Origin: a virus
Lineage: Duplodnaviria > Caudoviricetes
IMG/VR virus record: IMGVR_UViG_3300048672_000495
Location: 1-55,126 of that record
Length of the DNA stretch: 55,126 nt
Reading direction: 5' to 3' (one strand)
In this document: piece by piece, positions 1-55,126 of the stretch
Layout of the letters: the number at the start of each line of letters is the position of its first letter
Numbering within the stretch: position 1 is the first letter of the stretch
Notes under the pieces: generated by a model
Seen by the model: the letters and a program-made list of their open reading frames with translations, nothing else
The model's database searches: none
What the model was told of the DNA's origin: nothing
Position numbers and translations under genes: made by a program

Positions 1-969
1 ATAGTTATCTATATCTATAAAACCCTGCGTCATAAATGTAGATACTAGATTATCACTTAGATTAATATCTAATAATGTATTATTAACTATATCTCTACTA
101 CTAAATGTATATAAAGCTCCTACTGTAGTATTGGAAGAATTATAGTGCATCTCTACTACAGAACTATCATCAATAGTATTTTCTACTGCTATGTTGGTAA
201 CTATATTATTTCCACCATCAACATATTTTGTACTACCTATTGTAGCAAATGCAGTTAAATTAGTATTTATAGAGTATTTAGCTGATATACCATCATAATT
301 TGATTGCATTCCATGGGCAGCATATTGTCTTCCAATACTTAATCCATATCCTCTATAAGTATCATCAACAGATGCAAACAATAAAGATGTTTTATATTTA
401 TTTTTACTATTATATCTACTATCTGTTAAACTATATGCATCTGATAATCTTGCTCTAAAATTATAAGTATATTCATCTTTTTTAATAGTTGTAGAGTTAC
501 TAAAACTATTGGCTAATGCTTTTGTATACCTATCACTATATAAATAACTAGATATACTAGAAGAAGTACTAGTACTGTCAATTACTCTTGGTAAACTATT
601 TTTTGACTCTACTTCTGGACGTTCTAATTTTGATTCTAATTCTTTTATTCTTTGTGTAATATTACTATTATACACTTCTTCTGGATAATCATTTAAGTAT
701 AATTGATACTCAATTTTAGCTCTAGCATAATTACCTAGATTTTCTAGAGTAACTGCGATCAATAATTGGGCTCGTTTAGATACGTTTGACTTTGGCATTA
801 ACAAAATCGCGTTCAATAGCTCGATGGCAGAATCAAAATCCTTCTGAACTAGAAAGATTTTTGCTTCTGCCATCAATTCTTGACTTGTTTTGTTGTTTGT
901 TACTTGTGGTGTAGCTGTACTATTTAAACTTAATAATAATAAAACTATGTAGAGATATTTATATTTCAT
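1..969 (-). CDS. Secreted TPR-domain protein with probable outer-membrane beta-barrel C-terminus (partial, runs off left edge)
   Basis: Not in the ORF track because it is truncated. Hand translation from ATG at 969 (RBS TGGAGA): MKYKYLYIVLLLLSLNSTA signal peptide, TPR-like AIELLNAILLMPKSNVSKRAQLLIAVTLENLGNYARAKIEYQLYLNDYP, then alternating beta-strand-like sequence (e.g. YRGYGLSIGRQ, YDGISAKY). Confidence 0.7.
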   Translation of the reverse strand, partial: MKYKYLYIVLLLLSLNSTATPQVTNNKTSQELMAEAKIFLVQKDFDSAIELLNAILLMPKSNVSKRAQLLIAVTLENLGNYARAKIEYQLYLNDYPEEVYNSNITQRIKELESKLERPEVESKNSLPRVIDSTSTSSSISSYLYSDRYTKALANSFSNSTTIKKDEYTYNFRARLSDAYSLTDSRYNSKNKYKTSLLFASVDDTYRGYGLSIGRQYAAHGMQSNYDGISAKYSINTNLTAFATIGSTKYVDGGNNIVTNIAVENTIDDSSVVEMHYNSSNTTVGALYTFSSRDIVNNTLLDINLSDNLVSTFMTQGFIDIDNY

Positions 970-984
970 TTCTCCACAATAAAT

Positions 985-1073
985 TGGTCGGAGTAGGAGG
1001 ATTCGAACCTCCGGGGCTTTTATACCCTCGGTTCCAAGCCGAGAACGCTACCAGGCTACGTGATTACACTCCG
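985..1073 (-). tRNA. trnP: tRNA-Pro(UGG), atypical (extra connector nt, 14-nt variable arm)
   Basis: CGGAGTG/TACTCCG acceptor stem, A-CCA end, CTCGG-CTTGGAA-CCGAG anticodon arm, GGAGG-TTCGAAT-CCTCC T arm. Confidence 0.85.
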
Positions 1074-1074
1074 A

Positions 1075-1266
1075 TTAATCGTAATAATTACCAACAGGAC
1101 CAGAGGTAAGAATAACCTCATCACCTTTTGCTAACTGAATTTTTGCATTATGTCTATAAGCACGTTCGTCGTGCTTCATCATGAATTTACCACCCTCACA
1201 ATGTTTTCCCCACTGGCATTGGCGGCAAGAACAAGATTTAGGAGTTTGCTTAGTATTAGTATCCAT
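1075..1266 (-). CDS. hypothetical protein (Cys-rich N-terminus)
   Basis: 63-aa ORF, GGAGA RBS, coupled to upstream ORF (TAATG overlap). Confidence 0.6.
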   Translation of the reverse strand: MDTNTKQTPKSCSCRQCQWGKHCEGGKFMMKHDERAYRHNAKIQLAKGDEVILTSGPVGNYYD

Positions 1267-1463
1267 TATATCTCCAAAGGAGTTATCTTTTTTATAATGT
1301 GGGACCTATACATTTTAGGTCCTATTCGTTTTAATTGTATCTCAACTTCTGTAATAAACTTTAATCTAAGTCTATTATCTTTGGTTAAGTCAAAACCCAA
1401 ACTTTTATAATACTCTACAGCATCTTCCATAGTTTGGAAAATCACTTCTTTGTTATAAGGCAT
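1266..1463 (-). CDS. hypothetical protein
   Basis: 65-aa ORF with AAGGGGA RBS. Confidence 0.55.
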   Translation of the reverse strand: MPYNKEVIFQTMEDAVEYYKSLGFDLTKDNRLRLKFITEVEIQLKRIGPKMYRSHIIKKITPLEI

Positions 1464-1812
1464 GATTCCCCTTAAAGTTCACTCCTATAAGTAGGATGGT
1501 TACCTACTTACTGGGCTAAACTCTAACTCTAGCAATTAATAGCGGAGGTGGTTACTCGTTGCAACAAGCCACTACGTCACTTTAAGCGTACAAATTCTAA
1601 CGCACTATTAACTGTGTTAGGTAATAGATAACCCTAACGCCCCTTATTGACTAGTCCATAGAGCAAAATATTATGCATCAAGGATCGGGTTTATTACTGA
1701 TATGGGGCAGTACTACCCATACGTTGTAATCACGTGTTTTGCGAGATTCATCACCCGCTTTCTAGTTGTAATTAGACTACACGCTATCCTAGTATTACGT
1801 GCTTGAATTTTT

Positions 1813-1896
1813 TGGTACCCAAGAAGAGACTCGAACTCTTAATCCTCGCGGCGGTGGCTTCTAAGACCACAGTGTATACCATTCCACCACTTGGGC
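1813..1896 (-). tRNA. trnL: tRNA-Leu(UAG)
   Basis: GCCCAAG/CTTGGGT acceptor, anticodon loop CTTAGAA, long variable arm, TTCGAGT T loop, ACCA end. Confidence 0.93.
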
Positions 1897-1903
1897 ATAT
1901 TCT

Positions 1904-2080
1904 TATTAAACAGCAGCCTATTCATCACTTTATTATTGAATAGCATTCATATGTTAAACAACTAATTGCGTTAAGTTGTGTGCACCATCAGTGATATGTT
2001 GTTTTTGTACCGTCGTACTGGTATGCGCCTGCGCCTGTGAGGACTCGAACCCCAACTACCCCACATACTGCTGATTAATA
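1904..2080 (-). ncRNA. stem-closed small RNA candidate containing a T-arm-like hairpin
   Basis: Ends TATTAA-a-CAGCAG / CTGCTG-a-TTAATA are complementary; internal TGGGG-TTCGAGT-CCTCA on minus strand. Confidence 0.45.
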
Positions 2081-2085
2081 AAAAC

Positions 2086-2135
2086 ATCCTGCTTACTAGC
2101 GTACAGGTCGATCTCTTTCCATCGAAGGTGGCTAT
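2086..2135 (-). ncRNA. GUAA two-hairpin motif, copy 1
   Basis: minus: GCCACCT-TCGAT..ATCGA-CCTG tacgcta GTAAG CAGG-AT. Confidence 0.5.
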
Positions 2136-2202
2136 ATCACAGTTTAGCTACTGACTTGTCATCTTTACCCTAGGAAGTGCTACAAGCATGCACTATTATA
2201 AA

Positions 2203-2303
2203 ACTAGCTGTCTACTACTGTTCCATTAAAGGTAAGACTTAGTATAATTCGTCCCAGTTCCACATCTTTTTAACACAAGTCCTGTGGTTGCTTGTGAGCT
2301 AGT
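2203..2303 (-). ncRNA. stem-closed small RNA candidate
   Basis: ACTAGCT/AGCTAGT terminal inverted repeat directly 3' of the tRNA-Ile-like gene. Confidence 0.4.
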
Positions 2304-2307
2304 ATAT

Positions 2308-2408
2308 TGGTACCAGGTACTGGAATCGAACCAGTGTTCGCCGCCTTATCTAGACGGTGCTTAAGAGTTTATAAGGCTCCCTCATAGGCCAACATTAGCA
2401 AACCTGGC
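2308..2408 (-). tRNA. tRNA-Ile(UAU)-like, 101 nt, with extra anticodon-like arm (GAU)
   Basis: GCCAGGT/ACCTGGT acceptor + ACCA; loop CTTATAA; extra hairpin CCGTC-TAGATAA-GGCGG; ACTGG-TTCGATT-CCAGT T arm. Confidence 0.75.
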
Positions 2409-2417
2409 ATAAATCAA

Positions 2418-2535
2418 ATATTGAATAGTACAGGTCGTGGTAGTTCTAATACACCCAGTTGACGCTGTTTTTTGCCATCCGTCAAAATGACCGCACAGTT
2501 ACTCTTTATATTCGTGCGCCTATACTATTCAATAT
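2418..2535 (-). ncRNA. stem-closed small RNA candidate (13-bp perfect terminal stem)
   Basis: ATATTGAATAGTA (2418-2430) / TACTATTCAATAT (2523-2535); immediately downstream of promoter 2558-2586. Confidence 0.6.
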
Positions 2536-2557
2536 GTAATCTTCCCATCGAATACAT

Positions 2558-2586
2558 ATTATACACCAAAGATTGAATAAAATCAA
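2558..2586 (-). promoter_or_regulatory. sigma70-type strong promoter
   Basis: TTGATT-17-TATAAT on minus strand. Confidence 0.85.
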
Positions 2587-2722
2587 GCCTAAAATTCTTG
2601 GCCTTCTGGCCACCCGCAAATCATTATAGTAATGTATTTAGCGATAGTGTTAATACCCATAGCAATAAAATATATTGCTAGAAATGCCAGAAACCAGTGT
2701 TGATGCCAAAAATCCCACATTG

Positions 2723-3040
2723 TCATGTTAGTAGTGTTCCAAATAGTTGTTTATGAGTAATAATCCATTTACCTACTGCTGCACCAAATAAAGCTCCAAC
2801 TGATCCAACTGTGAAGTCTTTAAATGATGGTGTATGTTTGTCTGGGTGCATTGCATCAAATATTTCTTTTGTAGCAGCTGAACCTACTCCGGTAGAGAAA
2901 CCCATTTCAGCGTCATCTGTTAACACAGTTACTATCAATGCTATTACAAATCCAGCGATTAAATGAAGTATTTTATCAATACCCCACCACTTATCAGTAG
3001 ATTGTAATATCTGTAGTAACATGCTCGATAATTTTGGCAT
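2723..3040 (-). CDS. VanZ/YfiM-like membrane protein
   Basis: DKILHLIAG..KEIFD..SFKDF motifs, hydrophobic segments, GGAGAG RBS. Confidence 0.6.
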   Translation of the reverse strand: MPKLSSMLLQILQSTDKWWGIDKILHLIAGFVIALIVTVLTDDAEMGFSTGVGSAATKEIFDAMHPDKHTPSFKDFTVGSVGALFGAAVGKWIITHKQLFGTLLT

Positions 3041-3057
3041 AGGCTCTCCAATAATAA

Positions 3058-3105
3058 GTCCCGGTTACTCGATCCGGGAACACTACTAAAGGCGGTGTTA
3101 GCTAT
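3058..3105 (-). ncRNA. GUAA two-hairpin motif, copy 2
   Basis: minus: AGCT-AACAC..GTGTT-CCCGG atcga GTAA CCGGG-AC. Confidence 0.5.
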
Positions 3106-3445
3106 AGCCCCAAATCATTCTACTAGCCCGTACGTCAGATTTGGAATTGAGTACGTGACGATGCGTTTACCTTCTAACGCCAACCTACCATGCTAAGTTT
3201 ACTAACAGCACATGGATTTTCCCACATCTAATCTGCACATTATACTGATCTCTTTGAACCAGTATTTGTCGCCCCATTGCAGTCTGAAGCATGTCCTTTA
3301 TATGGCGGACATTTCCATTATTGGTTCCGTCGTTCTGGACCTCGGAGGAACCACTACCCGAGGGAGATGTATCTGGTCGGAGCATTCCAGATTTAGCGTC
3401 TTGCGATCCTCCTAACAGTGTCGGCCTTAGCTTTCAGCCCACCGC
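3106..3445 (-). ncRNA. ~340-nt multi-hairpin, pseudoknotted ncRNA candidate
   Basis: No credible ORF; several hairpins and two loop-downstream pairings (3347-3353 with 3322-3328; 3138-3144 with 3110-3116). Confidence 0.5.
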
Positions 3446-3451
3446 TTTACA

Positions 3452-3847
3452 TTACTTTCTACAAAAGAAAATTGAATCTGTGTAATACTTAGTAAGATCA
3501 GTAGCTGGTCCAACATACATATACATGTTATTGGTATCGTATGTTCCAATAGTCTCAGCCTTTACACCACCAGGCAAAAAGTCTGTATACATTGGATGTT
3601 CTTCAAACTTCCATACCTTATCATTGTAGACAAAGGTAGCTTTGATTCCTTGAAAATCCACAACTGCTGTTGCACGAACTTCTTCAAAAATCATGTCAAT
3701 AGTGAAGTTAACTCCACTAAGTACACAATTATATTTACCATTGTGTGCAGCATAATTATATGCTGGAGGGGCTGTAGGACCACTGTCACCACCACCACCA
3801 CAAGCTGTAAGAACTGCCAGTGCTAGAATACTAAGAATCTTTTTCAT
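3452..3847 (-). CDS. lipoprotein
   Basis: MKKILSILALAVLTAC lipobox followed by GGGGDSG linker. Confidence 0.8.
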   Translation of the reverse strand: MKKILSILALAVLTACGGGGDSGPTAPPAYNYAAHNGKYNCVLSGVNFTIDMIFEEVRATAVVDFQGIKATFVYNDKVWKFEEHPMYTDFLPGGVKAETIGTYDTNNMYMYVGPATDLTKYYTDSIFFCRK

Positions 3848-3875
3848 ATTACCTTTGTTAGTTTATTTTAGTGAA

Positions 3876-3946
3876 ATGGGCCAGCGGTCCGGTCTCCCGC
3901 ATTGAAGTGTATATACACAGCTACTCACGATTGTATTATGACCCAT
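3876..3946 (-). ncRNA. stem-closed small RNA candidate
   Basis: ATGGGCCA / TGACCCAT terminal complementarity. Confidence 0.35.
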
Positions 3947-4060
3947 AGTAGAATACACATCTTGCTTATGTGGCTTTAGGGCACGAAAGCAATCGCGACC
4001 CATAACTTGATTGAAGTATGGAAAACCATACTTCCTACCACAGATTATGTACTCTACTAT
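3945..4060 (-). ncRNA. stem-closed small RNA candidate
   Basis: ATAGTAGAATACA / TGTACTCTACTAT terminal stem (one G-U on minus strand); internal GAAGTATGG-AAAA-CCATACTTC hairpin. Confidence 0.55.
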
Positions 4061-4062
4061 AA

Positions 4063-4116
4063 GTCCCGCTTACTCTTTGCAGGGTCGGAACACTAGCCCT
4101 CTCCGACAGCTTGGGC
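4063..4116 (-). ncRNA. GUAA two-hairpin motif, copy 3
   Basis: minus: GCCCAAGCT-GTCGGA..TCCGAC-CCTGC aaaga GTAA GCGGG-AC. Confidence 0.5.
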
Positions 4117-4180
4117 ACACATCACTTAGTTCGATCCGTAGCTTAGATGTGCAAATGAATCACCTACGGCTTCTGAATTA

Positions 4181-4240
4181 ATCCCGGTTACCAAACTTCC
4201 GGGTTGCTCTAGATTTAAGTATACTTAAATCGGCAAGGCT
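4181..4240 (-). ncRNA. GUAA two-hairpin motif, copy 4
   Basis: minus: GAGCC-TTGC..GATTTAAGTATACTTAAATC..GCAA-CCCGG aagtttg GTAA CCGGG-AT. Confidence 0.5.
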
Positions 4241-4288
4241 CACGTTTCAATGAGAATCCTAGATCACATCCATCTAGTAGGGTTCTTT

Positions 4289-4573
4289 TTAAAGCTGCTT
4301 CTTCTTAATGCGTTCTACGATACCATCAATAAAAGCTTCGTCCTTTATAAAGGAAACTGCTTCAAGTGCGGAAAGTTTTGCCTTACCTGAAACCTCATAC
4401 TTATAGTCACGAAGTTCTTCACTAATAGCCTTTTCAACAGCAATTCTATGGTACTTTATAAACCATTCTGATTTTTTTACTTCTTCTACGATTTGAGCAG
4501 CAATTAATCTTGCCTCTATACGCGGTGGAGACTCAGGAATTTCAAGATACTTGCGAAGAAACTTTTTTAGCAT
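4289..4573 (-). CDS. hypothetical protein
   Basis: 94-aa ORF in gene orientation of region. Confidence 0.6.
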   Translation of the reverse strand: MLKKFLRKYLEIPESPPRIEARLIAAQIVEEVKKSEWFIKYHRIAVEKAISEELRDYKYEVSGKAKLSALEAVSFIKDEAFIDGIVERIKKKQL

Positions 4574-4593
4574 TTTATTATTAGTTAGTTGTT

Positions 4594-4679
4594 TGGTGGT
4601 CCATCAAGGTAACGATCCTCCTGTCCCGATGGGAAACGGGGTTACAGCCCGCGCACTCTCCTTAAGTGTCTAATGAACC
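4594..4679 (-). tRNA. trnY: tRNA-Tyr(GUA)
   Basis: GGTTCAT/ATGGACC acceptor, loop CTGTAAC, long variable arm, ACCA; non-canonical T loop ATCGTTA. Confidence 0.85.
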
Positions 4680-4689
4680 AATATTAAAA

Positions 4690-5414
4690 TATAGTAGCTA
4701 ATCGGCCATGCCCTGCTCCGGTTTACCGGCTACAGCTTCCCTCTTTCAAGTTTCTCCGATCGGTCCCCCAATCCCTAACTTATGCTTTGGGCTCTAAGGG
4801 TTTCTCTTACTACTATAAGTATTTTCTGAAGGGCCCGGACGGTTATTTGGGGCTCGGTCCCATACATATGCACGTTAGTCTTATATACTTTTAAATATAA
4901 GGTGTGTTCTGGAAAGGAGATAGTGGCAATTGTTTACGCGGTTGTCCCGTATATCAGAAAATATATTAAAGTATAACTAATACGACAGCATTGCCGCAAT
5001 GACTACCTTTTCAGTATGCCAGGATATCACAATTTAACATTCCTGCCGAGCTTGCGGGTCGGGGTCTGTGCGTGATTGCATAGGGCACTGTTAGTTATAC
5101 TTTAATATAAAAATGGGTCTACGAGTCCAATTGTATAGCTAATTCACAATTACGTAGTCTAGTCACGCCTCCACTTATCGTCAATCGGTATCGGAGCTTA
5201 TCCCGAATCCCAATCTATTGTAGCTTCATCGAACGCCGCTGACATACCGATCAGCTTCACCCATTAAGATTAAATAGTTCCTGGCCAGGCTAGATAATTT
5301 TCTCACTTGCTTCCGCCTACTAGTGACAAACAGGGGCAGAAGTATACGACTTCCGCGGCCTATGTCTCGTTCCCATTGTCTTGTATCCAATTATCTTACT
5401 ATTTAATCTTAATG
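4690..5414 (-). ncRNA. tandem array of five abutting stem-closed small RNAs (4690-4817, 4820-4963, 4962-5109, 5112-5265, 5262-5414)
   Basis: Each ~130-155-nt unit is bounded by its own inverted repeat (8, 10, 19, 7 and 17 bp); no ORFs; lies between promoter 5488-5516 and tRNA-Tyr. Confidence 0.65.
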
Positions 5415-5467
5415 ATCCAGCTTACTTGATACTGGGCTAATAATTTGTGGCTATTAGCAGTGCGCCA
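5415..5467 (-). ncRNA. GUAA two-hairpin motif, copy 5
   Basis: minus: GGCGCACT-GCTAATA..TATTAGC-CCAG tatcaa GTAAG CTGG-AT. Confidence 0.5.
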
Positions 5468-5487
5468 TTTCTCACTTCAGAATATAT

Positions 5488-5516
5488 ATTATAATCCAAA
5501 ATACTTCGCAATTCAA
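5488..5516 (-). promoter_or_regulatory. sigma70-type promoter driving RNA array
   Basis: TTGAAT-17-TATAAT. Confidence 0.85.
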
Positions 5517-5523
5517 GCTTAAA

Positions 5524-5928
5524 TTAATACATGTGAACAGCAACTATGTGTACCGTTACCGCAATAATCATCAGTATTACGAATGGTTTATGATAAATAT
5601 GCCAATGTACAAACATTATAACATACTTATCATGTAGATGGCCCATAGTATGTATTACTTTATTATAAAGATACCTACCATATACACCACTTATAGCCAC
5701 TATCATTAATGATATGAACGCTATTGTAGCATTCAGACTACCAAAATATAATCTAGTATGAGCAATAACTATAAAAGGAGTTATTGCTCCTATAAACATA
5801 TGAAGATGGAACCATAAACGAATGTTACCACCAATCCAGGGAAAATTCTTTCTAACGTGGTACAATAGTAGTATTAGTATTAGAAATCCCGAAAATATCC
5901 CTGTTTGGTATGAGTAACTATTGTTCAT
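5524..5928 (-). CDS. His-rich 4-TM membrane protein, cytochrome b/ferric-reductase-like (multiheme-cytochrome-cluster inner membrane protein type)
   Basis: WFHLHMFIG..AH, SGVYGRYLY, WHIYHKPF..VHIVAVHMY: paired His in TM helices typical of heme-b ligation. Confidence 0.7.
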   Translation of the reverse strand: MNNSYSYQTGIFSGFLILILLLYHVRKNFPWIGGNIRLWFHLHMFIGAITPFIVIAHTRLYFGSLNATIAFISLMIVAISGVYGRYLYNKVIHTMGHLHDKYVIMFVHWHIYHKPFVILMIIAVTVHIVAVHMY

Positions 5929-6109
5929 CCTTATACTTTTTTATTGCTTCCGCATCCAACGAACAATACACCCTAAATTTATCTTTTCCTGCTTCGTCAT
6001 AAAAAGCTTCAGCCATTTTTTCAAGTGACTCGAACTTTTCAGATGGAAGTGAGTAATATCTACTTAGGAACGCAGATACTAGAAATTCTTTGCTATAACC
6101 TGCTGCCAT
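5918..6109 (-). CDS. hypothetical protein
   Basis: ATG at 6109 with AAGGGA RBS downstream of promoter 6131-6159. Confidence 0.6.
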   Translation of the reverse strand: MAAGYSKEFLVSAFLSRYYSLPSEKFESLEKMAEAFYDEAGKDKFRVYCSLDAEAIKKYKDEQ

Positions 6110-6130
6110 AAAAATCCCTTTCAAGCCTTA

Positions 6131-6159
6131 ATTATACAGGCTTTGATCAGGAAATTCAA
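6131..6159 (-). promoter_or_regulatory. sigma70-type promoter
   Basis: TTGAAT-17-TATAAT. Confidence 0.8.
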
Positions 6160-6167
6160 GATAAAAT

Positions 6168-6497
6168 TTACTTAGAAGCAGCAGATGCTGGTGGTTTAGC
6201 AGTTACAGCAGCCTTCTTCAATGAAGCACACTGTGAACGTTCAAACTTATCCTTCTTATATGATTCTTCTTTTGTTTGCCACTGCATGTTTTCAATGGCA
6301 TCTTTACCACCTGCACATAATGGAATTATGTGGTCTACCACAAATCCTGGACAGGTAGTTTTACTATGTTCTACTTTAGCTGGGCACGGATGAGTCTTTA
6401 CAAACTCTTTACGCACTTTAGCTGATCTAGTAGTAGCATCTACTGAGCTAATTAAACTTATTGCTAGTAGACATGCTACTAATAGACTCTTTTTCAT
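6168..6497 (-). CDS. HNH-family nuclease with N-terminal signal peptide
   Basis: MKKSLLVACLLAISLISSVDA; VVDHIIPLCAGGKDAIENMQWQ..KD motif. Confidence 0.75.
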   Translation of the reverse strand: MKKSLLVACLLAISLISSVDATTRSAKVRKEFVKTHPCPAKVEHSKTTCPGFVVDHIIPLCAGGKDAIENMQWQTKEESYKKDKFERSQCASLKKAAVTAKPPASAASK

Positions 6498-6604
6498 TTA
6501 ATTCCTATCACTTTGTTCGTCCACAGGAGGACGCTTACCGCGACGCGCATTACGTCTTTGTTTTTCTTGTTCTTTACGCTCTTTGCGTTCGTCCGGGTCT
6601 TGTT

Positions 6605-7438
6605 TCATAGCACTAGTGCCTCAATCTCATTAGTTCCGACATTGTCGGTTTTCCAAAACTTACCAGTCAATGGCTCTGTAACTGTAAGTCCAGCCCAACT
6701 GTGCCGATCTACAGCAAATGCCATAGTATCAATATTGGTTTGGCCGATTACTGTAGTTGGCATACGTACTGGTGTATGTCCACTAAAGATGTGTGACAGT
6801 TTATCATTAAAGAAATCTGTTACTGCATGTTTAGACAGAATCGCTTTGTGTAGAATACCATGTTGCTTACTAACTTCTTTTGCAAAAAGTTCCGCAAACA
6901 TTTCCCTACCCCACAAAAGCCCGTGCCCATCTCTACAAACACGACTAGCAATATCTTTAAAGTTAGTAACTAGACTTTCATCAGTAATAACTTCATCTTC
7001 TTTGCCAAGAATTTCAGCATGAATAACGTGAAATTTCTTTCCATTACTCATATTTACTGTAATTAGCCAAGGGAGTTTCTCTACTATTGGTAGAAGAAGG
7101 TCAACAACATCGTGTTTTTCTTCATCGTTCACAAATTCAAACCAGTTTCCACCGTTTCTGAACCACCAGGCACCAGTAGGTCCACCAGTTAGAAAGTCTT
7201 CCATTAGTTGTTCGTGGTTGCTTTTTACACAGTGAAACCAGGGTTCAAGCAGTAGACTCAAACACCTAAAACTGTGTGGGCCTCTATCAACTAGATCACC
7301 CACCGAAAACATACGATCTTTTTCAAAATCAAATCCTACGTGTCCCATAAACCCAACTAGCAGTTCATGTGATCCGTGTAGGTCCCCACACACAAAGTCT
7401 CTACCTTGAGTGTTTACATCAAACGTTTTTATCTTCAT
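6605..7438 (-). CDS. Ser/Thr protein phosphatase (lambda NinI/PphA-like metallophosphoesterase)
   Basis: GDLHG, GDLVDRG, SNHE, IHA, GHTP, IDT motifs. Confidence 0.9.
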   Translation of the reverse strand: MKIKTFDVNTQGRDFVCGDLHGSHELLVGFMGHVGFDFEKDRMFSVGDLVDRGPHSFRCLSLLLEPWFHCVKSNHEQLMEDFLTGGPTGAWWFRNGGNWFEFVNDEEKHDVVDLLLPIVEKLPWLITVNMSNGKKFHVIHAEILGKEDEVITDESLVTNFKDIASRVCRDGHGLLWGREMFAELFAKEVSKQHGILHKAILSKHAVTDFFNDKLSHIFSGHTPVRMPTTVIGQTNIDTMAFAVDRHSWAGLTVTEPLTGKFWKTDNVGTNEIEALVL

Positions 7439-7532
7439 TATTTGTTTTAGTTAGCCAACAGATTAGCATACATCTTAGTACAAGTACTAAGAGTATCAGT
7501 ATTATTACTGTTATATATGCATAATCCATAAT

Positions 7533-7607
7533 TGGTACCACCAGTAGGAGTCGAACCTACGTCATTGGTTTAGGAAACCACAATACTTTCCGTTGTACTA
7601 TGGTGAT
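7533..7607 (-). tRNA. trnR: tRNA-Arg(CCU)
   Basis: cloverleaf, anticodon loop TTCCTAA, ACCA end. Confidence 0.9.
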
Positions 7608-7611
7608 ATAT

Positions 7612-7686
7612 TGGTCCTGCGTGAAAGAATCGAACTCTCATCTGAGGGGTAGAAACCGACTGTACTTTCCATTGTACTAACGCAAG
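7612..7686 (-). tRNA. trnR: tRNA-Arg(UCU)
   Basis: cloverleaf, loop TTTCTAC, ACCA end; two mismatches in anticodon stem. Confidence 0.82.
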
Positions 7687-7693
7687 AATTTAT

Positions 7694-8002
7694 TTAGTAA
7701 GGCATGCCAATTATAGGATAGAAAGCAGCGCGCTGAGTAGGATTCATAAAGAATTCCCATTCCTTATGTCCTTCGTCAAACAGTTCTATCGAATTAATAG
7801 ATACGGCTGACTCATCTTCGTATTCTTCATCTTCACATACTGAATCACCATATTCTTGAGAGAATTGCTCACGTTGGGTTTCTTCCATATAGTCTGCGGC
7901 TAGAATCTCAGCCTCTGTTTCGTTCTCAGCCCAAACCACTACATTCATCTGACCACCACACCAATGTGCGTTCTCGTAGTCAATTAGGTAACGTTGTTTC
8001 AT
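7694..8002 (-). CDS. hypothetical acidic protein
   Basis: 102-aa ORF, ATGA-coupled to upstream small ORF. Confidence 0.65.
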   Translation of the reverse strand: MKQRYLIDYENAHWCGGQMNVVVWAENETEAEILAADYMEETQREQFSQEYGDSVCEDEEYEDESAVSINSIELFDEGHKEWEFFMNPTQRAAFYPIIGMPY

Positions 8003-8133
8003 TTGTATTCGTTTGTTAGTATATCGAGTGGAATAACCTTTAATGCTTCTAGATACATCTCTTTATTAAAAAATACTTCGTTCTCCAAATCCTCTAGAAG
8101 TTGTATAATGTAATTAAATGTTGCTGCGTTCAT
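7999..8133 (-). CDS. small hypothetical protein (MNAATFNY..., 44 aa)
   Basis: hand-translated; ATGA overlaps at both ends. Confidence 0.5.
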   Translation of the reverse strand: MNAATFNYIIQLLEDLENEVFFNKEMYLEALKVIPLDILTNEYK

Positions 8134-8306
8134 ATTTCGTTTTTAAATAGTTTAATTAGCATATCTTTTCTATAATCTACTGGCATAGATGCATAAAGTG
8201 CTGAGCATCTAATAGCCTGTTCTTTGCTAAGCTCACCTTTTATGTTCATGAGCTCAAGAAGTTCTTCAGTAGCTTCAAGTGTATAATTAAATGTTGCGGG
8301 ATTCAT
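8130..8306 (-). CDS. small hypothetical protein (MNPATFNY..., 58 aa)
   Basis: hand-translated; GGAG RBS; N-terminus shared with 7999-8133. Confidence 0.55.
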   Translation of the reverse strand: MNPATFNYTLEATEELLELMNIKGELSKEQAIRCSALYASMPVDYRKDMLIKLFKNEI

Positions 8307-8468
8307 GTGTTACTCCAAATCTGTCCAATAATAAAACTACTTGCTAAAAATACCCAATATTCAAGGCTAAATATAGCGACTGGATGTAGTATTTGAAGTG
8401 TTGAAGTAAGTATTGCTGTTGAAAAGATTATTTTTGGTCCTTTTAGTGTTTCTGGTTTCATTTTATTT

Positions 8469-8543
8469 TGGTAGCTCCTGAAGGAATCGAACCCTCATCG
8501 CCAAGTTCGTAGCCTGGTGCATTCTCCGTTATACGAAGGAGCC
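8469..8543 (-). tRNA. trnR: tRNA-Arg(ACG)
   Basis: GGCTCCT/AGGAGCT acceptor, loop CTACGAA, ACCA end. Confidence 0.92.
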
Positions 8544-8678
8544 ATTGTTTAGTTAAAATGTTTTCCTGCCCAAAAATGTCCAATAATTGGCATATTAAAC
8601 TTCATATTGAACCAAATATCTCTATTTTTATAATCGAACTGGAATTTTTTAAAGTAATTTCTCTTTTGTTTCTTCATT

Positions 8679-8879
8679 TTAAGGTCCGTAAGCATCTAGA
8701 CAATACTTACAAATATCAAGTCCGTCTAAATCTTTATGCATTGACTTTTGCCATAGACCACAACAATTACATTGTTTGAGGTTAATTTCCAAGTCAGAAG
8801 TAAATTCTATCACACATTCACTACAACCTTCAAGTACAGTTTTTCTAGTGTTAAGTAGGGCTGACTCTAACGGTTTCAA
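8679..8879 (-). CDS. small Cys-rich (Zn-finger-like) protein
   Basis: CxxC x3; overlaps stop of upstream gene. Confidence 0.55.
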   Translation of the reverse strand: MKPLESALLNTRKTVLEGCSECVIEFTSDLEINLKQCNCCGLWQKSMHKDLDGLDICKYCLDAYGP

Positions 8880-9574
8880 CCTTTTTCCTCACGTTGCTCT
8901 AATTCTAATACTGCTAACAGATTCCAAATCATTTGAGCAAGATGCTTAGTATAAATACCATTTGGGCCATCATCATATACTTTACCAGATCCTAGCTGAA
9001 GCATATGCCTACCAAATGCATCCATATATCTATCTTTACCATCTGGTACAGTTAACCAACCATGCGCGGTATATTTCTTAGCTCCAGTAGTACCAACCTT
9101 AGCAACTTCTTCTAAAGCATTACTAAAATCACCTAGTACCAACCATGGACGCAACTTACCAGCATCAGCCTTCGATCCTGCTTCATTCAATGATTTGCCA
9201 TTAGGATCAGTCTCAATATATGTAATATTTTTAGGATCGTACGGAGTATGTGTTATAGTTGCACTACTAGCTTTAGGGTTATCAAGATGTATAACTCTTA
9301 CATAATTAGATCCTATAACTCCACCACAACTCATACTTGCAAGTTCTTCTGCAAATAATGGCTCAGCTACTTTTACTGGCTCAGGAAATGGCCATACAGC
9401 AGATTTACTCGCTTCTATTTCCTCATCAGGATAAGGCCAGGCCCAGTTATTTTCTGGTTTGCTAGTTGGGAAGGGCCATGGAAGTGAGGACTCATCCATA
9501 ATCGTAGGACGCACTACTTCTTTCTTACTAAATGCTTTTTTCCACAGTTGTTTTGCTTGAAAATCTTTTTTCAT
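8876..9574 (-). CDS. dATP/dGTP diphosphohydrolase (DUF5664-like) with N-terminal W-P-F-P repeats
   Basis: KADAGKLRPWLV..ALEEVAKVGTTGAKKY..W..RYMDAFGRH..HLAQMIWNLL. Confidence 0.75.
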   Translation of the reverse strand: MKKDFQAKQLWKKAFSKKEVVRPTIMDESSLPWPFPTSKPENNWAWPYPDEEIEASKSAVWPFPEPVKVAEPLFAEELASMSCGGVIGSNYVRVIHLDNPKASSATITHTPYDPKNITYIETDPNGKSLNEAGSKADAGKLRPWLVLGDFSNALEEVAKVGTTGAKKYTAHGWLTVPDGKDRYMDAFGRHMLQLGSGKVYDDGPNGIYTKHLAQMIWNLLAVLELEQREEKG

Positions 9575-9869
9575 GTCTTTCTTTTTATTTTAGAGAATCA
9601 GTATAGCTATCAAAATAATAACTATAATGATTCCCCCTAGATTGGGGGAATCCAGTAGGCATTGCACCCACCTTTACAGACCATAATTATCAGAATATAC
9701 TGAATTATGATCTACGACTAATGCCACCAGAATGGACTTCTATAGTCTACATGCTATAACGTTCAGGGATTCTAGTCCCCAATCATTTCCAATAGCATTA
9801 GAATTATTGGGTTGGTTCTTGGGTTTTTCTCCCGGTACGCGGTCAATATCCATAACACCGCATTTGAAT

Positions 9870-9967
9870 ATTATAGCACTTCGGGACTGTGAAATCAAAT
9901 GCAAATTTTTGAGGGTTGGCGCAGGCGAAAATATTCACTTGATTTTTTACCTCATTTAGCTTATAAT
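9870..9967. promoter_or_regulatory. divergent promoter pair
   Basis: minus TTGATT-17-TATAAT (9870-9898); plus TTGATT-17-TATAAT (9939-9967); gene orientation switches here. Confidence 0.85.
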
Positions 9968-9991
9968 ATACAACGACTGGAGATTTTATAG

Positions 9992-10276
9992 ATGAATAAT
10001 TTAATCAAAGAGTTGTCTACCCCACGACATACTAAAGATGGGACTCTTGTAGGTCCCACTAATTTAGATCGCAGAGCAGCCAATGCTATTAAGCAATTAA
10101 TGCTGGTTAATATTACGAATGATCTTGTGGTAAAGACTCTTACTAAGCAAAATCAAGAAATGCTTAGTGAACTTGAGGAATACCATAATGATAAAAATAC
10201 TACTACTAGTGATATTATTAGTATCGACGAGACCAATGCTGTCACAGACTCTACCCAACTCACCTTATTTGACTAA
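9992..10276 (+). CDS. hypothetical protein
   Basis: GGAGA RBS after promoter. Confidence 0.65.
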   Translation: MNNLIKELSTPRHTKDGTLVGPTNLDRRAANAIKQLMLVNITNDLVVKTLTKQNQEMLSELEEYHNDKNTTTSDIISIDETNAVTDSTQLTLFD

Positions 10277-10616
10277 AGACATTAAGTGTTTAGTTGATAC
10301 GGTTTATTATGAGGCAAGAGGTGAATCATTTAAAGGTCAAGTATTAGTTGCTAAAACAATACTCAACAGAGTATCTAATAAATATTATCCAAATACAGTT
10401 TGTGATGTTGTATATCAACCATACCAGTATTCATGGACACAAACAAAACAACAAGAACCACATCCAATTCTCTGGTACAGAGCACTTGATGCGGCTTATG
10501 CAGCACTCAGCTATAATTCTAAGGTAATGTACTTTCATACCAAAGATATTTCACCCGACTGGGCCCAATCAAAACAATTCCTTCTAGCTGAAGGTAACCA
10601 CATATTTTACAAATGA
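10188..10616 (+). CDS. cell wall hydrolase (SleB/Hydrolase_2)
   Basis: signal-like MIKILLLVILLV; CLVDTVYYEARGE..NRV..YPNTVCDVVYQPYQYSW..YFH..GNHIFY. Confidence 0.9.
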   Translation: MIKILLLVILLVSTRPMLSQTLPNSPYLTKDIKCLVDTVYYEARGESFKGQVLVAKTILNRVSNKYYPNTVCDVVYQPYQYSWTQTKQQEPHPILWYRALDAAYAALSYNSKVMYFHTKDISPDWAQSKQFLLAEGNHIFYK

Positions 10617-10858
10617 AATCCTGCCAAAATTGCATTTATTTTAAGTTAGATGTTGCATCTAAGTACTATGGTGGATATGCACCTAGTCCGCATATTTGTA
10701 TGCATGAAGCTGCTAGATATATTTCACAAAGTATTATTTATGAAGAAGTGTTAAACTATACTTGTGAAGGTATGCGTCAAAAACACGGCGATTGTGGACC
10801 AGAAGCAAAACTATTTAAACCAAAACTTTTTTATAAACTAAAAACCCTATTATCATGA
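10613..10858 (+). CDS. Cys-rich hypothetical protein
   Basis: CQNC..C..C..R..CGPEAKLF pattern; ATGA coupling. Confidence 0.65.
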   Translation: MKSCQNCIYFKLDVASKYYGGYAPSPHICMHEAARYISQSIIYEEVLNYTCEGMRQKHGDCGPEAKLFKPKLFYKLKTLLS

Positions 10859-11628
10859 GAATCCTACTTTATAGTGATCTCCATACTGAATTTTGGAGAA
10901 AAGAAGCCGAATTGAAGCCCCTGCTTCAGCTTGGCAAGGCTTGTGTAACCGACTCTGTGCGTTGCGACGTTGTTGTGCTCGCAGGAGATATCGCGTCTGG
11001 TCGTACCAATACTAAGAAAGTTCTGAAGCAGTTTGCCAATGCATATGCACACGTTGTGTATGTGCCAGGTAATCACGAATATTATGGTTCTGATATTGCT
11101 ACTTTTGATGATATTGGTGAACTTCCTAGTAACGTTTACCTTCTTAATCCGGGTAAAATGAGTATTAGTGACCGTGATGGTGATATTGTTACCTTCATTG
11201 GGGCTACTCTGTGGACTAATTTTCATTATGATGTAGTTGCTGAAATGGCAGCCAAGGATATGATTACTGACTTTAGGCTTATTAAAAACTTTAAGCCTAC
11301 TCACGCAATTGAACTGTATCGTAAACATATCGACTACATTAAGCATATGTATGAAACCACTCCTGGTAAAAAGGTAATTGTTACCCACTTCCTTCCAGCC
11401 TATGAATGCATTTCTAGAAGGTTTAGGGATGGTAATCTACTTAATAAGTATTTTGCTAACGAACTAGATAACTGGATTGCTAATCTAAGCAATACTACTT
11501 GGCTATTTGGCCATACTCATGATTCTATGGATCTCACTCTAGGTGATACTCGTCTAGTATGTAATCCGTATGGATATATGGGTAGTGAAACTAACCGTGA
11601 ATTTACTGATAAGGTAATTGTTGTATGA
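10855..11628 (+). CDS. calcineurin-like metallophosphoesterase
   Basis: SDLH, AGDI, PGNHEYY, VTHFLP, FGHTH, NPYGY. Confidence 0.9.
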   Translation: MRILLYSDLHTEFWRKEAELKPLLQLGKACVTDSVRCDVVVLAGDIASGRTNTKKVLKQFANAYAHVVYVPGNHEYYGSDIATFDDIGELPSNVYLLNPGKMSISDRDGDIVTFIGATLWTNFHYDVVAEMAAKDMITDFRLIKNFKPTHAIELYRKHIDYIKHMYETTPGKKVIVTHFLPAYECISRRFRDGNLLNKYFANELDNWIANLSNTTWLFGHTHDSMDLTLGDTRLVCNPYGYMGSETNREFTDKVIVV

Positions 11629-11810
11629 AGTATAATATTATTTTTCCAATATTTGCAGCACTGTTTACAATATTTACTGCATGGGCGGGTGGATTTGAGT
11701 TTCAGCGTGGTTATAATGCTGGAGTATTATGTGCAGTAACACTTGTAGTAAGTATTGTTACATATCTTATTGGTACAATATGTGATTATGAGGGAGATCA
11801 TGCACCATGA
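11625..11810 (+). CDS. small membrane protein
   Basis: two hydrophobic helices; ATGA coupling. Confidence 0.6.
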   Translation: MKYNIIFPIFAALFTIFTAWAGGFEFQRGYNAGVLCAVTLVVSIVTYLIGTICDYEGDHAP

Positions 11811-12295
11811 CCACACCACTAGAACTACTTAAACGTATCCGCCAATGGGACCACCTTGATGGAGCAGGCGACGGCCCGTTCTGGAAGAAGCAAATAGACG
11901 AATGTCTCGCAGCGCATGAAGCGCAAGCTTCAATACCAGATGAGACGATTATTGCCTACGCAATAGCGTTTGATGGGTTTCTACATGCTGATGGAAGGTT
12001 TGATTTCCCTAATACTAAACGTCTAACCCAGTTTTTCCGTGCTGTTACATCTCATAATAAACCCCCTATGCAAGTTAAAGATTTTCCATCTGTTAAAGAA
12101 GCTAAAAAATTAGCCCAACATCAATTAAAATTCTATAATGAAATGATGGGTAAAAAGAAAATAGCTACTCAAAAATCTACTGCTAAAACCTACGCAGATC
12201 AAGAACTAATTAAACAAATGCAACCATTCTACGAAGCGTTCATGCCACCAGAAGACATTCAACAACTTATGGACCACAGTGATGGACGAAACTAA
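11807..12295 (+). CDS. hypothetical protein
   Basis: 162-aa ORF, coupled. Confidence 0.6.
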   Translation: MTTPLELLKRIRQWDHLDGAGDGPFWKKQIDECLAAHEAQASIPDETIIAYAIAFDGFLHADGRFDFPNTKRLTQFFRAVTSHNKPPMQVKDFPSVKEAKKLAQHQLKFYNEMMGKKKIATQKSTAKTYADQELIKQMQPFYEAFMPPEDIQQLMDHSDGRN

Positions 12296-12446
12296 ACTAT
12301 CATTTCTAGACTACCTTAGGCTAATATTTAGTCTTAGAACCCAGTGTGCAGCAGAGCTTCCACTAGGAGATAATAGCTGCTTTTATTGTGTGCGTACTAA
12401 ATTTCATTTTGGTAAGCATCAAACCTTTCATGGAGATAAATTCTAA
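12282..12446 (+). CDS. small hypothetical protein (54 aa, C..C..C..H)
   Basis: hand-translated MDETKLSFLDY...; fills gap, TAATG coupling. Confidence 0.45.
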   Translation: MDETKLSFLDYLRLIFSLRTQCAAELPLGDNSCFYCVRTKFHFGKHQTFHGDKF

Positions 12447-12691
12447 TGCAAAAACTCCTGTGCAAAACTAAGGGATGCTCACGCCCAGCCCTATTCCAGA
12501 AAACTCATTGTACTATTCATGATTACTATGAGCCGGACCAATTTACTAATGAAGCTATGCGTAACTTCAGTTCCCCTATTATTCTTTCTGATCTAATCAA
12601 TAAAGTATTCGAGGCGGACAACATTACACCAAGCTTTGAATCCGGTTCTGGTGGTGATTTTGGAGGAGGAGGAGCAAGTGGTGACTACTGA
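12446..12691 (+). CDS. hypothetical protein with Gly-rich GGDFGGGGASGDY tail
   Basis: GGAGA RBS; tail resembles TPM-domain protein C-termini. Confidence 0.6.
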   Translation: MQKLLCKTKGCSRPALFQKTHCTIHDYYEPDQFTNEAMRNFSSPIILSDLINKVFEADNITPSFESGSGGDFGGGGASGDY

Positions 12692-12944
12692 TAGCTATAT
12701 TGCTAAAGCATCTCATATACTATTTCTAGCCGATACTATTTCTAGGAAAGATAGAGAACGAGACATTCCTACAGGTCAGCTCTGGAAGGACATTACTCAC
12801 TCGCACTGGCAAGCAGCTAGGCAAGAGCTTGTGGACTATGTTACCAAAGCTCTCATAGATGAATATGAAAAAGGTCTCAAAAACGGACTAGAAGAAGGTC
12901 TAAAAGACCTATTAAAACTACATGAACATAACAAACATAATTGA
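12678..12944 (+). CDS. hypothetical protein
   Basis: likely GTG start after GGAGGAG. Confidence 0.5.
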   Translation: MVTTDSYIAKASHILFLADTISRKDRERDIPTGQLWKDITHSHWQAARQELVDYVTKALIDEYEKGLKNGLEEGLKDLLKLHEHNKHN

Positions 12945-13158
12945 GCGTAAGTTCGTTAATGAAACATGGGCCGAGCTTCATCAAAAGAAGCTCGGCCTTT
13001 TTTCTACAACTGACCGAATTAGGTCTAAGAATATTACTACATTTGATCCTAACTCGAACAAATACACTACGCACGTTCAATGGTCCTATGTAGAAACTGG
13101 CAAGCCACTTAACAAAAAGCTAAATGAGGAAGTAAATGACTATTTCAAAAATAAATGA
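12922..13158 (+). CDS. hypothetical protein
   Basis: 78-aa ORF in operon. Confidence 0.5.
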   Translation: MNITNIIERKFVNETWAELHQKKLGLFSTTDRIRSKNITTFDPNSNKYTTHVQWSYVETGKPLNKKLNEEVNDYFKNK

Positions 13159-13312
13159 TGAGATGATAGATGGTATCATTATGAAACATCTAGGATATCT
13201 ACGTCCAGGTTCTGTGAGAATGTATAGGGATATAGTAATCGAATGCATTGCTGAAATCAATAAAGACGTTACTAAAATGATTAGAGAGATAGTAGCAGAT
13301 GAACTAGATTAA
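13136..13312 (+). CDS. small hypothetical protein (58 aa)
   Basis: hand-translated MTISKINDEM...; GAGGA RBS. Confidence 0.5.
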   Translation: MTISKINDEMIDGIIMKHLGYLRPGSVRMYRDIVIECIAEINKDVTKMIREIVADELD

Positions 13313-13323
13313 AGGGATAGACC

Positions 13324-13563
13324 ATGAAGATTACAAATTACAGAAATGAGGTCACTAAAGATGGCTTAGTGATAGCAGACGTTGATGTTACCAATTTCTT
13401 TAGCACTAAAACTAGGCAAATCTTTGCGAGTACTAGCCTAAAATTGCCGTCAGAAACCTGGTATTTCGTAGACAGTGGAGACAAGGTACTAGCATATGTC
13501 CCAGCATTACGGAACGCACATAGAGCAAGAATAATCTTAAGTGAAAGTGCTACGAAAAAATAG
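13324..13563 (+). CDS. hypothetical protein
   Basis: AAGGGA RBS. Confidence 0.6.
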   Translation: MKITNYRNEVTKDGLVIADVDVTNFFSTKTRQIFASTSLKLPSETWYFVDSGDKVLAYVPALRNAHRARIILSESATKK

Positions 13564-13565
13564 GC

Positions 13566-13594
13566 TTGTAATTGTTAAAAAAGTGTGTTACAAT
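13566..13594 (+). promoter_or_regulatory. sigma70-type promoter
   Basis: TTGTAA-17-TACAAT. Confidence 0.6.
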
Positions 13595-13623
13595 AATGTA
13601 TAAACAGAGGTTAATTAGCACAT

Positions 13624-13741
13624 ACATTGTTCAACCAGAATATTCGTTGAACCTAGGCTTCCGTTTTCGCGCAATTCTAATGTGGGAAACGGGGCTCAGA
13701 GCATAGGTTCAAACGAATTATTCGTAGGTTGGTAACAATGT
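13624..13741 (+). repeat. 118-nt imperfect rod-like inverted repeat followed by very AT-rich tract
   Basis: ACATTGTT..CAACC..ATTCGTT GAACCTA GGCTTCCGTTT ... AAACGGGGCT..TAGGTTC..AACGAAT..GGTTG..AACAATGT. Confidence 0.8.
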
Positions 13742-13995
13742 TCAAATAGCAGTATTATTTTATATATAATATAAGCAAAAATTAAAAGCTAAAATAGAAT
13801 ATTAATTAAGTAAATTATATAAGTTTGTTAAATTTGTATAATTGTATTAATCAAGTGCGTCGGGCTTTAAGTTTCTGAGAAAGTAATAGCGAACTGACCA
13901 CTTCTTCCCCCACCATGTCTAGCAAAAACAGACTAGAAAATATTCTAGTAAATTGAGTAAAATTGCTCGCGTAGCGAGCAGATTCTAGGATCAGA

Positions 13996-14790
13996 ATGTA
14001 TAGAGCAAAAATAATTAAAAACGATATAAAAACACTACCGTTTGAGGAAATTGTTAGTGTAGTAGAAATTGAACCATTTGTAACTAAATATGGAATTCAA
14101 AAATCGTGGTCCTGGTTAGGACCACAGCTATTTGCTCACTTAGGGGCGTATAAATTACCAGAACTAAAGAATGGTATGTATGATCCGGTAGAGTTTCTGA
14201 AGATTAATATTCGAGATAATTTCTTTGAAGAAGGACTATGGTACTTTCTAGTTAAGTCTAATAGAAGTATGCTCATGAAGGGCATGACTTCTCAAACACA
14301 CTTGCCCGTATGTTCACTAGTACCATTTTATTTAGCGGCTCAAAAACAATATAATAATATTAGCTACAGTTCCTGGGATCGTACTAAATTATCTATATTA
14401 GTAGATAAAAATCTAATGGATGTTATAGATACACCAAAAGTAGAGATAACAGCAGATGAAATTCTCTACGCTCGTGACCTAGGATCAGGTCAGTATGATC
14501 TTACAAGCTATAATAGATTGGTAGGTATAAAAGATACTGCGTTAGGTAAATTTAAGGCTATGACACAAGCTGTATTAGCACAAATTTGGTGTGCACATCC
14601 AGTAAATAGACATAAATACATGATACTAGACCCCTGGGACCTAGATTTAATGCCAGAACCATTAGTACCTTCAGAGGTACTAACATCTAGTTCCGTGACT
14701 TTACCATGGGAACAGAAATCTAGAACAAAAACTAGTAAAGAATCCAATAACACCCCCTTTATATTTCCATGGGAAAACGAAAATGTTTAA
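13996..14790 (+). CDS. hypothetical protein
   Basis: 264-aa ORF, AGGA RBS. Confidence 0.8.
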   Translation: MYRAKIIKNDIKTLPFEEIVSVVEIEPFVTKYGIQKSWSWLGPQLFAHLGAYKLPELKNGMYDPVEFLKINIRDNFFEEGLWYFLVKSNRSMLMKGMTSQTHLPVCSLVPFYLAAQKQYNNISYSSWDRTKLSILVDKNLMDVIDTPKVEITADEILYARDLGSGQYDLTSYNRLVGIKDTALGKFKAMTQAVLAQIWCAHPVNRHKYMILDPWDLDLMPEPLVPSEVLTSSSVTLPWEQKSRTKTSKESNNTPFIFPWENENV

Positions 14791-15082
14791 CTTATTCAAA
14801 ACGAAACCAGAAGAAAAAAAAGAAATTGTAACAGGTCCCCCTACAAGTATTACACCTGCACCAAAACTACCTGAGCCCCCAATGTGGACAGTCGGGCCAT
14901 CAAATGATGGTACACAAATAGTGTTGTGTATACAGCATGATTGTACAATCATTAGGATGTATATGAATGCAGAGGCTACGGAATCGTTGATTCAATCGCT
15001 TGATTCCCTTCTTCAGCCGATGTTGACCGTATTGCAAAAAAATTCGGTTTTAGAGCCATTTCCAACGATCGAAACAGCATGA
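14783..15082 (+). CDS. hypothetical protein
   Basis: 99-aa ORF overlapping neighbours. Confidence 0.6.
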   Translation: MFNLFKTKPEEKKEIVTGPPTSITPAPKLPEPPMWTVGPSNDGTQIVLCIQHDCTIIRMYMNAEATESLIQSLDSLLQPMLTVLQKNSVLEPFPTIETA

Positions 15083-15378
15083 AGTACGATAATGAAACTA
15101 CCAAGAAATTAGTTGCTGATTACGCCTCAGGCGTGTCAGTTGCGCTCCTTGCGGAGCAATTAGACGTCCCTGAGCGCTCTATAATTGCCAAACTGGCCTC
15201 ACTTGGTGTATACAAGAAGAAGGAATACCTTAATAAACAGGGTGAACCGCCCATAAAAAAGGAAGAATACGTCGAGCGTATTGCAAATTTGCTAAAAGTC
15301 AATGTAGAACTACTAGAATCTCTTGAAAAGGTCAATAAAAACGTCTTAAAGATGCTAGAAGACGCATTAACTTCCTAA
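15079..15378 (+). CDS. T5 A2/D3-like DNA-binding protein
   Basis: RSIIAKLASLGVY..LESLEK; paralog of 16999-17310 and 18110-18502. Confidence 0.7.
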   Translation: MKYDNETTKKLVADYASGVSVALLAEQLDVPERSIIAKLASLGVYKKKEYLNKQGEPPIKKEEYVERIANLLKVNVELLESLEKVNKNVLKMLEDALTS

Positions 15379-15383
15379 AACTC

Positions 15384-15420
15384 AAAAAGCCTCGTAATAT
15401 CACTATTACGAGGCTTTTTT
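15384..15420 (+). terminator. intrinsic (bidirectional) terminator
   Basis: AAAAAGCCTCGTAATA-TCAC-TATTACGAGGCTTTTT. Confidence 0.85.
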
Positions 15421-15621
15421 GCGTCGGAAGTCAACTGTGACTATTTTTTCATTCAAAACAGCCCAACCACAATAATTATGACCCAACCGCGCTAATTGCT
15501 TGCCGGAGGCAAGAGGCTGCGCCGCTTGGGGCGATTCGCTAAATTCTCACTTGACAAATCTGCTCAGCACTGGTAAAATTTGGCGCCGAAACAGACTTGT
15601 TACATTTTGTTACAATTGAGC

Positions 15622-15660
15622 AAAAACTAAACCCCCAGAATCCGAAGATTAAGGGGGTTA
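15622..15660 (-). terminator. intrinsic terminator ending the large ncRNA unit
   Basis: minus: AACCCCC..AATC TTCG GATT..GGGGGTT TAGTTTTT. Confidence 0.65.
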
Positions 15661-16508
15661 GAAGTATGACTAGTACTTTTTATATAGATATCTTGAGTCG
15701 TCGAAACTCTCAATCTCCACTGTTTTTTAAGAGCTGGGACTCTGCCAGGTTTATGCTCGGTAGCCGAGCACCAGCCGTATCGCGTCGTACTGGGTTTCTT
15801 TGTGTGGTAAGAGCTACTTACCTACACGTATGTGTTCCTAAGTTGGTACCATAAAGGGTTCGAGACCGCGTACTAGGTAACACAATATAACAACGTCTCC
15901 CGACGTTGGCTGGATCATGTTGGGTTGCCTCTGCATCCACGATCTGATCCGCAACAAGCTCGATAGCACTCCAAAGCTATCGCATTTAAGTCCAATTCGG
16001 GCAGGATTCCATCCTGGGGTGGACACTAAATAAACCGACTCTCACGGTATTCTAGATCTAAGTTTCGCTTGATGGCCCTTGCATGCTAGTCTGCGGCACT
16101 CGCTACACCAGTCTATATAAGGAGCTGCTCGACTGGTATCTGCGCTGCTCGCTAATCTTATAATTCGTCTTGGATTTGATTAAGATCCAATGTAACGTCT
16201 ACACTTATATTAACCTCCGGGCCGCATGTAGACGCCTCCCAGATTCTGCCTTTCGTTGTTGTGAGACTATTTTGCGATCTTCCCACTACTACTCGCAGCC
16301 GCTTATATGCCGGGCCAGATCAGACATCCTGGTTTAAGTCCTTATGTCAGAGACTACCAACTTAAGTTTTGGCAAACTAACTATACGGATGACACCAGAA
16401 TAGTCATAGGAGAGTAATCTCTTTAGGTAACAGGCACGCAAATGCTTTCGACCTTATTAGACACCTACGGTCAGGAGACTCAGAGAAATCAGACTCATCT
16501 GACTAATC
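15660..16508 (-). ncRNA. large (~850 nt) structured non-coding RNA candidate
   Basis: No credible ORF; many hairpins (TTGGAT..ATCCAA, ACCAGTC..GACTGGT, CAGGAT-GGA-ATCCTG, CGATAGC..GCTATCG, TGCTCGG-CTA-CCGAGCA, GGTAAG..CTTACC) and AGTA/GAA motifs. Confidence 0.55.
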
Positions 16509-16559
16509 TACGACTGACCGTTTCGACCGAATTGCACGGTCTCATCAGGATGCTTTAAT
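16502..16559 (-). ncRNA. type I hammerhead ribozyme
   Basis: minus: ATC-CTGATGA-GACCG tgcaatt CGGTC-GAAA-CGG tcag TCG-TA^GAT; full core, stems II and III, GUA cleavage triplet (cut 16509/16508); stem I short or bulged. Confidence 0.75.
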
Positions 16560-16634
16560 TGGTACCCCTTATGGGTTTCGATCCCATCTGCACAACGTGA
16601 AAGGCTGTTGACCTCGCCAGAAGTCCAAAGGGGC
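16560..16634 (-). tRNA. trnE: tRNA-Glu(UUC)
   Basis: GCCCCTT/AAGGGGT acceptor, loop CTTTCAC, T loop ATCGAAA, ACCA end. Confidence 0.88.
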
Positions 16635-16734
16635 ATAAATAGGGGATGGCTGTCGACCTGGTATAATTTTCACGACACTTAGTTCATCTATTCCCAACCA
16701 TGTATGGGAACCAAAGAGCACCATCTGGAAAATT

Positions 16735-16806
16735 GTAGTATAAGCTCGCCGTCTACTCACGCTGCCTCTGCTTGACGTCCCTTTACAAGGTAACGTGTTA
16801 TACTAC
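16735..16806 (-). ncRNA. stem-closed small RNA candidate
   Basis: GTAGTATAA / TTATACTAC 9-bp terminal stem, first element after promoter. Confidence 0.4.
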
Positions 16807-16844
16807 GCGCCGGTGATTCCGGTCTTTCTCTCACTTCAACATCT

Positions 16845-16967
16845 ATTATACATGAAAAGGGGATGCGAATCAAGACAATATTTATTGATCTGAATCGCTG
16901 CTTTTCTTCTTGTCGCTAATTCCCCAGTCCATATACATATTATACATGAAAGGAGCCCCAGGATCAA
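16845..16967 (-). promoter_or_regulatory. two tandem sigma70-type promoters
   Basis: TTGATT-17-TATAAT (~16845-16873) and TTGATC-17-TATAAT (~16939-16967), sharing TTTCATGTATAAT. Confidence 0.8.
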
Positions 16968-16998
16968 GTGAGAATTTTTGATCCTAGGCTCCGCACCG

Positions 16999-17310
16999 TC
17001 AGGCTTCGAGAGCCTTCAGGACGAACATCAGAGCCGGACCCGTGGCCTTTTCCAGCGACTCCACCTGTTCTTCGGACGCGCCGACCGCCTTGGCGATCTT
17101 GGCAACCATTTCCGCCTTCAGCATCTCACGCTTGCCGGCTTCCTTGGCCTTGGGGACGTACACACCTTCCTTCGACAGCTTGGCGATCACCGAGCGTGCC
17201 GACTTGCCCAGCTTGACAGCCAGAGCTTCCACAGCCACACCAGCTTGATAGCCGGCAACCAGTTCCGCAACCTGTTCGGCGGAATAATTCGCAACCTTTT
17301 CAGCAGACAT
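16999..17310 (-). CDS. T5 A2-like DNA-binding protein
   Basis: NYS..LGKSARSVIAKLSKEGVY..ESLEKA; GGAGAG RBS; promoter TTGAGG-17-TATAAT upstream. Confidence 0.75.
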   Translation of the reverse strand: MSAEKVANYSAEQVAELVAGYQAGVAVEALAVKLGKSARSVIAKLSKEGVYVPKAKEAGKREMLKAEMVAKIAKAVGASEEQVESLEKATGPALMFVLKALEA

Positions 17311-17559
17311 TTTCTCTCTCCTATGTTAATGGGTTAATTTATTCGGATTGTTCTGCGATCCGATAAAGAATTATAAATCGTTTGGATAAAAGCCTCAAGT
17401 GAATATTTTTTAATGTATACTCGTGGCTCAACATTTTTTGGATACAAACGCGCACGTTAAAACTTATGCGGGCCGGCTGCCTACGCAGCGTTGGGTTATG
17501 CTTGATCTCCCAATCCATTTCATTATTATACGCGGGAAATTTCAAAAATTCAAGAAAAT

Positions 17560-18110
17560 TATTTCCGACCTTACGACTAATTGGGGTCAGGCTCAGAAAA
17601 ATTCACTTGACAGCGCGTGGTCGCGCGAGTATAATGGGCGCGGCCAAATTATACCGCTTTACCACTGGCGCAGAACGCACTAAGTGTATTTTTTGTAGCA
17701 CTACCACTGGCGCAGCGCACTGCTTTTTTTCGACGTGAGCGCTCACTAACGTCCAAATGTGTGTAAGTGCTTACATTGAATGCGAGTGAGAATGATTCGC
17801 GTTCAGGGCCCGAATTGTAGCCTATGTAACAGATTGTAAAAGTCATTGACACACCCCAATTTTATGTGATAAAATTGGCGCGCCCGAAGTGAGTGCTCAC
17901 TTCGCTACCGGGCAAAACAAAAACCGCGGCCGCGGTTTTTGAAAGTGAGTACCTGCTATGCGCAGGGATGCCAACCTAGCGGCTACCGATGGCGTCGGGT
18001 CACGGCCGCGTTTCTCGCTTTTTTGTCAATAGGGATTTACCCTATACCCGCCGCGATGACTTTATGCACGCATTGCGGGATTTAATCAATAGGGGTTTCC
18101 CCCTATTGAT
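17560..18110. repeat. palindrome/direct-repeat-rich non-coding block (injection-stop-signal-like)
   Basis: TACCACTGGCGCAG x2, CGAAGTGAGTGCTCACTTCG, AAAACCGCGGCCGCGGTTTT, ATCAATAGGGG..CCCCTATTGAT. Confidence 0.55.
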
Positions 18111-18502
18111 TATTCGCCTACCGGGGCGACTTCGCCAGCCCTTTCCTCGCCATTTTCCAGCGGTTTGCTGTTGGCGAGCGCCGTGAAAATTTTCACCAGA
18201 GCGGTTTTGTTCGCCTTTGTGAGCGATTCCGTTTCCGATTCGGTCAACTTCAAAACCGCGCCGATCGCATCGGCGTGCGCGTCTTTCTTGACCGGCTTTT
18301 CGCCGTTCTTGCTGACATACGCCTTCGCCTTGTATACGCCTTCTTTCGTGAGCTTGGCGATCACGCTGCGAGCAGTCTTGCCGATGGCAACAGCCATCTT
18401 TTCGACGTTTTCCTTACTCGCGTCGGCAGCGTAGCCCGCGAGAATGGTTGCGGTTTGCGCATCGGTGTAATTCGGTGCCTTGACAGTCTTTTCGGTAGCC
18501 AT
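18110..18502 (-). CDS. T5 A2-like DNA-binding protein
   Basis: NYT..IGKTARSVIAKLTKEGVY..ESLTKA. Confidence 0.75.
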   Translation of the reverse strand: MATEKTVKAPNYTDAQTATILAGYAADASKENVEKMAVAIGKTARSVIAKLTKEGVYKAKAYVSKNGEKPVKKDAHADAIGAVLKLTESETESLTKANKTALVKIFTALANSKPLENGEERAGEVAPVGE

Positions 18503-18625
18503 TTTTTGCCCTTTCGTGGCAGTTGTGAAGTGAAGTAGAGACTATACCGGAATCCGAAAACCTTGTCAACTGTGGGGTTATTTCCCGTTGTTGCGTTGCG
18601 TTTGGTTTCTTGATCCGATAAGTAG

Positions 18626-18842
18626 ATTATGAGGCATGGCAGGCCAGCGCGCAAGTGTTATTACAAACTGTTACAATTGCATTTTCCTACCATATGCCCG
18701 CGTGCATGTCAAGCAGTATTACAAACTGTTACAATTGCCCGGCCTGGGGCCTGTTACATCTTGTTACAAAAAACCGCTTGACGCGGGCCAAAATTATATG
18801 ATATAATTTTGGCGCCCGAAGTTAGTGAGTACTCACTAACTT
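18626..18842. promoter_or_regulatory. repeated pre-early regulatory cassette (representative copy)
   Basis: minus promoter(s) + TTACAAACTGTTACA boxes + plus TTGACG-18-TATAAT within palindrome + GGCGC + AAGTTAGTGAGTACTCACTAACTT; related cassettes at ~17825, 20503, 21739, 22627, 23377. Confidence 0.75.
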
Positions 18843-18880
18843 AGTATATAAAATAATATGGGGCATATTGCCCCATATTA

Positions 18881-19234
18881 TTAAACTATAACCCAGTATC
18901 TGTCGAGTAGATACCGCGCCCACGGTTTGAATTGTGTTTTCTCACCGTGGCCGAATCTATACCCATTTTCGTGCTGCCAGATATGGATATATTCGTGAAA
19001 CAAACACCCGAGCATTTTCTCCAGAGTATCCGAATACTGTTCAGATACTAGAATAACGTGAGTTTTTTTGTTCTTGCCGAGATACCCCGGATAATGGTAT
19101 AATGCTGCACATTCGTCACCATCCTGGTATATATGTTTCACGCGGAAAACATATACCGGCAATTTTACGTCGAATATCGAATCCATTAGCGGACCATATG
19201 GATTCGATATTCTTTGCATTTTGTTATTTGGCAC
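18881..19234 (-). CDS. SprT-like HEXXH metalloprotease
   Basis: LFHEYIHIWQ..GHG..F. Confidence 0.65.
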   Translation of the reverse strand: MPNNKMQRISNPYGPLMDSIFDVKLPVYVFRVKHIYQDGDECAALYHYPGYLGKNKKTHVILVSEQYSDTLEKMLGCLFHEYIHIWQHENGYRFGHGEKTQFKPWARYLLDRYWVIV

Positions 19235-19922
19235 AGAAATGATCCTTTACTTGAAAAGATTTCCAGTTATATGCAATTGTTTTTTCTTGCCAATTGCGTT
19301 TCTTGAGAATATGCACCAGAGTCGGCAATTCATATCCGATAATATCCTCAATTGAAGTATGCGGTTCGTCAGTCATACTACCAGTGAGAAACCCAGTAAC
19401 TGCTTCGGCAGTTGTCGAATATGTCATATTACCGAATTTCGTGCGAGCATTGAACAAATGATTGTCAATGGCAAACTGTCGATATGCCTTAGTTTGACAG
19501 ATATTGCCAACGGCCGCGCCCCATAAACAAAACCGATTTGAAAACATATTCAAATCAATTTGAGTATTTGCACATTTACTCGCATCAAATGCGAGATTAT
19601 ATGCCGTAAGTGTCGGGTTATACTTACCCGCTGCTTTTTCCAGCCAACGATTTACTGCGTTTGCGCTTGCGAGCATACGCGAACCCGCTGTTAGCATCGC
19701 ATTATAAGAATCCATGCGTGCAGACACGTTCGCAGCAGACCAGATACCCGGCGCATTCTTATCGTAAAAAAGCGAGTCAACACCAAAAACAGATTGAACC
19801 AAAACCGCACATTGTGCGGCAATGTTTCCATGCCTATCGCAGACAACCGCGCCAAAATCCGCGACCTTATCCGTGATTGACGTTTCAGTGTCAACGATTA
19901 GGAAAAACTGTTTTTTTGCCAT
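19224..19922 (-). CDS. DEDDh 3'-5' exonuclease
   Basis: IVDTET (ExoI), AYNLAFD (ExoII), HTSIED (ExoIII). Confidence 0.8.
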   Translation of the reverse strand: MAKKQFFLIVDTETSITDKVADFGAVVCDRHGNIAAQCAVLVQSVFGVDSLFYDKNAPGIWSAANVSARMDSYNAMLTAGSRMLASANAVNRWLEKAAGKYNPTLTAYNLAFDASKCANTQIDLNMFSNRFCLWGAAVGNICQTKAYRQFAIDNHLFNARTKFGNMTYSTTAEAVTGFLTGSMTDEPHTSIEDIIGYELPTLVHILKKRNWQEKTIAYNWKSFQVKDHFCAK

Positions 19923-19988
19923 TGTGCGCCTTAGTGGGTGAGCATTGATTATATAGGAAAAACCAGTTGCGTGACTAGGTGTTTACCC

Positions 19989-20465
19989 TTAGTGACCTTG
20001 CACGCTAGGGACATATACCCCGCTGATTTTGAACCTATCACAAACCGCTTTCAGATACTGCACATTATCTTCGTAAAATACTGCGCGAGCGGCCCGAAAC
20101 TGTTTCAAATTGAAGAATTTAATCAACCCGCGAATTTTCAATTTCGCACCGCTGATATTCTCGCCGGGTTTGCGCGAGATTAGATAATCTGGTTTGCCGA
20201 GAATCTCATTTACATATTGCCAGTCTGCCGCGCCCATTTGCCGCGCAGTCGCAATAATAACATAACATTCAGGGTCTGCAATATCTGCCTTATATTGTTG
20301 CGCGAGCGGCAATAACTTATCAAGCATTGCCAGTTTTTCATTTTCTCGCCAATATGGCAAGTCGATTCGTTCGACATTATCCGCACCCATTATTGTGCGG
20401 TATCTATGTGAACTATCAACGATAGTACCGTCCATATCGTAAATAGATACTCTGCGAATTGCCAT
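19989..20465 (-). CDS. dmp: HAD-family deoxynucleoside-5'-monophosphatase, T5 Dmp-like
   Basis: RVSIYDMDGTIVDSSHR..LLPL..IIATAR..FYEDN; start moved to ATG 20465 with AAGGA RBS. Confidence 0.75.
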   Translation of the reverse strand: MAIRRVSIYDMDGTIVDSSHRYRTIMGADNVERIDLPYWRENEKLAMLDKLLPLAQQYKADIADPECYVIIATARQMGAADWQYVNEILGKPDYLISRKPGENISGAKLKIRGLIKFFNLKQFRAARAVFYEDNVQYLKAVCDRFKISGVYVPSVQGH

Positions 20466-20978
20466 TATATTATCCTTTGGTTGATTCGTTTCTGACCCTT
20501 TGAATATACGCTTACCCGCGCAGTGTGTCAATCAGTTTTACAAACTGTTACAATTTCGGCGCGCATAGATTTGGCTAATTGTCAAGTGTTATTACAAACT
20601 GTTACACGGGCCATACTTTGCACCGTTACAAACTGTTACAATAAAGTGCTTGACGCGGCCCAATTTTATGTGATAAAATTGGCGCAAATGTAAGTTAGTG
20701 CTAACTAACTTACGTGATATTAAATAATAAGTAGGAAACAAACCCACGTTATTATTATAAGAATATCACCTATTCGAGTTTGCCCTTCGATGCAAAATGT
20801 TGCGGTACGGGTAATTGGTATTCTCAAATACCATTTACGATACTCAAAAAGGTTTTTCATATGATAATGATTTCCTCAACGCGAACAACCCGCCACCTAT
20901 ATTTTGCATATACTGCGGCCCGAGATTCTGCGAATACCATAATCGCAGTACCATTTTCCAATGCGACGTTAAATAATC

Positions 20979-21266
20979 TCATATTTGCCTCGCAGTGAAT
21001 TTGATTTGAATTTCAGTATCATTACGTTCCCAGATTTTATATCTGAGCATAATAACCAGAAACGCAAGATTTGCCAAATAATTTACCGACAGCGGCAAAT
21101 TACCCATTGGCAAAACGTAAATCAGTGTAAAAACTTCGCCACCAAGCCAGCATAGCAGATATGCCCAATTCAGCCCGCGTGCGTGACCATCACGCGCACA
21201 TTGAATAGCCTGAGGAAAACCGCAAATGCTGAAAAGCATTGAACCAATCCAACCGATAGTTTCCAT
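20979..21266 (-). CDS. PQ-loop/SemiSWEET-like membrane protein
   Basis: 3 TM helices, GFPQAIQ motif, conserved N in TM3. Confidence 0.7.
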   Translation of the reverse strand: METIGWIGSMLFSICGFPQAIQCARDGHARGLNWAYLLCWLGGEVFTLIYVLPMGNLPLSVNYLANLAFLVIMLRYKIWERNDTEIQIKFTARQI

Positions 21267-21698
21267 TTATGCCTCCAATGCGCGCCGAAAAATAATTTCT
21301 TGGTTTGCGAATGCTTGCAATTCCCATGGTTGATTCATATATGGGGTTTTGCGTGGATATTTTACACCATTCCAGATACGCGAGCCATTCTTTGTGTCTG
21401 ACAATTTGCCAGTCGCAAATTGTTTGACATGCGTCAATTCGTGCGCTAGTGACAGCCCGAATTTTTCGAGTGTCATGCCTTTCTTCAGCGAGACAACGAA
21501 CGAACCCGCGAATAGTTCCTGCGCTAATCCCTCGTTTTCCTGTTTCGATACCGTGACAAGCACGAATCCTGCGCGCTTTGACAAATTCAATTGCGCGAGC
21601 ATTGATGGCATGAGCGCATCAAGCCATGTCGCAATGCGCCTGCTTTTCGTGTCGATCAGATATTCCATGCCTAGAGCATACCACGCCACGGTGAACAA
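21267..21698 (-). CDS. HEXXH zinc metallopeptidase
   Basis: LAHELTHVKQF..PYMNQPWELQAF; true start may be ATG 21668. Confidence 0.75.
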   Translation of the reverse strand: MFTVAWYALGMEYLIDTKSRRIATWLDALMPSMLAQLNLSKRAGFVLVTVSKQENEGLAQELFAGSFVVSLKKGMTLEKFGLSLAHELTHVKQFATGKLSDTKNGSRIWNGVKYPRKTPYMNQPWELQAFANQEIIFRRALEA

Positions 21699-21941
21699 TT
21701 TCCTAGGTGTTTACCCTAGTGTGGCAAATTCAGCACGCTTACAAACTGTTACAATAAATCGCTTGACGCACCCCATTTTACTATGGTAAAATGGCGCAAA
21801 TGTTACAAACTTGTAACAGTTTGTAACATCGCTTGACTTATTGCCAACGATTAGGGTCACCGCATATCCAAATGCACCCGACTAGAGTGCACCCCATGAG
21901 AATCAATCCACCAAGACCCACGACAGTGATCAAAAAATCCA

Positions 21942-22322
21942 TTATCTACCTTTCTTTGCGCGCGCAATGCGCATTGCCGACGTTGTGAGAGAATGACAGC
22001 GCGAGGGTTCCAGCCCATAGGCCAGCATCACGCTTTTCCAATGGTAGCCGTGACCGTTATCACGGTACACATCCCACGCTACCATGTGAGCGATTTCATG
22101 TGGAATAATGTCTTGTTTGTATGCTTCGACATTTTCCGCAAACATGACAGGGGCAAGCTCAACAATGCGAGCGTCAAGATTGCAGCGGCCTGCAGTGGTC
22201 TTGAGTCTGCGGTTTAGCTGAATCACGGGCATCGTGTTTTTCAGTGTGAACAGTTGCCCAAAGCGCTGCCAAATTTTGGAGCGCTCGCATTCTGCGATCA
22301 GTTGAAGTGTTTTTTCGTCCAT
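21942..22322 (-). CDS. SprT-family metalloprotease
   Basis: RLKTTAGRC..IPHEIAH..HGYHWKSVM..G..PSRCH. Confidence 0.85.
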   Translation of the reverse strand: MDEKTLQLIAECERSKIWQRFGQLFTLKNTMPVIQLNRRLKTTAGRCNLDARIVELAPVMFAENVEAYKQDIIPHEIAHMVAWDVYRDNGHGYHWKSVMLAYGLEPSRCHSLTTSAMRIARAKKGR

Positions 22323-22331
22323 GACAGGATT

Positions 22332-22550
22332 CTAGCACATCGGCTGACAGAAACGATCCCACATTTCTTGCCCATCGACTTCGTACAAACCCGCATACGG
22401 GCCGAGTTCATCTGAGAGAAATTCGCAGTATTCCTCATCTGTCAAACCAGCGCACAGCAGGTTTTGCAGTTCAGTGACTTCGCCGATTGGCAGGCGTTCG
22501 CAATCCTCGCCAATCATGTCGCAGCGTTGGGGGCCGAGGTCAATTGTCAT
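22332..22550 (-). CDS. hypothetical acidic protein
   Basis: ATG 22550 with GGAGA RBS. Confidence 0.55.
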   Translation of the reverse strand: MTIDLGPQRCDMIGEDCERLPIGEVTELQNLLCAGLTDEEYCEFLSDELGPYAGLYEVDGQEMWDRFCQPMC

Positions 22551-22794
22551 AGTCGTTTCTCCAGTTGACGCATTCATTCTATAGCATCCAGCCAACAATA
22601 ACATAGGTGTTTACCCTAGTGTTGTTTTACAAATTGTTACACGTGCAGCTATTGACACGTCCCAATTATACGTGGTATAATTGGCGCCAATTGTAACAGT
22701 TTGTAACAGTGCTTGACAAAACAAAACCCGCCTAAGCGGGTTTTGAACGTAAGCGGGTCGGAAATTCGCGCCCGCTCAGGCCGTAATTCTCAGC

Positions 22795-22971
22795 CTATAC
22801 GTTTTTATTTGTTAATTCGCACCAATGCCCACGCCACGAGCATTGCAACGGCAGAGGCGCACGCGCAGCGCGGTTCGCATCCTGAGCGCGCTTCTGTGCG
22901 CGAGTGTCGCGAGCAGGCAGTGGGGCGAGGTTCAGGGTAGCACGGATTTCGTTGATACGGGCAAGGTTCAT
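22795..22971 (-). CDS. small basic hypothetical protein (58 aa)
   Basis: hand-translated MNLARINEIRATLNL...; GGAGA RBS, -10 TATAAT at 22998-23003. Confidence 0.5.
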   Translation of the reverse strand: MNLARINEIRATLNLAPLPARDTRAQKRAQDANRAARAPLPLQCSWRGHWCELTNKNV

Positions 22972-23032
22972 TTCGTTTCTCCGGTGTGTGAGTCTGAATT
23001 ATAGCGCACCGATCACGATGCGCTATAGGTGT

Positions 23033-23338
23033 TTACCCTTGATTGTACAAATTCGCGAAGCTTTGCGCGAAGTAGTCGAAATTGTCAGACGTGCAAGGCA
23101 CGGGCACATCACAGCGGCGAATCGCTTGCGATGCGCCGATGAGTCTGTCGAATTTCGGTTCACTTGGCGATTGCCATGCGATGCCCATGCATGCCCATTG
23201 CGAACCCGCAAAGTTTTCGATCAGGGCAATGGTCAGGCCAATGTCACGAAAGAAAAACAGTTCGCCGCCTGCGCTCATAAAGTCATTGCGCATCTCGGTA
23301 TTGTATTTGCGTTGGCCCGCAGTCATCTTCGTTGTCAT
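23033..23338 (-). CDS. hypothetical protein
   Basis: ATG 23338 after ACGAAAGGGCAAA leader, also found before 18502. Confidence 0.65.
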   Translation of the reverse strand: MTTKMTAGQRKYNTEMRNDFMSAGGELFFFRDIGLTIALIENFAGSQWACMGIAWQSPSEPKFDRLIGASQAIRRCDVPVPCTSDNFDYFAQSFANLYNQG

Positions 23339-23514
23339 GGTTTGCCCTTTCGTGGCAGTGGTTGATTGACAATGTAAGTATAGGGCATGGAATAGCACAT
23401 GCAAGCACCTTTACAAACAGTTACAAAGAGTTACAATAAATATGTTGACGCGGGCCTATGCGCTGTGGTAAAATAGGCGCAAATGTAAGTTAGTGCTAAC
23501 TAACTTACATCGTA

Positions 23515-23784
23515 TTAGGGACCGGGGTAGTCTGTGCCGCTAGTGTCTGCAATGACTACCAGATGCGGGACATACTTATGATTACGCCTTGCAAACTCCC
23601 TATTCATAGCGGCGACTGCTTCTTCTGCTGTGTCATAAGCGGCAAGTCTAGAGCCTATGCCACCATGCATTGACGCACGGCTCATGTCAACGAAACGCAC
23701 ATCACGCCAGCCAAAAAATCCATGCTGTTGCATGATGTAGCGCGATCCCTCGCGCGTGATGATGCGAAAATGTTTCAGTTTCAT
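23515..23784 (-). CDS. hypothetical protein
   Basis: ATG 23784, GAGGG RBS, ATGA coupling. Confidence 0.55.
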   Translation of the reverse strand: MKLKHFRIITREGSRYIMQQHGFFGWRDVRFVDMSRASMHGGIGSRLAAYDTAEEAVAAMNREFARRNHKYVPHLVVIADTSGTDYPGP

Positions 23785-24047
23785 TGCTTGTGCCCTCGTT
23801 TGTAAGAAACATGCCCCCACACATCGCGCACGGGCACCGTGAATTGCAGTTTGCAATCCAGTGTCGTGATGGTGATGCTGCTTGTGTCGCGTGACAGTTC
23901 AGTAAGGTCGCGCACGCTGCAATACGCACCACGCTTGCCAGCCCAGATTGAAAAATCTTCACCGTTCAGCCATGCTGTACGCATTGCGTCAACGTCGGCA
24001 TAGTGTTTGCCGGGGGCAGGGATTAGAACAAGTGGTGTTGCAAACAT
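23781..24047 (-). CDS. hypothetical protein (first pre-early gene)
   Basis: GAGGA RBS, promoter TTGTAC-16-TAGAAT upstream. Confidence 0.6.
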   Translation of the reverse strand: MFATPLVLIPAPGKHYADVDAMRTAWLNGEDFSIWAGKRGAYCSVRDLTELSRDTSSITITTLDCKLQFTVPVRDVWGHVSYKRGHKQ

Positions 24048-24277
24048 TGCGTTTCCTCGTTTGATGCCTTTATTCTACAGCATGTGCGCGACTGTACAAG
24101 TACTATTACAAACTGTTACATCTCTGGTGGTAATAGACTATGCCTATGAGGGGGGGTTATCTGACTGATTGTTACATATGGCCACGTGCACCCACCAACA
24201 CGGCCTACATCCAATATTTTCTGAAAAACATTACGGTGCCAATTTACGGTGTCAAGGCACCTAACCAAAATCCACAC

Positions 24278-24306
24278 TTGCGCTAATATCCTCACCGTGA
24301 TATAAT
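24278..24306 (+). promoter_or_regulatory. promoter of packaging operon
   Basis: TTGCGC-17-TATAAT. Confidence 0.65.
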
Positions 24307-24334
24307 TACTGCATCACACAACTATGTAACCACG

Positions 24335-25522
24335 ATGTACAAACCAAATGAGAAATTAAATGCTTTATTCGCGAAGGCTAGAAATTATAGAAAAAATACG
24401 CGTTTTGATAGAGCCTTGGAATATTACAATAGAGTACTAGGTTTACAAAAATGTAAAGAAGCATATCAAGAAATAGGATTAATTTACGTAGAGTTACATG
24501 ATTTAGATAAAGCTAAAGAATACTTCAATAAAGCTAATGATTCTAATATACCATATTTAAATGGAAAACATGTATCAAATGATCCTACATGCATACATAA
24601 TTTAGCTAGTATTGAATATATAATGTTCAATGATATAGAAGCTATGCGATTATACAAAATTGCGTATTCATTAGATCACAACAACTATGCTGCACTTTTA
24701 GGGTATGGTCAGAGTGGGATCAGACGATATTGTGAAGGTGATACTTCTATTGATCTTAAACAGATGTGGAAATATTACACATATAGGTTTATGGAGGGAG
24801 ATTTAACAATCTATCGCCCACACGATCTCTGGGATGGAATTACACCACACTTATCAGAAAGTATAGTCGTACTTCGCGATCAGGGTCAAGGTGATGCACT
24901 AATGTTTAGCAGATACTTACCTGAGCTACAAAAATACTTTAAAAAGATATATATGCAGGTAGCTCCTGAATTGGAGTGTTTATACGAAAATATATATGAT
25001 GCCAATAGTGATTGTAAATATGCTATACCAATTGGTAATTTACCCCAGTTATTAGATTATATTCCTGCTGGAGATTGGCTTGCTAATAGAAATATATATG
25101 AAAAGCATGATGGACTAAGAGTAGGTTGTGTATGGGGTGGTAATAATTTACACAAGAACCATAGTGATAGAGCCTGTCCTCCCTCATACTTTGATAATTT
25201 AGAATATGATAAATATAGTTTCGTACCTAGAGTTGGATATACGTTTTTGGAATGGAAAAACTGGGATGATACTATATATTGGTTAAATAAGTTAGACGTA
25301 GTTGTAACTGTTGACACTTCAATGGTACATATGTGTGGCTGTTTAGGTAAACCTTGTATCATGATAATGCCACTCATAAGTGGTGATTTCAGGTGGGGAC
25401 GCTCGGATAAAACTATTTGGTACTCAAGTGTTAATATTGTACATAATAATGATAGTTGGTCAGAAGCATTTAAAGAAGTAAGAAAGAGACTAGATGAATT
25501 TGCCAGTAAACACACCAGTTGA
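24335..25522 (+). CDS. TPR-repeat + GT-B (GT9-like) glycosyltransferase
   Basis: N-terminal TPRs; DQGQGDALMFSRY, GCVWGGN, LDVVVTVDTSMVHMCGCLGKP..DFRWG. Confidence 0.8.
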   Translation: MYKPNEKLNALFAKARNYRKNTRFDRALEYYNRVLGLQKCKEAYQEIGLIYVELHDLDKAKEYFNKANDSNIPYLNGKHVSNDPTCIHNLASIEYIMFNDIEAMRLYKIAYSLDHNNYAALLGYGQSGIRRYCEGDTSIDLKQMWKYYTYRFMEGDLTIYRPHDLWDGITPHLSESIVVLRDQGQGDALMFSRYLPELQKYFKKIYMQVAPELECLYENIYDANSDCKYAIPIGNLPQLLDYIPAGDWLANRNIYEKHDGLRVGCVWGGNNLHKNHSDRACPPSYFDNLEYDKYSFVPRVGYTFLEWKNWDDTIYWLNKLDVVVTVDTSMVHMCGCLGKPCIMIMPLISGDFRWGRSDKTIWYSSVNIVHNNDSWSEAFKEVRKRLDEFASKHTS

Positions 25523-25961
25523 AGTATTAGATATTTCACCAGAAGCACTAGAAGTTGCAAATTGCTACTTACAGACACAAAATTTAGACGCTGTTGCTAG
25601 TGAACTAGATATATCAAAAGAGTTAGTTACTCAAATTTTGTCGAAGAAAGAAGTAAAATCATATATAGATCATGTATTCTTTAATCTAGGATTTAATAAT
25701 AGATTCAAGATGCGTGCTGCGATGGATGCTATTATAAAGAAGAAGTTTCAGGAGCTAGAAGAAAGTGAAATGGGCTCAACTAAGGACATTGCAGAACTAT
25801 TAGCTTTAAGTCATAAAATGACAATGGATGAAATGAGTAGACAGATTGAGCTTGAGAAACTACAACAAGCAAATATAAAGAACCAAGTTAACGTACAGAT
25901 TAACGATGGTGGAACTAAATATAACACATTGATAGAAAAGTTGTTAAGCGGAGACATATGA
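25494..25961 (+). CDS. terS: terminase small subunit (T5-like)
   Basis: ISPEALEVANCYLQ..EVKSYIDHVF..GFNNR..STKDI..QIN; position near TerL. Confidence 0.8.
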   Translation: MNLPVNTPVEVLDISPEALEVANCYLQTQNLDAVASELDISKELVTQILSKKEVKSYIDHVFFNLGFNNRFKMRAAMDAIIKKKFQELEESEMGSTKDIAELLALSHKMTMDEMSRQIELEKLQQANIKNQVNVQINDGGTKYNTLIEKLLSGDI

Positions 25962-27160
25962 TAACTGAAGAAAACTATAAACTATTTCAACGTGGGCTAA
26001 AGTATTGTGAGAAGAACCCAGATAAGGCTATACCACTACTAAAACAGTTCTTAAAGGAGTGTGATTGTAAAGAGGCATGGTTAAACCTAGCAGTAGCATA
26101 TAAGCATAAAGGTAATTTAAAAGTAGCTGGAGAGTGCCTACTAAAAGCTAATGATGAAAAAATACCATACAGTGATGGCACATTTGCTAAAGCGTATCCT
26201 ACTGCATTGAATAACCTAGGACTAATTGCTCATAGCTTGGAAGATGATGCTACGGCTGAGCAGTTTTATAAGGCTTGCCTAGCTATCGAACCGTTAAATT
26301 ATGATTGCTTATGGAATCTTAGCGTAGTAAAGCTAAAGAACTATTGTAGCGATATGGGTGGTAACTTAAGCGAGTGCTGGAGGCTATACAACTATAGGTT
26401 CAAACGTACTGGAGCTGATCCACTAAAAAATGCTAAAGAAGATCTTAAGCTTTGGAATGGGCTTGATAAGGTTAAAAGTATAGTATGCTTAAGCGAACAA
26501 GGTATGGGTGACAGCATAATGTATGGTCGCTACCTTGAAAAACTAAAAGAATACTGTGACGAAGTTTGGATCCAATGTGATCCTAGCCTAAATTACATCT
26601 TCTCGGACTATAATACATGTGTTGATGTTAGGGATAGTGATGCTACTCATGGAATCCCAATCGGATCGCTAGGTAGCATAATGGACTATATACCTAGCTC
26701 ACCATGGCTTGCTGAGAAGCGAGTAGTTGAAGAACACTCAGGATTACGAATTGGATGTGTATGGGCTGGTAATAAGAAACATATTAATGATAAGAATAGA
26801 AGTATCACTCCGTTCTTTTTTAACAAATTAAGGAAACATGGCGAACTATGTACAATTGGTCCTGCAAGTGGTCCTGAACCTGGGTTTACTCATCTTGATG
26901 GTAACAGCTGGAAAGAAACTATTGAGAACCTGGGTAAGCTCGATTTAGTTATAACAGTAGATACATCTATAGCACATATGTGTGGATCATTGGGAATGCC
27001 GTGCTGGGTACTGATGCCACTAGTGGACACTGACTTTAGATGGGGTAATAGTACAATGGGGTTTAAGAATGTATGGTACCCTAGTATTAGTGTATTTAGA
27101 AATCCCGGTAACTGGATCGAAGTATTTAATAACGTTGAAAGAGCATTATGCGAAGTGTAA
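25958..27160 (+). CDS. TPR-repeat + GT-B (GT9-like) glycosyltransferase, paralog
   Basis: EQGMGDSIMYGRY, GCVWAGN, LDLVITVDTSIAHMCGSLGMP..DFRWG. Confidence 0.8.
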   Translation: MITEENYKLFQRGLKYCEKNPDKAIPLLKQFLKECDCKEAWLNLAVAYKHKGNLKVAGECLLKANDEKIPYSDGTFAKAYPTALNNLGLIAHSLEDDATAEQFYKACLAIEPLNYDCLWNLSVVKLKNYCSDMGGNLSECWRLYNYRFKRTGADPLKNAKEDLKLWNGLDKVKSIVCLSEQGMGDSIMYGRYLEKLKEYCDEVWIQCDPSLNYIFSDYNTCVDVRDSDATHGIPIGSLGSIMDYIPSSPWLAEKRVVEEHSGLRIGCVWAGNKKHINDKNRSITPFFFNKLRKHGELCTIGPASGPEPGFTHLDGNSWKETIENLGKLDLVITVDTSIAHMCGSLGMPCWVLMPLVDTDFRWGNSTMGFKNVWYPSISVFRNPGNWIEVFNNVERALCEV

Positions 27161-27855
27161 TTGGTAGGTACGGTGAAGTATGGTACTACGGTAAGGATCG
27201 CTTTATTGGTAGAGGCCTACATGCCTATGGAGAATTTAGTCACCAAGAGTGCATGAATATTTTAGCACTTGCACGGGAGGGTGATGGGGTTTGCCTTGAT
27301 ATAGGTGCTAATATGGGATGTATATCCCAAATGCTTGAGTACCATGGGATGACAGTTGTGGCCTTCGAGCCGCAGCCTGAGCTAATCAAAGTGCTAGAAA
27401 AGAACTTTAAAGGCTCTATTAAGAACTTTGCACTTGGCAGTGAAGAAAAGACTGAGGTAATGCCTAAGTATGACTATAGCTCAAATGGTAGTTTTGGTGA
27501 GGCTAGCTTAGGTACTAAAAGTGCACTAGGTAGTATTACTGTAGATGTTAAGAAACTAGATAATTTCTTCTTTGGTAAAATTGGATTCATGAAGATTGAC
27601 GTTGAAGGATATGAATTAGAAGTACTAAAGGGTGCTAGAGAGACTATTCTTAAATATAAGCCATTAATGTACATTGAAGATGACAGGGCTGAAAAAAGTC
27701 CTGCACTACATGCCTATCTAAGTGAGCTAGGATATATTTGTGAACTAGATGTAACTAAACTATATAATCCGGATAATTTCTTTAATAATTCTAAACGGAT
27801 TTGGGATAGAGATTATGTATCTCTTAATTTAATATGTAGGCCTAAGAAATGTTAA
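27148..27855 (+). CDS. FkbM-family SAM-dependent methyltransferase
   Basis: LDIGANMG, AFEPQ, MKIDVEGYELEVLKGA. Confidence 0.9.
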   Translation: MRSVIGRYGEVWYYGKDRFIGRGLHAYGEFSHQECMNILALAREGDGVCLDIGANMGCISQMLEYHGMTVVAFEPQPELIKVLEKNFKGSIKNFALGSEEKTEVMPKYDYSSNGSFGEASLGTKSALGSITVDVKKLDNFFFGKIGFMKIDVEGYELEVLKGARETILKYKPLMYIEDDRAEKSPALHAYLSELGYICELDVTKLYNPDNFFNNSKRIWDRDYVSLNLICRPKKC

Positions 27856-29132
27856 CAATTAGTCGATCAGGAATATCCGGCGATGAAATTGTTGATATTA
27901 GTCCCAAAGATAGATTTATTAAATTACCAGTAGTACCATACCTTAAGCTGCTTGGAGCATGGGATGGTATTAATGCTCCACAGATTGCATTAATAAATGC
28001 ATTAAATGATCCTAGGTATAGATTCATAACAGCAGCACTAGCTAGACGTCTTGGTAAGACGTATGTAGCTAACGTAGTTGGACAATTAGTAATGTTAGTA
28101 CCTGAAAGTAATGTACTAATTATGTCTCCTAATTTCTCACTGAGCTCAATATCATTCGAGCTTCAGCGATCATTTATTAAACATTTTGATCTTGAAATCG
28201 AACGTGATAATATGAAGGACAAGATAATTGAACTGTCTAATGCTAGTACGGTTCGCATGGGATCATTATCTACTGTAGATAGCGTGGTTGGACGTTCGTA
28301 TAATCTAATTATCTTTGATGAGGCTGCTTTAGGAGCAGATGGTCAGGAAGCTTTCGAGCGTAGCTTAAGACCGACACTAGATAGACCTGGTGCCAAAGCT
28401 GTATTTATTAGTACTCCTAGAGGTAAGAATAATTGGTTTAGTAAGTACTATGATCGTGGATTTGGTGAGCAATATCCAGATTGGTGTAGTATACATGCTG
28501 ACTGGACTGAGAATAGTCGTATGTCGGTTAGCGACGTTGAAGAAGCTAAAGCTACTATGACTAAGGCTACGTTCGAGCAGGAATACATGGCCAGCTTCGT
28601 TACGTATGAAGGCCAGATTTTTAACTTACCTAAAGAATCTATTAGAGAATATGAACCACAAGACGGTGATGAAGTAATAGCTGGACTTGATCCTGGATAT
28701 AGGGATCCTACAGCATTTGTTGTAATTATTTATAGACCTAAAGACGAGTGCTACTTTATTGTAGAGGAATATTTAGAATCAGAAAGCGTAACTGCTACTC
28801 ACGTAGATAGACTAAAAGAAATAATTAGTAAGTGGAATATAGAAACTGTATTTATAGATAGTGCAGCAGCACAGTTTGCAGCTGACTTAGCTTATACATA
28901 TGATATAGCTACTATTAAAGCAAAGAAAGATGTACTACCAGGTATTGCATTTGTTCAGTCATTAATAGAGCGTGGTAAGTTATTTGTATCTTCTGAATGT
29001 TCAGAAACATTAATAGCATTAGATCAATATCAATGGGATGTAAAACCAGGACTACAAAAAGAAAAACCAGTCCATACATTTAGTCACATACCGGATGCTA
29101 TTAGGTATGCACTATATACATATACTGTTTAG
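27849..29132 (+). CDS. terL: terminase large subunit (T5-like)
   Basis: ARRLGKT Walker A, IIFDEAA Walker B, ISTPRG, GLDPG nuclease, SHIPDAIRYALY. Confidence 0.95.
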   Translation: MLTISRSGISGDEIVDISPKDRFIKLPVVPYLKLLGAWDGINAPQIALINALNDPRYRFITAALARRLGKTYVANVVGQLVMLVPESNVLIMSPNFSLSSISFELQRSFIKHFDLEIERDNMKDKIIELSNASTVRMGSLSTVDSVVGRSYNLIIFDEAALGADGQEAFERSLRPTLDRPGAKAVFISTPRGKNNWFSKYYDRGFGEQYPDWCSIHADWTENSRMSVSDVEEAKATMTKATFEQEYMASFVTYEGQIFNLPKESIREYEPQDGDEVIAGLDPGYRDPTAFVVIIYRPKDECYFIVEEYLESESVTATHVDRLKEIISKWNIETVFIDSAAAQFAADLAYTYDIATIKAKKDVLPGIAFVQSLIERGKLFVSSECSETLIALDQYQWDVKPGLQKEKPVHTFSHIPDAIRYALYTYTV

Positions 29133-29145
29133 TATATAAATTATT

Positions 29146-29181
29146 AAAGCCCTATATGCTTCGTGCATATAGGGCTTTTTT
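29146..29181 (+). terminator. intrinsic terminator
   Basis: AAAGCCCTATATGC-TTCGT-GCATATAGGGCTTTTT. Confidence 0.85.
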
Positions 29182-29198
29182 ACTGCCTAAAAATTTAC

Positions 29199-29227
29199 TT
29201 GATTTTGTTTTACTTAAGTGCTATAAT
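29199..29227 (+). promoter_or_regulatory. promoter
   Basis: TTGATT-17-TATAAT. Confidence 0.8.
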
Positions 29228-29255
29228 TCGTGCATGGTAATTTTAGGTTAAAGAA

Positions 29256-29693
29256 ATGGCTAAGAATACAGGGAATAATCGTATACCGGTCAAATGGGTA
29301 CGAGATAAAGCTAAAGCAGCTTATGATAAAAAAGATCACTGTTATATTTGCAATTGTGAAAATGACTTAGAACTACACCATACTCACTCAATCACACTCC
29401 TACTGGAGAAGTGGTCTTATGATAAAGGTTATGATATTTCAACCGATGAAGGTATCTTAGCTGTTCGAGACGAGTTTATTGAGACGTTTCATAAGGAGAT
29501 TTATGATGACGTATTCACATTATGTAATAAACATCACGTAAAATTACATGGGGTATACGGCAAGAAACCTGCTATGCATACGGCTACTAAACAACTTACT
29601 TGGATAGAGAAGCAAAAGGAAAAATTCCTTAGTCCTACTGATGAAATAACAAAACCTAAGATTTTAGGATCTTTCTTTAGTGAATTTACGTAA
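29256..29693 (+). CDS. HNH endonuclease (T5 nicking-endonuclease-like)
   Basis: CYIC..LELHH..TLCNKHHVKLH; between TerL and portal as in T5. Confidence 0.85.
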   Translation: MAKNTGNNRIPVKWVRDKAKAAYDKKDHCYICNCENDLELHHTHSITLLLEKWSYDKGYDISTDEGILAVRDEFIETFHKEIYDDVFTLCNKHHVKLHGVYGKKPAMHTATKQLTWIEKQKEKFLSPTDEITKPKILGSFFSEFT

Positions 29694-29701
29694 GGAATAA
29701 T

Positions 29702-30883
29702 ATGTCTTGGTGGACCAATTTAAGAGAAAAATTTAATCCTGCACAAAGCTTAATTGCATACCACGAAGGTAGTAATGTAAGCTCTAGCGCAGCAGCTAGT
29801 TATAAAACATCTTTTGATAAACTAGAATCAGTTAATCGTGGTATAAATATGATAGTGAATGCATGCGCGTCACTAGATTATGACGTTAAGCTAAAAGTAG
29901 CTGATGGTAAGTTTACTGGTATAAGAAGTAAAAACTTAGTAACTATATTAAATAGTAGACCTAATCCTTATCAATCTACACTGGAATTTAGAACTAATAT
30001 GTTCACAGATTTCCTACTAGAAGGTAATGTATTCCTGTATTATGATGGTGCTTTTATATATCATCTTCCAGCAGCTAATGTTGTAATCATACCAGACGAG
30101 AAGACTTTTGTTAAGAAGTATACATATAATGGTGTTACAGATATGTACCCGGATGAGATTATACACTTTAAAGACTTAAGTGGAGAATCAATCTATAGAG
30201 GTAATAGCAGATTAAAAGCAGCAGATAGAAATATTAAGATCCTAACCAAGATGTTAGATTTCCAGGATCAATTTTTTGAGAATGGCGCAATCCCAGGATT
30301 TGTATTAGGAACTGAAAATACACTTAGCCAAGTAGCTAAAGAGAAAACTATTGCTAATTGGGTAACTAGATGGAGCCCTAAGAATGGGGCTAAGAGACCT
30401 ATGATAGTTGATAGTGGTCTGAAACCACTACAACTTTTCAACTCTAGCTTTAAGGAATTAGACTTTGATGCTAGTGTAGCTAGCATCAATGTAAAGATTT
30501 TGGAAACACTTGGAGTTCCACCAGTATTACTAGATGGTGGAAATCAAGCTAATATTTCTCCTAATCTCAGATTATTCTACTTAGAAACCGTAATGCCAAT
30601 TATTCGCAAGTACATTTCAGCAATGGAACTCCTTAGCGGATACGATATCGAAGCTATAACTAGCAATGTATCGGCACTACAACCAGAGCTAAAAGACATT
30701 GCTGCCTATCACGTAGGATTAGTAAATGGTGGAATTATTACAGCAAATGAAGCTAGAACAGAATTAAGATATGAACCAGATGCAGATCCAGAAAGTAATA
30801 AACTAAGAGTTCCTGCAAATATTGCAGGTTCTGCTACACAGCCAAATATTGGTGGAGCACCTAAGAAACCAGAACCAAAATAA
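29702..30883 (+). CDS. portal protein (HK97/T5 pb7-like)
   Basis: RPNPYQ, LLEGN, EIIHFK, FFENGAIPG, LGVPPVLL, GIITANEAR. Confidence 0.95.
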   Translation: MSWWTNLREKFNPAQSLIAYHEGSNVSSSAAASYKTSFDKLESVNRGINMIVNACASLDYDVKLKVADGKFTGIRSKNLVTILNSRPNPYQSTLEFRTNMFTDFLLEGNVFLYYDGAFIYHLPAANVVIIPDEKTFVKKYTYNGVTDMYPDEIIHFKDLSGESIYRGNSRLKAADRNIKILTKMLDFQDQFFENGAIPGFVLGTENTLSQVAKEKTIANWVTRWSPKNGAKRPMIVDSGLKPLQLFNSSFKELDFDASVASINVKILETLGVPPVLLDGGNQANISPNLRLFYLETVMPIIRKYISAMELLSGYDIEAITSNVSALQPELKDIAAYHVGLVNGGIITANEARTELRYEPDADPESNKLRVPANIAGSATQPNIGGAPKKPEPK

Positions 30884-30903
30884 TTAGCTAACAAAAATTA
30901 CAA

Positions 30904-30932
30904 TTGACTTACCCTTGCCTACATAGTATAAT
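30904..30932 (+). promoter_or_regulatory. promoter of capsid gene
   Basis: TTGACT-17-TATAAT. Confidence 0.8.
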
Positions 30933-30981
30933 GATAACTGTGTATAATTGCGAGCATAATTTTTATAAAGGAAAAATGTAG

Positions 30982-32919
30982 ATGTCTATTAAAGATAAAG
31001 TATTTCATCTTAATAGTCAGTTTACTAAGGAATTACCCACAGCTGATGAGACTATTGATAGTATTTTCATCAGCGGCTATGCTAGTGCAAATACCCCCGA
31101 TAGAGTCGGAGATGTGATACCTAGTAGTACGTGGGCTAAAGGTATGGAAAATTACCTTAAAAACCCTATTATACTGGCGTACCATGATCACGACGATCCT
31201 GTTGGTCGAATGGTTGAACATAAAGTAGACGATAAAGGTCTATGGATCAAAGCTAGAATTTCTGCAGCGGCAGAAATTTTTAATCTTGTAAAAGATAGTG
31301 TCTTAACCGCTTTCAGTGTCTCGTTCCGTGTTTTGGATGCTGAATATAATTCTGTAACGGAACTCTTTATCATTAAAGAACTTGAGCTTATCGAAATTTC
31401 AGTGGTATCCGTACCTATGAATCAAGATACTCTTTTTAGTCTTTCCAAGTCATTTGATAATGATAAGGAATATCAGTTATTCAAAACGCAATTTACACCT
31501 GACAGCGACTCAGCTAAAGGGCTAGAAACCTCCAAGGTAGTAAAAAGCACAACATCAAAGGAATTCGGAATGGATCCAAAAGAACTACAAGCTATGCTTG
31601 AAACAGCCGCTGCTAATGCCGCAAAGCAAGCCACAGAAGCTCTATTAAAATCACAAAAAGACGCTGCTGACGCAAAGGCTAAGGCTGATGCTGATGAAGC
31701 AGAAATGCAAGCACGTATTCAAAAGGCAGTTGCAGCTGTAACTCCTTCTACTACTGGTACTGAAAAGCTTTTAGCTGAGATTACTCAGCGCTTTGAAAAG
31801 CAAGCAGAAGACGGCAAGAAAACTCTTGAGGGTCTAGAAGCTGTTATCAAAGAAAAGGCTGCAGAATTAGATGCACTAGCTAAGAGCAAAATGAAATTCA
31901 CTCCTGGTGAAGGTACTGCTCCTACGTATGAAGAAAAGGAAAAAGCTTTCCTTCTAAGTAAAATGTCTGGTAAGTCTATCGAAAACACAAAATTCGGTAA
32001 AGAACTACTTGAAAAAGCAGGTGCTCACGTTGCATCGGCTACATGGGAACTAGAAGTTTCTCTAAACATGGAAGCTGAAGTTCGCCGTCGTCTAGTTGTT
32101 TCTCCTCTAGTACGTCAAGTTGGTATGCAAACTAACGTTATGACTATCCCTGTGAACCCAGAAGCTGGTTCAGCAACATGGATGGCTAACACAGCCTTCG
32201 GTACTGTAACTTCTATGGGTACGACACAAACGCACCTATTAAAGGAAATTACACTTAGTGCCTACAAGGTTGCTACGAACGAATATCTAGCATATGAAGA
32301 AGAAGAAGATTCTTTAATTATTCTTATGCCTATCGTTCGCGACGCTATGATTCGTCGTGTTGCACGTGCTGTTGACCAAGCTTTCCTACGTGGAACTGGT
32401 TCCGGTGCTGATCCTGTTAAGGGTCTGTTAACTTATGACGCAACGTCTGCTGAAACTATCACTACTGCTGCTGCTAAGGCAACCGTAGCTAACCTACGTA
32501 ATCTACGTAAGGACTTAGGTGCATGGGGTCTTGATCCTGCTGAAGTAGTTTTCGTTGTATCAACCGATGTTTACTACGATCTTCTAGATGATACTACATT
32601 CCAGACAATGGATAAGGTTGGAACTAAGGCTACTATCCTTACCGGTCAAATCGGTATGGCAGGTGGATCACCAGTTCTAGTATCTGCAGAATTCCCAGCT
32701 AAGGCTACTGGTACAAGTTCAGCTACAACTAACTATTGTGGTCTAGCACTTGCAGCAGGTAACTTCCTAGTTGGTAACCAACGTGGTCTGCGTTTCGATA
32801 CGCAAGATCTAGTAGAAACTCAACGTAAAGTACTGGTAGCTTCACTGCGTACTGGTCTTACTCAAGTTACTACAAACTTAGGTCAAGGTGTTTCAGCTCT
32901 ACGCTGGCTGAACGCTTAA
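30982..32919 (+). CDS. prohead protease - major capsid protein (single ORF)
   Basis: N-terminal HK97-type protease (GYAS..DRVGD, YHDH..PVGR, FSVSF, EISVVSVP) followed by coiled delta domain and HK97-fold MCP; internal ATG 31570. Confidence 0.92.
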   Translation: MSIKDKVFHLNSQFTKELPTADETIDSIFISGYASANTPDRVGDVIPSSTWAKGMENYLKNPIILAYHDHDDPVGRMVEHKVDDKGLWIKARISAAAEIFNLVKDSVLTAFSVSFRVLDAEYNSVTELFIIKELELIEISVVSVPMNQDTLFSLSKSFDNDKEYQLFKTQFTPDSDSAKGLETSKVVKSTTSKEFGMDPKELQAMLETAAANAAKQATEALLKSQKDAADAKAKADADEAEMQARIQKAVAAVTPSTTGTEKLLAEITQRFEKQAEDGKKTLEGLEAVIKEKAAELDALAKSKMKFTPGEGTAPTYEEKEKAFLLSKMSGKSIENTKFGKELLEKAGAHVASATWELEVSLNMEAEVRRRLVVSPLVRQVGMQTNVMTIPVNPEAGSATWMANTAFGTVTSMGTTQTHLLKEITLSAYKVATNEYLAYEEEEDSLIILMPIVRDAMIRRVARAVDQAFLRGTGSGADPVKGLLTYDATSAETITTAAAKATVANLRNLRKDLGAWGLDPAEVVFVVSTDVYYDLLDDTTFQTMDKVGTKATILTGQIGMAGGSPVLVSAEFPAKATGTSSATTNYCGLALAAGNFLVGNQRGLRFDTQDLVETQRKVLVASLRTGLTQVTTNLGQGVSALRWLNA

Positions 32920-32924
32920 TCTTG

Positions 32925-32950
32925 AAGATAGGGCTTCGGCCCTATCTTTT
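32925..32950 (+). terminator. intrinsic terminator
   Basis: AAGATAGGGC-TTCG-GCCCTATCTTTT. Confidence 0.85.
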
Positions 32951-32994
32951 CTAAGAGTTTACAAAATTCTTAGAAAAGATAATAAGGAAAATAA

Positions 32995-33573
32995 ATGGCA
33001 ACTGATTTAGTAACTAAGGCGGAATACAAAGCGTATGCTGGAATTACTAGCGATACGCAAGATGCTATTATTACTGCAACTATTCCAAAAGTTAGTCAAT
33101 TAGTAAAAACTCTTTGTCGTAGAACTTTTGTAGACTATATAAGTGATGCTAAAACTGAAGTATATAGTGGTGGACGAGGTTCTAAATTATTCTTAACGGA
33201 ATATCCAATATTATCAGTATCTGGTGTAGAACTTAGCACAGATTATGGAGCTAATTATACTAGTTTAGTAGAATATACTGATTATGTTTTAGATTTAGAA
33301 GATGGCTCAATAGTTGCAGTTGGTATTGATGCAGTATTTCCTAAATATATAAATGGTTATAAGATTAGTTATACAGCAGGATATGAAGTACTCCCTGAAG
33401 ACTTAAAGGTAGCAGTACTAGATTTAGTTACATACTATATTAAAAATGATGGTAGTGTACATAGTCCAAAAGCTCCTGGTACAAATACAGTACAGATAGA
33501 ATATATCACTACTACAAATCTACCAGCACATATTAAACGCGTATTAGATTTATATACTGGAAGTTTCGATTAA
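32995..33573 (+). CDS. head completion / head-tail connector
   Basis: Position after MCP; YTAGY..PEDLKVAVLDLV..PAHIKRVLDLY. Confidence 0.8.
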   Translation: MATDLVTKAEYKAYAGITSDTQDAIITATIPKVSQLVKTLCRRTFVDYISDAKTEVYSGGRGSKLFLTEYPILSVSGVELSTDYGANYTSLVEYTDYVLDLEDGSIVAVGIDAVFPKYINGYKISYTAGYEVLPEDLKVAVLDLVTYYIKNDGSVHSPKAPGTNTVQIEYITTTNLPAHIKRVLDLYTGSFD

Positions 33574-34955
33574 TGTCAGCAGAAAAATTTGTAGCTTTAT
33601 TTAAAAATTCGCTTATGGGTGGAGATAATAGTAATGCTAAAGCATATTCTGGATGGAAAATTAATAATAAAACTTGGTTAAATTATAATCGTAGAGAATT
33701 AGAAGACATGGGTCTTAGTAAAAAAGTTGGTTTTGCATTAACTGCTGAAACTGCTGAAATTCTCAATAGGACTGAAGAATTTAATGAGTTAGTAAAAGAA
33801 ATTAAAGCAGATAATCCTAGAAGAGGTCCATTCTTAGATGAATCTAATGGTACTGCTATAGTTATATTTCCAGGAGTACCTTTTGAAGGTGGAATAGAAA
33901 AAACTCTTGATAAATTTTTAGGAATAGGAAGTTCTGAATTAGCTAAAGAAATTGGTCTAGTTAAAGGCCATGTATTTGGTATAGCTACAGGAGCAGTTAT
34001 TGGAGTTAAAGAAAGTTTAGAGAAATCCTCTGCTGTAGGTAAAGTAGTAGAAAAAGAAGTATTAGATAGTGCTTTAGAATTTTTAGATGTATTAACAGAT
34101 CACTTAAGAAAGTTAGATATTGAATCTAGTACTATTAAAAATTTCTCTAGTAATATTTTATCTAAGTATAATAAGAGTAGTAGACATTTTTTAGTTGAGT
34201 TACAACTTGACAGTGAAAATTCTGAAAGTGCTAAATTAGTACAAAAGTTAGCTGGTAGAACAGTAAACGCCTCTACAGGTATACGAGGATTAATGAATCC
34301 TGGTGGACACCAAAAGAATCTTATAAAAGAAATTTTAGGAATTCTTAAAGCACAAGGATTAACAGATCCTGAAAAGCTTATAAAATTTGAATCTTCTCCT
34401 CCTATGATTGATCTTATTACTGATGATATAGTAAGTGCTATATCTGGTAATAAAAAGAAGTATAAAGATAAGTATACTGGAGAAGTTAAAGTAGGTAAAA
34501 TAACTACTTTATATGTTAATGAACAGGCTAAGCAAAAATATAGGAATGATCTTAAGAAGTTAACTGTACAAACACAGTTATATAAAACAAAACTTAAGAA
34601 ACGTAAAGCTAAAAGAATTACTCCAGGTATGACGATTTCTAATTTGGAATCTATACTACGTAGTAGATTGGCTATGCAGATTAAAGAAAATATGGGGACA
34701 GGAAATGCACAGAATGTTCTCAATTATAGGACTGGACGCTTCGCAGAGTCGGCGACTATTGAACGAGCAACTCAATCTAGAGCGGGCATGGTTTCAGTAT
34801 TCTATAACTACATGCGGAATCCTTATGGAACCTTTTCGGACGGTGGCAAACAACAGTACCCTAGGTCAAGAGACCCAAAAATCCTAATATCAAAAAGTAT
34901 AAGGGAAATAGGTGCTACATTAGCATTTAATAGAATGCGAGCCATTTTAGTATAG
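33573..34955 (+). CDS. tail completion (neck) protein with long N-terminal extension
   Basis: C-terminal LNYRTGRFA..YNYM..PY..RDPKILISKSIREI. Confidence 0.65.
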   Translation: MSAEKFVALFKNSLMGGDNSNAKAYSGWKINNKTWLNYNRRELEDMGLSKKVGFALTAETAEILNRTEEFNELVKEIKADNPRRGPFLDESNGTAIVIFPGVPFEGGIEKTLDKFLGIGSSELAKEIGLVKGHVFGIATGAVIGVKESLEKSSAVGKVVEKEVLDSALEFLDVLTDHLRKLDIESSTIKNFSSNILSKYNKSSRHFLVELQLDSENSESAKLVQKLAGRTVNASTGIRGLMNPGGHQKNLIKEILGILKAQGLTDPEKLIKFESSPPMIDLITDDIVSAISGNKKKYKDKYTGEVKVGKITTLYVNEQAKQKYRNDLKKLTVQTQLYKTKLKKRKAKRITPGMTISNLESILRSRLAMQIKENMGTGNAQNVLNYRTGRFAESATIERATQSRAGMVSVFYNYMRNPYGTFSDGGKQQYPRSRDPKILISKSIREIGATLAFNRMRAILV

Positions 34956-34964
34956 GATTAAATA

Positions 34965-35405
34965 ATGTCAAGAAGAGCCAGTATCGTTAATGCTATTACT
35001 GAAAATTTAAAGGTTATTGATGGTACTGGAACCTATAAAACTAATATATTCAATAACTCATTTTCTAAATTAAAATTCTGGGATGAGGTTAATGATTTTC
35101 CTTGCTGCTACGTAGTAGCAGGTTCAGAAACAAGAGAGTATATGCCAGCAGCATTTGCCTGGGGTTTCCTTAATGTGTGTATTAAGGTATACACTAAAGG
35201 GGAAGATGCTCAACAGCTATTAGAGAATTTGTTAGAAGATATTGAGAATGTAATTGATGGTAAAAGAGGGGTTATAGTATATGACTCTACAAATAATTAT
35301 TCTACATCTGAATTATCTATAACATCCATAGTAACAGACGAAGGTCTGTTAAATCCTTACGGAGTTGGAGAAGTTACTCTACTAGTAAGATATCAGGTAA
35401 TGTAA
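34965..35405 (+). CDS. tail terminator protein
   Basis: FWDEVNDFP, ETREY, LLEDIE, TDEGLL.PYGVGE (T5 p142-like). Confidence 0.85.
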   Translation: MSRRASIVNAITENLKVIDGTGTYKTNIFNNSFSKLKFWDEVNDFPCCYVVAGSETREYMPAAFAWGFLNVCIKVYTKGEDAQQLLENLLEDIENVIDGKRGVIVYDSTNNYSTSELSITSIVTDEGLLNPYGVGEVTLLVRYQVM

Positions 35406-35511
35406 TGAGAACTCATACCTCCTAGTATGGGGAAATAGTACCTACGTACCAATACAGATAATAATCTAGTTAGAGTATAAATGGTACATTAATCTTTTAA
35501 AGGAAAGATAA

Positions 35512-36984
35512 ATGGCATCAACATTCAATCTTGTACGCAATTCTCGCGTATTCTTCACAACAAACGTAGACGCCACAACAGGGGTAATTCCTAGTTCTGG
35601 TGCTACAATCACGCCAACTAATACATTCGAACTTCAGGTTCTAGATGGTTTTAGTTTCACGCAAGGTACTCAACAAGCTACTATTCAAATTAGTGAAGCT
35701 GGTAATACCCCTACTCGTGGTCAGCGTGCTTTCAATACACAGTTAGATCCAGTTGACTTTTCATTCTCTACATATATCCGCCCAGAACTTAATGGTGGCT
35801 TAGTAAGAGCTGAAGAACAAGTTCTATGGAATGCCCTATTTACAGATAAATCGTTAGATATTACACCTAGCGCAGTATTAACAACTACTGCACTAACTCG
35901 TGGATCAACTACTACTAATTCAGCAACTATTACTTGTACGGCATTTAACTTTACTGGTGCTGGTATGGCTGTTAATGACGTAGTTTCACTTGGTGGACTA
36001 CCTGCTACAGTAACTAATGCTATTGAATGGACAGGTCCTGTAAAACTTACAGCATTTGCTCCTAACGCAACAGCAGCTACTTCAGTAAGTATCGATTACC
36101 TAACAGCGCCATCAGCCGCTGCGGGCGCAACTTGCACAACTGCACCAACAACTGTTAAACTAGCTAGAGGTGCTTTCGTTCAACAAGTATCTAGTGCTAC
36201 TAACCCATCGTTCGCTCAAATTCATACTGGTGCTTCTAACAAGAATCAACTACAGAAATTTGGTATGTACTTTGTGGTTGATAATCAAATGTATGCGGTT
36301 GATAACTGTGCACTTGATCAAGCATCTATCGACTTTGGTCTTGATGGTATTGCTACAGTTGCATGGACTGGTAAAGCTACGGCTCTACGTCAACTTACAA
36401 GTACCGCTGTAATTTCTACTGCTAACCCAGCAGTATTCTCTGGTGGTGGTAACGCTACTGGTACAGCATCTACTAAGGTTACTACTGCTCCTTACATTAC
36501 CAATAAGCTATCAACAATGAAGCTTGAAGGTCAAATTCAAGGTGGTGGTACTACTTACACAGTAGCACTAACTGGTGGTAACATTACGATTGCAAATAAC
36601 ATTAATTATGTTATTCCTGCTAATCTAGGTGTTGTGAACTCAGCTATTGGCTATTTCACTGGAACACGTAGTATTTCAGGTAACGTAACAGCATATCTAA
36701 GAACAGGTACTGGTAACTCAGCTCAGGTTCTATCAGATATTCTGACTGCTAATGCTTCTGAAACTAAGTTCAAGACTCAGATTGAAATCGGTGGAGCATC
36801 TAATTCAGTACACGTTGATCTATTAATTAATGGTGCTGTTCTTCAGACTCCTACTGTTGAAACTGGTGATGTTATGTCAACTACAATCAACTTCAATGCT
36901 CAAGGTTACGATCCAATACTAGCAACCAATACATACGATATTGGCCAAACCAACGATCTGAAAATCACATACTACTCAGTATAA
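35512..36984 (+). CDS. major tail tube protein (T5 pb6-like)
   Basis: LVRNSRVF..EAG..PTRG..FSFSTYIRP..TGTRSISG; terminator follows. Confidence 0.88.
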   Translation: MASTFNLVRNSRVFFTTNVDATTGVIPSSGATITPTNTFELQVLDGFSFTQGTQQATIQISEAGNTPTRGQRAFNTQLDPVDFSFSTYIRPELNGGLVRAEEQVLWNALFTDKSLDITPSAVLTTTALTRGSTTTNSATITCTAFNFTGAGMAVNDVVSLGGLPATVTNAIEWTGPVKLTAFAPNATAATSVSIDYLTAPSAAAGATCTTAPTTVKLARGAFVQQVSSATNPSFAQIHTGASNKNQLQKFGMYFVVDNQMYAVDNCALDQASIDFGLDGIATVAWTGKATALRQLTSTAVISTANPAVFSGGGNATGTASTKVTTAPYITNKLSTMKLEGQIQGGGTTYTVALTGGNITIANNINYVIPANLGVVNSAIGYFTGTRSISGNVTAYLRTGTGNSAQVLSDILTANASETKFKTQIEIGGASNSVHVDLLINGAVLQTPTVETGDVMSTTINFNAQGYDPILATNTYDIGQTNDLKITYYSV

Positions 36985-37001
36985 TCTGAGAGTATTTTTC
37001 A

Positions 37002-37034
37002 AAGGATGCGGATTGATCCCCGCATCCTCTTTTT
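37002..37034 (+). terminator. intrinsic terminator
   Basis: AGGATGCGG-ATTGATCC-CCGCATCCT-CTTTT. Confidence 0.75.
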
Positions 37035-37067
37035 ACCTAACTATATAATAATTAAGGATAGCAATAA

Positions 37068-37496
37068 ATGGCTACAGCTGTTACTCCCTCACTAAAGTCT
37101 TTACTAGTTCCTAGTAAGTCAGTAGAGGTAGAATATCCAGGATTTCCTGGATTTAAGGTTAATGTTTCATTCCTATCAAGAGAAACTCTAATTAATATTC
37201 GAAAGAAGTCAACTAAGACTACATATAAGAATAGACAACCGGTGGAAGAACTAGACGATAAGCTTTTCTTAAAGCTATATGTTGAGGCTTCTATTAAGGA
37301 TTGGTCAGGACTTAAGTTATCTTATGTAGAACAATTAGCTCCGGTAGACATGTCAGGACAAAATCCAGAAGCAGAACTACCATTTAGTAATGATGAAGCT
37401 CTATCCCTAATGCAAGCCTCTGCTAACTTTGATGCATTTATTAGTGAAACTGTAACGGATCTTTCAAATTTCACGAAGCCCAGTACCAAGAGTTAA
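37068..37496 (+). CDS. tail assembly chaperone (G-like)
   Basis: YPGFPGF..LSRE..WSGL; between tail tube and TMP. Confidence 0.85.
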   Translation: MATAVTPSLKSLLVPSKSVEVEYPGFPGFKVNVSFLSRETLINIRKKSTKTTYKNRQPVEELDDKLFLKLYVEASIKDWSGLKLSYVEQLAPVDMSGQNPEAELPFSNDEALSLMQASANFDAFISETVTDLSNFTKPSTKS

Positions 37497-37843
37497 ACGA
37501 ACAACTTAATTCGTATTTCTCCAATGCTAATCTGGGCGTTACTAAGGAACAGTATTTTAATATATGTGAAGCCTTAGGGAACGAACCTTTAGAAGAAGAA
37601 ATACCTATCGAGTACGAAGATTTATCTTTAGATGTACAGGAAGCCCTGGGCATATATTCAAAGCTTCGGGATGAGTGGGATATGATGAATGGTGTTTATT
37701 TAGGTAAAAACTATTCTGGAATAACTGAAATATTCCGAATGTTAGAGGTTCCACGTGAAGATTGGAGAACGATGTTTGATCTAATTGGTATAATAGATAA
37801 ATATCGTGGTAAAGTTATTAAAGAAAATATGCCTAAGAAATAG
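37466..37843 (+). CDS. tail assembly chaperone GT extension via -1 frameshift
   Basis: slippery A AAT TTC at 37466-37472; -1 frame open to TAG 37843 (TKEQYFNICEALG.EP..YLGK). Confidence 0.8.
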   Translation, partial: KFHEAQYQELNEQLNSYFSNANLGVTKEQYFNICEALGNEPLEEEIPIEYEDLSLDVQEALGIYSKLRDEWDMMNGVYLGKNYSGITEIFRMLEVPREDWRTMFDLIGIIDKYRGKVIKENMPKK

Positions 37844-37867
37844 CCCCTCATTGTAGGGGCTATTTTT
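37839..37867 (+). terminator. intrinsic terminator
   Basis: AATAGCCCCT-CATTGT-AGGGGCTATTTTT. Confidence 0.8.
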
Positions 37868-37888
37868 ATGCCCATTGAAATTTGACTA

Positions 37889-37917
37889 TTGACAATATTT
37901 ACCTAATATGCTATAAT
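37889..37917 (+). promoter_or_regulatory. consensus promoter upstream of tape measure
   Basis: TTGACA-17-TATAAT. Confidence 0.85.
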
Positions 37918-37984
37918 GTTGACAAGTTCGAATTTATACTTAATTTTTAGGTTTAAATAGTTTATACTCCTTATAGGAGAATAC

Positions 37985-40900
37985 ATGGTAGATAAGACAG
38001 TTATTCCTGTAGAAGTAACCTCTAATGGTACTACGGATAATGAAATTAAAAAGGCAGATAAGTTATCGGCAGCTTATAAACTAGCTGCTGCTTCTGCTGC
38101 CTCTGTACGTACTCCCGCTGCTGTTGTTGCTGCTAAAGGTGGTGTAGCTAACGCTGCTGCTGCTAAACAAGGACAACAGGCTCAGGACTCTAATACTGCT
38201 CGTGGTATTGGTGGAATGACAGGTGCTGCAGGTAGAGATTTCGCCGCTCAAGCTCAAGGCTTAGGCGGACTTGTTCACGTCTATGCTACATTCGCTGCTA
38301 ACTTATTTGCTATTACTGCTGCATTCGGAGCACTATCAAAAGCAGCAGATACAACTAATATGATTAAGGGATTAGACCAACTAGGCGCAGCTAGTGGTCG
38401 TGGTCTTGGTAGTCTTGCTAAACAACTAACTGCTGTTACAGATGGAGCTATTTCATTAAGAGATGCTATGACAGCTACTGCACAAGCTAGTGCAGGTGGT
38501 ATGTCGGGTGAAAATATTCTAAGACTGGGTAAAGTAGCTAAACAAGCTTCACAGGCACTTGGTATTGATATGCCAAACGCTGTAAGTCGTTTAAGTCGCG
38601 GTATTACTAAACTAGAACCAGAATTATTAGATGAACTTGGTATTATGGTTCGTGTAGATCGTGCTAGTGAAGCTTATGCTTTAAAGCTAGGTAAGGCTAC
38701 ATCAGCACTAACAGATTTTGAAAAGCGTCAAGGTTTTGCTAATGCAGTACTAGAACAGGGTGAACAGAAATTCGGAGCAATTCAGCTCAATGCAAATCCT
38801 TATTCTAAGATTCTAGCAAGTACTGAAAATCTATTACAATCTGGACTAGAACTAGTTAATAAGTTTTTTGGTCCACTATTAGCTATTTTATCTACAAGTC
38901 CTACTGCACTGGCTACTGTGCTAGGTGGTATTGCAACTATACTTCTTAAGCAAGCTATACCAGCTATTGGTATGTTTAGACAAAATGCTAAGATAATGGC
39001 TGAAGAAGCTCATAAGAGAGTTGTACAACAAGTTAAAGATCAGCAAGAAGCAGCAGTTAGATCAGACGTTATAGCATCAACTGCTGCTGAAATTTCTTTC
39101 CAAAGAGAAAAGAATACAATAGAAAGAATTAGTAAATTAAAGAAAACTACTACTAATAAAGATATAGTTAGCGAAGCTTCTAGACAAACTATCAAAGGTG
39201 GAGTATTTGCTGCAAGTCCAGAACAGATGGCAGCACTTAAGAAAGAATCAGATATTCTTTTAGCTACTACTGATGATACGTTAAAGAAACAAGGAGAAAA
39301 ATTAGCTAAATATTATGCTTCAGCAGATAAATTAAGACAAGAAAATACAGCTAGAGGTGATGCTGCAGCGCAAGCTAATGAGCAAAGAGATAATAAATGG
39401 TATTCACATCAAGAACAGCTAACTAGAAATTTAGAGAAATTAAATAGAGCTTCTGCTAAAAGAATAGTACTATCTGGAGTAGCGGATACTGCTGCAACTT
39501 TAGGTCCTGCATATGCCTTTAAACAGTTAAGGGAAGAAGTAGGTAAACTAGATGCTGGCAAAGTATCTAAGGGATTTACTATGTTACAAGGTTCTATTAG
39601 CATAGCTACTTCAGCAGCAACAACTGCTATTAATGCATTTGGAGTATGGGCACAAGTAATAGGTTTAGTAGTAGCTGCAGTAGCTTTATTAGATGGCTGG
39701 CTTAGTACATCATCTAAACAAGCAGCAGAGTTTGCTACTTCAGTAGAGTCATTAAATGCTACATTTGATAATATAGGTCGTACATTAGAAGATATAGCTA
39801 GGAAACCATTATTACAACAATTAAGTGTTGAATCAGTTCAAGCTAAAGCTAATGCATTAGGTGAATTAAATGGTGCATTAAAAACTACTGTATTTAATTT
39901 TGGTAAATTACAAGAAGCCCAAAGTGGATGGGATAAGTTTTTTGATGGATTCTGGGATTTATTTGGAAAAGGTTCTGGCGATATACTTGCCAGAGGAATT
40001 TCTTCGTCTGTTGTAAATGCCTTTAAGGTAATGGATGAAGGTCCTGCTAAAGATGCAGCTAAAAAATCTCTACAAAATTTACTAGGTAAAGACATTGATT
40101 TTACTAATATCGATAATTTCAATGCAAAAATTAAAGATCTTGATAAATCTAAAATCGGAGAAATTGGTAAAAATATCTCTAGTATTTTAGATAAAGCTAA
40201 TAATCAAGCAGGTAACGCAGCAGCAGCCTTAACAGAGGCTAAAGCTGCTATGTCTAATGTAAACTTAGAATTTGATAAGTTAACTATAAGTGTTAAACTT
40301 ACTGATGAATTTACAAAGATGGGTACTGCTCTTAATGAAGCATCATTAAAGATTGGTACAGCCCTAAGAGATCCTATTAATGGGCTAGTTACTTTAAGAG
40401 ATTTAGCTGCGGATATGAAGACTATGTCTTTCCTACCAGCCGAAACATCTAATAGCTTAGCTAATTCTAGAAAAGAACTAGAGAAATTATCTATTGAATT
40501 ACAACTTGCTAGAAATAATCTTAGAGATATTAGTAATGAAAAAGTTAAACTAGCTAGCGTTAAAGGTGGTGGAAAAGTAGATTCTGTTGAATCCCAAGTA
40601 AGAGCAGCCCAAGCGCAGTTAGACTCTAGAAAAAATGAAGCTAAATCAGTATTAGTAGACTTAGAAGCAAAGAATAAGGATGCACTATCTAAGTGGGCAA
40701 AAGTAAGTATTGAAATATTCCAAAAAGGATTAGAATATTCTGAAAAAGGGTTAGCTAAATCTTTATCAGAAGCAGCTATTATTGCTGCTAAAGGATATAC
40801 AGATATAATTAAATCAGCTGGTGGGAATACCGCCGTACTAGATGCCTCATTACAAAATAAGACTATAGATTTACAAATTAGAGATTTGGAAGCTAGATAT

Positions 40901-43900
40901 GCAAATACAAATGCTTTACAACTATCTACTCTCGCATCAGAAGCTAATACATTAGCTCTTGAAAAGTCAGAACTGCGTAGAGAGATAGAAAATAAACAGG
41001 GTAAAGGATTAGACACAACTGCGTTAGAATTAACTTTTAGTAATATTGAAAAGGCTATCAAAGAAAACGCCTTAGCATCTACAACTGCTAAAGCAGGACC
41101 AGGTGCGGTATTAGCTCTTAATAGACAGTTTGGTGGAAAAAATGCTAATAGTAATGCAGATTCAGTAGAATTTGGTGCTGTAAGAAGATTAGGTCCAGCT
41201 ACTGAAAATGCAAGAGGTTTACAAGGACAATTAGCAATAAAATCAGCTGAAAAACTTAATATTGAACTAAATAAAAGAGTAAACCTAGTCAAGGAAGAAT
41301 ATAACGATAGACTAAGGATACTAGATTTAACTACAAGAACTCTTAATATACAGCAAAATGATATTAAGAATATCGAAAGTATTGATTCTATGTACAATAG
41401 TATTGTACAGGCTAAAAAAGAAGAATTACGTATTTCTCAAATATATAATGATGACGAGAAGAAACTATTAGCTAATGAAAGAGAAATAGCCTCATTACGT
41501 ATAGCAGAAGAAGCTGCCAGAAAAAATAAAGATGTTGGCGCAGTTAATGCCGCTATAGACGCCCGTGCTAAATTAACTGTTGAACGTACTAAACAGGAAG
41601 CGGAGCTTAGAGATAATCTTAATGCTAATAGTATTAAGAATATTAAAGAAAGAACTGCCGGAGAAAAGGCATTAGCGGAACAACAAATTTCAGATGCACT
41701 TAAGTTAAAAGATGCGCAGGATTCATTAATATCTGCTAGAGAATCTTCTCAAACTGCTGATATTAATTATAGAAAAGCTATAGGTACACTTAGTGAATCT
41801 AATGCTTCTATACTATCAACAGAAATTGAATTGTCAGCCCAACAACGTAATTTTGATAAAGAATCACTAGCATTAGTAAATGCTAAAAATCTAGCGTTAG
41901 CAGATATAAATGGTAAATTAGAGATTGCTAGATCATTAGCCGAAACAACTGAATCAAAAGCTAAGATAGCTGATTTAGAGGCTGAAAAAGCAAAAATTAT
42001 TGAAATTTCTGGTGTACAGAGGGACGCACTTAATTTACAAAATGAGTCAAGAATAAAAGCAATTAATTTATTAGAAGAACAAAACCAAAAGTTAATAGAT
42101 CAAGCCAATATAGTAGAACAACTTAATGTTTTATTTGGTAACATAGGCGTAAACTTATTTGAAGCTGTAAAAGCACTTCAATTAATGGCTGAAACAGATT
42201 CTGATTATTTAAGAAAGAAGACAGAATTAACTGATAAACTAAAAGATTCTAATGATCCGGAAGAAAATACTAATATAGCTATTCAGTTAGCCAAATTAGA
42301 AACTAAACATACTAAAGATCAATTACTAGGCATAAGTTCAGTAGCAAAATCTACTAAGAAAATGTTCTCGGAAAAAACTGCTGCCTATAAGGCATTCAGT
42401 GCTATTGAGAAAGTTACGTCTGCCATTAGTATGGCATTACAAGTAAAGGAAATGGCCGTATCATTAGCAGCATTACCAGGTAAAATTGCTAACGGTGTAG
42501 CTGAATTATTTGATCAAGGTGGTTGGGCTGGTTTTGCAGGAGCAGCAGCCTTCTTAGCCCTAATGGGATCATTAGGTGGAAAAAGTGCGTCTGTACCACA
42601 AGCTGGTATGACTGCTGAAGATATGCAGAAATCACAAGGTACTGGTCAATCATGGGTAGGTGGTAAACTTACTGATAATGGTGGAGGTACTTTTGGAGAT
42701 ACATCAGCAAAATCTGAATCTATTGTAAACTCTCTAGAGATTATTAGAGATAATACGTTAGAAGGATTACATTATGATGATGCTATGCTTCAAGCACTTC
42801 AAAGTATTAATAAAGCTATAGGTAGTACTGCTAAAAGTTTATATAGTGTTCCAGGATTACGTTCTGGTTCTATTTCTGGTATGGCTGATGTGTCTATTAG
42901 TAATAGTGGTATTAGAGGTCTATTTGGAAAGTCAACTCAAAAAGAAATTATTGATTCAGGATTATTAATATCTGGAACATTTAGCCAACTAGCTACTTCA
43001 GCATCTGGATTAGTTAAAGCATATGAAACTGTAAGAACTACAGTTCATAAGAGTGGTTTCTTTGGTATTGGAGCTAAAACTACTGTATCAGATTCACAAA
43101 ACTTTATACAAGTAGGTGCAGACGTAGAAAATACTATATCTAGTATTTTCTCAAACGCTCAAGATCTATTTGTTGCAGCCGGTGAAAAGATAGGAATGTC
43201 TGCAAGTACTGTTATATCTAAACTTAATAAAATAGATGTAGGTAGTGCTTTCGCCAGTTTACGTGGACTTAAGGGTGACGAGTTAGAGAAAGAATTCTCA
43301 GCAGTTATTGGTAATTTATTAGACAGTGCTGCTAATTCACTATTCGCTAATATGGAAAAATATCGCGAATTTGGTGAAGGAATGCTTGAGACTGTAATTA
43401 GAGTAGTTGATGGTGCTGAAAAAGTTAATGTAGCACTACATAGTATTGGTGTAAGTATAGTTAATATTGGTACTAGAAGCTTTGATGTTACGGAAGCACT
43501 TATTGAAGGTGCTGGTGGACTTCAACACTTTAGTGATCAGGTTAAATATTTCAGCGATAACTTCTTAACAGAAGCAGAACGTTTAGCACCTATATCTGAA
43601 AATGTTACTAAGGTATTAGGAGATTTAGGATATTCAAGTGTAGATACTAGAGATGAATTTAAACGTTTAGTACAAAGTTTAGATTTAACTACTGTATACG
43701 GTCAAGAAACATATCAAAAATTAATGGATATTTCAGGTGCTTTTGCAACCCTATATCCAGAACTTAAGAAGCTAATGACTATTGAGGAAGCTAGAAAAGC
43801 TATGCTTTCTCAAACTATTGAAATTCTTAAGTTACAGGGTAGAACTACTGAAGCGTTAACACTGCAAAGACTAGAAGAACTTGCAGCAATGGAAGACATC

Positions 43901-44914
43901 CTAAAACCAGGGCAATTGTACATTTACGCCCTACAGGACGAAGCCGCTATCAAGGCCCAATTAAAGACAGCTTACGAAAAAGAAAGTGCTGCTCTAAAGA
44001 GTACAATTAGTAATCTTAAGAGTGCAATTAAGACTTTAGCAGATTTTAGAGACAGTTTATTACTTAGTGATAAGAGTAACCTAACTCCGATGCAAAAGTA
44101 TGAAGAAACAAGACGTAAGGCCATGGAAGTAGCAGCTATTGCAAATGGTATTGCAATTACTGATGCTGAAATACAAGCTAAAAATGATGCTATAAATAAT
44201 CTACCAGCAGTATCATCTGCTTTCTTAGATGCATCAAGGGCTCTTTTTGCAAGCTCTGACCAATATAATGCAGATTTCCAATCTGTATTAGATATGTTAG
44301 ATAATACATCTAGTGCACTAACTACTCAACTGACAACAGCTGAATTACAGTTAGCAGCATTAGATACTATGGCAGAAATGATTGGTCTTATTGCAGATAG
44401 TAGTAAAACTACAGCTGAATTATTAATTGAATACAGAGATGCTCAAGCTGTAACAGCATTAGCAGCTGCTAATTATTCAGAAAATATTACAGCTATAACA
44501 GCAGAACTACTATCTAAGGCAGGATTAACTAATGAATTAATGGCTGTAATGATTGGCATTATGGATCCTAGTAAGCTAGGTACTGCTACTGGATTAATAG
44601 CTGCTAATACTGCGTCATATACTACTACGACAGCAGCAAATGCACCAACAATGGCTATTCCAGCACCACCAACTAGAGCAACGGCTATGTCTGTTACTCC
44701 AACACAAGCTGCTAATGATGCTTTAATGATACAAGTTGCTAATCTTACAGCAGAAGTTGCTGGATTAAGAGCAGATCAGCAAAACCAAACTGGAGCAGTA
44801 ATAGCCACAAACTATGATGCAAATAAACAAAATGCAGCTGCTGTTAATAATACTCTTACAGGTATTGTAGGTGCTGCAGGATGGTTAGCACGCACTAAGT
44901 TTGCTTTAGCGTAA
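37985..44914 (+). CDS. tape measure protein
   Basis: 2309 aa, Ala-rich coiled coil, T5 pb2-like N-terminus (GRDFAAQAQGLGGLVHVYATFAANLFA; KLEPELLDELGI). Confidence 0.95.
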   Translation: MVDKTVIPVEVTSNGTTDNEIKKADKLSAAYKLAAASAASVRTPAAVVAAKGGVANAAAAKQGQQAQDSNTARGIGGMTGAAGRDFAAQAQGLGGLVHVYATFAANLFAITAAFGALSKAADTTNMIKGLDQLGAASGRGLGSLAKQLTAVTDGAISLRDAMTATAQASAGGMSGENILRLGKVAKQASQALGIDMPNAVSRLSRGITKLEPELLDELGIMVRVDRASEAYALKLGKATSALTDFEKRQGFANAVLEQGEQKFGAIQLNANPYSKILASTENLLQSGLELVNKFFGPLLAILSTSPTALATVLGGIATILLKQAIPAIGMFRQNAKIMAEEAHKRVVQQVKDQQEAAVRSDVIASTAAEISFQREKNTIERISKLKKTTTNKDIVSEASRQTIKGGVFAASPEQMAALKKESDILLATTDDTLKKQGEKLAKYYASADKLRQENTARGDAAAQANEQRDNKWYSHQEQLTRNLEKLNRASAKRIVLSGVADTAATLGPAYAFKQLREEVGKLDAGKVSKGFTMLQGSISIATSAATTAINAFGVWAQVIGLVVAAVALLDGWLSTSSKQAAEFATSVESLNATFDNIGRTLEDIARKPLLQQLSVESVQAKANALGELNGALKTTVFNFGKLQEAQSGWDKFFDGFWDLFGKGSGDILARGISSSVVNAFKVMDEGPAKDAAKKSLQNLLGKDIDFTNIDNFNAKIKDLDKSKIGEIGKNISSILDKANNQAGNAAAALTEAKAAMSNVNLEFDKLTISVKLTDEFTKMGTALNEASLKIGTALRDPINGLVTLRDLAADMKTMSFLPAETSNSLANSRKELEKLSIELQLARNNLRDISNEKVKLASVKGGGKVDSVESQVRAAQAQLDSRKNEAKSVLVDLEAKNKDALSKWAKVSIEIFQKGLEYSEKGLAKSLSEAAIIAAKGYTDIIKSAGGNTAVLDASLQNKTIDLQIRDLEARYANTNALQLSTLASEANTLALEKSELRREIENKQGKGLDTTALELTFSNIEKAIKENALASTTAKAGPGAVLALNRQFGGKNANSNADSVEFGAVRRLGPATENARGLQGQLAIKSAEKLNIELNKRVNLVKEEYNDRLRILDLTTRTLNIQQNDIKNIESIDSMYNSIVQAKKEELRISQIYNDDEKKLLANEREIASLRIAEEAARKNKDVGAVNAAIDARAKLTVERTKQEAELRDNLNANSIKNIKERTAGEKALAEQQISDALKLKDAQDSLISARESSQTADINYRKAIGTLSESNASILSTEIELSAQQRNFDKESLALVNAKNLALADINGKLEIARSLAETTESKAKIADLEAEKAKIIEISGVQRDALNLQNESRIKAINLLEEQNQKLIDQANIVEQLNVLFGNIGVNLFEAVKALQLMAETDSDYLRKKTELTDKLKDSNDPEENTNIAIQLAKLETKHTKDQLLGISSVAKSTKKMFSEKTAAYKAFSAIEKVTSAISMALQVKEMAVSLAALPGKIANGVAELFDQGGWAGFAGAAAFLALMGSLGGKSASVPQAGMTAEDMQKSQGTGQSWVGGKLTDNGGGTFGDTSAKSESIVNSLEIIRDNTLEGLHYDDAMLQALQSINKAIGSTAKSLYSVPGLRSGSISGMADVSISNSGIRGLFGKSTQKEIIDSGLLISGTFSQLATSASGLVKAYETVRTTVHKSGFFGIGAKTTVSDSQNFIQVGADVENTISSIFSNAQDLFVAAGEKIGMSASTVISKLNKIDVGSAFASLRGLKGDELEKEFSAVIGNLLDSAANSLFANMEKYREFGEGMLETVIRVVDGAEKVNVALHSIGVSIVNIGTRSFDVTEALIEGAGGLQHFSDQVKYFSDNFLTEAERLAPISENVTKVLGDLGYSSVDTRDEFKRLVQSLDLTTVYGQETYQKLMDISGAFATLYPELKKLMTIEEARKAMLSQTIEILKLQGRTTEALTLQRLEELAAMEDILKPGQLYIYALQDEAAIKAQLKTAYEKESAALKSTISNLKSAIKTLADFRDSLLLSDKSNLTPMQKYEETRRKAMEVAAIANGIAITDAEIQAKNDAINNLPAVSSAFLDASRALFASSDQYNADFQSVLDMLDNTSSALTTQLTTAELQLAALDTMAEMIGLIADSSKTTAELLIEYRDAQAVTALAAANYSENITAITAELLSKAGLTNELMAVMIGIMDPSKLGTATGLIAANTASYTTTTAANAPTMAIPAPPTRATAMSVTPTQAANDALMIQVANLTAEVAGLRADQQNQTGAVIATNYDANKQNAAAVNNTLTGIVGAAGWLARTKFALA

Positions 44915-44925
44915 TAAATTTACTC

Positions 44926-44954
44926 TTGATTAAAGTGTGGGTAAATGTTATAAT
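44926..44954 (+). promoter_or_regulatory. promoter
   Basis: TTGATT-17-TATAAT. Confidence 0.75.
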
Positions 44955-44981
44955 ACTATAGTTATTAAGATGGAGTAAAAT

Positions 44982-46544
44982 TTGGCATATTCGCAAGAAT
45001 GGCTAGAGGATACAACAGTAAGACGTTGTATCCTCATTAAAGCAACTATATACGATGTTATAAATACATCTGATATATCAATATACATGTCTACATCAGG
45101 ATTCATTACCAGCGATAGTTCGGTGATGTTTCTACCTATTGTTGCTGGTGGTTTATCATTTACAGAATCTATATCCTCAGAAGGTACTACAAGTGTATCT
45201 TATGGAGATATTGAAATTATTAATGCTAACGGTGAATATGATGATTGGTTAGATAATTCTAAATATGTTTGGTCTAATAGACCAGTAGAAATATATTATG
45301 GAGACCCTTCTTGGATAGTTACTGATTATACTCAAGTTACTACAGATTTCGAGTTAATATTTAATGGTATTATATCAGATATAGATTCTAAAGATAGAGA
45401 ATCTATAAATATTAAAGTACGAGATAAAATGGAGAGGTTAAATACTCCTATTACTGAAAGTAAATTAGGTACTTATGGTACGTGGGGTGGTGGTCAAACT
45501 AATCAAGATACTATTAAGCCAATAGTATTTGGAGAAGTACACAATATAGAACCCCTACTAATAGATCCATCTATACTAGAGTATATGATGAATGATGGAT
45601 TAACTGAGCAATTAGTAGAATTAAGAGATAATGGAGTACCTATTTATACAGTTGGTACTTTACCTGGTGGAGCTACTGTCAATCATACCACAGGAAAATT
45701 TACATTAACGTATCCCTTAGCTGGTACACTTACAGCCTCTTTACAAGGGGTTAAGAAATCAATAGATTTATCAACTGGATCGTTAGTTAGTGGAACCTAT
45801 GTAAATAGAATTGCTAATTTAATTGCACTTATTACTACACAGTATGGTAAAAGTTATACAGTTTTAGACTCTAATGATCTAGATTTAGATAACCTAGCTG
45901 CTTTTGATACAGCAAATACTCAGCCTGTTGGTATAATTATTAATGATAGAGATAACTTGCTAAGTGTATGTGAAGAAATAGCTAGTAGCATAGGCGCACA
46001 ATTATTCTTTACAAGAAAAGGTAAATTACAGTTATTAAGATATGGAATACCTACAACTGATACATCTGTAACTATTACAGATAATGAAATACTACATCAT
46101 AGTTTAAGTATAGTTAATAGAACTAATATTATAGCCGCTACAAAACTTGGTTATGCTAAGAACTGGACCGTACAAACTGGACTTATTACAGCTATTCCCC
46201 AACAACATAAAGACATGTTTGCGGAAGAATGGTTAACTATAACTATAACTGATAGTACTGTACAAACTCTACATAAATTAAATGTAGATCCAATACAAAA
46301 AGATACAATGTTGATTACACAATCAGCAGCTAGTACTGAAGCTACCAGACTAAATAATTTTTATAAATCTGTAAGAACTACTTATGGATTTATTGGTACG
46401 TCTAAACTATTATCATTAAAACTAGGTCAACCAGTATTATTAAAACATAATAGATTTGGTTTAGCTAGTGGGGTTTCTGGTCAGGTTGTATCCCTTTCAC
46501 CTAATTGGTCTAAGGGCCAAATAGGTGTGGAGGTATTAATCTAA
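44982..46544 (+). CDS. tail tip / baseplate hub protein
   Basis: follows TMP; KPIVFGEVHNIEP, RDNGVP, YAKNWTVQ. Confidence 0.7.
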   Translation: MAYSQEWLEDTTVRRCILIKATIYDVINTSDISIYMSTSGFITSDSSVMFLPIVAGGLSFTESISSEGTTSVSYGDIEIINANGEYDDWLDNSKYVWSNRPVEIYYGDPSWIVTDYTQVTTDFELIFNGIISDIDSKDRESINIKVRDKMERLNTPITESKLGTYGTWGGGQTNQDTIKPIVFGEVHNIEPLLIDPSILEYMMNDGLTEQLVELRDNGVPIYTVGTLPGGATVNHTTGKFTLTYPLAGTLTASLQGVKKSIDLSTGSLVSGTYVNRIANLIALITTQYGKSYTVLDSNDLDLDNLAAFDTANTQPVGIIINDRDNLLSVCEEIASSIGAQLFFTRKGKLQLLRYGIPTTDTSVTITDNEILHHSLSIVNRTNIIAATKLGYAKNWTVQTGLITAIPQQHKDMFAEEWLTITITDSTVQTLHKLNVDPIQKDTMLITQSAASTEATRLNNFYKSVRTTYGFIGTSKLLSLKLGQPVLLKHNRFGLASGVSGQVVSLSPNWSKGQIGVEVLI

Positions 46545-46545
46545 T

Positions 46546-48522
46546 ATGGCAACTATTGTACATGCTCGAGATTTATCTCTAGAAGCAGTATCTCCAAGAT
46601 TAGTACCAAATGATTCAGTACTTACACCGGCTGAAAAGCCTTCAGCAGTACAAAATTATAATGTTATACTTGCAGATCAACCTGGAATGAATACTCAAGC
46701 TGGATTATATCCGGCTAGTACTAGCGTTCAGACAGCGTTAGGCGTATATAATACAAATATAACTTTATTAACTAACTACTTAGCTACTATACCTGAATGG
46801 AATGTTATTCCTGGTACTTATGTTTCTATTGTAGGAGCAGATTATAGAGCTAAATGGCAGGCAGTTTATACTGCAAAACAAGATTTATTAAATGCTATTA
46901 ATTCTTATATAGGACCACAGACCGTACCTTCTGGTCCACCTTCACCACCTACTAGTTTAGTAGCCGCCTCGGAACCCTTTGGTATAAGAATAACTATAGT
47001 TCCACCTACTATAACTCAATTTATAGATCATTACGAATATAGAGTGGGAGCTTCCTGGGAAGTAGGAACAGTATTAGAAAAAGTTGGTGGTACTTCATAT
47101 TTATGGCAGATACAGAATATAGGAACCTATACTTTCTGGGTAAGATCAGTAGACATAGATGGTACATATTCTACTACTTCAGCAACTAATAGTATTACTA
47201 TAGCTGGTGGAAGTATTAGTGGATTAGCTACTGTTACTTATGGACAAGCTGTAAGTTTGTCATGGAATAGTGCTGCTGGAAGTTTTGCTATAGCAGGATA
47301 CGAAATAAGACATGGAAGTACATGGGATGGTGGAACAGTTGTAGATTTTAGGCAAGTTACTACTTATACTACCCCTGGAGCTTGGTTAGGTGATAGAACC
47401 TATTGGGTAGCAGTACTTGATGCAAAAAATAACTATGGCACTCCTTCTAGTATAGTATCTACCATTACTACACCAAGTTCAGTAACTGCTACAAGAGCAG
47501 ATACAGTAGATAATAATGTATTACTATATTGGACAGCCTCTAGTGTAGGGTTCAATCAGTTAAATATAGCATATTATGACGTACGTAAGGGTAGTACATA
47601 TGCAGGTGGTGTTTCTATAGGATCTAATGGAAATAGTACTTTTACTTCTTATTTTGAACAATCTGCAGGATCTTTTTTATATTGGGTAGCTCCATTTGAT
47701 TCTGCTGGTAATATGGGTACAGCTGTTAGTATTGCTGCTACGGTAAGTCAGCCACCAGATTATATATTTCAAAGTGCATATAATTCAGATCTATTAGGTG
47801 GTGATCCAGCTAGTATGACTGTTACACAAACATTAACTAATTTTTATTACGAAGGTGGACATTTAATTGGTCCTGTTGATGTTACAGATAGTTGGTCACA
47901 ACACTTTGTGGATAATAGTTGGACTACTCCAAATGCACAAGTTGTTGCAGGATATCCTATATATAATCAACCTCCGCTAACTACCGGAGCATACGAAGAA
48001 GTTCTAGACTATGGTGCAGATATACCTAGTACTGTTATAACCTTAACTACTAATTTAGAAACAATTACTGGTACTGTTACGACAGTACCAACCATATCAT
48101 GGAAGTTATTAGTTGGAGATTCTTGGACAGCACTTACTGCTGGTGTTGTAACTTCTATTATCCCATCATTTAGATATATTAAAATTCATTATGATTTTAC
48201 ATGTACTAGTGGGGCTAATTTAATACAGATTAATTCTATTAATGTAACCTTAGCAGTTAAGAGTAGACACGATAGTGGTACTGCTTCGGGTACTACAAAT
48301 TATGTACATAGTACAGGAGTACCAATAACATTTGCTTATGCATTTATTTCTGCTAATACTCCTATGGTACAGATACAAGGATCTACTCCTTATATACCTG
48401 TAGTAATATACACTGGTGGTGCATACCCTACCGGATTTACTGTAAAAATTTATCAAACCAATGGATCACCTTTAGCAGATAGTTCTTCTTATAGTTTTTC
48501 CTGGACAGTGCAAGGATATTAA
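46546..48522 (+). CDS. central tail fibre / host-specificity protein with FNIII-like repeats
   Basis: three repeats of YE(Y/I)R.G.SW..G...FWV..D..G. Confidence 0.7.
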   Translation: MATIVHARDLSLEAVSPRLVPNDSVLTPAEKPSAVQNYNVILADQPGMNTQAGLYPASTSVQTALGVYNTNITLLTNYLATIPEWNVIPGTYVSIVGADYRAKWQAVYTAKQDLLNAINSYIGPQTVPSGPPSPPTSLVAASEPFGIRITIVPPTITQFIDHYEYRVGASWEVGTVLEKVGGTSYLWQIQNIGTYTFWVRSVDIDGTYSTTSATNSITIAGGSISGLATVTYGQAVSLSWNSAAGSFAIAGYEIRHGSTWDGGTVVDFRQVTTYTTPGAWLGDRTYWVAVLDAKNNYGTPSSIVSTITTPSSVTATRADTVDNNVLLYWTASSVGFNQLNIAYYDVRKGSTYAGGVSIGSNGNSTFTSYFEQSAGSFLYWVAPFDSAGNMGTAVSIAATVSQPPDYIFQSAYNSDLLGGDPASMTVTQTLTNFYYEGGHLIGPVDVTDSWSQHFVDNSWTTPNAQVVAGYPIYNQPPLTTGAYEEVLDYGADIPSTVITLTTNLETITGTVTTVPTISWKLLVGDSWTALTAGVVTSIIPSFRYIKIHYDFTCTSGANLIQINSINVTLAVKSRHDSGTASGTTNYVHSTGVPITFAYAFISANTPMVQIQGSTPYIPVVIYTGGAYPTGFTVKIYQTNGSPLADSSSYSFSWTVQGY

Positions 48523-48525
48523 TAT

Positions 48526-49509
48526 ATGGCAATTAATTTCGCACAACCAAGCACTACAAGGAATTATAGTACAGAATTTACTCAAGATATACAAAATAAT
48601 ATAATAGCAATAGCACAGTGGTTAGATAGTACACAAACTACTATTACTGGTACGGTTCCTACTTATGCAAAAAGAATAAACAGAACTACTAATTTAATTG
48701 AAGAATATAATGGATCTTCGTGGGCCACATATCCATTAGGTTATGTAGCTAAAACTGGTGATACTATGTCTGGAGCACTTACTATAAGTGCAACAGCAAC
48801 ATTAGGTTTAGTAGTTTCTAGAGCCAGTGGTAATACTTCTGGAATTCAAATAGCTCAAACTAGTGTTGTTAGCTGGAATATTCAAAATATAGCTACAACA
48901 GGTGATTTATCATTCAATGTGGGGGCATCTGATCTAGTTAAACTAAGTGTTAATGGAAATTTAACTATTAATGCTCCTAGTAGTGGCTCACATACTTTTA
49001 ATGGTACTATTAACTTTGGTACTAGGCCTGTATTTAATGGTAATACTCCTTTTGATACTGCTAATTGGACAACTTATGTAGATCACTTTATGGGTCTAGG
49101 TGCTGGTAGTACTTACATTAAAACTGGTAGAAATATTTGGTATACTGGAGCTTATTCTTATTCATCACTTTCAGACGCTAATGCACCAACAACATATGGT
49201 GCTACAATAGGATTTGGACAAGGAACTTCTGGTTCTGGGGAAGTATTTGTTGGATGGATATCTGCAGGTGCTGGAATGTGGTATAGAGGTTTAAGAGATA
49301 CTACTGATAACTGGTGGTCTTGGACTAGGTTATTAGATACTGCTAATTATACTTCTACTATAACAACATTGACCTCATTAAGCTCAGTTACTTGCTCTGC
49401 TCCTTTAAAAGGTAATAGTGGTAGTAAAGGTTGGGGAGCTATTACAACTACAACTACTACAGGTACCCCAACTGGTGGAGCTTCTGGTGATTTTTACTTT
49501 GTATATTAA
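48526..49509 (+). CDS. tail fibre protein 1
   Basis: GDTMSGAL fibre motif, WSWTRLL, G/T-rich. Confidence 0.75.
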   Translation: MAINFAQPSTTRNYSTEFTQDIQNNIIAIAQWLDSTQTTITGTVPTYAKRINRTTNLIEEYNGSSWATYPLGYVAKTGDTMSGALTISATATLGLVVSRASGNTSGIQIAQTSVVSWNIQNIATTGDLSFNVGASDLVKLSVNGNLTINAPSSGSHTFNGTINFGTRPVFNGNTPFDTANWTTYVDHFMGLGAGSTYIKTGRNIWYTGAYSYSSLSDANAPTTYGATIGFGQGTSGSGEVFVGWISAGAGMWYRGLRDTTDNWWSWTRLLDTANYTSTITTLTSLSSVTCSAPLKGNSGSKGWGAITTTTTTGTPTGGASGDFYFVY

Positions 49510-49511
49510 TT

Positions 49512-50006
49512 ATGGGTACTGAACTATATTATAACGATGCTGCTACATGGAGAAAAGCTAAAGAATTCTACTATAATGATGGTGGAACATGGAGAAAAGC
49601 AAAAGAATGTTGGTATAATGATGGTGGTACATGGAGAAAAGTATTTTCTGGTACACCTGCCGGTTCTGAATTTACACTAACTGGTGCTACTAGTGGTGCA
49701 CTTACAGGATATATTAGAAGTGCATTTGGTAGTTTATCTCCAACAACTTATGGATCAATAAACGTTGAAACTATTGTGCAAGTTACTACTATGCTACAAT
49801 TTCAGATGCAAACATACACAGATTTAGGTGCATCTTGGTTTACTGCTCTATACCTTGATGGTGTTGAATATCTTACATCCGCAGCTACATATATACCTGG
49901 TGATTCTCCTGATGATACAGTATATAGTACGTGGCAATGGACCGGATTAGGTTCTCTAGGTATTGGAAGTGGAACACATCCTGTAGTTCTCTCACCAGCC
50001 AAGTAA
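49512..50006 (+). CDS. fibre-associated adhesin-like protein
   Basis: 3x YND..TWRK repeat at N-terminus. Confidence 0.55.
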   Translation: MGTELYYNDAATWRKAKEFYYNDGGTWRKAKECWYNDGGTWRKVFSGTPAGSEFTLTGATSGALTGYIRSAFGSLSPTTYGSINVETIVQVTTMLQFQMQTYTDLGASWFTALYLDGVEYLTSAATYIPGDSPDDTVYSTWQWTGLGSLGIGSGTHPVVLSPAK

Positions 50007-50017
50007 TAAGGAAATAT

Positions 50018-50332
50018 ATGGAAAACTTTTTATACTTTGTATCACTAATCTGTATGTTGCTACTTATTATTGATTTTCGTCAAACTACTAAAATAGCAAA
50101 AAATCCAGATCGTTGGGGTGAGATGAATCCTATTTTAGGTAAACATCCTTCTGTAAAAAAGGTTTTAATATACTTTATCATAGTAATGATTATTACTATC
50201 TTATTACCATATATAATTGGAAATATACTATTAGGAACTTGGAAAGATTTAGCAACTATAATTTTTGTAGTTTCTACTATGTTCGAAGGTTTTGTAGTTT
50301 GGAGAAATACTAAGTTTGGTTTAGGAATATAA
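50018..50332 (+). CDS. membrane protein
   Basis: ATG 50018 with AAGGA RBS; D..TT..EMNP motif, 3 TM. Confidence 0.6.
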   Translation: MENFLYFVSLICMLLLIIDFRQTTKIAKNPDRWGEMNPILGKHPSVKKVLIYFIIVMIITILLPYIIGNILLGTWKDLATIIFVVSTMFEGFVVWRNTKFGLGI

Positions 50333-50333
50333 T

Positions 50334-52271
50334 ATGGCAATTAATTTCGCAAACCCTACTACAACTCGTAACTATAGTACGGAGTTTACACAAGATATTA
50401 AAGATAATATTATAGCACTATCACAGTTATTGGATAGTGCTAATACTACTATTACCGGTACTCCACCTACGTATTCTAAAAGAATAAATCGCTCTAGTGG
50501 TCTATTTGAAGAATATAATAGTACTGCCTGGGTATCCTTCACCATGGGATATTTAAAAGTAGCCGGTGATACTATGACTGGAGTATTAACTAATACTGCC
50601 GCATCTACTACTGGAATAACTTTAACTAGAGCTAGTGGTAATACAGTAGGTTTACAAATTGGTCAGACCGGTGTAATTAGTTGGAATATTCAAAATCAAG
50701 CTACTACTGGAGTACTATCATTTAATACCGGTGGCTCCGATATATTTAAAATTACTACTGCTGGAGCTGCTACATTTAATGGTACTACAGCCGGTATATC
50801 TTTATTAACTAATGGATTAGCTGAAATATTCCAACTCAAAGGTGGAGTAAGAGGTACAGGTAATCTTTACGCTACATTTAATGATGCTACTGGAAGAAAA
50901 GCATATTATGGTTTTGGCGGCGGAGATGATACATTCTATTTTTCTAATGAATTAAATGCTGGAATGATGTGGTATACAAACGCCACCCAGAGAATGATAT
51001 TAGGAGCCGCCGGTAATTTTACACTTAATTCTCCAGCTAGTGGTATAACAGAATTAATTAAATCTTCTTTTGAAGCTAATTCTGTAGTTACTGCTTGGTG
51101 GAATGGTAATACTGCTGCTAATCAGGCCGGATTACGTTTTAATGGAGCAATTACTAGATTTGGTTCTGAAAGATCAGATGGAAGTCTACAACTTACTTAT
51201 GGCTCCTCAGTCACAGGTATTAATATTAGTAATTCTGGAGCTGTTTCAGTAGCAAATACTTTATTAATTCCTGATGGTAACGTCTTAGCATGGGGCGATG
51301 CTTCAACATATATTACTGGTAGTGGTGCTACAGATATATTTAGTATATATACTGCAGCTACTCAGAGGTATACTATATCTGCTACTGGTAATCATTCGTT
51401 ACTACCTGCAAGCACTGGTACTACTTTTACTATTACTAGTTCTGGTAGTGCATATGCATTAATTATACAAAACGCTGCCAGTCAGGGTGCACTATTATTA
51501 AATGGTACCAATGCTGGTGGTATATATACTGAATGGCAAAGTTCTGGTACATCTAGAGGTTTTATTGGATGTGGTAGTTCGCTATTAACAGTAGGTGGCT
51601 TATCTGACTTTATTATAAGAGCTGAAACATCTCTTAGATTTGCTACTGGTGGTAATGTACTTGTTGGAACAATAAATTCTACCGGTAATTGGAATATCCC
51701 TCAACCGTCTGGTGGTTCAGTAGCAACATTAGAAATAACTGCTCCTACAACTAGTCATGGTATAAAAATTAATTCTACAGATAACTATTATGCCATAAAT
51801 GTAACTGGTGGTGGTACTATAAATGTAGGATTATACACCTATAATGCTGGTAGTAGTGCATACTTTGGCACAATTTCAGGACATGATTTTAAAATATTAT
51901 CTAATGCTACAACTAGGATTAATTTAGGTAGTGCTGGATTAATTACTATGTATGGTGGTGCTTATACAGATAGAGGTAGTGTAACATGGGCTAGTGGTGG
52001 TTCTACAATTGATTGTAGGTTGAGTAATTATTTTTATTCATCATCTAATGCTAATATGACCACTGCTCCTACTTTATCTAATCCTGGTCAAGGTCAGACT
52101 ATAAACTGGGAAATTCTTTCTGGTGGAGCATATACAATTGTTTGGCCAACATCATTTAAATGGCCTGGTGGAACGGTACCAACACTTAGTACTACAGCTG
52201 GTAAATATGACCTATTAGTAGCTACATGGAATGGTAGTTATTGGTTAGCATCATTATTAAAAGGATTCTAA
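50334..52271 (+). CDS. tail fibre protein 2 (N-terminus paralogous to fibre 1)
   Basis: MAINFA.P.TTRNYSTEFTQDI shared; repeated (T)R..I...G fibre repeats. Confidence 0.8.
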   Translation: MAINFANPTTTRNYSTEFTQDIKDNIIALSQLLDSANTTITGTPPTYSKRINRSSGLFEEYNSTAWVSFTMGYLKVAGDTMTGVLTNTAASTTGITLTRASGNTVGLQIGQTGVISWNIQNQATTGVLSFNTGGSDIFKITTAGAATFNGTTAGISLLTNGLAEIFQLKGGVRGTGNLYATFNDATGRKAYYGFGGGDDTFYFSNELNAGMMWYTNATQRMILGAAGNFTLNSPASGITELIKSSFEANSVVTAWWNGNTAANQAGLRFNGAITRFGSERSDGSLQLTYGSSVTGINISNSGAVSVANTLLIPDGNVLAWGDASTYITGSGATDIFSIYTAATQRYTISATGNHSLLPASTGTTFTITSSGSAYALIIQNAASQGALLLNGTNAGGIYTEWQSSGTSRGFIGCGSSLLTVGGLSDFIIRAETSLRFATGGNVLVGTINSTGNWNIPQPSGGSVATLEITAPTTSHGIKINSTDNYYAINVTGGGTINVGLYTYNAGSSAYFGTISGHDFKILSNATTRINLGSAGLITMYGGAYTDRGSVTWASGGSTIDCRLSNYFYSSSNANMTTAPTLSNPGQGQTINWEILSGGAYTIVWPTSFKWPGGTVPTLSTTAGKYDLLVATWNGSYWLASLLKGF

Positions 52272-52272
52272 C

Positions 52273-52686
52273 ATGAGTTTTGCATGTAGAGTTAATTATG
52301 ATTATAATCCATTTACTGCTCGAGTCTCAGGAAACTATCGTCACGATATGGTTACCACTTCTCCAGCGCCAGGTATTCGTTTTTATGCCGATGGCACTGT
52401 TGACAATACTCAATCAACTCCGCTTACAAATTGGGGATCACCTACTACATCCGCGGTCGGTGCATTGTATTGGGTGCGACTTATAAAGACAGCTGGGGCT
52501 GGGGTTGTAGCCGGTGGACCATACAGCACCTGGTTACAATTGAATACCACTCAATCATTCAGAATGAACTCGGCTACAGCTGGTCAATTTAGAGAGATTA
52601 GTGGTACTTGGGAAATATCTACTGATTCTGGCGGATCGACTATCGTCGGATCAGGAACATTCAATTTGTCTTCGGACTTAACATAA
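52273..52686 (+). CDS. fibre-associated protein
   Basis: 137 aa, G/T-rich, follows fibre 2. Confidence 0.55.
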   Translation: MSFACRVNYDYNPFTARVSGNYRHDMVTTSPAPGIRFYADGTVDNTQSTPLTNWGSPTTSAVGALYWVRLIKTAGAGVVAGGPYSTWLQLNTTQSFRMNSATAGQFREISGTWEISTDSGGSTIVGSGTFNLSSDLT

Positions 52687-52700
52687 CTTAATGGAATTTT

Positions 52701-52889
52701 ATGAAAAAAGAACAATTAAAATCATATGATATTCCCGCAGATTTACTGCAGGCCATAGCAGACAACCTCAACGGCCAGCCCGCTGGCCAGGTTCGTCATC
52801 TGCTAAATACTATTGAATTCCTTGTTAATAAACAACAAGAAGAATTTGATGCAAAGGTAACTGATGAGCCTAATAAGAACCAGAAATAG
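52701..52889 (+). CDS. small helical protein (fibre chaperone-like)
   Basis: 62 aa, LNGQPAGQVRHLL. Confidence 0.5.
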   Translation: MKKEQLKSYDIPADLLQAIADNLNGQPAGQVRHLLNTIEFLVNKQQEEFDAKVTDEPNKNQK

Positions 52890-53454
52890 GGGTAGTAATG
52901 AGGTAATCTGGGTAGAGAGTAATGACTCTACCCAGGTGCATGCTGTTGATAATCAAGGTAACTATTTAGGTTTGATGCCTAAAGAATCTTCCCTCCAAGT
53001 ACCAGATGCACCACCAGATAATACAAATTGGATATGGAATTCAACTCTTAATAGATGGTCCTATACACCACCATTAGCTACAGCAATATTAGAGGCTATT
53101 AGTGCTGTTAATGCATGTTCTGGATCAGCAAGAGTAAAATATATGACTGTTCTACCAGGACAAGAGACTACCTATAATACTAAACGTCAACAAGCAGATA
53201 GATATATTACTAACTATGCTAATAACGTTAATGCACCAGTACCACCATATATACAGGCAGAAGCATTAGTTACAGGAACTACAGCAATAATAGCAGCTAA
53301 TAGTATTGCTGATGCTGCAAATATACTAGATGATATACTAGTAAGTATAGAGCGTGAACGTAGACGTGGTAAAATAAGAATTACTGCTTCTACTAATATT
53401 ACGGAAGTTAATAATAGAAAAGCAGCTGCTATAGATGCATTAAATGCTATTTAA
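52864..53454 (+). CDS. tail fibre assembly-like protein
   Basis: PDAPP..W.WN....W; PGQETTY..K..A. Confidence 0.6.
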   Translation: MSLIRTRNRGSNEVIWVESNDSTQVHAVDNQGNYLGLMPKESSLQVPDAPPDNTNWIWNSTLNRWSYTPPLATAILEAISAVNACSGSARVKYMTVLPGQETTYNTKRQQADRYITNYANNVNAPVPPYIQAEALVTGTTAIIAANSIADAANILDDILVSIERERRRGKIRITASTNITEVNNRKAAAIDALNAI

Positions 53455-53466
53455 TAGAGGATTGTA

Positions 53467-54375
53467 ATGGCTAATCTGCGAGTAATTCATAACAACTTAG
53501 TGGACTTAACCACTACTACGCTTACTGGGTCTAGTACGGCTAGTGCATCTACGTTAGTAACTAATCTTAAATTAGATGCTAAATCTGTTATTTGGAGGTC
53601 TGATATTTCCTCAACGGAAAATATTAAAGCTGATATATTAGTAGAATTTACTTCCACTGTTATAGTAGGTGGAATAGTATTAGCATTTACAAACTTATCT
53701 GCTCAGAGTACAATAAGAGTAAGAGGATATACTGGAACTAATCCGACACTAGCTGGAACTATAGATATTCCAGTAGTTAATACTACTGGTAGTACTACTG
53801 TATTTGATACGGGATATGTAGCAGCTAATCCTCCTCAAGAACTTGGTTATTGGAATTTTGGTATAGATGAGTTAGGCCCTACTTCTCAAGAGAACCGCAG
53901 AGGATATGGTAGAGTATGGATACCTATTGATATACAATTACCGTGTAGTAGCATTAGCATTGAGATTATGGATCCATATAATTTAGATAAGTATGTTGAA
54001 GTATCTAGGTTAATAGTTGGTAGTTATTGGTCGCCAACCTATAATACATCATTTGGTTTAAGTACTAAACTTAATGATATGAGTAGTAGTAATCGCGCAG
54101 AATCGGGTGATCTTATAACTTCTAATGGAGCAACCTATTCTACACTAACTTTTGATTTAAGATATATGAATCAAAAAGATAGAATAGCTTTTAATAATAT
54201 TGTTAGGTCACGAGGAACTAAAAAACCTTTATTTGTAAGTATATTTCCTGATAATACAGGTGATTCTGGAAAAGAACAAATATACCAAATATATGGAAAG
54301 TTATCTCAGTTATTTGGTATTGAGCATCCAATATTTGAATCTTATAGCTCTCAAATGGAAATAGAGGAAATTTAA
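53467..54375 (+). CDS. distal-tail-like structural protein
   Basis: 302 aa; YVEVSRLIVGSYWSP.YN..G, ends EIEEI. Confidence 0.55.
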   Translation: MANLRVIHNNLVDLTTTTLTGSSTASASTLVTNLKLDAKSVIWRSDISSTENIKADILVEFTSTVIVGGIVLAFTNLSAQSTIRVRGYTGTNPTLAGTIDIPVVNTTGSTTVFDTGYVAANPPQELGYWNFGIDELGPTSQENRRGYGRVWIPIDIQLPCSSISIEIMDPYNLDKYVEVSRLIVGSYWSPTYNTSFGLSTKLNDMSSSNRAESGDLITSNGATYSTLTFDLRYMNQKDRIAFNNIVRSRGTKKPLFVSIFPDNTGDSGKEQIYQIYGKLSQLFGIEHPIFESYSSQMEIEEI

Positions 54376-54376
54376 T

Positions 54377-54781
54377 ATGACTAGAATTTTTAGAGCAGGT
54401 CAGGTTGATTATATTGATAAGATGAATGTAATTGGATCTGAATATGCTAATACTGATGTATCTGCCGTGATTGCTGGTACCACTTATTTAGATTGTTCCT
54501 TAAGTGCTAATTTTTATGTTAATATGGGCGCTGGAAATACTACTATAGCATTTACCAATATTCCTACTGGAACTGATAATACCGGTTATAGAATAGTTGT
54601 GTATATAGTACAAGATGGTACGGGTAGCAGGACAGTTTCATGGCCTGGTACTATAGTATGGCCAGCAGGTACAGCACCTACTCTTACTACTACAGCTAAT
54701 AAAATAGATATATTTGAATTTAGAACACTTAATAGTGGCTCAAAATTTTTTGGTGCTACAGTAGCATTAAACTACGCTTAA
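54377..54781 (+). CDS. tail-associated protein (C-terminal domain shared with fibre 2)
   Basis: QDGTGSRTVSWP..WPAGTAPTLTTTANKID vs WPGGTVPTLSTTAGKYD. Confidence 0.6.
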   Translation: MTRIFRAGQVDYIDKMNVIGSEYANTDVSAVIAGTTYLDCSLSANFYVNMGAGNTTIAFTNIPTGTDNTGYRIVVYIVQDGTGSRTVSWPGTIVWPAGTAPTLTTTANKIDIFEFRTLNSGSKFFGATVALNYA

Positions 54782-54794
54782 ACTAATTTTGGTC

Positions 54795-54823
54795 TTGAAA
54801 TTTTAGTATCATCGTGATATAAT
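54795..54823 (+). promoter_or_regulatory. promoter
   Basis: TTGAAA-17-TATAAT. Confidence 0.75.
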
Positions 54824-54871
54824 TATGACTGATGATACTTAAGTATCGAAAACTTTATTTTAGGAATATTT

Positions 54872-55126
54872 ATGAAACGAATCTTTGCAATAGGACTAGC
54901 CAGTATTCCTATAATTGCTATAGCAGCCGGAGCCGGAGCAGAAGTTGTATCTAATGATGCACCTTCACTAGTACAATGGTTAATTAATGCCTTATTTACT
55001 ATTAGTGGTACATTTGGTGGATATATTATCTCCCAAATGCAGCGTAATTTAAGAGATTTACAATTAGCAGACACTGTATTAGCAGAAAAAGTACATATTA
55101 TAGATGTACTAGTTGCAGGACAATAT
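54872..55126 (+). CDS. membrane protein, possible holin/lysis-region gene (partial)
   Basis: AGGA RBS; MKRIFAIGLASIPIIAIAAG..WLINALFTISGTFGGYII..; runs off right edge. Confidence 0.5.
   Translation, partial: MKRIFAIGLASIPIIAIAAGAGAEVVSNDAPSLVQWLINALFTISGTFGGYIISQMQRNLRDLQLADTVLAEKVHIIDVLVAGQY

Follow-up and report, generated by a model that had tools for sequence, protein, structure and literature searches.

Related electron conduits and the composition of the locus

Porin-cytochrome conduits are a Gram-negative route for electron exchange with minerals, and the PCC3 type is widespread. PCC3 clusters are made up of an inner-membrane protein, periplasmic and extracellular multihaem cytochromes and a barrel (He et al. 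2017, PMC5566968). The periplasmic cytochrome holds about 21-27 haems and the extracellular one 10-35 or more, and the inner-membrane protein of about 300 aa has five transmembrane helices, an SGXXG motif and two WX3HX13H motifs (PMC5566968; Hoover et al. 2023, PMC10734462). The term TPR does not occur in the available text of these two papers, and according to a preprint PCC3 has never been functionally tested (10.1101/2025.02.27.639646). Besides those of PCC4, shorter inner-membrane proteins with five helices are described whose genes immediately follow that of a periplasmic multihaem cytochrome and in most cases have no porin gene beside them (PMC5566968).

The DNA analyzed here, referred to as the window, is the entire linear IMG/VR record IMGVR_UViG_3300048672_000495 (55,126 b; CheckV ~52%). 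It encodes an outer-membrane barrel that has homologues in clusters composed like PCC3, and a protein homologous to the PCC3 inner-membrane protein in which SGXXG and both WX3HX13H motifs are present (Table 1); as in the PCC3 relatives, the gene of the latter is situated upstream of the barrel gene and in the same orientation, within the 4-11 kb range of distances. In contrast to PCC3, the barrel falls into a sister clade and the cytochromes of its relatives have 5 or 7 haems, not 21-27 and 10-35, the inner-membrane protein has 134 aa and four helices instead of ~300 aa and five, and the system includes a TPR domain and is carried by a phage. Within the window we found neither a periplasmic cytochrome of ~21-27 haems nor an extracellular one of 10-35 haems nor a ~300-aa inner-membrane protein with five helices. 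The phage module is a real, new, miniature variant of the known PCC3-type system. Our preferred reading, to which we assign a probability of roughly 60%, is that the phage-encoded PCC3-family TPR-barrel and the minimal inner-membrane protein form an accessory electron-conduit cassette.

With the PCC4 proteins and these shorter ones the window protein shares the motif signature, and the placement after a cytochrome gene is seen in a viral relative (locus L003, see below); it differs in having four helices and a barrel gene in the same phage. The MtrCAB, MtoAB and PioAB systems (6R2Q) are similar in that a large outer-membrane barrel lies beside multihaem cytochromes. The cytochromes of the window's relatives are c3/c7-like, however, and not MtrA-type decahaems. 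Cytochromes are reportedly also encoded on Borgs and Methanoperedens elements. Phages with amoC carry a NapC/NirT-family cytochrome (bioRxiv 10.64898/2026.06.18.733297). The likeness to these cases lies in respiratory cytochrome genes as auxiliary metabolism on a virus or extrachromosomal element; the difference is that they involve single host-like cytochromes or archaeal elements, and that a set of envelope-spanning barrel and inner-membrane protein is unreported in the accessible part of these sources. No paper and no GenBank phage with such a cluster was found.

Table 1. Features at the left end of the window, with the grounds for each assignment
Position	Strand	Feature	Basis or remark
1..969	-	P0001, an outer-membrane protein of the PCC3-porin superfamily, of which the first 323 aa are encoded; gene leaves the contig end	homology
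910..969	-	P0001 signal peptide, residues 1-20	sequence and alignment reading
628..885	-	P0001 periplasmic TPR-like helical domain, residues 29-114, 5 helices	mapping onto P0002 model
1..579	-	P0001 beta-barrel, first ~12 strands, residues 131-323	mapping onto P0002 model
within 1..579	-	family motif GRQ...G..(F/Y)DG, P0001 residues 213-227	alignment
985..1071	-	tRNA-Pro (UGG), atypical, extra arm of 12 nt	16 nt upstream of barrel gene, same strand
970..5523	-	accessory stretch between the two candidate conduit genes: small ORFs, no CxxCH	
1813-1896		tRNA-Leu	between barrel and inner-membrane-protein genes
2723-3040		ORF with homologue in related phage G411	between the two candidate conduit genes
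3452-3847		lipoprotein-like ORF	between barrel and inner-membrane-protein genes
5524..5928	-	minimal homologue (134 aa, 4 helices) of the PCC3 inner-membrane protein; probable di-haem-b protein	motifs, homology, AF2
5918..6124	-	conserved phage gene	64% / 48% identity in related phages G411 / G413

The outer-membrane protein

The barrel ORF starts with an ATG at position 969 and is free of stops down to position 1; since the record extends no further than the window, the gene is truncated at the contig end, and the sequence left of position 1 is unreadable. A sequence-only reading of this DNA had described a partial ORF with signal peptide, TPR and beta-rich C-terminus, and the description was borne out by the ORF itself, by its homology and by the AF2 model of a relative. 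A signal peptide can be read from the N-terminal sequence MKYKYLYIVLLLLSLNSTA, which in the alignment falls in line with the A-x-A termini of the signal peptides of relatives. The TPR stretch quoted in that reading is present at residues 67-96; Pfam detects TPR in P0001 below threshold (best TPR_6, 23.1 bits vs a cut-off of 26.3, E 1e-4), while BamD/YbgF-type matches in NCBIfam support the assignment (E 1.2e-6). When the profile of the barrel family was compared with the PDB, TPR structures, and only TPR proteins, were matched (E 2.9e-10).

Among 1.84 billion representative sequences, phmmer with P0001 retrieved 391 proteins at E<=1e-3, of which 43 reach E<=1e-10, so that the match is not due to chance. 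Identity to any protein is at most 33-35%, and the AF2 model of the closest full-length relative, P0002 (phmmer E 7.5e-27, 33% identity, residues 10-280 on 11-291), stands in for the truncated ORF. This model (pLDDT 92.4, pTM 0.73) consists of 5 helices followed by 22 strands, with a helical insert at 357-396; a beta-barrel, as postulated earlier, is indeed predicted, and P0001 enters it up to strand 12. Residues 26-123 of the model superpose on BamD with Z 13.0 and rmsd 2.2 (97 aligned). [quoted passage not shown] Every position that is invariant across the barrel alignment is conserved in it (A84, P96, G213, G227, G245). No relatives of P0001 were returned by word-index searches at near and longer lengths, a PHROGs search with P0001 gave nothing, and Pfam on P0001 and 10 relatives detected no families other than TPR and AMIN.

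The barrel of the P0002 model has its best structural matches among 22-strand TonB-dependent transporters (Z 17-18, rmsd 4.2-4.8, 360-390 aligned), and MtrB (6r2q_B) ranks below them (Z 15.2, rmsd 6.6, 360 aligned). The MtrB barrel has 26 strands. No sequence or Pfam relation of the window's family to MtrB or PioB was detected; its model has 22 strands, and a periplasmic TPR is present. A TPR followed by a barrel is an architecture also common to exporters of another kind (PgaA, BcsC, PelB, AlgK/AlgE-like) or to a Slam-/BamD-related factor, and if P0001 were one of these, with its cytochrome link incidental, the resemblance of its TPR part to BamD and YbgF and the presence of AlgE among the generic barrel matches (rank 13, TM 0.31) would be expected. 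For polysaccharide exporters, however, the fold lists contain generic barrels only, the barrel has no Pfam, NCBIfam or PDB sequence match to those families, and the neighbours scanned with Pfam and PHROGs are cytochromes, transposases and phage genes instead of polysaccharide synthesis genes. With multihaem cytochromes adjoining nearly every relative as well (see below), an exporter is scarcely credible.

In a quick LG+G4 tree P0001 sits on a long branch in a separate clade that is sister to the PCC3-type barrels (SH-aLRT 100). It is joined there with P0005, a join that carries a long-branch warning. The N-terminus of P0005, the closest relative, reads like a translated tRNA T-arm (GSNP), hinting that the tRNA-barrel arrangement of the window may recur there.

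Cytochrome genes beside the barrel relatives

Multihaem-cytochrome ORFs with 2-21 CxxCH motifs adjoin the barrel relatives in 35 of the 36 loci examined. In a sample of 401 genomes from the order of one barrel-bearing MAG, 25 gave a strong barrel match, and 24 of these 25 chromosomal barrels have an ORF with at least 2 CxxCH motifs within 1.5 kb; in other MAGs the same neighbourhood is seen for 5/5 barrels, and in all six viral loci with a visible barrel the cytochromes are located downstream of it. The earlier proposal that the protein resembles the porins of multihaem-cytochrome clusters is thus supported by the neighbourhoods of its homologues. The TPR-barrel is unannotated, and its family-wide link to multihaem cytochromes is usable as a marker for finding conduits.

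The viral loci L002-L005 share the order barrel, overlapping ORF (4 CxxCH and 1 Cx4CH), 7-CxxCH ORF, and Pfam places their cytochromes in the cytochrome c3/c7 and paired-CXXCH families. In L265 and L266 the barrel is followed by 6+1 and then 7 haem motifs, so that 7 CxxCH motifs mark the largest cytochrome adjoining a subfamily barrel on a viral contig; in a Methylophilaceae MAG (L077/L096) the order is 7-haem ORF, barrel, overlapping 5-haem ORF. Throughout the sister subfamily the barrel gene overlaps or directly abuts the small cytochrome gene that follows. P0001 belongs to this subfamily, in which the barrel gene precedes a cytochrome gene with 5 or 7 haem motifs and then one with 7. The Deltaproteobacteria MAG loci have 11-21-haem ORFs next to the barrel, and the MAG locus L104 holds a full PCC3 set, in which the barrel and cytochromes of 21 and 11 haems are accompanied by an inner-membrane protein of 340 aa that has the WX3HX13H motif twice. 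The designation of P0001 as a PCC3-type porin therefore stands as far as a homologous barrel occurs in a locus of PCC3 make-up, but not for its own subfamily, which pairs with 5-7-haem cytochromes.

Several broader searches were less productive. A degenerate pattern of our own for barrel relatives selected 90 stretches, only 5 of which were true relatives by tblastn, and scans of viral collections (with P0001 and with P0005), of genome contigs (alignment A3) and of metagenome contigs (A3 and P0004) gave no confirmed relatives. Against PDB sequences the 7-haem cytochrome matched nothing better than E 0.27. A complex prediction for the L003 barrel with its small cytochrome and 4 haems scored 0.54 (best of 3 controls 0.00), with a contact agreement of at least 62% and a partner pLDDT of at least 60 across runs. 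The mark applied is reached by 58/80 solved complexes and 2/110 mismatched pairs in a calibration that was ligand-free and made without our own alignments, whereas the L003 run included 4 haems; scores <=0.60 comprise only 7/80 solved complexes and both passing mismatches. The prediction thus lends weak support to binding of the small cytochrome by the L003 barrel.

No ORF with at least two CxxCH motifs is present in the window, and the contig ends inside the barrel gene, so the cytochromes of the window phage lie out of sight. By synteny they would be encoded just past the contig end, as in the viral relatives, or else be supplied by the host.

The inner-membrane protein

The sequence-only reading had suggested a haem-b membrane protein at 5524-5928, and this proposal gains from motifs and homology shared with PCC3/PCC4 inner-membrane proteins, haem binding itself being read from the motifs. 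The protein contains W39x3H43x13H57, S80GxxG84, W109x3H113x13H127 and a C-terminal VHMY; in alignment A4, W39, H43, H57, S80, G81, G84, W109, H113, H127 and Y134 are invariant. Judged from its residues, it is a minimal homologue of the PCC3 inner-membrane protein, and compared to the long cellular homologues it is without the N-terminal 50-100 aa and an insert of ~100 aa. Homologues occur in 49/401 genomes of the order sample, and in 21 of the 25 barrel-bearing genomes one shares contig and strand with the barrel and is found 4-11 kb upstream of it; both WX3HX13H motifs are found in 30/30 homologue loci examined. The window, too, has the inner-membrane-protein gene on the upstream side, separated from the barrel gene by 4.5 kb in which no cytochrome is encoded. 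This order differs from that of the viral locus L003, where the homologue (146 aa) comes directly after the 7-haem gene. With both homologues encoded, the phage does carry counterparts of conduit components, as had been suspected.

The AF2 model of the window protein (pLDDT 92.9) has four helices, the second and fourth of which bear the His pairs, and with all four ligand histidines kept the protein probably binds two b haems. A four-helix bundle in which two helices carry two HX13H pairs is also known from bc1 cytochrome b, the FRD domain and b561/CybB. In contrast to this likeness, neither sequence nor fold scores rise above the helical-bundle background: Foldseek returned nothing at E<=0.001, with cytochrome b561, FdnI and bc1 cytochrome b at E >= 0.34, and the VIA matches to those di-haem proteins (Z 9.6-11.6; 5oc0 Z 11.6, rmsd 3.0, 127 aligned; 1kqg_C Z 10.0) lie within what four-helix bundles give in general. 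Pfam Ni_hydr_CYTB is reached weakly, below cut-off, by a long cellular homologue (E 2.7e-4). A word-index search with the inner-membrane protein returned only the query itself, and no homologue was found in the fragments G001, G003 and G004 (single-protein query) or G440-G442 (A4 profile).

Phage identity and linkage of the two genes

The window encodes TerL, portal, protease-capsid, major tail and tape-measure proteins, in agreement with the claim that the barrel is phage-encoded, and the GC3 of the barrel gene (0.139) lies within the range of the phage tail genes (0.131-0.148). Its capsid protein is 30-39% identical to those of the T5-like Salmonella phage fuchur, Providencia phage PSTCR5, Pectobacterium phage DU_PP_V and Vibrio phage VCPH, whose genomes measure 106-121 kb; related IMG/VR records are 100-104 kb long, one of them with terminal repeats. 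Marks of T5-like phages are a protease-capsid gene, a terminally repeated genome of 100-120 kb and a tRNA cluster with small ORFs, and by gene content the window is a freshwater T5-like (Demerecviridae-type) phage. Neither the barrel nor the inner-membrane protein was detected in 30 related T5-like phage records, 5 of them at least 90% complete, with the window and G002 serving as positive controls for the latter; the two genes therefore form an accessory module of the variable tRNA region that is not conserved in the lineage. Against 50,697 GenBank phage records there was no match for positions 1-1300 (blastn) or for P0001, the viral barrel P0020 and the 7-haem cytochrome (tblastn).

The barrel ORF lies at the extreme end of the contig, just past a tRNA-like gene, and one may ask whether positions 1-969 are a mis-join or flanking cellular DNA, the barrel gene being bacterial; its absence from the related phages would fit. 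Positions 1-750 have a G+C content of 26-28% vs ~38% for the window, a deviation that stems from first codon positions, i.e. from the amino-acid make-up. In the likely source run (X1), a 381-b contig covering 17-397 has a word depth of 6, whereas the phage contig of 15.6 kb beginning at 2272 reaches 26.5, so that perhaps only part of the population carries the barrel end; the X1 contigs leave 403-938 and 1073-1474 uncovered, gaps that carry no weight, as only ~83% of the run was read and the index holds all sampled words. Runs X2 and X6, whose word shares are small, contribute little. On the other hand, contigs from an independent freshwater-sediment run (X3) cover 274-703, 911-1061, 1096-1244 and 3950-4000 at a depth of ~2-4, and the one at 911-1061 bridges the start of the barrel ORF and the tRNA. 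In X3, barrel gene, junction and adjacent phage sequence hence occur at similar depth, which supports the linkage of ORF and phage, unlike the depths in X1. Furthermore, barrel and tail genes agree in GC3; the functionally linked inner-membrane gene is embedded in the phage, its start being overlapped by the 3' 11 nt of the conserved phage gene 5918..6124; the ORF at 2723-3040 is a phage-family gene; and the GSNP start of P0005 hints that tRNA and barrel gene adjoin in this way elsewhere, too. T5-like phages have a virulent life cycle without integration, which also argues against flanking cellular DNA as far as the affiliation, taken from the capsid, holds. A non-phage origin of the barrel gene is, on these grounds, quite improbable.

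Some smaller features of the window concern its tRNA and regulatory content. It has six tRNA genes; the one next to the barrel gene scores 29.0 bits with the Rfam tRNA model, equal to the gathering score, and is unreported in a 10-kb gathering scan. Promoter-like sites show no excess over shuffles (25 vs 23.9). As a MazZ-like domain was seen, a PurZ-type gene was sought, and none was present among the 10 window ORFs scanned.

Possible function of the module

[quoted passage not shown] During infection by this virulent T5-like phage, the module would be expressed from the variable tRNA region of the genome as an auxiliary metabolic cassette.

Alternatively, both may be real phage genes that form no conduit, either cytochrome-less leftovers, or genes in other use, or a plug-in to PCC3 cytochromes of the host. 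Outer-membrane remodelling, receptor masking and exclusion of other phages are among the other uses that come to mind. Such an explanation is consistent with a window devoid of cytochrome genes, with small ORFs and tRNAs at the place where cellular PCC3 keeps giant cytochromes, with the high divergence and long branch of P0001 and with the absence of both genes from the 30 related phages. However, the invariant residues are kept in the barrel as well as in the inner-membrane protein (four His, two Trp, SGxxG), which argues for selection on the original function; the phage-like GC3 of the barrel gene suggests long residence and not a decaying recent capture; and downstream of the barrel, where 6/6 viral relatives have their cytochromes, is the very side that is cut off in the window. 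We consider genes without a conduit rather unlikely.

If the two genes do form a conduit cassette, as we prefer to think, viral auxiliary metabolism would reach extracellular electron transfer, and this would bear on how iron and carbon are cycled in freshwater sediments. The analysis suggests that viruses can carry machinery moving electrons across the host envelope. More tentatively, and with somewhat less than an even chance in our view, at least two kinds of tailed phages (~105-kb T5-like ones and several of jumbo size) may carry self-contained miniature conduits, placed in the envelope of the infected host in order to tap electrons from, or dump them, outside the cell; this would be the first auxiliary metabolic module for extracellular electron transfer and the smallest known PCC3-type system. 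The TerL of the window finds no match in four jumbo-size viral records, so these are not kin of the window phage; the viral status of the jumbo-size contigs rests on the IMG/VR call and a few phage-like neighbour genes. Reduced to two small cytochromes, a barrel of ~550 aa and a membrane protein of 134 aa, the miniature would, if real, be the most tractable PCC3 form for expression and structure determination. Its parts would be the TPR-barrel, 5- and 7-haem cytochromes and a di-haem-b membrane protein of 134-146 aa, and Fe(II), Fe(III) and humics come into consideration as its extracellular partners.

The barrel gene and its family

The window, an IMG/VR virus record in full, is linear (55,126 b, ~52% complete according to CheckV) and opens with an ORF whose frame is still open at base 1, so that the gene is truncated by the contig end. 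The sequence-only reading had described it as a partial ORF with a signal peptide, a TPR pair and a beta-strand-rich C-terminus, and this description is confirmed: the encoded fragment (P0001) starts with a signal-peptide-like segment, residues 67-96 are the TPR stretch quoted there, and N/S/T/Y-rich sequence follows. Pfam returned only TPR below threshold (best 23.1 bits; cut-off 26.3), NCBIfam gave BamD- and YbgF-type TPR under the cut-off, and the PHROGs search with P0001 had no match. An exhaustive phmmer search against 1.84 billion representative proteins yielded 391 matches at E<=1e-3 and 43 at E<=1e-10, led by P0002 (572 aa, E 7.5e-27, 33% identity across residues 10-280). These relatives are metagenome proteins of ~510-1000 aa which share, in the alignment, a signal peptide, a TPR pair and ~440 aa with a G-x-R-x-D-F end; some carry an AMIN domain or a SPOR domain, the latter seen in Atlas clusters.

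The AF2 model of P0002, made with a 53-row alignment, is a predicted beta-barrel (pLDDT 92.4) with five helices (30-116), 22 strands (134-571) and a helical insert (357-396), and P0001 maps onto the five helices and strands 1-12. A PDB sequence search with the barrel gave no match. By structure the modelled barrel is nearest to 22-strand TonB-dependent transporters (Z 17-18, rmsd 4.2-4.8, 360-390 residues aligned), with MtrB at Z 15.2, and Foldseek returned generic barrels (TM <= 0.41). In a tree (LG+G4, quick mode), the barrels found in a sample of 401 genomes from the order of a Methylophilaceae MAG form one clade. Its well-supported sister (SH-aLRT 100) unites P0001 and the other viral barrels included (L002, L003 and L004) with the barrel of that Methylophilaceae MAG and the top matches from metagenomes. 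P0001 sits on a long branch adjoining the metagenome protein P0005, whose called N-terminus resembles a translated tRNA T-arm (GSNP) and whose barrel is shorter, with the helical insert missing from it in alignment A1. To judge from P0005, the closest kin of the window barrel may share its position after a tRNA gene and have a smaller barrel.

Multihaem cytochromes beside barrel relatives

A family-alignment scan of IMG/VR found four viral loci (L002-L005) in which an ORF of ~170 aa, with one Cx4CH motif besides four CxxCH, overlaps the barrel gene; where the contig extends, a 242-aa ORF with seven CxxCH comes next. Pfam assigns these ORFs to class III, c7 and paired-CXXCH cytochromes. Scanning with the seven-haem protein added three viral contigs (L264-L266), two with the order barrel, 6+1 motifs, 7 motifs, and the third beginning within the cytochrome gene. 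The seven contigs carrying this barrel/5-haem/7-haem-type cassette (28-166 kb, four samples, CheckV 8-47%) imply, by their completeness estimates, genomes of ~190-380 kb, i.e. of jumbo size. Their G+C content forms two classes (about 40-42% and 54-56%), so that different hosts are probable.

Among species-representative genomes a pattern scan gave five true barrel loci. The one in the Methylophilaceae MAG (G005:C4:1182000-1201999), the only member of the phage-type subfamily that turned up on a chromosome, comprises a seven-haem ORF, the barrel and a five-haem ORF overlapping it; it is flanked by IS200-like and DDE transposase genes, with an ammonium transporter and a pilin gene adjoining. The transposases hint at mobility of the mini-cassette in cellular genomes as well. 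Elsewhere in this MAG, on a different contig, a PCC3-type membrane protein is encoded. In the four Deltaproteobacteria MAG loci, 11- to 21-haem ORFs adjoin the barrel; one of them (L104) combines the barrel with 21-haem and 11-haem ORFs and with a membrane protein of 340 aa that has two WX3HX13H motifs, which is the PCC3 make-up given in He et al. 2017 (PMC5566968). Barrel matches occur in 27 of the 401 order genomes, 25 of them strong, and in 24 of these 25 loci an ORF within the 1.5-kb flank has two or more CxxCH; the remaining one lies at a contig start. The neighbourhood check that the sequence-only reading had itself proposed is therefore positive: the viral, cellular and order-sample loci support its view that the barrel resembles porins of multihaem-cytochrome clusters.

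The inner-membrane protein gene

The second gene had been read as a heme-b membrane protein. Its product gave no match in Pfam; its motifs (W39x3H43x13H57, S80GxxG84, W109x3H113x13H127) are the signature of PCC3 and PCC4 inner-membrane proteins, for which He et al. 2017 (PMC5566968) propose two b haems. With the ORF directly after the seven-haem gene of L003 it shares 37% identity, and 49 of the 401 order genomes encode homologues. For 21 of the 25 genomes that carry a barrel, the homologue is found 4-11 kb upstream of the barrel gene, on its contig and strand. All 30 loci examined have both motifs with an equal 41-residue spacing to SGxxG, and ten residues are invariant in the alignment, including four His and the C-terminal Tyr of VHMY. 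The two phage proteins (window, L003) are shorter by the N-terminal 50-100 residues and by an insert of ~100 residues. AF2 predicts a four-helix bundle (pLDDT 92.9) with the His pairs on helices 2 and 4. Since the top weak fold matches (cytochrome b561/CybB, FdnI, bc1 cytochrome b) stay within the helical-bundle background, it is from the motifs that we infer haem binding.

Cytochromes of the window phage

The 55,126-b window has no multihaem ORF. Going by the gene order in six of six viral relatives, cytochrome genes would be expected to start at the barrel stop codon, left of position 1. Unlike in L003, the membrane-protein gene lies upstream of the barrel, with 4.5 kb of cytochrome-free DNA between. 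On balance we consider it somewhat probable (about 0.6) that cytochrome genes follow the window barrel. For L003, complex prediction with barrel, small cytochrome and four haems scored 0.54 (best of three controls 0.00), in a range (<=0.60) holding only 7 of the 80 solved complexes used for calibration, together with both of the mismatched pairs that passed; contact agreement between runs was at least 62% and partner pLDDT at least 60. The mark was reached by 58/80 solved complexes and 2/110 mismatched pairs, calibrated without ligands and without custom alignments as used for L003. The prediction lends weak support to an L003 barrel-cytochrome complex.

The window system, kin of PCC3, would putatively work like a porin-cytochrome conduit, but it departs from PCC3 in the defining cytochrome sizes and membrane-protein length, and its barrel is not Mtr-type by sequence. 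Our literature search turned up no porin-cytochrome set encoded by a phage, and GenBank phage records gave no match to barrel or cytochrome. The nearest published cases are the NapC/NirT cytochrome of amoC-phages (bioRxiv 10.64898/2026.06.18.733297) and, reportedly, cytochromes on Borgs. PCC3 itself is functionally untested to date, although its membrane component was upregulated in iron-oxidising Sideroxydans, according to a preprint (10.1101/2025.02.27.639646). The sequence-only proposal that the phage may carry parts of an extracellular electron-transfer conduit is supported. What is new is a phage-borne miniature form of a known, uncharacterised kind of system, with any cytochromes of the window phage itself out of view.

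Phage linkage and further features

The window encodes terminase, portal, protease-capsid, major tail and a 2309-aa tape measure, and has six tRNA genes. At the capsid gene, identity is 30-39% to T5-like phages of 106-121 kb and 60-85% to 306 IMG/VR contigs, among them several of 100-104 kb and one that has terminal repeats. That the two genes are phage-encoded, as claimed from sequence, is borne out by synteny with two near-complete relatives from 5918 rightwards, by a gene conserved in phage relatives (5918-6124) that overlaps the start of the membrane-protein gene by 11 nt, by the barrel GC3 (0.139, as in tail genes) and by an independent freshwater-sediment run, with short contigs of similar depth on the barrel gene, the tRNA junction and nearby phage sequence. 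Linkage is further supported by ORF 2723-3040, which has a homologue in a phage relative, and by the low G+C of 1-750 (26-28%) being due to first codon positions. Against linkage count the likely source run, where a contig at 17-397 has depth 6 and the main phage contig 26.5, and the absence of barrel and membrane protein alike from 30/30 related phage records, the latter searched with positive controls. We read the pair as an accessory cassette in a variable tRNA region, possibly carried by part of the phage population only.

Coordinates of features in the window
Feature	Position	Strand	Remarks
Barrel gene (P0001)	969..1	minus	ATG at 969, no stop up to base 1; 323 aa
tRNA-Pro (UGG)	985-1071	minus	ARAGORN; 87 nt, 12-nt extra arm
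Membrane-protein ORF	5524-5928	minus	134 aa; WX3HX13H twice, SGxxG
HNH-like secreted protein	6168-6497		left arm
Calcineurin-like metallophosphatase	6605-7438	minus	left arm
232-aa ORF	8876-9574	minus	C-terminal 100 residues match PF18909
Calcineurin-like metallophosphatase	10855-11628	plus	left arm
TPR protein, ~400 aa	24335-25522	plus	conserved in related phage G411
TPR protein, ~400 aa, paralogue	25958-27160	plus	conserved in G411
FkbM-type methyltransferase	27148-27855		with both TPR proteins, immediately ahead of large terminase gene
Tape-measure-like ORF	37985-44914	plus	2309 aa; long even for ~105-kb siphovirus

The tRNA-Pro scores 29.0 bits against the Rfam tRNA model, equal to the gathering score, in a small search, and is absent from a 10-kb gathering scan; contigs from other organisms stack up on it in metagenome runs. 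Besides it, the left arm has five tRNA genes (three for Arg), and its layout (metallophosphatases, HNH-like protein, tRNAs) is like that of the tRNA region in T5-like phages. PF18909 (E 3.7e-21) is the N-terminal domain of dATP/dGTP diphosphohydrolase and occurs in phages whose DNA has modified bases; none of 10 further window ORFs scanned was PurZ-like. The tape-measure-like ORF aligns with relatives in parts only (32-33% identity).

What the first reader, a model, noticed from the sequence alone, without database searches (positions are those of the whole stretch)
2086..5467. Five dispersed copies of an unrecognised two-hairpin RNA motif with a GUAA loop
Seen at 2086-2135, 3058-3105, 4063-4116, 4181-4240 and 5415-5467 (weaker copy ~1495-1535). 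Minus-strand consensus: ..GC..CU-[variable hairpin P1]-CCNG(S)-N5-7-GUAA-(S)CNGG-A(C/U). Stem sequences differ but pairing is kept (CCCGG/CCGGG, CCAG/CTGG, CCTG/CAGG), i.e. covariation within one genome. Inference: a repeated processing signal, ribozyme or protein-binding decoy punctuating the tRNA/ncRNA transcripts. I cannot assign it to a known family.
Basis: partly seen in the sequence, partly recalled or inferred. Interest (0 to 1): 0.8.

Follow-up and report, generated by a model that had tools for sequence, protein, structure and literature searches.

The report
Widespread phage two-hairpin RNA motif
A small two-hairpin RNA signal that occurs five times among this phage's tRNA and non-coding RNA genes also turns up in many unrelated phages and is missing from the catalogue of RNA families, but what reads it and what it does are still unknown.

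Summary
Five minus-strand copies (2086-2125, 3058-3099, 4063-4107, 4181-4236, 5415-5458) share a variable hairpin P1 that directly abuts a 5-bp hairpin P2. The P2 loop is A + 4-6 variable nt + GUAA, and A-Y follows the stem. The 11-nt core occurs 5 times against 0.2 expected. The "weaker sixth copy" is not real.

The motif is not private to this genome. Pattern scans of viral contigs found it in dozens of unrelated phage lineages, in T4-like myoviruses as well as in contigs of other kinds, usually once or twice per genome. When one stem base was left free, the Watson-Crick partner appeared in 96 of 120 and 102 of 120 hits. In a 23-sequence family, all five P1 pairs, which were never part of any search pattern, show compensatory changes. 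Bacterial-genome hits look like chance coding matches. No Rfam 15 family matches.

Copies sit in non-coding leaders or spacers, 3-12 nt before the first tRNA of an array or 8-35 nt before a start codon.

Function is inferred only. My best reading (about 0.3) is a protein-read transcript punctuation signal for processing or stability. Rivals are nut/put-like elongation control, a decoy or handle RNA, and a ribozyme (unlikely).

The parts
2086..2125 (-). Copy c1. P1 is 2125-2108 (5-bp stem, 8-nt loop). P2 plus A-U is 2107-2086 (CCUGU / loop ACGCUAGUAA / GCAGG, then AU).
   Evidence: Model R1 gives E 0.025 although c1 was not in its training set.
3058..3099 (-). Copy c2. P1 is 3099-3079. P2 plus A-C is 3078-3058 (CCCGG / AUCGAGUAA / CCGGG, then AC). 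It ends 17 nt before the ATG of the ORF at 3040-2723.
   Evidence: (E 1.3e-10).
4063..4107 (-). Copy c3. P1 is 4107-4084 (7-bp stem). P2 plus A-C is 4083-4063 (CCUGC / AAAGAGUAA / GCGGG, then AC).
   Evidence: (E 5.4e-8). One contig of a relative in run X4 joins 4009 to 4180 and so lacks this copy.
4181..4236 (-). Copy c4. P1 is 4236-4204 (UUGC/GCAA closing an inner 13-bp hairpin). P2 plus A-U is 4203-4181 (CCCGG / AAGUUUGGUAA / CCGGG, then AU). It lies after the ORF at 4573-4289, and its 3' end is 118 nt upstream of that of c3.
   Evidence: Model R1 gives E 5.7e-4 although c4 was not in its training set.
5415..5458 (-). Copy c5. P1 is 5458-5436 (8-bp stem). P2 plus A-U is 5435-5415 (CCAGU / AUCAAGUAA / GCUGG, then AU).
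   Evidence: (E 3.6e-8).
5488..5516 (-). Sigma-70-like promoter match (TTGAAT, 17 nt, TATAAT; 10 of 12). Its -10 box ends 52 nt before the P2 of c5, so c5 would lie near the 5' end of a primary transcript.
   Evidence: This is a consensus match only; the number of such sites in the region is not above the shuffles (25 against 26.2).

Best explanation
The motif is a strand-specific RNA element of tailed phages. A variable hairpin or domain (P1) stacks directly on a fixed 5-bp hairpin (P2). The P2 loop starts with A and ends with GUAA, and the stem is followed by A-Y and a G-poor stretch.

I read it as a transcript punctuation signal. A sequence-specific protein, host or phage, not identified, recognises the P2 loop. 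The fixed stem length then places the conserved A-Y at the helix base. There the transcript is either cut or protected from exonucleases. That would separate the upstream leader or non-coding RNA from the next unit: a tRNA array, or an mRNA with a short leader.

Shown: the structure, the strand, the conservation, the restriction to viral sequence and the position. Inferred: the protein partner, and any cleavage or protection.
For: Structure and selection:
- 5 core matches against 0.2 expected.
- With the third stem base fixed as A, the free partner is T in 96 of 120 hits (58 of 78 unique). With it fixed as T, the partner is A in 102 of 120 (67 of 82 unique). The mismatched hits lie mostly in long ORFs.
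- In the 23-sequence family, P1 has 5 of 5 pairs with changes on both sides and 100% of cells paired. The covariation score is 0.464 against 0.136 for shuffles, with 0 of 500 shuffles as high.
- A hairpin of at least 5 bp ends exactly at the P2 start in 58% of 62 instances, against about 18-45% at other offsets.
- All non-Watson-Crick pairs are U.G on the gene-sense strand.

Position:
- Of 66 non-coding clusters, 7 end within 20 nt (the 8 distances listed: 3-12 nt) of a tRNA 5' end on the same strand. In L034, L096 and L115 that tRNA is the first of the array held.
- 14 clusters are followed by a Shine-Dalgarno-like box and a start codon within 50 nt.
- The downstream genes are unrelated: of 10 tested, 2 terminase small subunits, 1 SbcC-like protein, 1 exonuclease, 2 families of unknown function and 4 without a hit.
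- In the window, c5, c4, c3 and c2 lie between two promoter-like sites, and each precedes a different unit.
- In uncultured T4-like phages the motif sits directly before the leader hairpin of hsp20. In two cultured cyanophages a -10-like box precedes a similarly placed hairpin there, that is, at a place where a 5' end is made.

The seven positions after A-Y (+1 to +7) are G-poor, with G at 4 to 13 of 61, as expected for a single-stranded stretch.
Against: - No RNA end, cleavage product or binding protein was seen, and no RNA runs hold the sequence.
- Complete phage genomes carry only 1-2 copies, not one per gene. It is therefore not a general intercistronic signal of the kind recalled for T7 RNase III sites.
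- 36 of 66 clusters fit none of my three context classes.
- The A/U-rich tail does not match the RNase E consensus that I recall.
- A partner that works in hosts ranging from about 32 to 70% G+C must be either universal or carried by very different phages, and I found neither.
- Nearly all positions of P2 were fixed by my own search patterns, so its true variability is under-sampled. Non-ascertained second copies were few: 16 against 6 in the reversed control.
- One T4-like lineage contributes most instances in two of the three scans.
Confidence: 0.3

Rival explanations
1. Elongation control. The nascent hairpin pair, alone (like HK022 put) or with a small protein and Nus factors (like lambda nut/boxB), modifies RNA polymerase so that it reads through terminators and escapes Rho on long untranslated tRNA and non-coding RNA stretches.
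For: - Copy number is 1-2 per complete genome.
- Copies lie in leaders 51-368 nt downstream of strong sigma-70-like promoter matches in 9 of 59 instances, against 4 of 59 for the downstream control region.
- Upstream coding is on the opposite strand in 16 of the 32 cases that could be decided, as expected for starts of divergent operons.
- Several copies lie before tRNA arrays, which are untranslated.
- A terminator-like hairpin with a T-tract follows within 30 nt in 37 of 93 instances, against 4 of 93 in the control region.
- Two adjoining stem-loops of about 70 nt are what the put paper describes (passages of PMC9378689).
Against: - Model R1 finds nothing in the HK022 stretch 24000-32000, which I chose from recall as holding putL and putR; the table annotates neither (best E 0.42).
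- There is no boxA enrichment in the window (71 matches against 78.8 expected).
- Four copies between two promoter-like sites, and tandem pairs, are not needed for loading a polymerase once.
- Most of the 37 terminator-like cases belong to one T4-like lineage. There the hairpin is probably the 5' hairpin of the hsp20 leader and not a terminator.
Confidence: 0.2
2. A protein-binding handle or decoy on small RNAs that act in trans. For example, it could be a sponge for a host RNA-binding protein, or a partial mimic of the D-arm plus anticodon arm of a tRNA that distracts a tRNA-directed nuclease or enzyme.
For: - Five copies and tandem pairs fit titration.
- tRNA genes occur in the fetched locus of 65 of 212 non-coding instances, against 6 of 55 coding-like chance hits.
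- The layout is a hairpin, 0-1 nt, then a 5-bp stem whose loop ends in GUAA directly on the 3' strand. This is the geometry of a D-arm followed by an anticodon arm. The anticodon loops of three neighbouring tRNA-Thr genes end in the same GUAA.
- The window also holds a cryptic tRNA-Tyr-like cloverleaf whose anticodon loop contains GUAA.
Against: - The loop is 9-11 nt, not 7. There is no U enrichment two positions before the G, where U33 would be (T 15 of 71).
- Model R2 finds nothing in the E. coli thrS leader, the classic anticodon-arm mimic.
- No acceptor or T-arm partner helix was found.
- The strict closeness to the next gene is not required of an RNA that acts in trans.
Confidence: 0.15
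3. A small self-cleaving ribozyme that trims leaders. This would parallel the HDV-like theta ribozymes that lie next to phage tRNAs.
For: - The distribution is sporadic across unrelated phages, with few copies per genome, about a dozen conserved nucleotides, variable peripheral stems and closeness to tRNAs.
- A role for ribozymes in phage tRNA processing is published (PMC10879173; search listing and start of the abstract only).
Against: - No known ribozyme family matches, even at E<=5.
- There is no pseudoknot between the P2 loop and the flanks (3.31 against 3.36 upstream; 3.41 against 3.43 downstream).
- There is no closing helix (3.98 against 3.77).
- The conserved loop and the conserved A-Y are separated by a 5-bp helix, and the junction has 0-1 unpaired nucleotides. 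No pocket is evident.
Confidence: 0.07
4. A translational operator: a repressor binds P2 and blocks the adjacent ribosome-binding site.
For: P2 ends 8-35 nt before start codons in many instances. The spacing resembles operators that I recall for T4 gene 43 and E. coli thrS.
Against: The same motif precedes tRNAs, where nothing is translated. The downstream genes are unrelated in function.
Confidence: 0.06
5. A DNA-level signal, such as a hairpin promoter, an origin or a protein operator.
For: The position just upstream of genes is promoter-like. In cultured cyanophage relatives a -10-like box occupies the equivalent place.
Against: Every non-Watson-Crick pair is U.G on the sense strand; on the other strand it would be a C.A mismatch. 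The stems covary instead of being conserved. The phages belong to groups that share no polymerase. The loop is not -10-like in most copies.
Confidence: 0.03

Closest known systems
Lambda-type nut sites (boxB hairpin with boxA)
   Same: A short RNA hairpin with a 5-bp stem (recalled) and a purine-rich, GNRA-like loop end. Few copies per genome, lying in operon leaders.
   Different: The loop is 9-11 nt with a variable centre, not a pentaloop. A second hairpin stacks on it. No boxA is enriched nearby. It occurs in T4-like and other non-lambdoid phages.
HK022 put RNA
   Same: Two adjoining stem-loops in a nascent leader transcript, about 50-70 nt, just downstream of a promoter (c5) or a few hundred nt from one. 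Per the paper, put needs no phage protein (PMC9378689, passages).
   Different: No sequence or profile similarity. The put stems are long, with bulges and a triple helix, whereas P2 is a plain 5-bp stem. There are four copies between two promoter-like sites here.
Hairpin-guided RNA cutting (Cas6 on CRISPR repeats; T7 RNase III sites; both recalled)
   Same: A short, G+C-rich hairpin of fixed length with a conserved feature at its 3' base. It is repeated along a transcript and separates units.
   Different: No array and no spacers of fixed length. The loop is much larger than I recall for CRISPR repeats. There is no long duplex for RNase III. No nuclease has been linked to it.
HDV-like theta ribozymes of gut phages (PMC10879173)
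   Same: A small phage RNA element next to viral tRNAs with a proposed role in transcript processing.
   Different: As I recall, theta ribozymes lie at tRNA 3' trailers and have a nested double pseudoknot. Here there are two simple hairpins 5' of tRNAs, and no HDV-family match.
T4 stable RNAs rnaC and rnaD (species 1 and 2)
   Same: Small non-coding RNAs of unknown function inside a phage tRNA cluster (annotation). rnaD holds a hairpin whose loop ends in GUAA (read).
   Different: Model R1 does not match them (best E 1). The stem register and the flanks differ.
tRNA anticodon-arm mimics (E. coli thrS operator)
   Same: A 5-bp stem-loop close upstream of a ribosome-binding site. The loop nucleotides next to the 3' strand are identical to positions 35-38 of tRNA-Thr.
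   Different: The loop is expanded and lacks a U33 equivalent. There is no profile match to the thrS leader. The motif also precedes tRNAs.

Membership tests
Any Rfam 15 family | A covariance-model match at the family's gathering score, or at least a marginal E-value, over the motif. | tested here: not met
   The window at gathering score gives 4 tRNAs only. Window 900-9000 at E<=5 gives 10 matches, none on a motif copy. Another 22 motif-bearing loci give tRNAs only. L286 2040-2260 at E<=10 gives a ROSE_3 sub-threshold match downstream of the motif and a CRISPR-DR22 match at E 6 upstream of it.
HK022 put antiterminator RNA | Sequence or profile similarity to putL or putR. | tested here: not met
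   R1 with filters off on HK022 24000-32000, a stretch I chose from recall as holding the put sites (the table annotates neither), gives a best E of 0.42.
HK022 put antiterminator RNA | Read-through of terminators in cis, without phage proteins, through the zinc-binding domain of the RNA polymerase beta' subunit. | not testable with these tools
   This needs reporter or in vitro transcription assays. The feature is taken from passages of PMC9378689.
Lambda-type nut site | A boxA element next to the hairpin. | tested here: not met
   The 12-nt boxA consensus with up to 3 mismatches gives 71 matches in the window against 78.8 expected. The flanks after A-Y show no shared box.
Self-cleaving ribozymes (hammerhead, twister, pistol, hatchet, HDV-like) | A match to the family model, or a multi-helix or pseudoknotted core. 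| tested here: not met
   No Rfam match. No loop-flank pairing above shuffles. No third helix.
Self-cleaving ribozymes | Site-specific self-cleavage. | not testable with these tools
   This needs in vitro transcription.
tRNA or tRNA-like structure | An acceptor helix, a T-arm, and a 7-nt anticodon loop with U33. | tested here: not met
   ARAGORN and the Rfam tRNA model do not call the copies. The 5' and 3' flanks do not pair. The loop is 9-11 nt, with T at the U33-equivalent position in 15 of 71.
Intrinsic terminator | A stable stem with a short loop, followed at once by a U-tract. | tested here: not met
   P2 is 5 bp with a 9-11-nt loop. The terminator scan does not call any of the five copies. 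The tail begins with A-Y.
preQ1-I riboswitch (considered because of the 5-bp stem, the loop size and the A/U-rich tail before a ribosome-binding site) | A match to the Rfam PreQ1 model, and pairing between the 3' tail and the loop. | tested here: not met
   No match at E<=5. Loop-to-downstream pairing is not above shuffles (3.41 against 3.43). The base before the 3' strand covaries with its partner instead of being a fixed C.
The new motif itself (working definition) | P1 ends 0-1 nt before a 5-bp P2; the loop is A + N4-6 + GUAA; A-Y follows; non-coding, sense strand. | tested here: met
   All five window copies meet it.

The most novel reading that the evidence does not exclude
The motif is the recognition element of a so far undescribed RNA-level system that is shared by very different tailed phages. 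It might be a hairpin-guided 'ruler' nuclease that cuts leaders off tRNA arrays and mRNAs. Or it might be a protein-free RNA that binds a universal host machine (RNA polymerase, or a tRNA-binding enzyme) so that long untranslated tRNA and non-coding RNA clusters can be expressed.
Probability: 0.15. Interest if true: 0.85.

Novelty: new variant of a known kind. Interest (0 to 1): 0.62.

Why it matters
Phage tRNA clusters and the non-coding RNAs around them are poorly understood. In T4, two stable RNAs in its tRNA cluster still lack a function as far as I recall (the record calls them only small, stable RNAs). Here is a compact, strongly covarying element shared by T4-like myoviruses and by phage contigs of other kinds across a wide G+C range. 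It is placed exactly at the border between leader RNA and the next gene or tRNA. That points to a common step in phage transcript handling that has no catalogue entry.

The motif is small enough (about 45-60 nt) to test directly for cleavage, protein binding or terminator read-through. The covariance models built here could annotate it across viral metagenomes. If it is a phage protein, it would define a new RNA-protein pair.

Tried and rejected
Relatives of the window:
- blastn of 1400-5600 against cultured phages matched only the tRNA-Leu gene.
- A protein-based search with the 277-aa phosphoesterase found nothing.
- The terminase search found two short contigs and one distant contig. Orthologous copies could therefore not be compared.
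- blastn of motif regions from L034, L018 and L286 against cultured phages found nothing.

Structural ideas tested and dropped:
- Pseudoknot between the P2 loop and the flanks: rejected in general, although single cases such as L057 show 7 complementary bases.
- A closing helix P0: rejected.
- boxA: rejected.
- Similarity to put, to T4 rnaC/rnaD and to the thrS operator: none by model search.
- Mimicry of a tRNA-Thr or tRNA-Tyr anticodon arm: weakened by the absence of a U33 equivalent.
- A -10 promoter box inside the P2 loop: it fits only some copies of one lineage, not the others.

Other searches:
- Four cultured cyanophages have no motif between regA and the next gene (hsp20 in two of them).
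- The 'terminator after the motif' class is mostly one lineage. Given, the hairpin there is more likely the 5' hairpin of a ROSE-like hsp20 leader, so I give it little weight.
- Bacterial genomes: 120 pattern hits, almost all inside long ORFs. Non-coding hits with an abutting P1 were 2 of 116, against 14 of 58 in viral contigs.
- Sequencing runs: no RNA holder listed. Contigs of four DNA runs covered the copies only patchily.
- Literature: searches returned no description of this motif.
- I did not try to find a protein shared by motif-bearing genomes.

Full report
**1. What is in the window**

The window is the whole of one viral record of 55,126 bases, estimated to be about half complete. 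It encodes a large terminase subunit, a portal protein, a fused protease and major head protein, and a major tail protein.

Its left end, read on the minus strand, is a cluster of tRNA genes, small ORFs and long non-coding stretches. ARAGORN calls six tRNAs, all on the minus strand.

Three 10-of-12 sigma-70-like promoter matches lie on that strand, at 6159-6131, 5516-5488 and 2586-2558. The total number of such matches in the region is not above the shuffles.

**2. The observation**

The 11-nt core GTAASCNGGAY occurs five times, always on the minus strand, against 0.20 expected; none of 100 shuffles reaches five. The pattern was written after seeing the copies.

Each copy has three parts:
- a variable hairpin P1, with 4-8 closing pairs and 18-33 nt in all;
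- with no spacer, a 5-bp hairpin P2 whose loop is A, then 4-6 variable bases, then GUAA;
- after the stem, A-C or A-U.

The five P2 stems use four different sequences, and all 25 pairs are standard. The three non-Watson-Crick pairs are U.G on the minus strand.

A covariance model of P2 and its flanks, built from three window copies and 14 copies from other phages, recovers the two window copies left out of training (E 5.7e-4 and 0.025). The next window hit has E 0.25, so the proposed sixth copy near 1495-1535 is not a member.

Folding energies are unremarkable (z -0.9 to -2.6). The case rests on comparison, not on energy.

**3. The motif is widespread in phages**

- The first loop base was not specified in the pattern, yet it is A in 79 of 119 hits.
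- A hairpin of at least 5 bp ends exactly at the P2 start in 58% of 62 unique instances, against roughly 18-45% at other offsets.

Two further scans fixed the third stem base and left its partner free.
- With A fixed, the partner was T in 96 of 120 hits (58 of 78 unique; A 9, C 8, G 7).
- With T fixed, the partner was A in 102 of 120 (67 of 82 unique; G 5, C 4, T 9).
- The mismatched hits sit mostly in long open frames, as chance matches would.

A family of 23 distinct sequences from uncultured T4-like phages gives an unbiased test, because P1 was in no search pattern. RNAalifold predicts P1 directly abutting P2. All five P1 pairs show changes on both sides, and every cell is paired. The covariation score is 0.464 against 0.136 in shuffles (0 of 500 as high), and it collapses when the partners are slid by one to three columns.

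Second copies that my patterns did not select are few (16 against 6 in a reversed control). They include a variant in which the first pair is flipped from C-G to G-C.

The same pattern in bacterial genomes hits almost only coding sequence. Non-coding hits with an abutting P1 number 2 of 116, against 14 of 58 in viral contigs.

Limits of this evidence:
- most P2 positions were fixed by my patterns;
- one T4-like lineage supplies most instances in two of the scans.

**4. No known family**

Rfam 15 gives only tRNAs in the window at gathering score. Nothing falls on a copy at E<=5. Another 22 motif-bearing loci give only tRNAs.

Model searches find nothing in four places:
- the HK022 stretch that I took, from recall, to hold the put sites;
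- the T4 tRNA cluster with rnaC and rnaD;
- the spacer after regA (regA-hsp20 in two) of four cultured cyanophages;
- the E. coli thrS leader.

Six literature searches returned no description of the motif. A 2023 catalogue of 10,006 unnamed candidate phage RNAs (PMC10690425; I read passages only) may include it in supplements that I could not open.

**5. Where it sits**

In 30 records searched whole, each holds one or two copies. That includes ten records that are at least 90% complete. The five copies here are therefore unusual.

I grouped 212 non-coding instances into 66 clusters:

| Context after the motif | Clusters |
|---|---|
| tRNA 5' end on the same strand within 20 nt (8 distances listed: 3-12 nt) | 7 |
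| Shine-Dalgarno-like box and start codon within 50 nt | 14 |
| Terminator-like hairpin | 9 |
| None of these classes | 36 |

- In L034, L096 and L115 the tRNA that follows is the first of the array held.
- The genes that follow differ. Of 10 tested there were 2 terminase small subunits, 1 SbcC-like protein, 1 exonuclease, 2 families of unknown function and 4 without a hit.
- tRNA genes are in the fetched neighbourhood of 65 of 212 non-coding instances, against 6 of 55 coding-like chance hits.
- Strong promoter matches lie 51-368 nt upstream in 9 of 59 instances, against 4 of 59 in the downstream control.
- Upstream coding runs on the opposite strand in 16 of the 32 cases that could be decided.
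- Tandem pairs occur in L034, L115 and L410, and here as c4 and c3.

In the T4-like lineage the order is gp44, gp62, regA, a non-coding RNA ending in the motif, a hairpin with a U-tract, then hsp20. In two cultured cyanophages a similarly placed hairpin follows a -10-like box. The region gives a sub-threshold ROSE_3 match (22 bits, E 0.012). I therefore take that hairpin to be the start of the hsp20 leader and not a terminator.

**6. How it most likely works**

What is shown: an RNA-level, strand-specific, two-helix module under selection, restricted to phages, at the 3' edge of leader or spacer RNA.

I found no pseudoknot and no third helix. The conserved loop and the conserved A-Y are held one 5-bp helix apart, and the loop centre is free to vary in sequence and length. 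This geometry suits a protein that reads the loop and acts at the helix base better than it suits a self-contained catalytic fold.

Two further points bear on this. The motif sits at places where a 5' end is needed or made. In this window it recurs several times between two promoter-like sites.

My best reading is therefore a punctuation signal: site-specific cutting, or an exonuclease stop, that frees the next unit. My confidence is about 0.3, and every functional step is inference.

The rivals, in order:
- Elongation control of the nut or put kind (0.2). It explains the low copy number, the leader position and the link with untranslated arrays, but not the recurrence within one unit.
- A decoy or handle, including a partial anticodon-arm mimic (0.15). 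This is suggested by the link with tRNAs and the GUAA end of the loop, but weakened by the loop statistics.
- A ribozyme (0.07).
- A translational operator (0.06).
- A DNA-level signal (0.03).

**7. Verdict**

It is a phage-specific structured RNA motif with strong covariation and no Rfam entry. Its function is open but directly testable.

Noticed in passing
window 4594-4679, minus strand: An 86-nt sequence folds at minimum free energy into a complete class-II cloverleaf: an 8-bp acceptor helix, a D-arm, a 5-bp anticodon arm with the 7-nt loop CUGUAAC (anticodon GUA, Tyr), a variable arm, a weak 4-bp T-arm and a 3' ACCA. ARAGORN and the Rfam tRNA model both miss it. The folding z-score is only -0.95.
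   Followed up: partly
window 2310-2412, minus strand: A second uncalled tRNA-like gene with a canonical T-arm, an acceptor helix, a long variable arm and a 3' CCA, but an odd anticodon region (z -2.2). Another T-arm-like hairpin followed by ACCA lies at about 2020-2065, just after copy c1.
   Followed up: partly
window 5414-4700, 4060-3850 and 3450-3105, minus strand: Long stretches without ORFs that look structured; for example, a 13-bp helix closes about 130 nt at 4055-3945. They have no Rfam match. Their nature is open (more degenerate tRNAs, or larger RNAs).
   Followed up: no
window 8876-9574, minus strand: This ORF carries the N-terminal domain of dATP/dGTP diphosphohydrolase (PF18909, E 3.7e-21). 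As I recall, this family is linked to phages that replace adenine by 2-aminoadenine. I did not look for a PurZ gene.
   Followed up: no
window 4010-4179: One 326-nt contig of a relative (under 90% alike) in DNA run X4 joins 4009 to 4180. It thus lacks 170 nt holding copy c3 and the spacer hairpin, starting right after the A-U of c4. This hints that motif units are gained or lost as modules, but it rests on a single low-depth contig.
   Followed up: no
L284, L286, L287, L300, L282 and others (uncultured T4-like phages), between regA and hsp20: The spacer RNA that ends in the motif carries further conserved pieces. These are a hairpin with loop ACCUUA, a GCGUC box, and in some members an extra element containing CGGGAUGGGAAC. 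None is in Rfam.
   Followed up: no
L286 2177-2234, and the equivalent place in Synechococcus phages S-SSM7 and DSL-LC03: The leader of phage hsp20 (a hairpin, then AACUCGCUU, then the ribosome-binding site) gives a sub-threshold match to the ROSE_3 RNA thermometer (22 bits against a gathering score of 43). This suggests heat-responsive translation of the phage small heat-shock gene.
   Followed up: no
window 985-1071, minus strand: ARAGORN calls tRNA-Pro(UGG) at 87 nt. The Rfam tRNA model just reaches threshold, and only over part of the gene (29 bits, model positions 7-64). This suggests an insertion or an unusual arm.
   Followed up: no

What the first reader, a model, noticed from the sequence alone, without database searches (positions are those of the whole stretch)
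4690..5516. Tandem array of abutting, mutually unrelated small RNAs each sealed by a long AU-rich terminal duplex
Seen: a strong promoter, a GUAA motif, five units packed end to end (5262-5414 with a 17-bp stem, 5112-5265, 4962-5109 with a 19-bp stem, 4820-4963, 4690-4817), then tRNA-Tyr. More units occur at 3876-3946, 3945-4060, 2418-2535 and 16735-16806. The interiors are GC-richer, structured and different from one another, like cargo in a common cassette. Knowledge: T5 makes a few uncharacterised stable RNAs in its tRNA region. Inference: a modular RNA-effector system (decoys, antitoxin mimics or anti-defence RNAs) released by RNase III-like processing. This is a leading candidate for an undescribed system.
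Basis: partly seen in the sequence, partly recalled or inferred. Interest (0 to 1): 0.9.

Follow-up and report, generated by a model that had tools for sequence, protein, structure and literature searches.

The report
Phage array of end-paired small RNAs
A T5-like freshwater phage carries, between a promoter and an odd tyrosine tRNA, five back-to-back non-coding units whose two ends pair with each other; they look like new versions of the "stable RNAs of unknown function" long known in the tRNA regions of phages T5 and T4.

Summary
The array is real. On the minus strand, 5414-4690 splits into five abutting units, each closed by pairing of its own ends, followed by a non-canonical tRNA-Tyr. No shuffle reproduced this tiling (0 of 300). 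Only two closing stems are long (17 and 19 bp); the other three are 7-10 bp. The units are unrelated to each other, to any Rfam family, and to 45 related phage records. They are not tRNAs and lack Y-RNA motifs.

Relatives at about 64% capsid identity are full of similar end-paired units in their tRNA regions. One such family includes window 1897-2087 and shows strong covariation. T5 itself has annotated abutting stable RNAs of unknown function next to tRNAs.

Best reading: processed, exonuclease-protected small RNAs of the T5/T4 stable-RNA kind, accessory and exchanged as modules. Their function is unknown, and expression and RNA ends are untested. This is a new variant of a known but unexplained kind, not an undescribed system.

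The parts
5488..5516 (-). sigma-70-like promoter TTGAAT-17-TATAAT, directly after the stop of ORF 5524-5928
   Evidence: (10 of 12 matches), though such sites are not enriched in the region (37 found vs 35.8 expected). Similar sites precede unit 2418-2535 (2586-2558). In relative G002 a similar site precedes the Tyr-like tRNA.
   Evidence: MFE -14.2, z -0.78, not significant.
5262..5414 (-). unit 1, 153 nt: 17-bp perfect AU-rich closing duplex, continued after a 1-nt bulge by an 8-bp helix
   Evidence: full z -3.6; interior z -0.08. No Rfam match. No homologue found.
5112..5265 (-). unit 2, 154 nt: 7-8 bp closing helix AAUGGGU/ACCCAUU, whose first 4 nt overlap the 3' arm of unit 1
   Evidence: z -0.89, weak. 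The sense strand is 12.4 kcal/mol more stable than the antisense.
4962..5109 (-). unit 3, 148 nt: 19-bp perfect AU-rich closing duplex
   Evidence: z -3.2 to -3.35. The antisense folds slightly better.
4820..4963 (-). unit 4, 144 nt: 10-bp closing helix
   Evidence: z about -2. The antisense is 11 kcal/mol more stable; this strand is C-rich.
4690..4817 (-). unit 5, 128 nt: 9-bp closing helix; the only unit whose interior is more stable than shuffles
   Evidence: interior z -2.26. An identical copy in another metagenome contig ends at 4817. A single-sequence covariance model found nothing in 32 related records.
4594..4680 (-). non-canonical type-II tRNA-Tyr(GUA) with encoded CCA and the T-loop AUCGUUA
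   Evidence: relaxed ARAGORN; cloverleaf fold. One search shows the same T-loop and anticodon in relative G002, with compensatory changes in the acceptor and anticodon stems. Missed.
3940..4065 (-). further end-paired unit, 126 nt: 20-bp closing helix with 4 G-U pairs on this strand
   Evidence: z -8.8; interior z -5.1; sense 18 kcal/mol more stable.
3876..3946 (-). weak candidate unit, 71 nt, 8-bp GC-rich closing helix
   Evidence: z -0.58.
2418..2535 (-). further end-paired unit, 118 nt, 17-bp closing helix, directly behind a promoter-like site (2586-2558)
   Evidence: z -5.1 to -5.3.
1897..2087 (-). 191-nt end-paired RNA abutting the 5' end of tRNA-Leu(UAG); member of a family conserved in relatives
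   Evidence: 7 sequences, 90.1% of cells paired, 24 of 40 pairs with changes on both sides, 0 of 500 shuffles. The window row is the most divergent in the alignment.

Best explanation
The locus is a non-coding transcription unit in the tRNA region of a T5-like phage. It reads: promoter, about 65-nt leader, five independently folding RNA domains, then a non-canonical tRNA-Tyr.

Each domain is closed by pairing of its own 5' and 3' ends, and neighbours are 0-3 nt apart or overlap by 2-4 nt. I infer that host endonucleases cut the precursor at the domain borders. RNase P would cut at the tRNA 5' end, RNase E-type cuts would fall in the AU-rich junctions, and RNase III could cut the two duplexes of 17 bp or more. 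Exonucleases would then trim back to the closing helices. The result would be five stable RNAs of 128-154 nt, as with RNAI/RNAIII/RNA1 of T5 and species 1 and 2 of T4.

The units are accessory and are exchanged as modules between related phages. Their function after release is unknown. My best guess, at about 0.3 conditional on the rest, is that they act in trans as protein-binding decoys or scaffolds, in the way Y RNAs do.

Shown: the anatomy, the tiling, the absence of known families, the same grammar in relatives and in T5, and covariation in one related family. Inferred: transcription, processing sites, stability and function.
For: **Anatomy**
- Searches give the anatomy. Tiling beyond chance: 0 of 300 shuffles.
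- No ORF of 55 aa or more lies in 4690-5414 on either strand.
- Interior GC is 0.44-0.52, like the window's tRNAs and unlike the flanking ORFs.

**Clade-wide pattern**
- Perfect long-range stems of 14 bp or more (span 55-260) lie almost only in tRNA/RNA regions: window 3 of 3, G001 6 of 7, G002 5 of 7, G005 6 of 6.
- They abut tRNAs and each other.
- The strand carrying the tRNAs folds better in 28 of 37 units (Wilcoxon p = 4e-5).
- A 186-191-nt family including window 1897-2087 has 24 of 40 pairs with compensatory changes; 0 of 500 shuffles reach this, and slid controls pair 35-46% versus 90%.

**Known analogues**
- The T5 record annotates eight stable RNAs of unknown function in its tRNA region. 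Three are abutting and precede tRNA-His; a 719-nt one sits between a promoter and tRNA-Arg.
- T5 RNAIII closes with a stem that extends to 20 bp in the precursor.
- T4 rnaC and rnaD abut tRNA-Arg.

**Accessory nature**
- The array is absent between the promoter and the Tyr-like tRNA in G002.
- Similarity breaks fall at unit borders in other metagenomes.
- tRNA regions of G001 and G005 are collinear but mosaic, with units inside the unaligned gaps.
Against: - There is no RNA evidence at all: no RNA run holds the stretch.
- None of the five units has a homologue, so none can be tested by covariation.
- Interiors of units 1-4 are no more stable than shuffles. However, the same holds for the covariation-backed family and for T5 RNAI and RNAIII.
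- Units 3 and 4 fold better on the antisense strand.
- Three of the five closing helices (7-10 bp) are of chance size when taken singly.
- The 17- and 19-bp stems are perfect Watson-Crick, so they give no strand information and would also fit a DNA-level inverted repeat.
- No sequence homology to any T5 RNA was found. The link to T5 rests on layout, not descent.
- The promoter call is a consensus match in a region where such matches are not enriched.
Confidence: 0.5

Rival explanations
1. The five units are domains of one large structured RNA of about 0.8 kb, like T5 RNAX, rather than five separate RNAs. The closing helices would then be domain-closing helices, as in ribosomal RNA or other large ornate RNAs.
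For: T5 has a 719-nt stable RNA annotated between a promoter and a tRNA, the same layout and size as promoter-5414..4690-tRNA here. Neighbouring arms overlap by 2-4 nt, so not all closing helices can form fully at once. From recall: large phage-associated RNAs often sit beside tRNAs.
Against: There is no Rfam hit to any large RNA, even at E up to 10. T5 RNAX does not fold into comparably sealed sub-units: outer helices are 3-4 bp, and no perfect stem of 11 bp or more lies in it. Single units occur with different neighbours in other metagenomes, which fits independent modules better. There is no sequence similarity to T5.
Confidence: 0.15
2. The units are structured spacers or stable by-products. 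Only the closing stems would matter: insulating the folding of neighbouring RNAs, guiding processing of the tRNA-containing precursor, or simply surviving exonucleases. The interiors would have no function of their own.
For: Interiors of 4 of 5 units are no more structured than shuffles. The units are orphans with fast turnover. G002 expresses the same odd tRNA-Tyr straight from a promoter without any array. In relatives and in T5 the stems often include the CCA end of the upstream RNA and the first bases of the downstream tRNA.
Against: Interior GC is raised to tRNA level. In the one family that can be tested, interior helices covary as well as the closing stem (helices 2-5). Five spacers in a row in front of a single tRNA is more than processing needs.
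Confidence: 0.2
3. The inverted repeats act at the DNA level. The units would be small cassettes bounded by terminal inverted repeats (MITE-like elements, or recombination or homing targets), not RNA genes.
For: The 17- and 19-bp arms are perfect and contain no G-U pairs. Units show presence/absence differences and changed neighbours between strains. HNH endonuclease genes lie nearby in the window (6168-6497), in G002 and in T5.
Against: The units are single-copy with unrelated arms and interiors; there are no repeated family members and no direct-repeat target duplications. Across the clade the tRNA strand folds better (28 of 37), with G-U pairs in stems (for example 4 in the 20-bp stem of 3940-4065). 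T5 counterparts are annotated as stable RNAs in the T5 record.
Confidence: 0.07
4. The units are Y RNAs, that is, partners of a phage Ro60/Rsr protein.
For: A long stem formed by the 5' and 3' ends is the Y-RNA hallmark. Several Y RNAs can be made from one precursor (Chen et al. 2014, PMC4201824, section 8 passage). 3 of 5 records searched (3 of the 4 relatives; not the window) encode a TROVE/vWA Ro60 homologue inside the tRNA region, with a sub-threshold YrlA match just upstream (27-32 bits).
Against: The window has no TROVE gene in its 55 kb, though it is only a 52% fragment. The five units lack T and D arms. They lack the published GNCGAAN0-1G motif and the CAGUUACUUC motif shared by the four RNAs flanking rsr in G002 and G005. 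G001 lacks rsr yet has many end-paired units.
Confidence: 0.05

Closest known systems
Stable RNAs of the phage T5 tRNA region (RNAI, RNAIII, RNA1, RNA2H, RNAIV, RNA2, RNA3, RNAX), as annotated in NC_005859
   Same: They lie on the tRNA strand, behind phage promoters, abutting each other and tRNAs: RNA1-RNAI-RNAIII-tRNA-His, and promoter-RNAX(719 nt)-tRNA-Arg. RNAIII, RNA2H and RNAIV are closed by pairing of their ends. Function is unknown. The host phage is related: capsid-protease fusion at 30-39% identity to Demerecviridae.
   Different: There is no sequence similarity. In the T5 region only RNAIII has a perfect long-range stem of 14 bp or more, whereas this clade has many of 14-23 bp. Several T5 RNAs are tRNA-like with T arms or CCA ends; the five units are not.
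Phage T4 species 1 and species 2 RNAs (rnaC, rnaD)
   Same: Two abutting small stable RNAs (139 and 119 nt) directly after tRNA-Arg in the tRNA cluster. Their function has long been unknown (recalled).
   Different: rnaC carries a canonical T arm and neither has a long closing duplex. Different phage family.
Bacterial and phage Y RNAs (YrlA/YrlB) with Ro60/Rsr (Chen et al. 2014, PMC4201824; Rfam RF02553)
   Same: Small RNAs whose ends pair in a long stem with a variable upper part. Several can come from one precursor. A Ro60 gene and YrlA-like RNAs sit in the tRNA region of relatives.
   Different: The five units lack T and D arms and both candidate Ro60-binding motifs. No Ro60 gene is present in the window fragment.
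RNase III processing stems of rRNA operons and phage T7 early transcripts (recalled, not tested)
   Same: Long duplexes formed by sequences flanking an RNA that is to be released from a polycistronic precursor.
   Different: Only units 1 and 3 reach a length that RNase III is known to need. No cleavage data exist.
Correia-type MITEs (recalled)
   Same: 100-155-bp elements with terminal inverted repeats, which fold into RNase III-cut hairpins when transcribed.
   Different: Those are multi-copy families with conserved ends. Here every unit is unique.

Membership tests
Any Rfam 15 family | covariance-model score at or above the gathering cut-off | tested here: not met
   Nothing reached threshold in 4690-5414. 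The only hit at E up to 10 is a 12.3-bit chance match to a human lncRNA model.
tRNA | cloverleaf with T arm and anticodon arm | tested here: not met
   ARAGORN at default, with introns allowed, and at 80-85% thresholds gives no credible call in the five units. No Rfam tRNA hit. No stem-flanked TTCRANN loop in 4690-5414.
Y RNA / YrlA | 5' and 3' ends pair in a long stem | tested here: met
Y RNA / YrlA | T-like and D-like arms (tRNA-like domain) | tested here: not met
   By contrast, the YrlA-like RNAs of relatives carry GGUGGUUCGAGUCCACC and GCUCAGUUGGUAGAGC.
Y RNA / YrlA | Ro60-binding motif near the 5' end (GNCGAAN0-1G; in this clade, possibly CAGUUACUUC) | tested here: not met
   Neither motif occurs in 4574-5523.
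Y RNA / YrlA | encoded within a few kb of a Ro60/TROVE gene on the same strand | tested here: inconclusive
   No TROVE match in the 55-kb window. But the record is 52% complete and the tRNA region is cut at the window's left end. 3 of 4 near-complete relatives have the gene.
T5-type stable RNAs of the tRNA region | location in the phage tRNA cluster, on the tRNA strand, abutting tRNAs or each other | tested here: met
T5-type stable RNAs of the tRNA region | sequence or structure homology to a T5 RNA | tested here: not met
   (no blastn match in 50,697 phage records). (nhmmer profile of the related 186-nt family against the T5 tRNA region: best E 0.96).
T5-type stable RNAs of the tRNA region | accumulates as a discrete stable RNA in infected cells | not testable with these tools
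   No RNA run holds the stretch.
RNase III substrate | about two turns of uninterrupted or nearly uninterrupted duplex (recalled criterion) | tested here: inconclusive
   Unit 1 has 17+8 bp and unit 3 has 19 bp extending to about 25, so both reach it. Units 2, 4 and 5 (7-10 bp) do not. No cleavage assay was possible.
MITE-like element | several copies sharing terminal inverted repeats, with target-site duplications | tested here: not met
   (no shared arms, no flanking direct repeats). (only self-matches in the record).

The most novel reading that the evidence does not exclude
T5-like phages keep a fast-evolving, recombination-shuffled library of trans-acting effector RNAs. Each would be packaged in a standard double-stranded clamp that directs its excision from a tRNA-type precursor and protects it from exonucleases. 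The variable interiors would be decoys or scaffolds for host RNA-binding defence or RNA-decay proteins. This would give a function to the T5 and T4 stable RNAs that have been unexplained for decades.
Probability: 0.15. Interest if true: 0.85.

Novelty: new variant of a known kind. Interest (0 to 1): 0.45.

Why it matters
Small stable RNAs in the tRNA clusters of T4 and T5 have been known for decades without a function.

This window and its relatives show that such RNAs are not an oddity of two laboratory phages. They are an abundant, diverse and mosaic component of a whole clade of environmental T5-like phages. At least one conserved family is under clear structural selection. In some genomes a Ro60/Y-RNA module and a two-piece tmRNA sit in the same region.

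That gives comparative material: core versus accessory units, conserved closing stems, and unit exchange at fixed sites. It also gives a simple cloned-locus experiment for attacking the old question.

For this particular array the value is limited, because its five units are orphans and nothing shows that they are expressed.

Tried and rejected
**tRNAs with introns or degenerate tRNAs.** Relaxed ARAGORN gave only implausible intron models and many false positives across coding DNA. Rejected.

**Permuted tmRNA.** It is present in relatives at 91-118 bits, but no hit appeared in the window at E up to 10. ARAGORN tmRNA calls at the 80% threshold are scattered and implausible.

**Homologues of the five units**
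- blastn against 50,697 phage records: none.
- BLAST in 5 and then 40 related records: only the tRNA-Tyr part matched.
- nhmmer --max against 838 kb of relatives: none; best E 0.23.
- Exact 30-mer of unit 1 in IMG/VR: 0.
- Single-sequence covariance model of unit 5 in 32 records: 0. The tool notes that an empty answer without a positive control shows little.

**Flanking proteins as anchors.** The 134-aa ORF and the phosphatase found no relatives in IMG/VR. Five short metagenome loci did not reach the array.

**RNA evidence.** No RNA holder is listed for the stretch.

**Variants from laid contigs.** They were too few and one-sided to test pairing.

**RtcB in relatives.** 0 of 5.

**The window's first ORF (1-969) as Ro60.** No; it is a TPR protein with a signal-like N-terminus.

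**T5 RNA2H as homologue of the 186-nt family.** No similarity.

**Literature.** Searches for work on T5 stable RNAs or phage tRNA-cluster RNAs listed nothing on their function. Only the listings were seen. Older subscription-journal papers are not in the library, and supplements of Chen et al. 2014 (lists of phage YrlA RNAs) could not be seen.

Full report
**What the window is.** The window is a whole IMG/VR virus record of 55,126 bases, estimated 52% complete. Its capsid-protease fusion protein (30982-32919) matches Demerecviridae (T5-like phages) at 30-39% identity. It also has 306 relatives in IMG/VR, most at 61-70% identity. Bases 1-9,600 form a T5-style tRNA region read on the minus strand. 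It holds tRNAs (Pro, Leu, three Arg), small ORFs, a NinI-like phosphatase and an HNH-like ORF. The region is cut by the left end of the record.

**The observation.** Read on the minus strand, the stretch behind the stop of ORF 5524-5928 contains the following:
- a TTGAAT-17-TATAAT site at 5516-5488 and a leader of about 65 nt;
- unit 1 (5414-5262), closed by a perfect 17-bp repeat;
- unit 2 (5265-5112), closed by 7-8 bp;
- unit 3 (5109-4962), closed by a perfect 19-bp repeat;
- unit 4 (4963-4820), closed by 10 bp;
- unit 5 (4817-4690), closed by 9 bp;
- nine bases later, a tRNA-like molecule ending in CCA.

A fold with base-pair span limited to 230 nt returns units 3, 4 and 5 and the tRNA as separate exterior domains at exactly these borders. 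A chain of five abutting closed units never appeared in 300 dinucleotide shuffles. The three-unit chain with stems of 9 bp or more also appeared in 0 of 300. At 8 bp or more, 17 of 300 shuffles matched the observed chain. The tiling is therefore real, although the 7-10 bp helices are of chance size when taken one at a time.

Arms are AU-rich in four units (GC 0.11-0.28). Interiors have GC of 0.44-0.52, the level of the window's tRNAs, against 0.32-0.36 in the flanking ORFs. The units share nothing with each other beyond 10-17-nt matches. No ORF of 55 aa or more lies in the array.

- Only two of the five duplexes are long.
- With the arms removed, the interiors of units 1-4 are no more stable than shuffles (z -0.08 to +0.94). 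Unit 5 is the exception (-2.26). I checked what this test is worth. The covariation-supported family described below, and T5 RNAI and RNAIII, also give interior z-scores near zero. The test is therefore uninformative rather than negative.

**What it is not.**
- No Rfam family matches at gathering thresholds, at E up to 10 over 9 kb, or over the 950-nt stretch alone.
- The units are not tRNAs.
- They have no detectable homologue: not in 50,697 phage records, not in 45 related IMG/VR records by BLAST, not in 838 kb of relatives by nhmmer without filters. The exact 30-mer search and a covariance model of unit 5 also found nothing.

**Relatives.** I fetched three near-complete relatives (G001, G002, G005; about 64% capsid identity). 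Each has 23-25 tRNAs in a 12-22 kb region. In all of them, perfect inverted repeats of 14-23 bp spanning 59-195 nt are concentrated there: 6 of 7 such stems in G001, 5 of 7 in G002 and 6 of 6 in G005 lie in tRNA/RNA regions, as do 3 of 3 in the window. Folded, they are end-paired units of 59-195 nt that abut tRNAs and each other. Many begin with the ACCA of the preceding tRNA. None reaches an Rfam threshold.

The tRNA strand folds better than its complement in 28 of 37 units (Wilcoxon p = 4e-5). Strand G-richness contributes to this, and among the window's five units only 3 of 5 follow the trend.

Some units are conserved between genomes. A 186-191-nt RNA sits next to tRNA-Leu(UAG) in G001, G002, G003, G004, G005 and G014, and in the window at 1897-2087. 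In seven sequences, 90.1% of cells are paired and 24 of 40 pairs show changes on both sides. This includes four interior helices. No shuffle in 500 reaches the observed values, and sliding the partners drops pairing to 35-46%. So at least this class member is under selection for RNA structure. The window's own row is the most divergent in that alignment, so its membership is the least certain.

**Turnover.** The tRNA regions of G001 and G005 are collinear blocks of 73-99% identity, interrupted by gaps that contain different units. After tRNA-Lys, for example, both have a unit that starts UACCAUAU and ends AUAUGGUA, but with unrelated interiors.

In G002 the same odd tRNA-Tyr sits directly behind a TTGACT-17-TATAAT site, with no array.

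Low-depth contigs (depth 2-3, about 151 nt) from other metagenomes were laid on the window.
- One matches 4688-4817 with no difference and then runs on unlike.
- One matches 5152-5264 with 2 differences and then runs on unlike.
- One matches 5261-5355 with no difference, after 53 unlike letters.
- One matches 5185-5264 at about 85% identity, unlike on both sides.
- Three other contigs do bridge the unit 1/2 or unit 2/3 borders, as in the window.
- One contig joins tRNA-Leu to position 2320, skipping 421 nt that include unit 1897-2087.

This is weak evidence, but it is consistent with units being exchanged as modules.

**Known counterparts.** The T5 reference record annotates eight 'stable RNAs with unknown functions' in its tRNA region.
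- RNA1 (144 nt), RNAI (107 nt) and RNAIII (106 nt) lie head to tail, followed by tRNA-His.
- RNA2H (172 nt) lies before tRNA-Ala and tRNA-Leu(UAG).
- RNAIV, RNA2 and RNA3 are also annotated.
- RNAX (719 nt) lies between promoter P16-17 and tRNA-Arg.

Folding shows that RNAIII, RNA2H and RNAIV are closed by pairing of their ends. In the precursor, the RNAIII stem extends to 20 bp, taking in the GCCA end of RNAI and the first bases of tRNA-His. T4 has rnaC and rnaD abutting tRNA-Arg.

The layout of the window's array (promoter, about 725 nt of non-coding units, tRNA) is that of RNAX. The abutting closed units resemble RNA1-RNAI-RNAIII. There is no sequence similarity, and in T5 only RNAIII has a long perfect stem. 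The link is therefore one of kind, not demonstrated descent.

**The Y-RNA lead.** 3 of the 5 records searched (the window plus four relatives) encode a TROVE protein inside the tRNA region. The window and G001 do not. The G005 protein has 458 aa, with TROVE and vWA domains. Just upstream in each lies a full-length but sub-threshold YrlA match (27-32 bits against a cut-off of 69) with textbook T and D arms. In G002 and G005, four RNAs flanking the gene share UAGUG...CAGUUACUUC.

According to Chen et al. 2014 (PMC4201824; abstract, sections 5 and 6 and some passages read), Y RNAs pair their ends in a long stem, YrlA carries T and D arms and a GNCGAAN0-1G motif, and two Y RNAs can come from one precursor.

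The five units have the stem but none of the other features. The window fragment has no TROVE gene. G001 lacks the gene yet has many units. They work like Y RNAs in outline, but membership is not supported.

**Mechanism proposed.** I commit to the following at about 0.5. The locus is transcribed from the 5516-5488 site as one precursor. RNase P cleavage at the tRNA, cuts in the AU-rich junctions, possibly RNase III cuts in the two long duplexes, and exonucleolytic trimming then release five RNAs whose paired ends make them stable. All of these steps are inferred. What the RNAs do is open. High turnover, module exchange and the Y-RNA analogy make protein-binding decoys or scaffolds the best guess.

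Rivals are:
- one large multi-domain RNA (0.15);
- functionless structured spacers or by-products (0.2);
- DNA-level inverted-repeat cassettes (0.07);
- true Y RNAs (0.05).

**Verdict.** This is a new variant of a known, functionally unexplained kind. Interest is moderate: the clade-wide pattern is useful for an old open question, but this array itself is an orphan with no expression data.

Noticed in passing
window 4594-4680 (-); L084 about 1490-1600 (-) in G002: A non-canonical tRNA-Tyr(GUA) with a long variable arm, encoded CCA and T-loop AUCGUUA in place of UUCRANY. It is conserved in G002 with compensatory changes in the acceptor and anticodon stems. Default ARAGORN and Rfam miss it, and G002 has no other tRNA-Tyr call. 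The listing abstract says a retron defence degrades host tRNA-Tyr; a resistant phage tRNA-Tyr is a possibility.
   Followed up: partly
window 2312-2408 (-): A tRNA-like molecule with a 7-bp acceptor stem, canonical T arm (ACUGG-UUCGAUU-CCAGU), CCA end and long variable arm, but an aberrant anticodon region (a 7-bp hairpin with a 3-nt loop). Weak tRNA-Sec hit (19 bits). Contigs at about 87% identity occur in two other metagenomes.
   Followed up: partly
L116 (G005 96923-100207), L117 (G002), L118 (G003): T5-like environmental phages encode a Ro60/Rsr homologue (TROVE + vWA, 445-467 aa) inside the tRNA region. A divergent YrlA lies upstream. In G002 and G005, four flanking RNAs share UAGUG...CAGUUACUUC, a possible clade-specific Ro60-binding motif.
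   Followed up: partly
L106 6051-6368, L112 7018-7374, L103 14741-15071; L106 8777-8972: Relatives carry a permuted (two-piece) tmRNA in the tRNA region (91-118 bits), flanked by end-paired units. G002 also has a group I intron match (60.7 bits). Neither was found in the window.
   Followed up: no
window 15000-24000: A segment of 42-51% GC against about 35% elsewhere. It contains mostly minus-strand ORFs of 90-230 aa, tRNA-Glu (16560-16634), a sub-threshold hammerhead type I match next to it (16506-16554, 22.8 bits vs cut-off 34), and a 16-bp perfect stem enclosing 88 nt at 21739-21826. In G005, two units with 18-bp stems sit beside the matching tRNA-Glu.
   Followed up: no
window 1464-1812 and 2088-2306 (-): More non-coding sequence between units and tRNAs. 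It includes an 82-nt unit with a 12-bp closing helix (1533-1614) and a weaker one at about 2193-2306.
   Followed up: partly
G001, G005 and G002 tRNA regions: Many closing stems in relatives share a start (A)CCAUAU... and an end ...AUAUGG(U), so the stem includes the CCA end of the upstream tRNA. The T5 RNAIII stem does the same with RNAI and tRNA-His. This suggests a shared processing logic.
   Followed up: partly

What the first reader, a model, noticed from the sequence alone, without database searches (positions are those of the whole stretch)
15622..16508. ~850-nt ORF-free, highly structured RNA downstream of a tRNA and ribozyme
Seen: near-continuous hairpins, AGTA/GAA (E-loop-like) motifs near 15785-15800 and 15858-15875, higher GC than its flanks, and a terminator at the end. 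Knowledge: GOLLD and ROOL are large tRNA-associated phage ncRNAs of this size class, described mostly from Firmicutes and environmental DNA. Inference: a GOLLD/ROOL-like or new giant ncRNA in a T5-like phage, with its 5' end made by self-cleavage.
Basis: partly seen in the sequence, partly recalled or inferred. Interest (0 to 1): 0.85.

Follow-up and report, generated by a model that had tools for sequence, protein, structure and literature searches.

The report
Hammerhead-released orphan noncoding phage RNA
The stretch is the roughly 0.8-kb gene-free tail of a phage transcription unit that also holds a tRNA and a genuine self-cutting hammerhead ribozyme, but the tail itself has no detectable relatives, so it is not a conserved giant RNA of the GOLLD/ROOL kind.

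Summary
The unit lies on the minus strand. It has tandem sigma-70-like promoters (16967-16845), a leader, tRNA-Glu(UUC) at 16634-16560, a type-I hammerhead at 16553-16461 with predicted cleavage at 16466|16465, an ORF-free trailer (16465-15665) and a terminator (15664-15622).

The hammerhead is real. In 9 syntenic sequences, 14 of 17 stem pairs show compensatory changes.

The trailer matches no Rfam family at E<=10, including GOLLD, ROOL, introns and RNase P. It has no detectable similarity to 113 fetched loci totalling 797 kb. That set includes the closest relative, L035, whose flank is 76% identical and whose alignment to the window stops at the hammerhead cleavage site.

Its folding z-score (-2.9) lies at the edge of coding controls (+0.4 to -2.85). 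The AGUA motifs occur at chance frequency.

Across this clade of freshwater T5-like phages the same slot always holds an ORF-poor trailer of about 190-920 nt. The trailers differ between lineages.

The GOLLD/ROOL reading is not supported. Generation of the 5' end by self-cleavage is supported by inference. The best reading is a lineage-specific, exchangeable noncoding RNA released with a 5'-OH; its function is unknown.

The parts
16939..16967 (-). Upstream promoter-like site: TTGATC, 17 nt, TATAAT
   Evidence: scores it 10 of 12. It is the second copy of the repeat family D2.
16845..16873 (-). Proximal promoter-like site: TTGATT, 17 nt, TATAAT
   Evidence: scores it 10 of 12. It aligns with TTGACT..TATAAT in the closest relative L035. 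The flank 17380-16841 is 76% identical to L035.
16635..16838 (-). Leader RNA of about 200 nt, poorly conserved
   Evidence: Its bounds are inferred from the promoter and tRNA positions. It aligns only weakly to L035. Positions 16692-16634 resemble L022 12743-12801.
16560..16634 (-). tRNA-Glu (anticodon UUC) with encoded CCA and an atypical T-loop (AUCGAAA)
   Evidence: ARAGORN calls it. The Rfam tRNA model does not find it at E<=10. It is about 80% identical to the tRNA-Glu of L042 and L054, which have a canonical T-loop and compensatory acceptor-stem changes. tRNA-Glu(UUC) sits at this position in 12 of 80 metagenome loci.
16461..16553 (-). Type-I hammerhead ribozyme. Stem I is 16553-16549 paired with 16465-16461. 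The core CUGAUGA is at 16548-16542. Stem II with its loop is at 16541-16525, and GAAA at 16524-16521. Stem III is 16521-16514 paired with 16474-16467, with a 39-nt insert. Predicted cleavage follows GUA, between 16466 and 16465.
   Evidence: Rfam Hammerhead_1 scores 22.8 bits, below its cut-off of 34. The RNAalifold consensus of 9 sequences recovers all three stems, with compensatory changes in 14 of 17 pairs. In one search, 98% of cells are paired against 29-41% when partners are slid, and 0 of 500 shuffles reach the observed value. My own model R1 scores the window at 79.7 bits, but the window was a training sequence.
15665..16465 (-). The trailer: about 800 nt, ORF-free, no detectable homologue. 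This is the finding proper.
   Evidence: The folding z-score is -2.9.
15622..15664 (-). Intrinsic-terminator-like hairpin (AACCCCC..GGGGGUU) followed by UUUAGUUUUU
   Evidence: Relatives have an equivalent strong terminator in the same place.
15551..15579 (+). Conserved convergent promoter: TTGACA, 17 nt, TG-n-TAAAAT. The TGTTACA operator-like repeats follow at 15591-15619. It probably drives a short RNA antisense to the trailer's terminator.
   Evidence: scores it 11 of 12 with a TG before the second hexamer. The repeats are families D3-D5. The promoter is conserved in L016, L017 and L034. The short antisense RNA is an inference.

Best explanation
The stretch is the 3' trailer of a noncoding minus-strand transcription unit: promoters, leader, tRNA-Glu, hammerhead, trailer, terminator. 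The hammerhead cuts between 16466 and 16465. That leaves the tRNA and ribozyme on the 5' fragment, which ends in a 2',3'-cyclic phosphate. It releases an RNA of about 0.8 kb with a 5'-OH that ends at the terminator.

This slot, between the hammerhead and the terminator, is conserved across a clade of freshwater T5-like phages. Its content is not. Each lineage carries a different ORF-poor trailer of about 190-920 nt. The window's trailer is therefore a lineage-specific, exchanged noncoding RNA segment, not a member of a conserved giant-RNA family.

My best guess at the mode of action is an accessory phage RNA that works through local hairpins or short segments (a decoy, sponge or antisense RNA) and not through one conserved global fold.

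Shown: the anatomy, the conservation and covariation of the hammerhead, and the lack of homology of the trailer. Inferred: transcription, in vivo cleavage, the 5'-OH end, and any function at all.
For: ANATOMY
-.

HAMMERHEAD
- 14 of 17 pairs carry compensatory changes in 9 sequences. 98% of cells are paired, against 29-41% in slid controls.
- Model R1 finds the hammerhead at E<0.01 in 18 of 93 sources. 9 of those were training sequences and 9 are new.

SYNTENY
- The convergent 99-aa gene has 80 metagenome relatives. 40 of them carry at least 1 kb downstream, and 19 of those 40 carry a hammerhead by model or regex.

THE TRAILER IS NOT CONSERVED
- nhmmer of the whole unit against the 80 loci gives 10 hits in 8 loci. 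All lie within window 16891-16467. The L035 alignment stops at the cleavage site.
- The trailer alone against 113 loci (796,667 bases) gives no nhmmer hit at E<=50, only two blastn matches of 16-20 nt, and no tblastx hit.
- This looks like replacement and not drift. The L035 flank is 76% identical over 547 nt. In the sister cluster L059/L061/L064, at 69-82% identity, the trailers align end to end.

THE TRAILER IS THE PRODUCT
- In L061 a promoter (TTGCAC, 17 nt, TATAAT) sits about 10 nt before hammerhead stem I, with no tRNA. There the transcript is just hammerhead plus trailer.

ALL TRAILERS ARE ORF-POOR
- 21 segments were examined.

SOME LOCAL STRUCTURE IS KEPT IN A SISTER TRAILER FAMILY
- 8 of 77 trailer pairs show changes on both sides in 3 sequences. 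Long trailers fold better than shuffles: L047 z -6.8 and L035 z -4.6.

POPULATION DATA
- Contigs of other freshwater-sediment runs carry pieces of this trailer at 95-99% likeness.
- One X2 contig has 83 other letters in place of 16109-16189.
- The listed differences in the X2 and X3 contigs cluster at 16413-16461, just 3' of the cleavage site.
Against: - No RNA data show that the unit is transcribed or cut.
- The window's own trailer has no homologue, so no covariation test is possible.
- Its folding z-score (-2.9) overlaps the coding controls, two of which reach -2.85 and -2.63.
- Its raised GC is shared with the whole 15.4-19.2 kb island.
- The compensatory changes in the sister trailer come from only 3 sequences, on a structure predicted from those same sequences. 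That biases the count.
- The conserved blocks in that alignment could reflect recent recombination and not selection.
- 21 of the 40 loci with enough sequence show no hammerhead. Four of these (L068, L071, L074, L109) have tRNA-Glu without one. The ribozyme is therefore not obligatory for the slot.
- The X2 joint was seen at a likeness threshold of 80. The tool warns that such joints can come from other organisms.
- A functionless spacer fits most of these facts as well.
Confidence: 0.5

Rival explanations
1. Functionless spacer or decay product. The trailer is unconstrained DNA between a useful tRNA/ribozyme and the terminator. It could be the remains of decayed tRNA genes or of inserted foreign DNA, transcribed only passively.
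For: - There is no sequence conservation beyond close relatives.
- Lengths range from about 190 to 920 nt.
- The window's folding z-score is within the coding controls.
- The window's own tRNA-Glu looks degenerate. The Rfam tRNA model misses it at E<=10, while relatives score 54-59 bits.
- L065 carries a weak tRNA-like element (31.6 bits, poor anticodon stem) inside its trailer.
- By eye I read a tRNA-like T-arm and acceptor right after the hammerhead in L034. ARAGORN did not call it.
Against: - Relaxed ARAGORN and the Rfam tRNA model at E<=10 find no tRNA-like remnant in the window's trailer.
- A weak tRNA was seen in the trailer of only 1 of the 8 relatives scanned with Rfam.
- The slot stays ORF-poor and long in many non-homologous versions inside otherwise compact phage genomes.
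- The hammerhead is under strong purifying selection even where there is no upstream tRNA and the transcript is only ribozyme plus trailer.
- GC is higher than in phage coding DNA, which is opposite to the usual drift of unconstrained phage DNA (the direction of drift is my general knowledge).
Confidence: 0.27
2. A new giant structured ncRNA, GOLLD/ROOL-like in role. It would have one elaborate global fold, possibly multimeric. It would look like an orphan only because the databases lack its relatives.
For: - The size class (about 0.8 kb), the phage origin and the neighbouring tRNA match what is written about GOLLD and ROOL (passages read in bioRxiv 10.1101/2024.12.08.627333).
- Strong promoters and a terminator bound it.
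- The z-score is -2.9 to -3.15.
- Near-identical copies occur in several freshwater-sediment runs.
Against: - No Rfam match at E<=10.
- The closest syntenic relative has a different trailer in the same slot.
- No 11-mer inside the trailers is shared by 5 or more lineages. All the shared 11-mers lie in the ribozyme or in the region from the terminator through the promoter to the gene end.
- The thermodynamic signal is not above the coding controls.
- A near-identical strain appears to replace an 81-nt block outright. That is hard to reconcile with one tightly constrained fold.
Confidence: 0.12
3. A DNA-level element, such as a replication origin, a regulatory or recombination hot spot, or a decayed protein gene, and not an RNA product.
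For: - The stretch lies at a convergent junction.
- It is flanked by operator-like TGTTACA repeats, repeated promoter modules and three paralogous small DNA-binding proteins.
- It shows segmental replacement between strains.
Against: - There are no iterons or tandem repeats inside it.
- It has no AT-rich tract; GC is 46%.
- The cumulative GC-skew minimum lies at about 22-24 kb, not here.
- There is no translated similarity to any locus and no Pfam or PHROG hit.
- It is framed by a conserved ribozyme and a terminator on one strand, which marks it as transcribed sequence.
Confidence: 0.08

Closest known systems
Hammerhead ribozymes in phage and prophage intergenic regions (Perreault et al. 2011, PMC3088659; passages read)
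   Same: The catalytic core and three-stem fold are the same. The location is a phage intergenic region. The proposed role, cutting long phage transcripts into separate units, is the same.
   Different: Here stem III carries a 39-54 nt insert, so Rfam's models score below their cut-offs. The downstream product is a long ORF-free RNA that differs between lineages, not an mRNA. In other phage contigs with the same loop II (L029/L031 and L032), an ORF starts right after the ribozyme.
GOLLD (RF01998) and ROOL (RF03087)
   Same: Both are large phage-encoded noncoding RNAs often found next to tRNA genes. GOLLD often exceeds 800 nt and can hold a tRNA in its linker (passages read in bioRxiv 10.1101/2024.12.08.627333).
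   Different: No covariance-model match at E<=10. No conserved 3' domain, conserved loops or covariation could be shown, because no homologue exists in what I searched. The same slot in relatives holds unrelated sequence.
Theta (HDV-like) ribozymes next to phage tRNAs (Kienbeck et al. 2024, PMC10879173; passages read)
   Same: A small self-cleaving ribozyme sits directly downstream of a phage tRNA. In the window, only 6 nt (16559-16554) separate the encoded CCA from stem I.
   Different: Theta ribozymes cut at their own 5' edge, at the tRNA 3' end. This type-I hammerhead cuts at its 3' side, 94 nt past the CCA. It therefore frees the downstream RNA and does not make the tRNA 3' end. Related loci also have the hammerhead without any tRNA.

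Membership tests
Hammerhead ribozyme (type I) | Conserved core CUGANGA ... GAAA with an NUH cleavage triplet | tested here: met
   The window has CUGAUGA at 16548-16542, GAAA at 16524-16521 and GUA at 16468-16466. The core is kept in all 9 aligned sequences.
Hammerhead ribozyme (type I) | Three helices around the core, supported by covariation | tested here: met
   14 of 17 pairs show changes on both sides. 98.0% of cells are paired against 28.9-40.8% when partners are slid. 0 of 500 shuffles reach the observed value.
Hammerhead ribozyme (type I) | Reaches the Rfam gathering score | tested here: not met
   Hammerhead_1 scores 22.8 bits against a cut-off of 34 (E=0.014 in 1.7 kb). Rfam's alignment forces a 4-bp stem III with a 1-nt loop. 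The real stem III is 8 bp closed by a 39-nt insert.
Hammerhead ribozyme (type I) | Self-cleavage activity | not testable with these tools
   This needs in vitro transcription of the minus strand, about 16600-16400.
tRNA (tRNA-Glu) | Cloverleaf with anticodon loop | tested here: met
   ARAGORN calls tRNA-Glu(UUC) at default and at relaxed thresholds. Homologues with compensatory acceptor-stem changes exist in L042 and L054.
tRNA (tRNA-Glu) | Match to the Rfam tRNA model and a canonical T-loop | tested here: not met
   RF00005 does not list it at E<=10. The T-loop reads AUCGAAA. Relatives score 53.6-59.1 bits. It may be impaired.
GOLLD (RF01998) | Match to the family covariance model, including its conserved 3' domain | tested here: not met
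   The family is not among the matches at E<=10 in the permissive scan of 15300-17000, nor at gathering score over the whole window.
GOLLD (RF01998) | Phage-encoded, near tRNA genes, often longer than 800 nt | tested here: met
   The trailer is about 800 nt and lies downstream of tRNA-Glu in a T5-like phage. This is context only and does not define the family.
ROOL (RF03087) | Match to the family covariance model | tested here: not met
   No match at E<=10.
Group I/II introns, RNase P, tmRNA, OLE, raiA, HEARO | Match to the Rfam models | tested here: not met
   Apart from Hammerhead_1, the matches at E<=10 are weak leader, sRNA, cis-regulatory (trpB) and miRNA-model hits. All but one lie on the 15343-15474 terminator region. 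The exception, SSRC34_2 (18.5 bits, E=6, 15607-15664), lies on the trailer's own terminator.
Any conserved structured ncRNA family | Homologues with conserved blocks and covarying pairs | tested here: not met
   No homologue of 16465-15665 turned up in 113 loci, in INPHARED, or in two 20-mer scans. The two 20-mer hits were chance matches. The absence is limited to what these searches can reach.
Intrinsic terminator | GC-rich hairpin followed by a U tract | tested here: met
   The hairpin at 15664-15630 is followed by UUUAGUUUUU.

The most novel reading that the evidence does not exclude
The hammerhead-to-terminator slot is a cassette site for a new class of phage accessory RNAs. These would be ORF-free 5'-OH RNAs whose scaffold and blocks are swapped between lineages and even between near-identical strains, with the variable blocks carrying specificity as decoy, antisense or guide segments. 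The window would hold one of the largest examples.
Probability: 0.22. Interest if true: 0.8.

Novelty: new variant of a known kind. Interest (0 to 1): 0.48.

Why it matters
If the trailers are functional, this clade shows a use of a hammerhead that I did not find described. Full-text searches for hammerhead with T5-like (0 papers) and for Demerecviridae with ribozyme (3 papers, none relevant by title or abstract) found nothing.

In that use the ribozyme acts as a fixed 5' processing module in front of an exchangeable noncoding RNA. That would give a handle on fast-evolving phage RNAs, which covariation-based discovery misses by design.

If the trailers are not functional, the case is still a useful caution. 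Size, a tRNA neighbour, hairpins and raised GC are not enough to call a GOLLD/ROOL-like RNA.

Tried and rejected
REJECTED READINGS
- Plus-strand reading. The tRNA, ribozyme and terminator all read on the minus strand. The plus-strand promoter at 15551 more likely makes a short RNA.
- Rfam's own hammerhead alignment (cleavage after GUC at 16512). It gives a poor stem I and an impossible stem III, and is replaced by the model.
- Decayed gene. No tblastx, Pfam or PHROG signal.
- tRNA remnants in the window's trailer. None by relaxed ARAGORN or by RF00005 at E<=10.
- Origin-like repeats. None.
- Antisense target inside the window. Only chance matches of 10-15 nt.
- The motif TAGTCTGTTTT, seen in several relatives, is not enriched in the window: 22 matches against 30 expected.
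- The L018 hammerhead-pattern hit lies in a coding region and is a chance match.
- L033 matched the promoter pattern but has protein genes there.

SEARCHES THAT LED NOWHERE
- The 264-aa neighbouring protein gave no viral relative.
- The terminase gave only two short contigs and one distant locus.
- The phosphoesterase gave only distant phages.
- The 20-mer scans hit L115 (a Bacillota MAG) and L116. Neither shares anything beyond the 20-21-mer.

RNA EVIDENCE
- No RNA holder is listed for this stretch.
- Run X8 is marked 'RNA?' only as a guess. It holds one contig over 16138-16316 with 7 differences. I draw nothing from it.
- Parts of the stretch without contig cover mean nothing.

NOT AVAILABLE
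- Supplementary files of papers were not opened. The supplementary alignments of Perreault 2011 could hold related phage hammerheads that I did not see.

CORRECTION
- The count is 12 of 80.
Full report
WHERE AND WHAT

The window is a 55-kb virus record, about 52% complete. It belongs to a T5-like phage. The terminase region is about 70% identical in DNA to T5-like phages of enterobacteria and Vibrio. Small DNA-binding proteins near the finding hit PHROG families annotated 'DNA binding protein' and 'transcriptional regulator, D5-like'.

The finding reads on the minus strand. In 5'-to-3' order it contains:
- two tandem sigma-70-like promoters, 16967-16939 and 16873-16845, each 10 of 12;
- a leader of about 200 nt;
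- tRNA-Glu(UUC) at 16634-16560 with an encoded CCA;
- a hammerhead core, 6 nt further on (one match in the window, none in 100 shuffles);
- about 800 nt without a credible ORF;
- a hairpin with a U tract at 15664-15622.

THE RIBOZYME

Rfam places Hammerhead_1 at 16554-16506 with 22.8 bits, below its cut-off of 34. That alignment has a mismatched stem I and a 4-bp stem III closed by one base.

Relatives show a better model:
- stem I is GCAUC paired with GGUGU;
- stem II is GACCG paired with CGGUC, with loop UGCAAUU;
- stem III is ACGGUCAG paired with CUGACCGU, closed by a 39-nt insert;
- cleavage follows GUA, between 16466 and 16465.

A strict parser recovered this architecture in 13 of 22 syntenic sequences, with different stem sequences in each lineage. 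RNAalifold on 9 of them returned exactly the three hammerhead helices, and 14 of 17 pairs have compensatory changes. On that structure 98.0% of cells pair, against 28.9-40.8% when partners are slid by 1-3 columns, and 0 of 500 shuffles reach the observed covariation.

A covariance model built from these 9 sequences (R1) found the ribozyme at E<0.01 in 18 of 93 sources. Nine of those were its own training sequences and nine are new. Five further loci have variants that only the regular expression found. Two have a long stem II (L057, L060) and three did not parse under the strict rules (L097, L042, L054).

The ribozyme is real. It is a hammerhead with an enlarged stem III. Because it is type I, it cuts on its 3' side. 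The tRNA keeps the ribozyme as a 3' extension, and the downstream RNA is released with a 5'-OH. The end chemistry is established knowledge of hammerhead cleavage and was not tested here.

THE tRNA

ARAGORN accepts it even at relaxed settings. The Rfam tRNA model does not list it at E<=10, and its T-loop reads AUCGAAA. L042 and L054 carry an 80%-identical tRNA-Glu with a canonical T-loop and compensatory acceptor-stem changes. Relatives score 53.6-59.1 bits. The gene is homologous to a genuine tRNA-Glu but may be impaired in this phage.

THE TRAILER

This is the finding proper.

Rfam: a permissive scan of 15300-17000 gave 12 matches at E<=10. None is GOLLD, ROOL, a group I or II intron, RNase P or any other large RNA. 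The only one lying on the trailer unit is a weak sRNA-model hit on its terminator.

Public phages: blastn at low stringency against 50,697 phage records found nothing.

Syntenic relatives were collected in three ways:
- through the 232-aa protein at 19224-19922 (12 viral loci);
- through two DNA patterns;
- through an alignment of the convergent 99-aa gene scanned over metagenome contigs (80 loci at 53-79% amino-acid identity).

nhmmer with the whole unit gave 10 hits in 8 of the 80 loci. All fall within window 16891-16467, which covers the promoter, leader, tRNA and ribozyme. In the closest relative, L035, the alignment ends at the cleavage site.

The trailer alone, searched against 113 loci (796,667 bases), gave no nhmmer hit at E<=50, two blastn matches of 16-20 nt and no tblastx hit. 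Two 20-mers from the trailer hit only unrelated DNA.

REPLACEMENT, NOT DRIFT

The L035 flank is 76% identical over 547 nt, up to the promoter. In the sister cluster L059/L061/L064, at 69-82% identity, the trailers align over their whole length. An orthologous trailer in L035 should therefore have been detectable. The L035 trailer (about 550 nt) shares no colinear 8-mers with the window's.

Across the clade the slot holds ORF-poor sequence of about 190 to 920 nt. These sequences align only within close clusters. No 11-mer is shared by five or more lineages except in the ribozyme and in the region from the terminator through the promoter to the gene end.

IS IT 'HIGHLY STRUCTURED'?

For the trailer alone it is -2.9 (30 shuffles). 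Seven coding pieces of the same length from this window give +0.4 to -2.85 (25 shuffles). The value is at the edge of the controls and not outside them.

AGUA occurs at chance frequency. The raised GC (45.8%) is shared with the right flank (48.1%), which includes protein genes.

Some other trailers do stand out: L047 at z -6.8 and L035 at z -4.6.

In the three-sequence alignment of the sister family, 8 of 77 trailer pairs show changes on both sides. Conserved blocks alternate with replaced blocks. With three sequences, and a structure predicted from those same sequences, this is only a hint.

WHY I STILL LEAN TO AN RNA PRODUCT

In L061 a good promoter (TTGCAC, 17 nt, TATAAT) lies about 10 nt before hammerhead stem I, and there is no tRNA. 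The transcript there is ribozyme plus trailer and nothing else. A ribozyme kept under strong selection in that setting implies that cutting matters for what follows it.

The slot stays long and ORF-poor in many unrelated versions.

Contigs from other freshwater-sediment runs carry pieces of this very trailer at 95-99% likeness. One contig has 83 other letters in place of 16109-16189. The listed differences of a roughly 85%-alike variant cluster at 16413-16461, just 3' of the cut. I note the tool's warning about joints seen below 95% likeness.

Against this reading:
- 21 of the 40 loci with at least 1 kb downstream show no hammerhead;
- four loci have tRNA-Glu without a hammerhead;
- a weak tRNA-like element sits in the trailer of L065;
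- there are no RNA data.

COMPARISON WITH KNOWN SYSTEMS

Hammerheads in phage intergenic regions, proposed to cut long transcripts into units, are known (PMC3088659, passages read). The same loop-II type precedes ORFs in other phage contigs.

Theta ribozymes also sit behind phage tRNAs but cut at the tRNA 3' end (PMC10879173, passages read). This hammerhead cuts 94 nt further on.

GOLLD and ROOL share only context and size (bioRxiv 10.1101/2024.12.08.627333, passages read). Their model matches and conserved domains were tested here and not met.

Full-text searches for hammerhead with T5-like (0 papers) and for Demerecviridae with ribozyme (3 papers, none relevant by title or abstract) found no description of this locus.

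VERDICT

The GOLLD/ROOL interpretation is not supported. The self-cleaved 5' end is supported by inference. The stretch is best read as a lineage-specific, exchangeable noncoding trailer released by a conserved hammerhead. Whether it has a function, and what kind, is open. A functionless spacer remains a serious rival.

Noticed in passing
window 15079-15378 (+), 16999-17310 (-), 18110-18502 (-): Three paralogous small proteins of 99-130 aa hit phrog_1725 'DNA binding protein'. Two of them also hit D5-like phrog_323. The two on the minus strand sit in DNA of about 48% GC. Relatives carry 2-4 copies each.
   Followed up: partly
window 15591-15619 and 18652-18769: Operator-like repeats of the form TGTTACAnnnTGTTACAA lie next to promoters. 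The same motif recurs many times in L015, L016, L022 and L024. They are probably binding sites of the paralogous DNA-binding proteins.
   Followed up: no
window 17846-17960 and 18778-18880 (+), also 15551-15690 (+): A repeated plus-strand module: a near-consensus promoter (TTGACA or TTGACG, then TG-n-TAAAAT or TATAAT), the sequence TTGGCGC(G)CCCGAAG, a hairpin, and a terminator-like hairpin. Each looks like a small-RNA gene of 70-100 nt (family D5).
   Followed up: no
window 2311-2408 (-): The Rfam tRNA model matches at 37.1 bits over 98 nt, but ARAGORN does not call it. It could be a tRNA with an insert or a long variable arm. Also, tRNA-Pro at 985-1071 is 87 nt by ARAGORN, while Rfam matches only 995-1064 at 29 bits.
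   Followed up: no
window 16527-16537 and 15990-16000: Hammerhead loop II with the 3' strand of stem II is 10 of 11 complementary to a trailer segment about 530 nt downstream (I7). This could be chance, or a pairing that competes with the active ribozyme fold.
   Followed up: no
window 21000-24000: A second block of raised GC (45-51%) holds small minus-strand ORFs, next to the strand switch and the cumulative GC-skew minimum near 22-24 kb.
   Followed up: no
L034 (same contig as L099), L057, L059-L062, L066, L077, L097: The sequence CTGACCCTAAAC(TGTAGC), and its complement, occurs in the enlarged hammerhead stem II and again near terminators and promoters of the same loci. It is a clade-specific repeat of unknown role.
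   Followed up: no
L016 14199-14227, L094, L097: A 28-29-nt stretch is 100% identical inside otherwise unalignable trailers of three lineages.
   Followed up: no
L061 4258-4314 (-), L016 12805-12950, L034 about 9033-8900 (-): A small conserved ORF lies upstream of the ncRNA unit in several relatives. Two of the three copies share an FFYGDYS-like motif. I did not look for it in the window.
   Followed up: no
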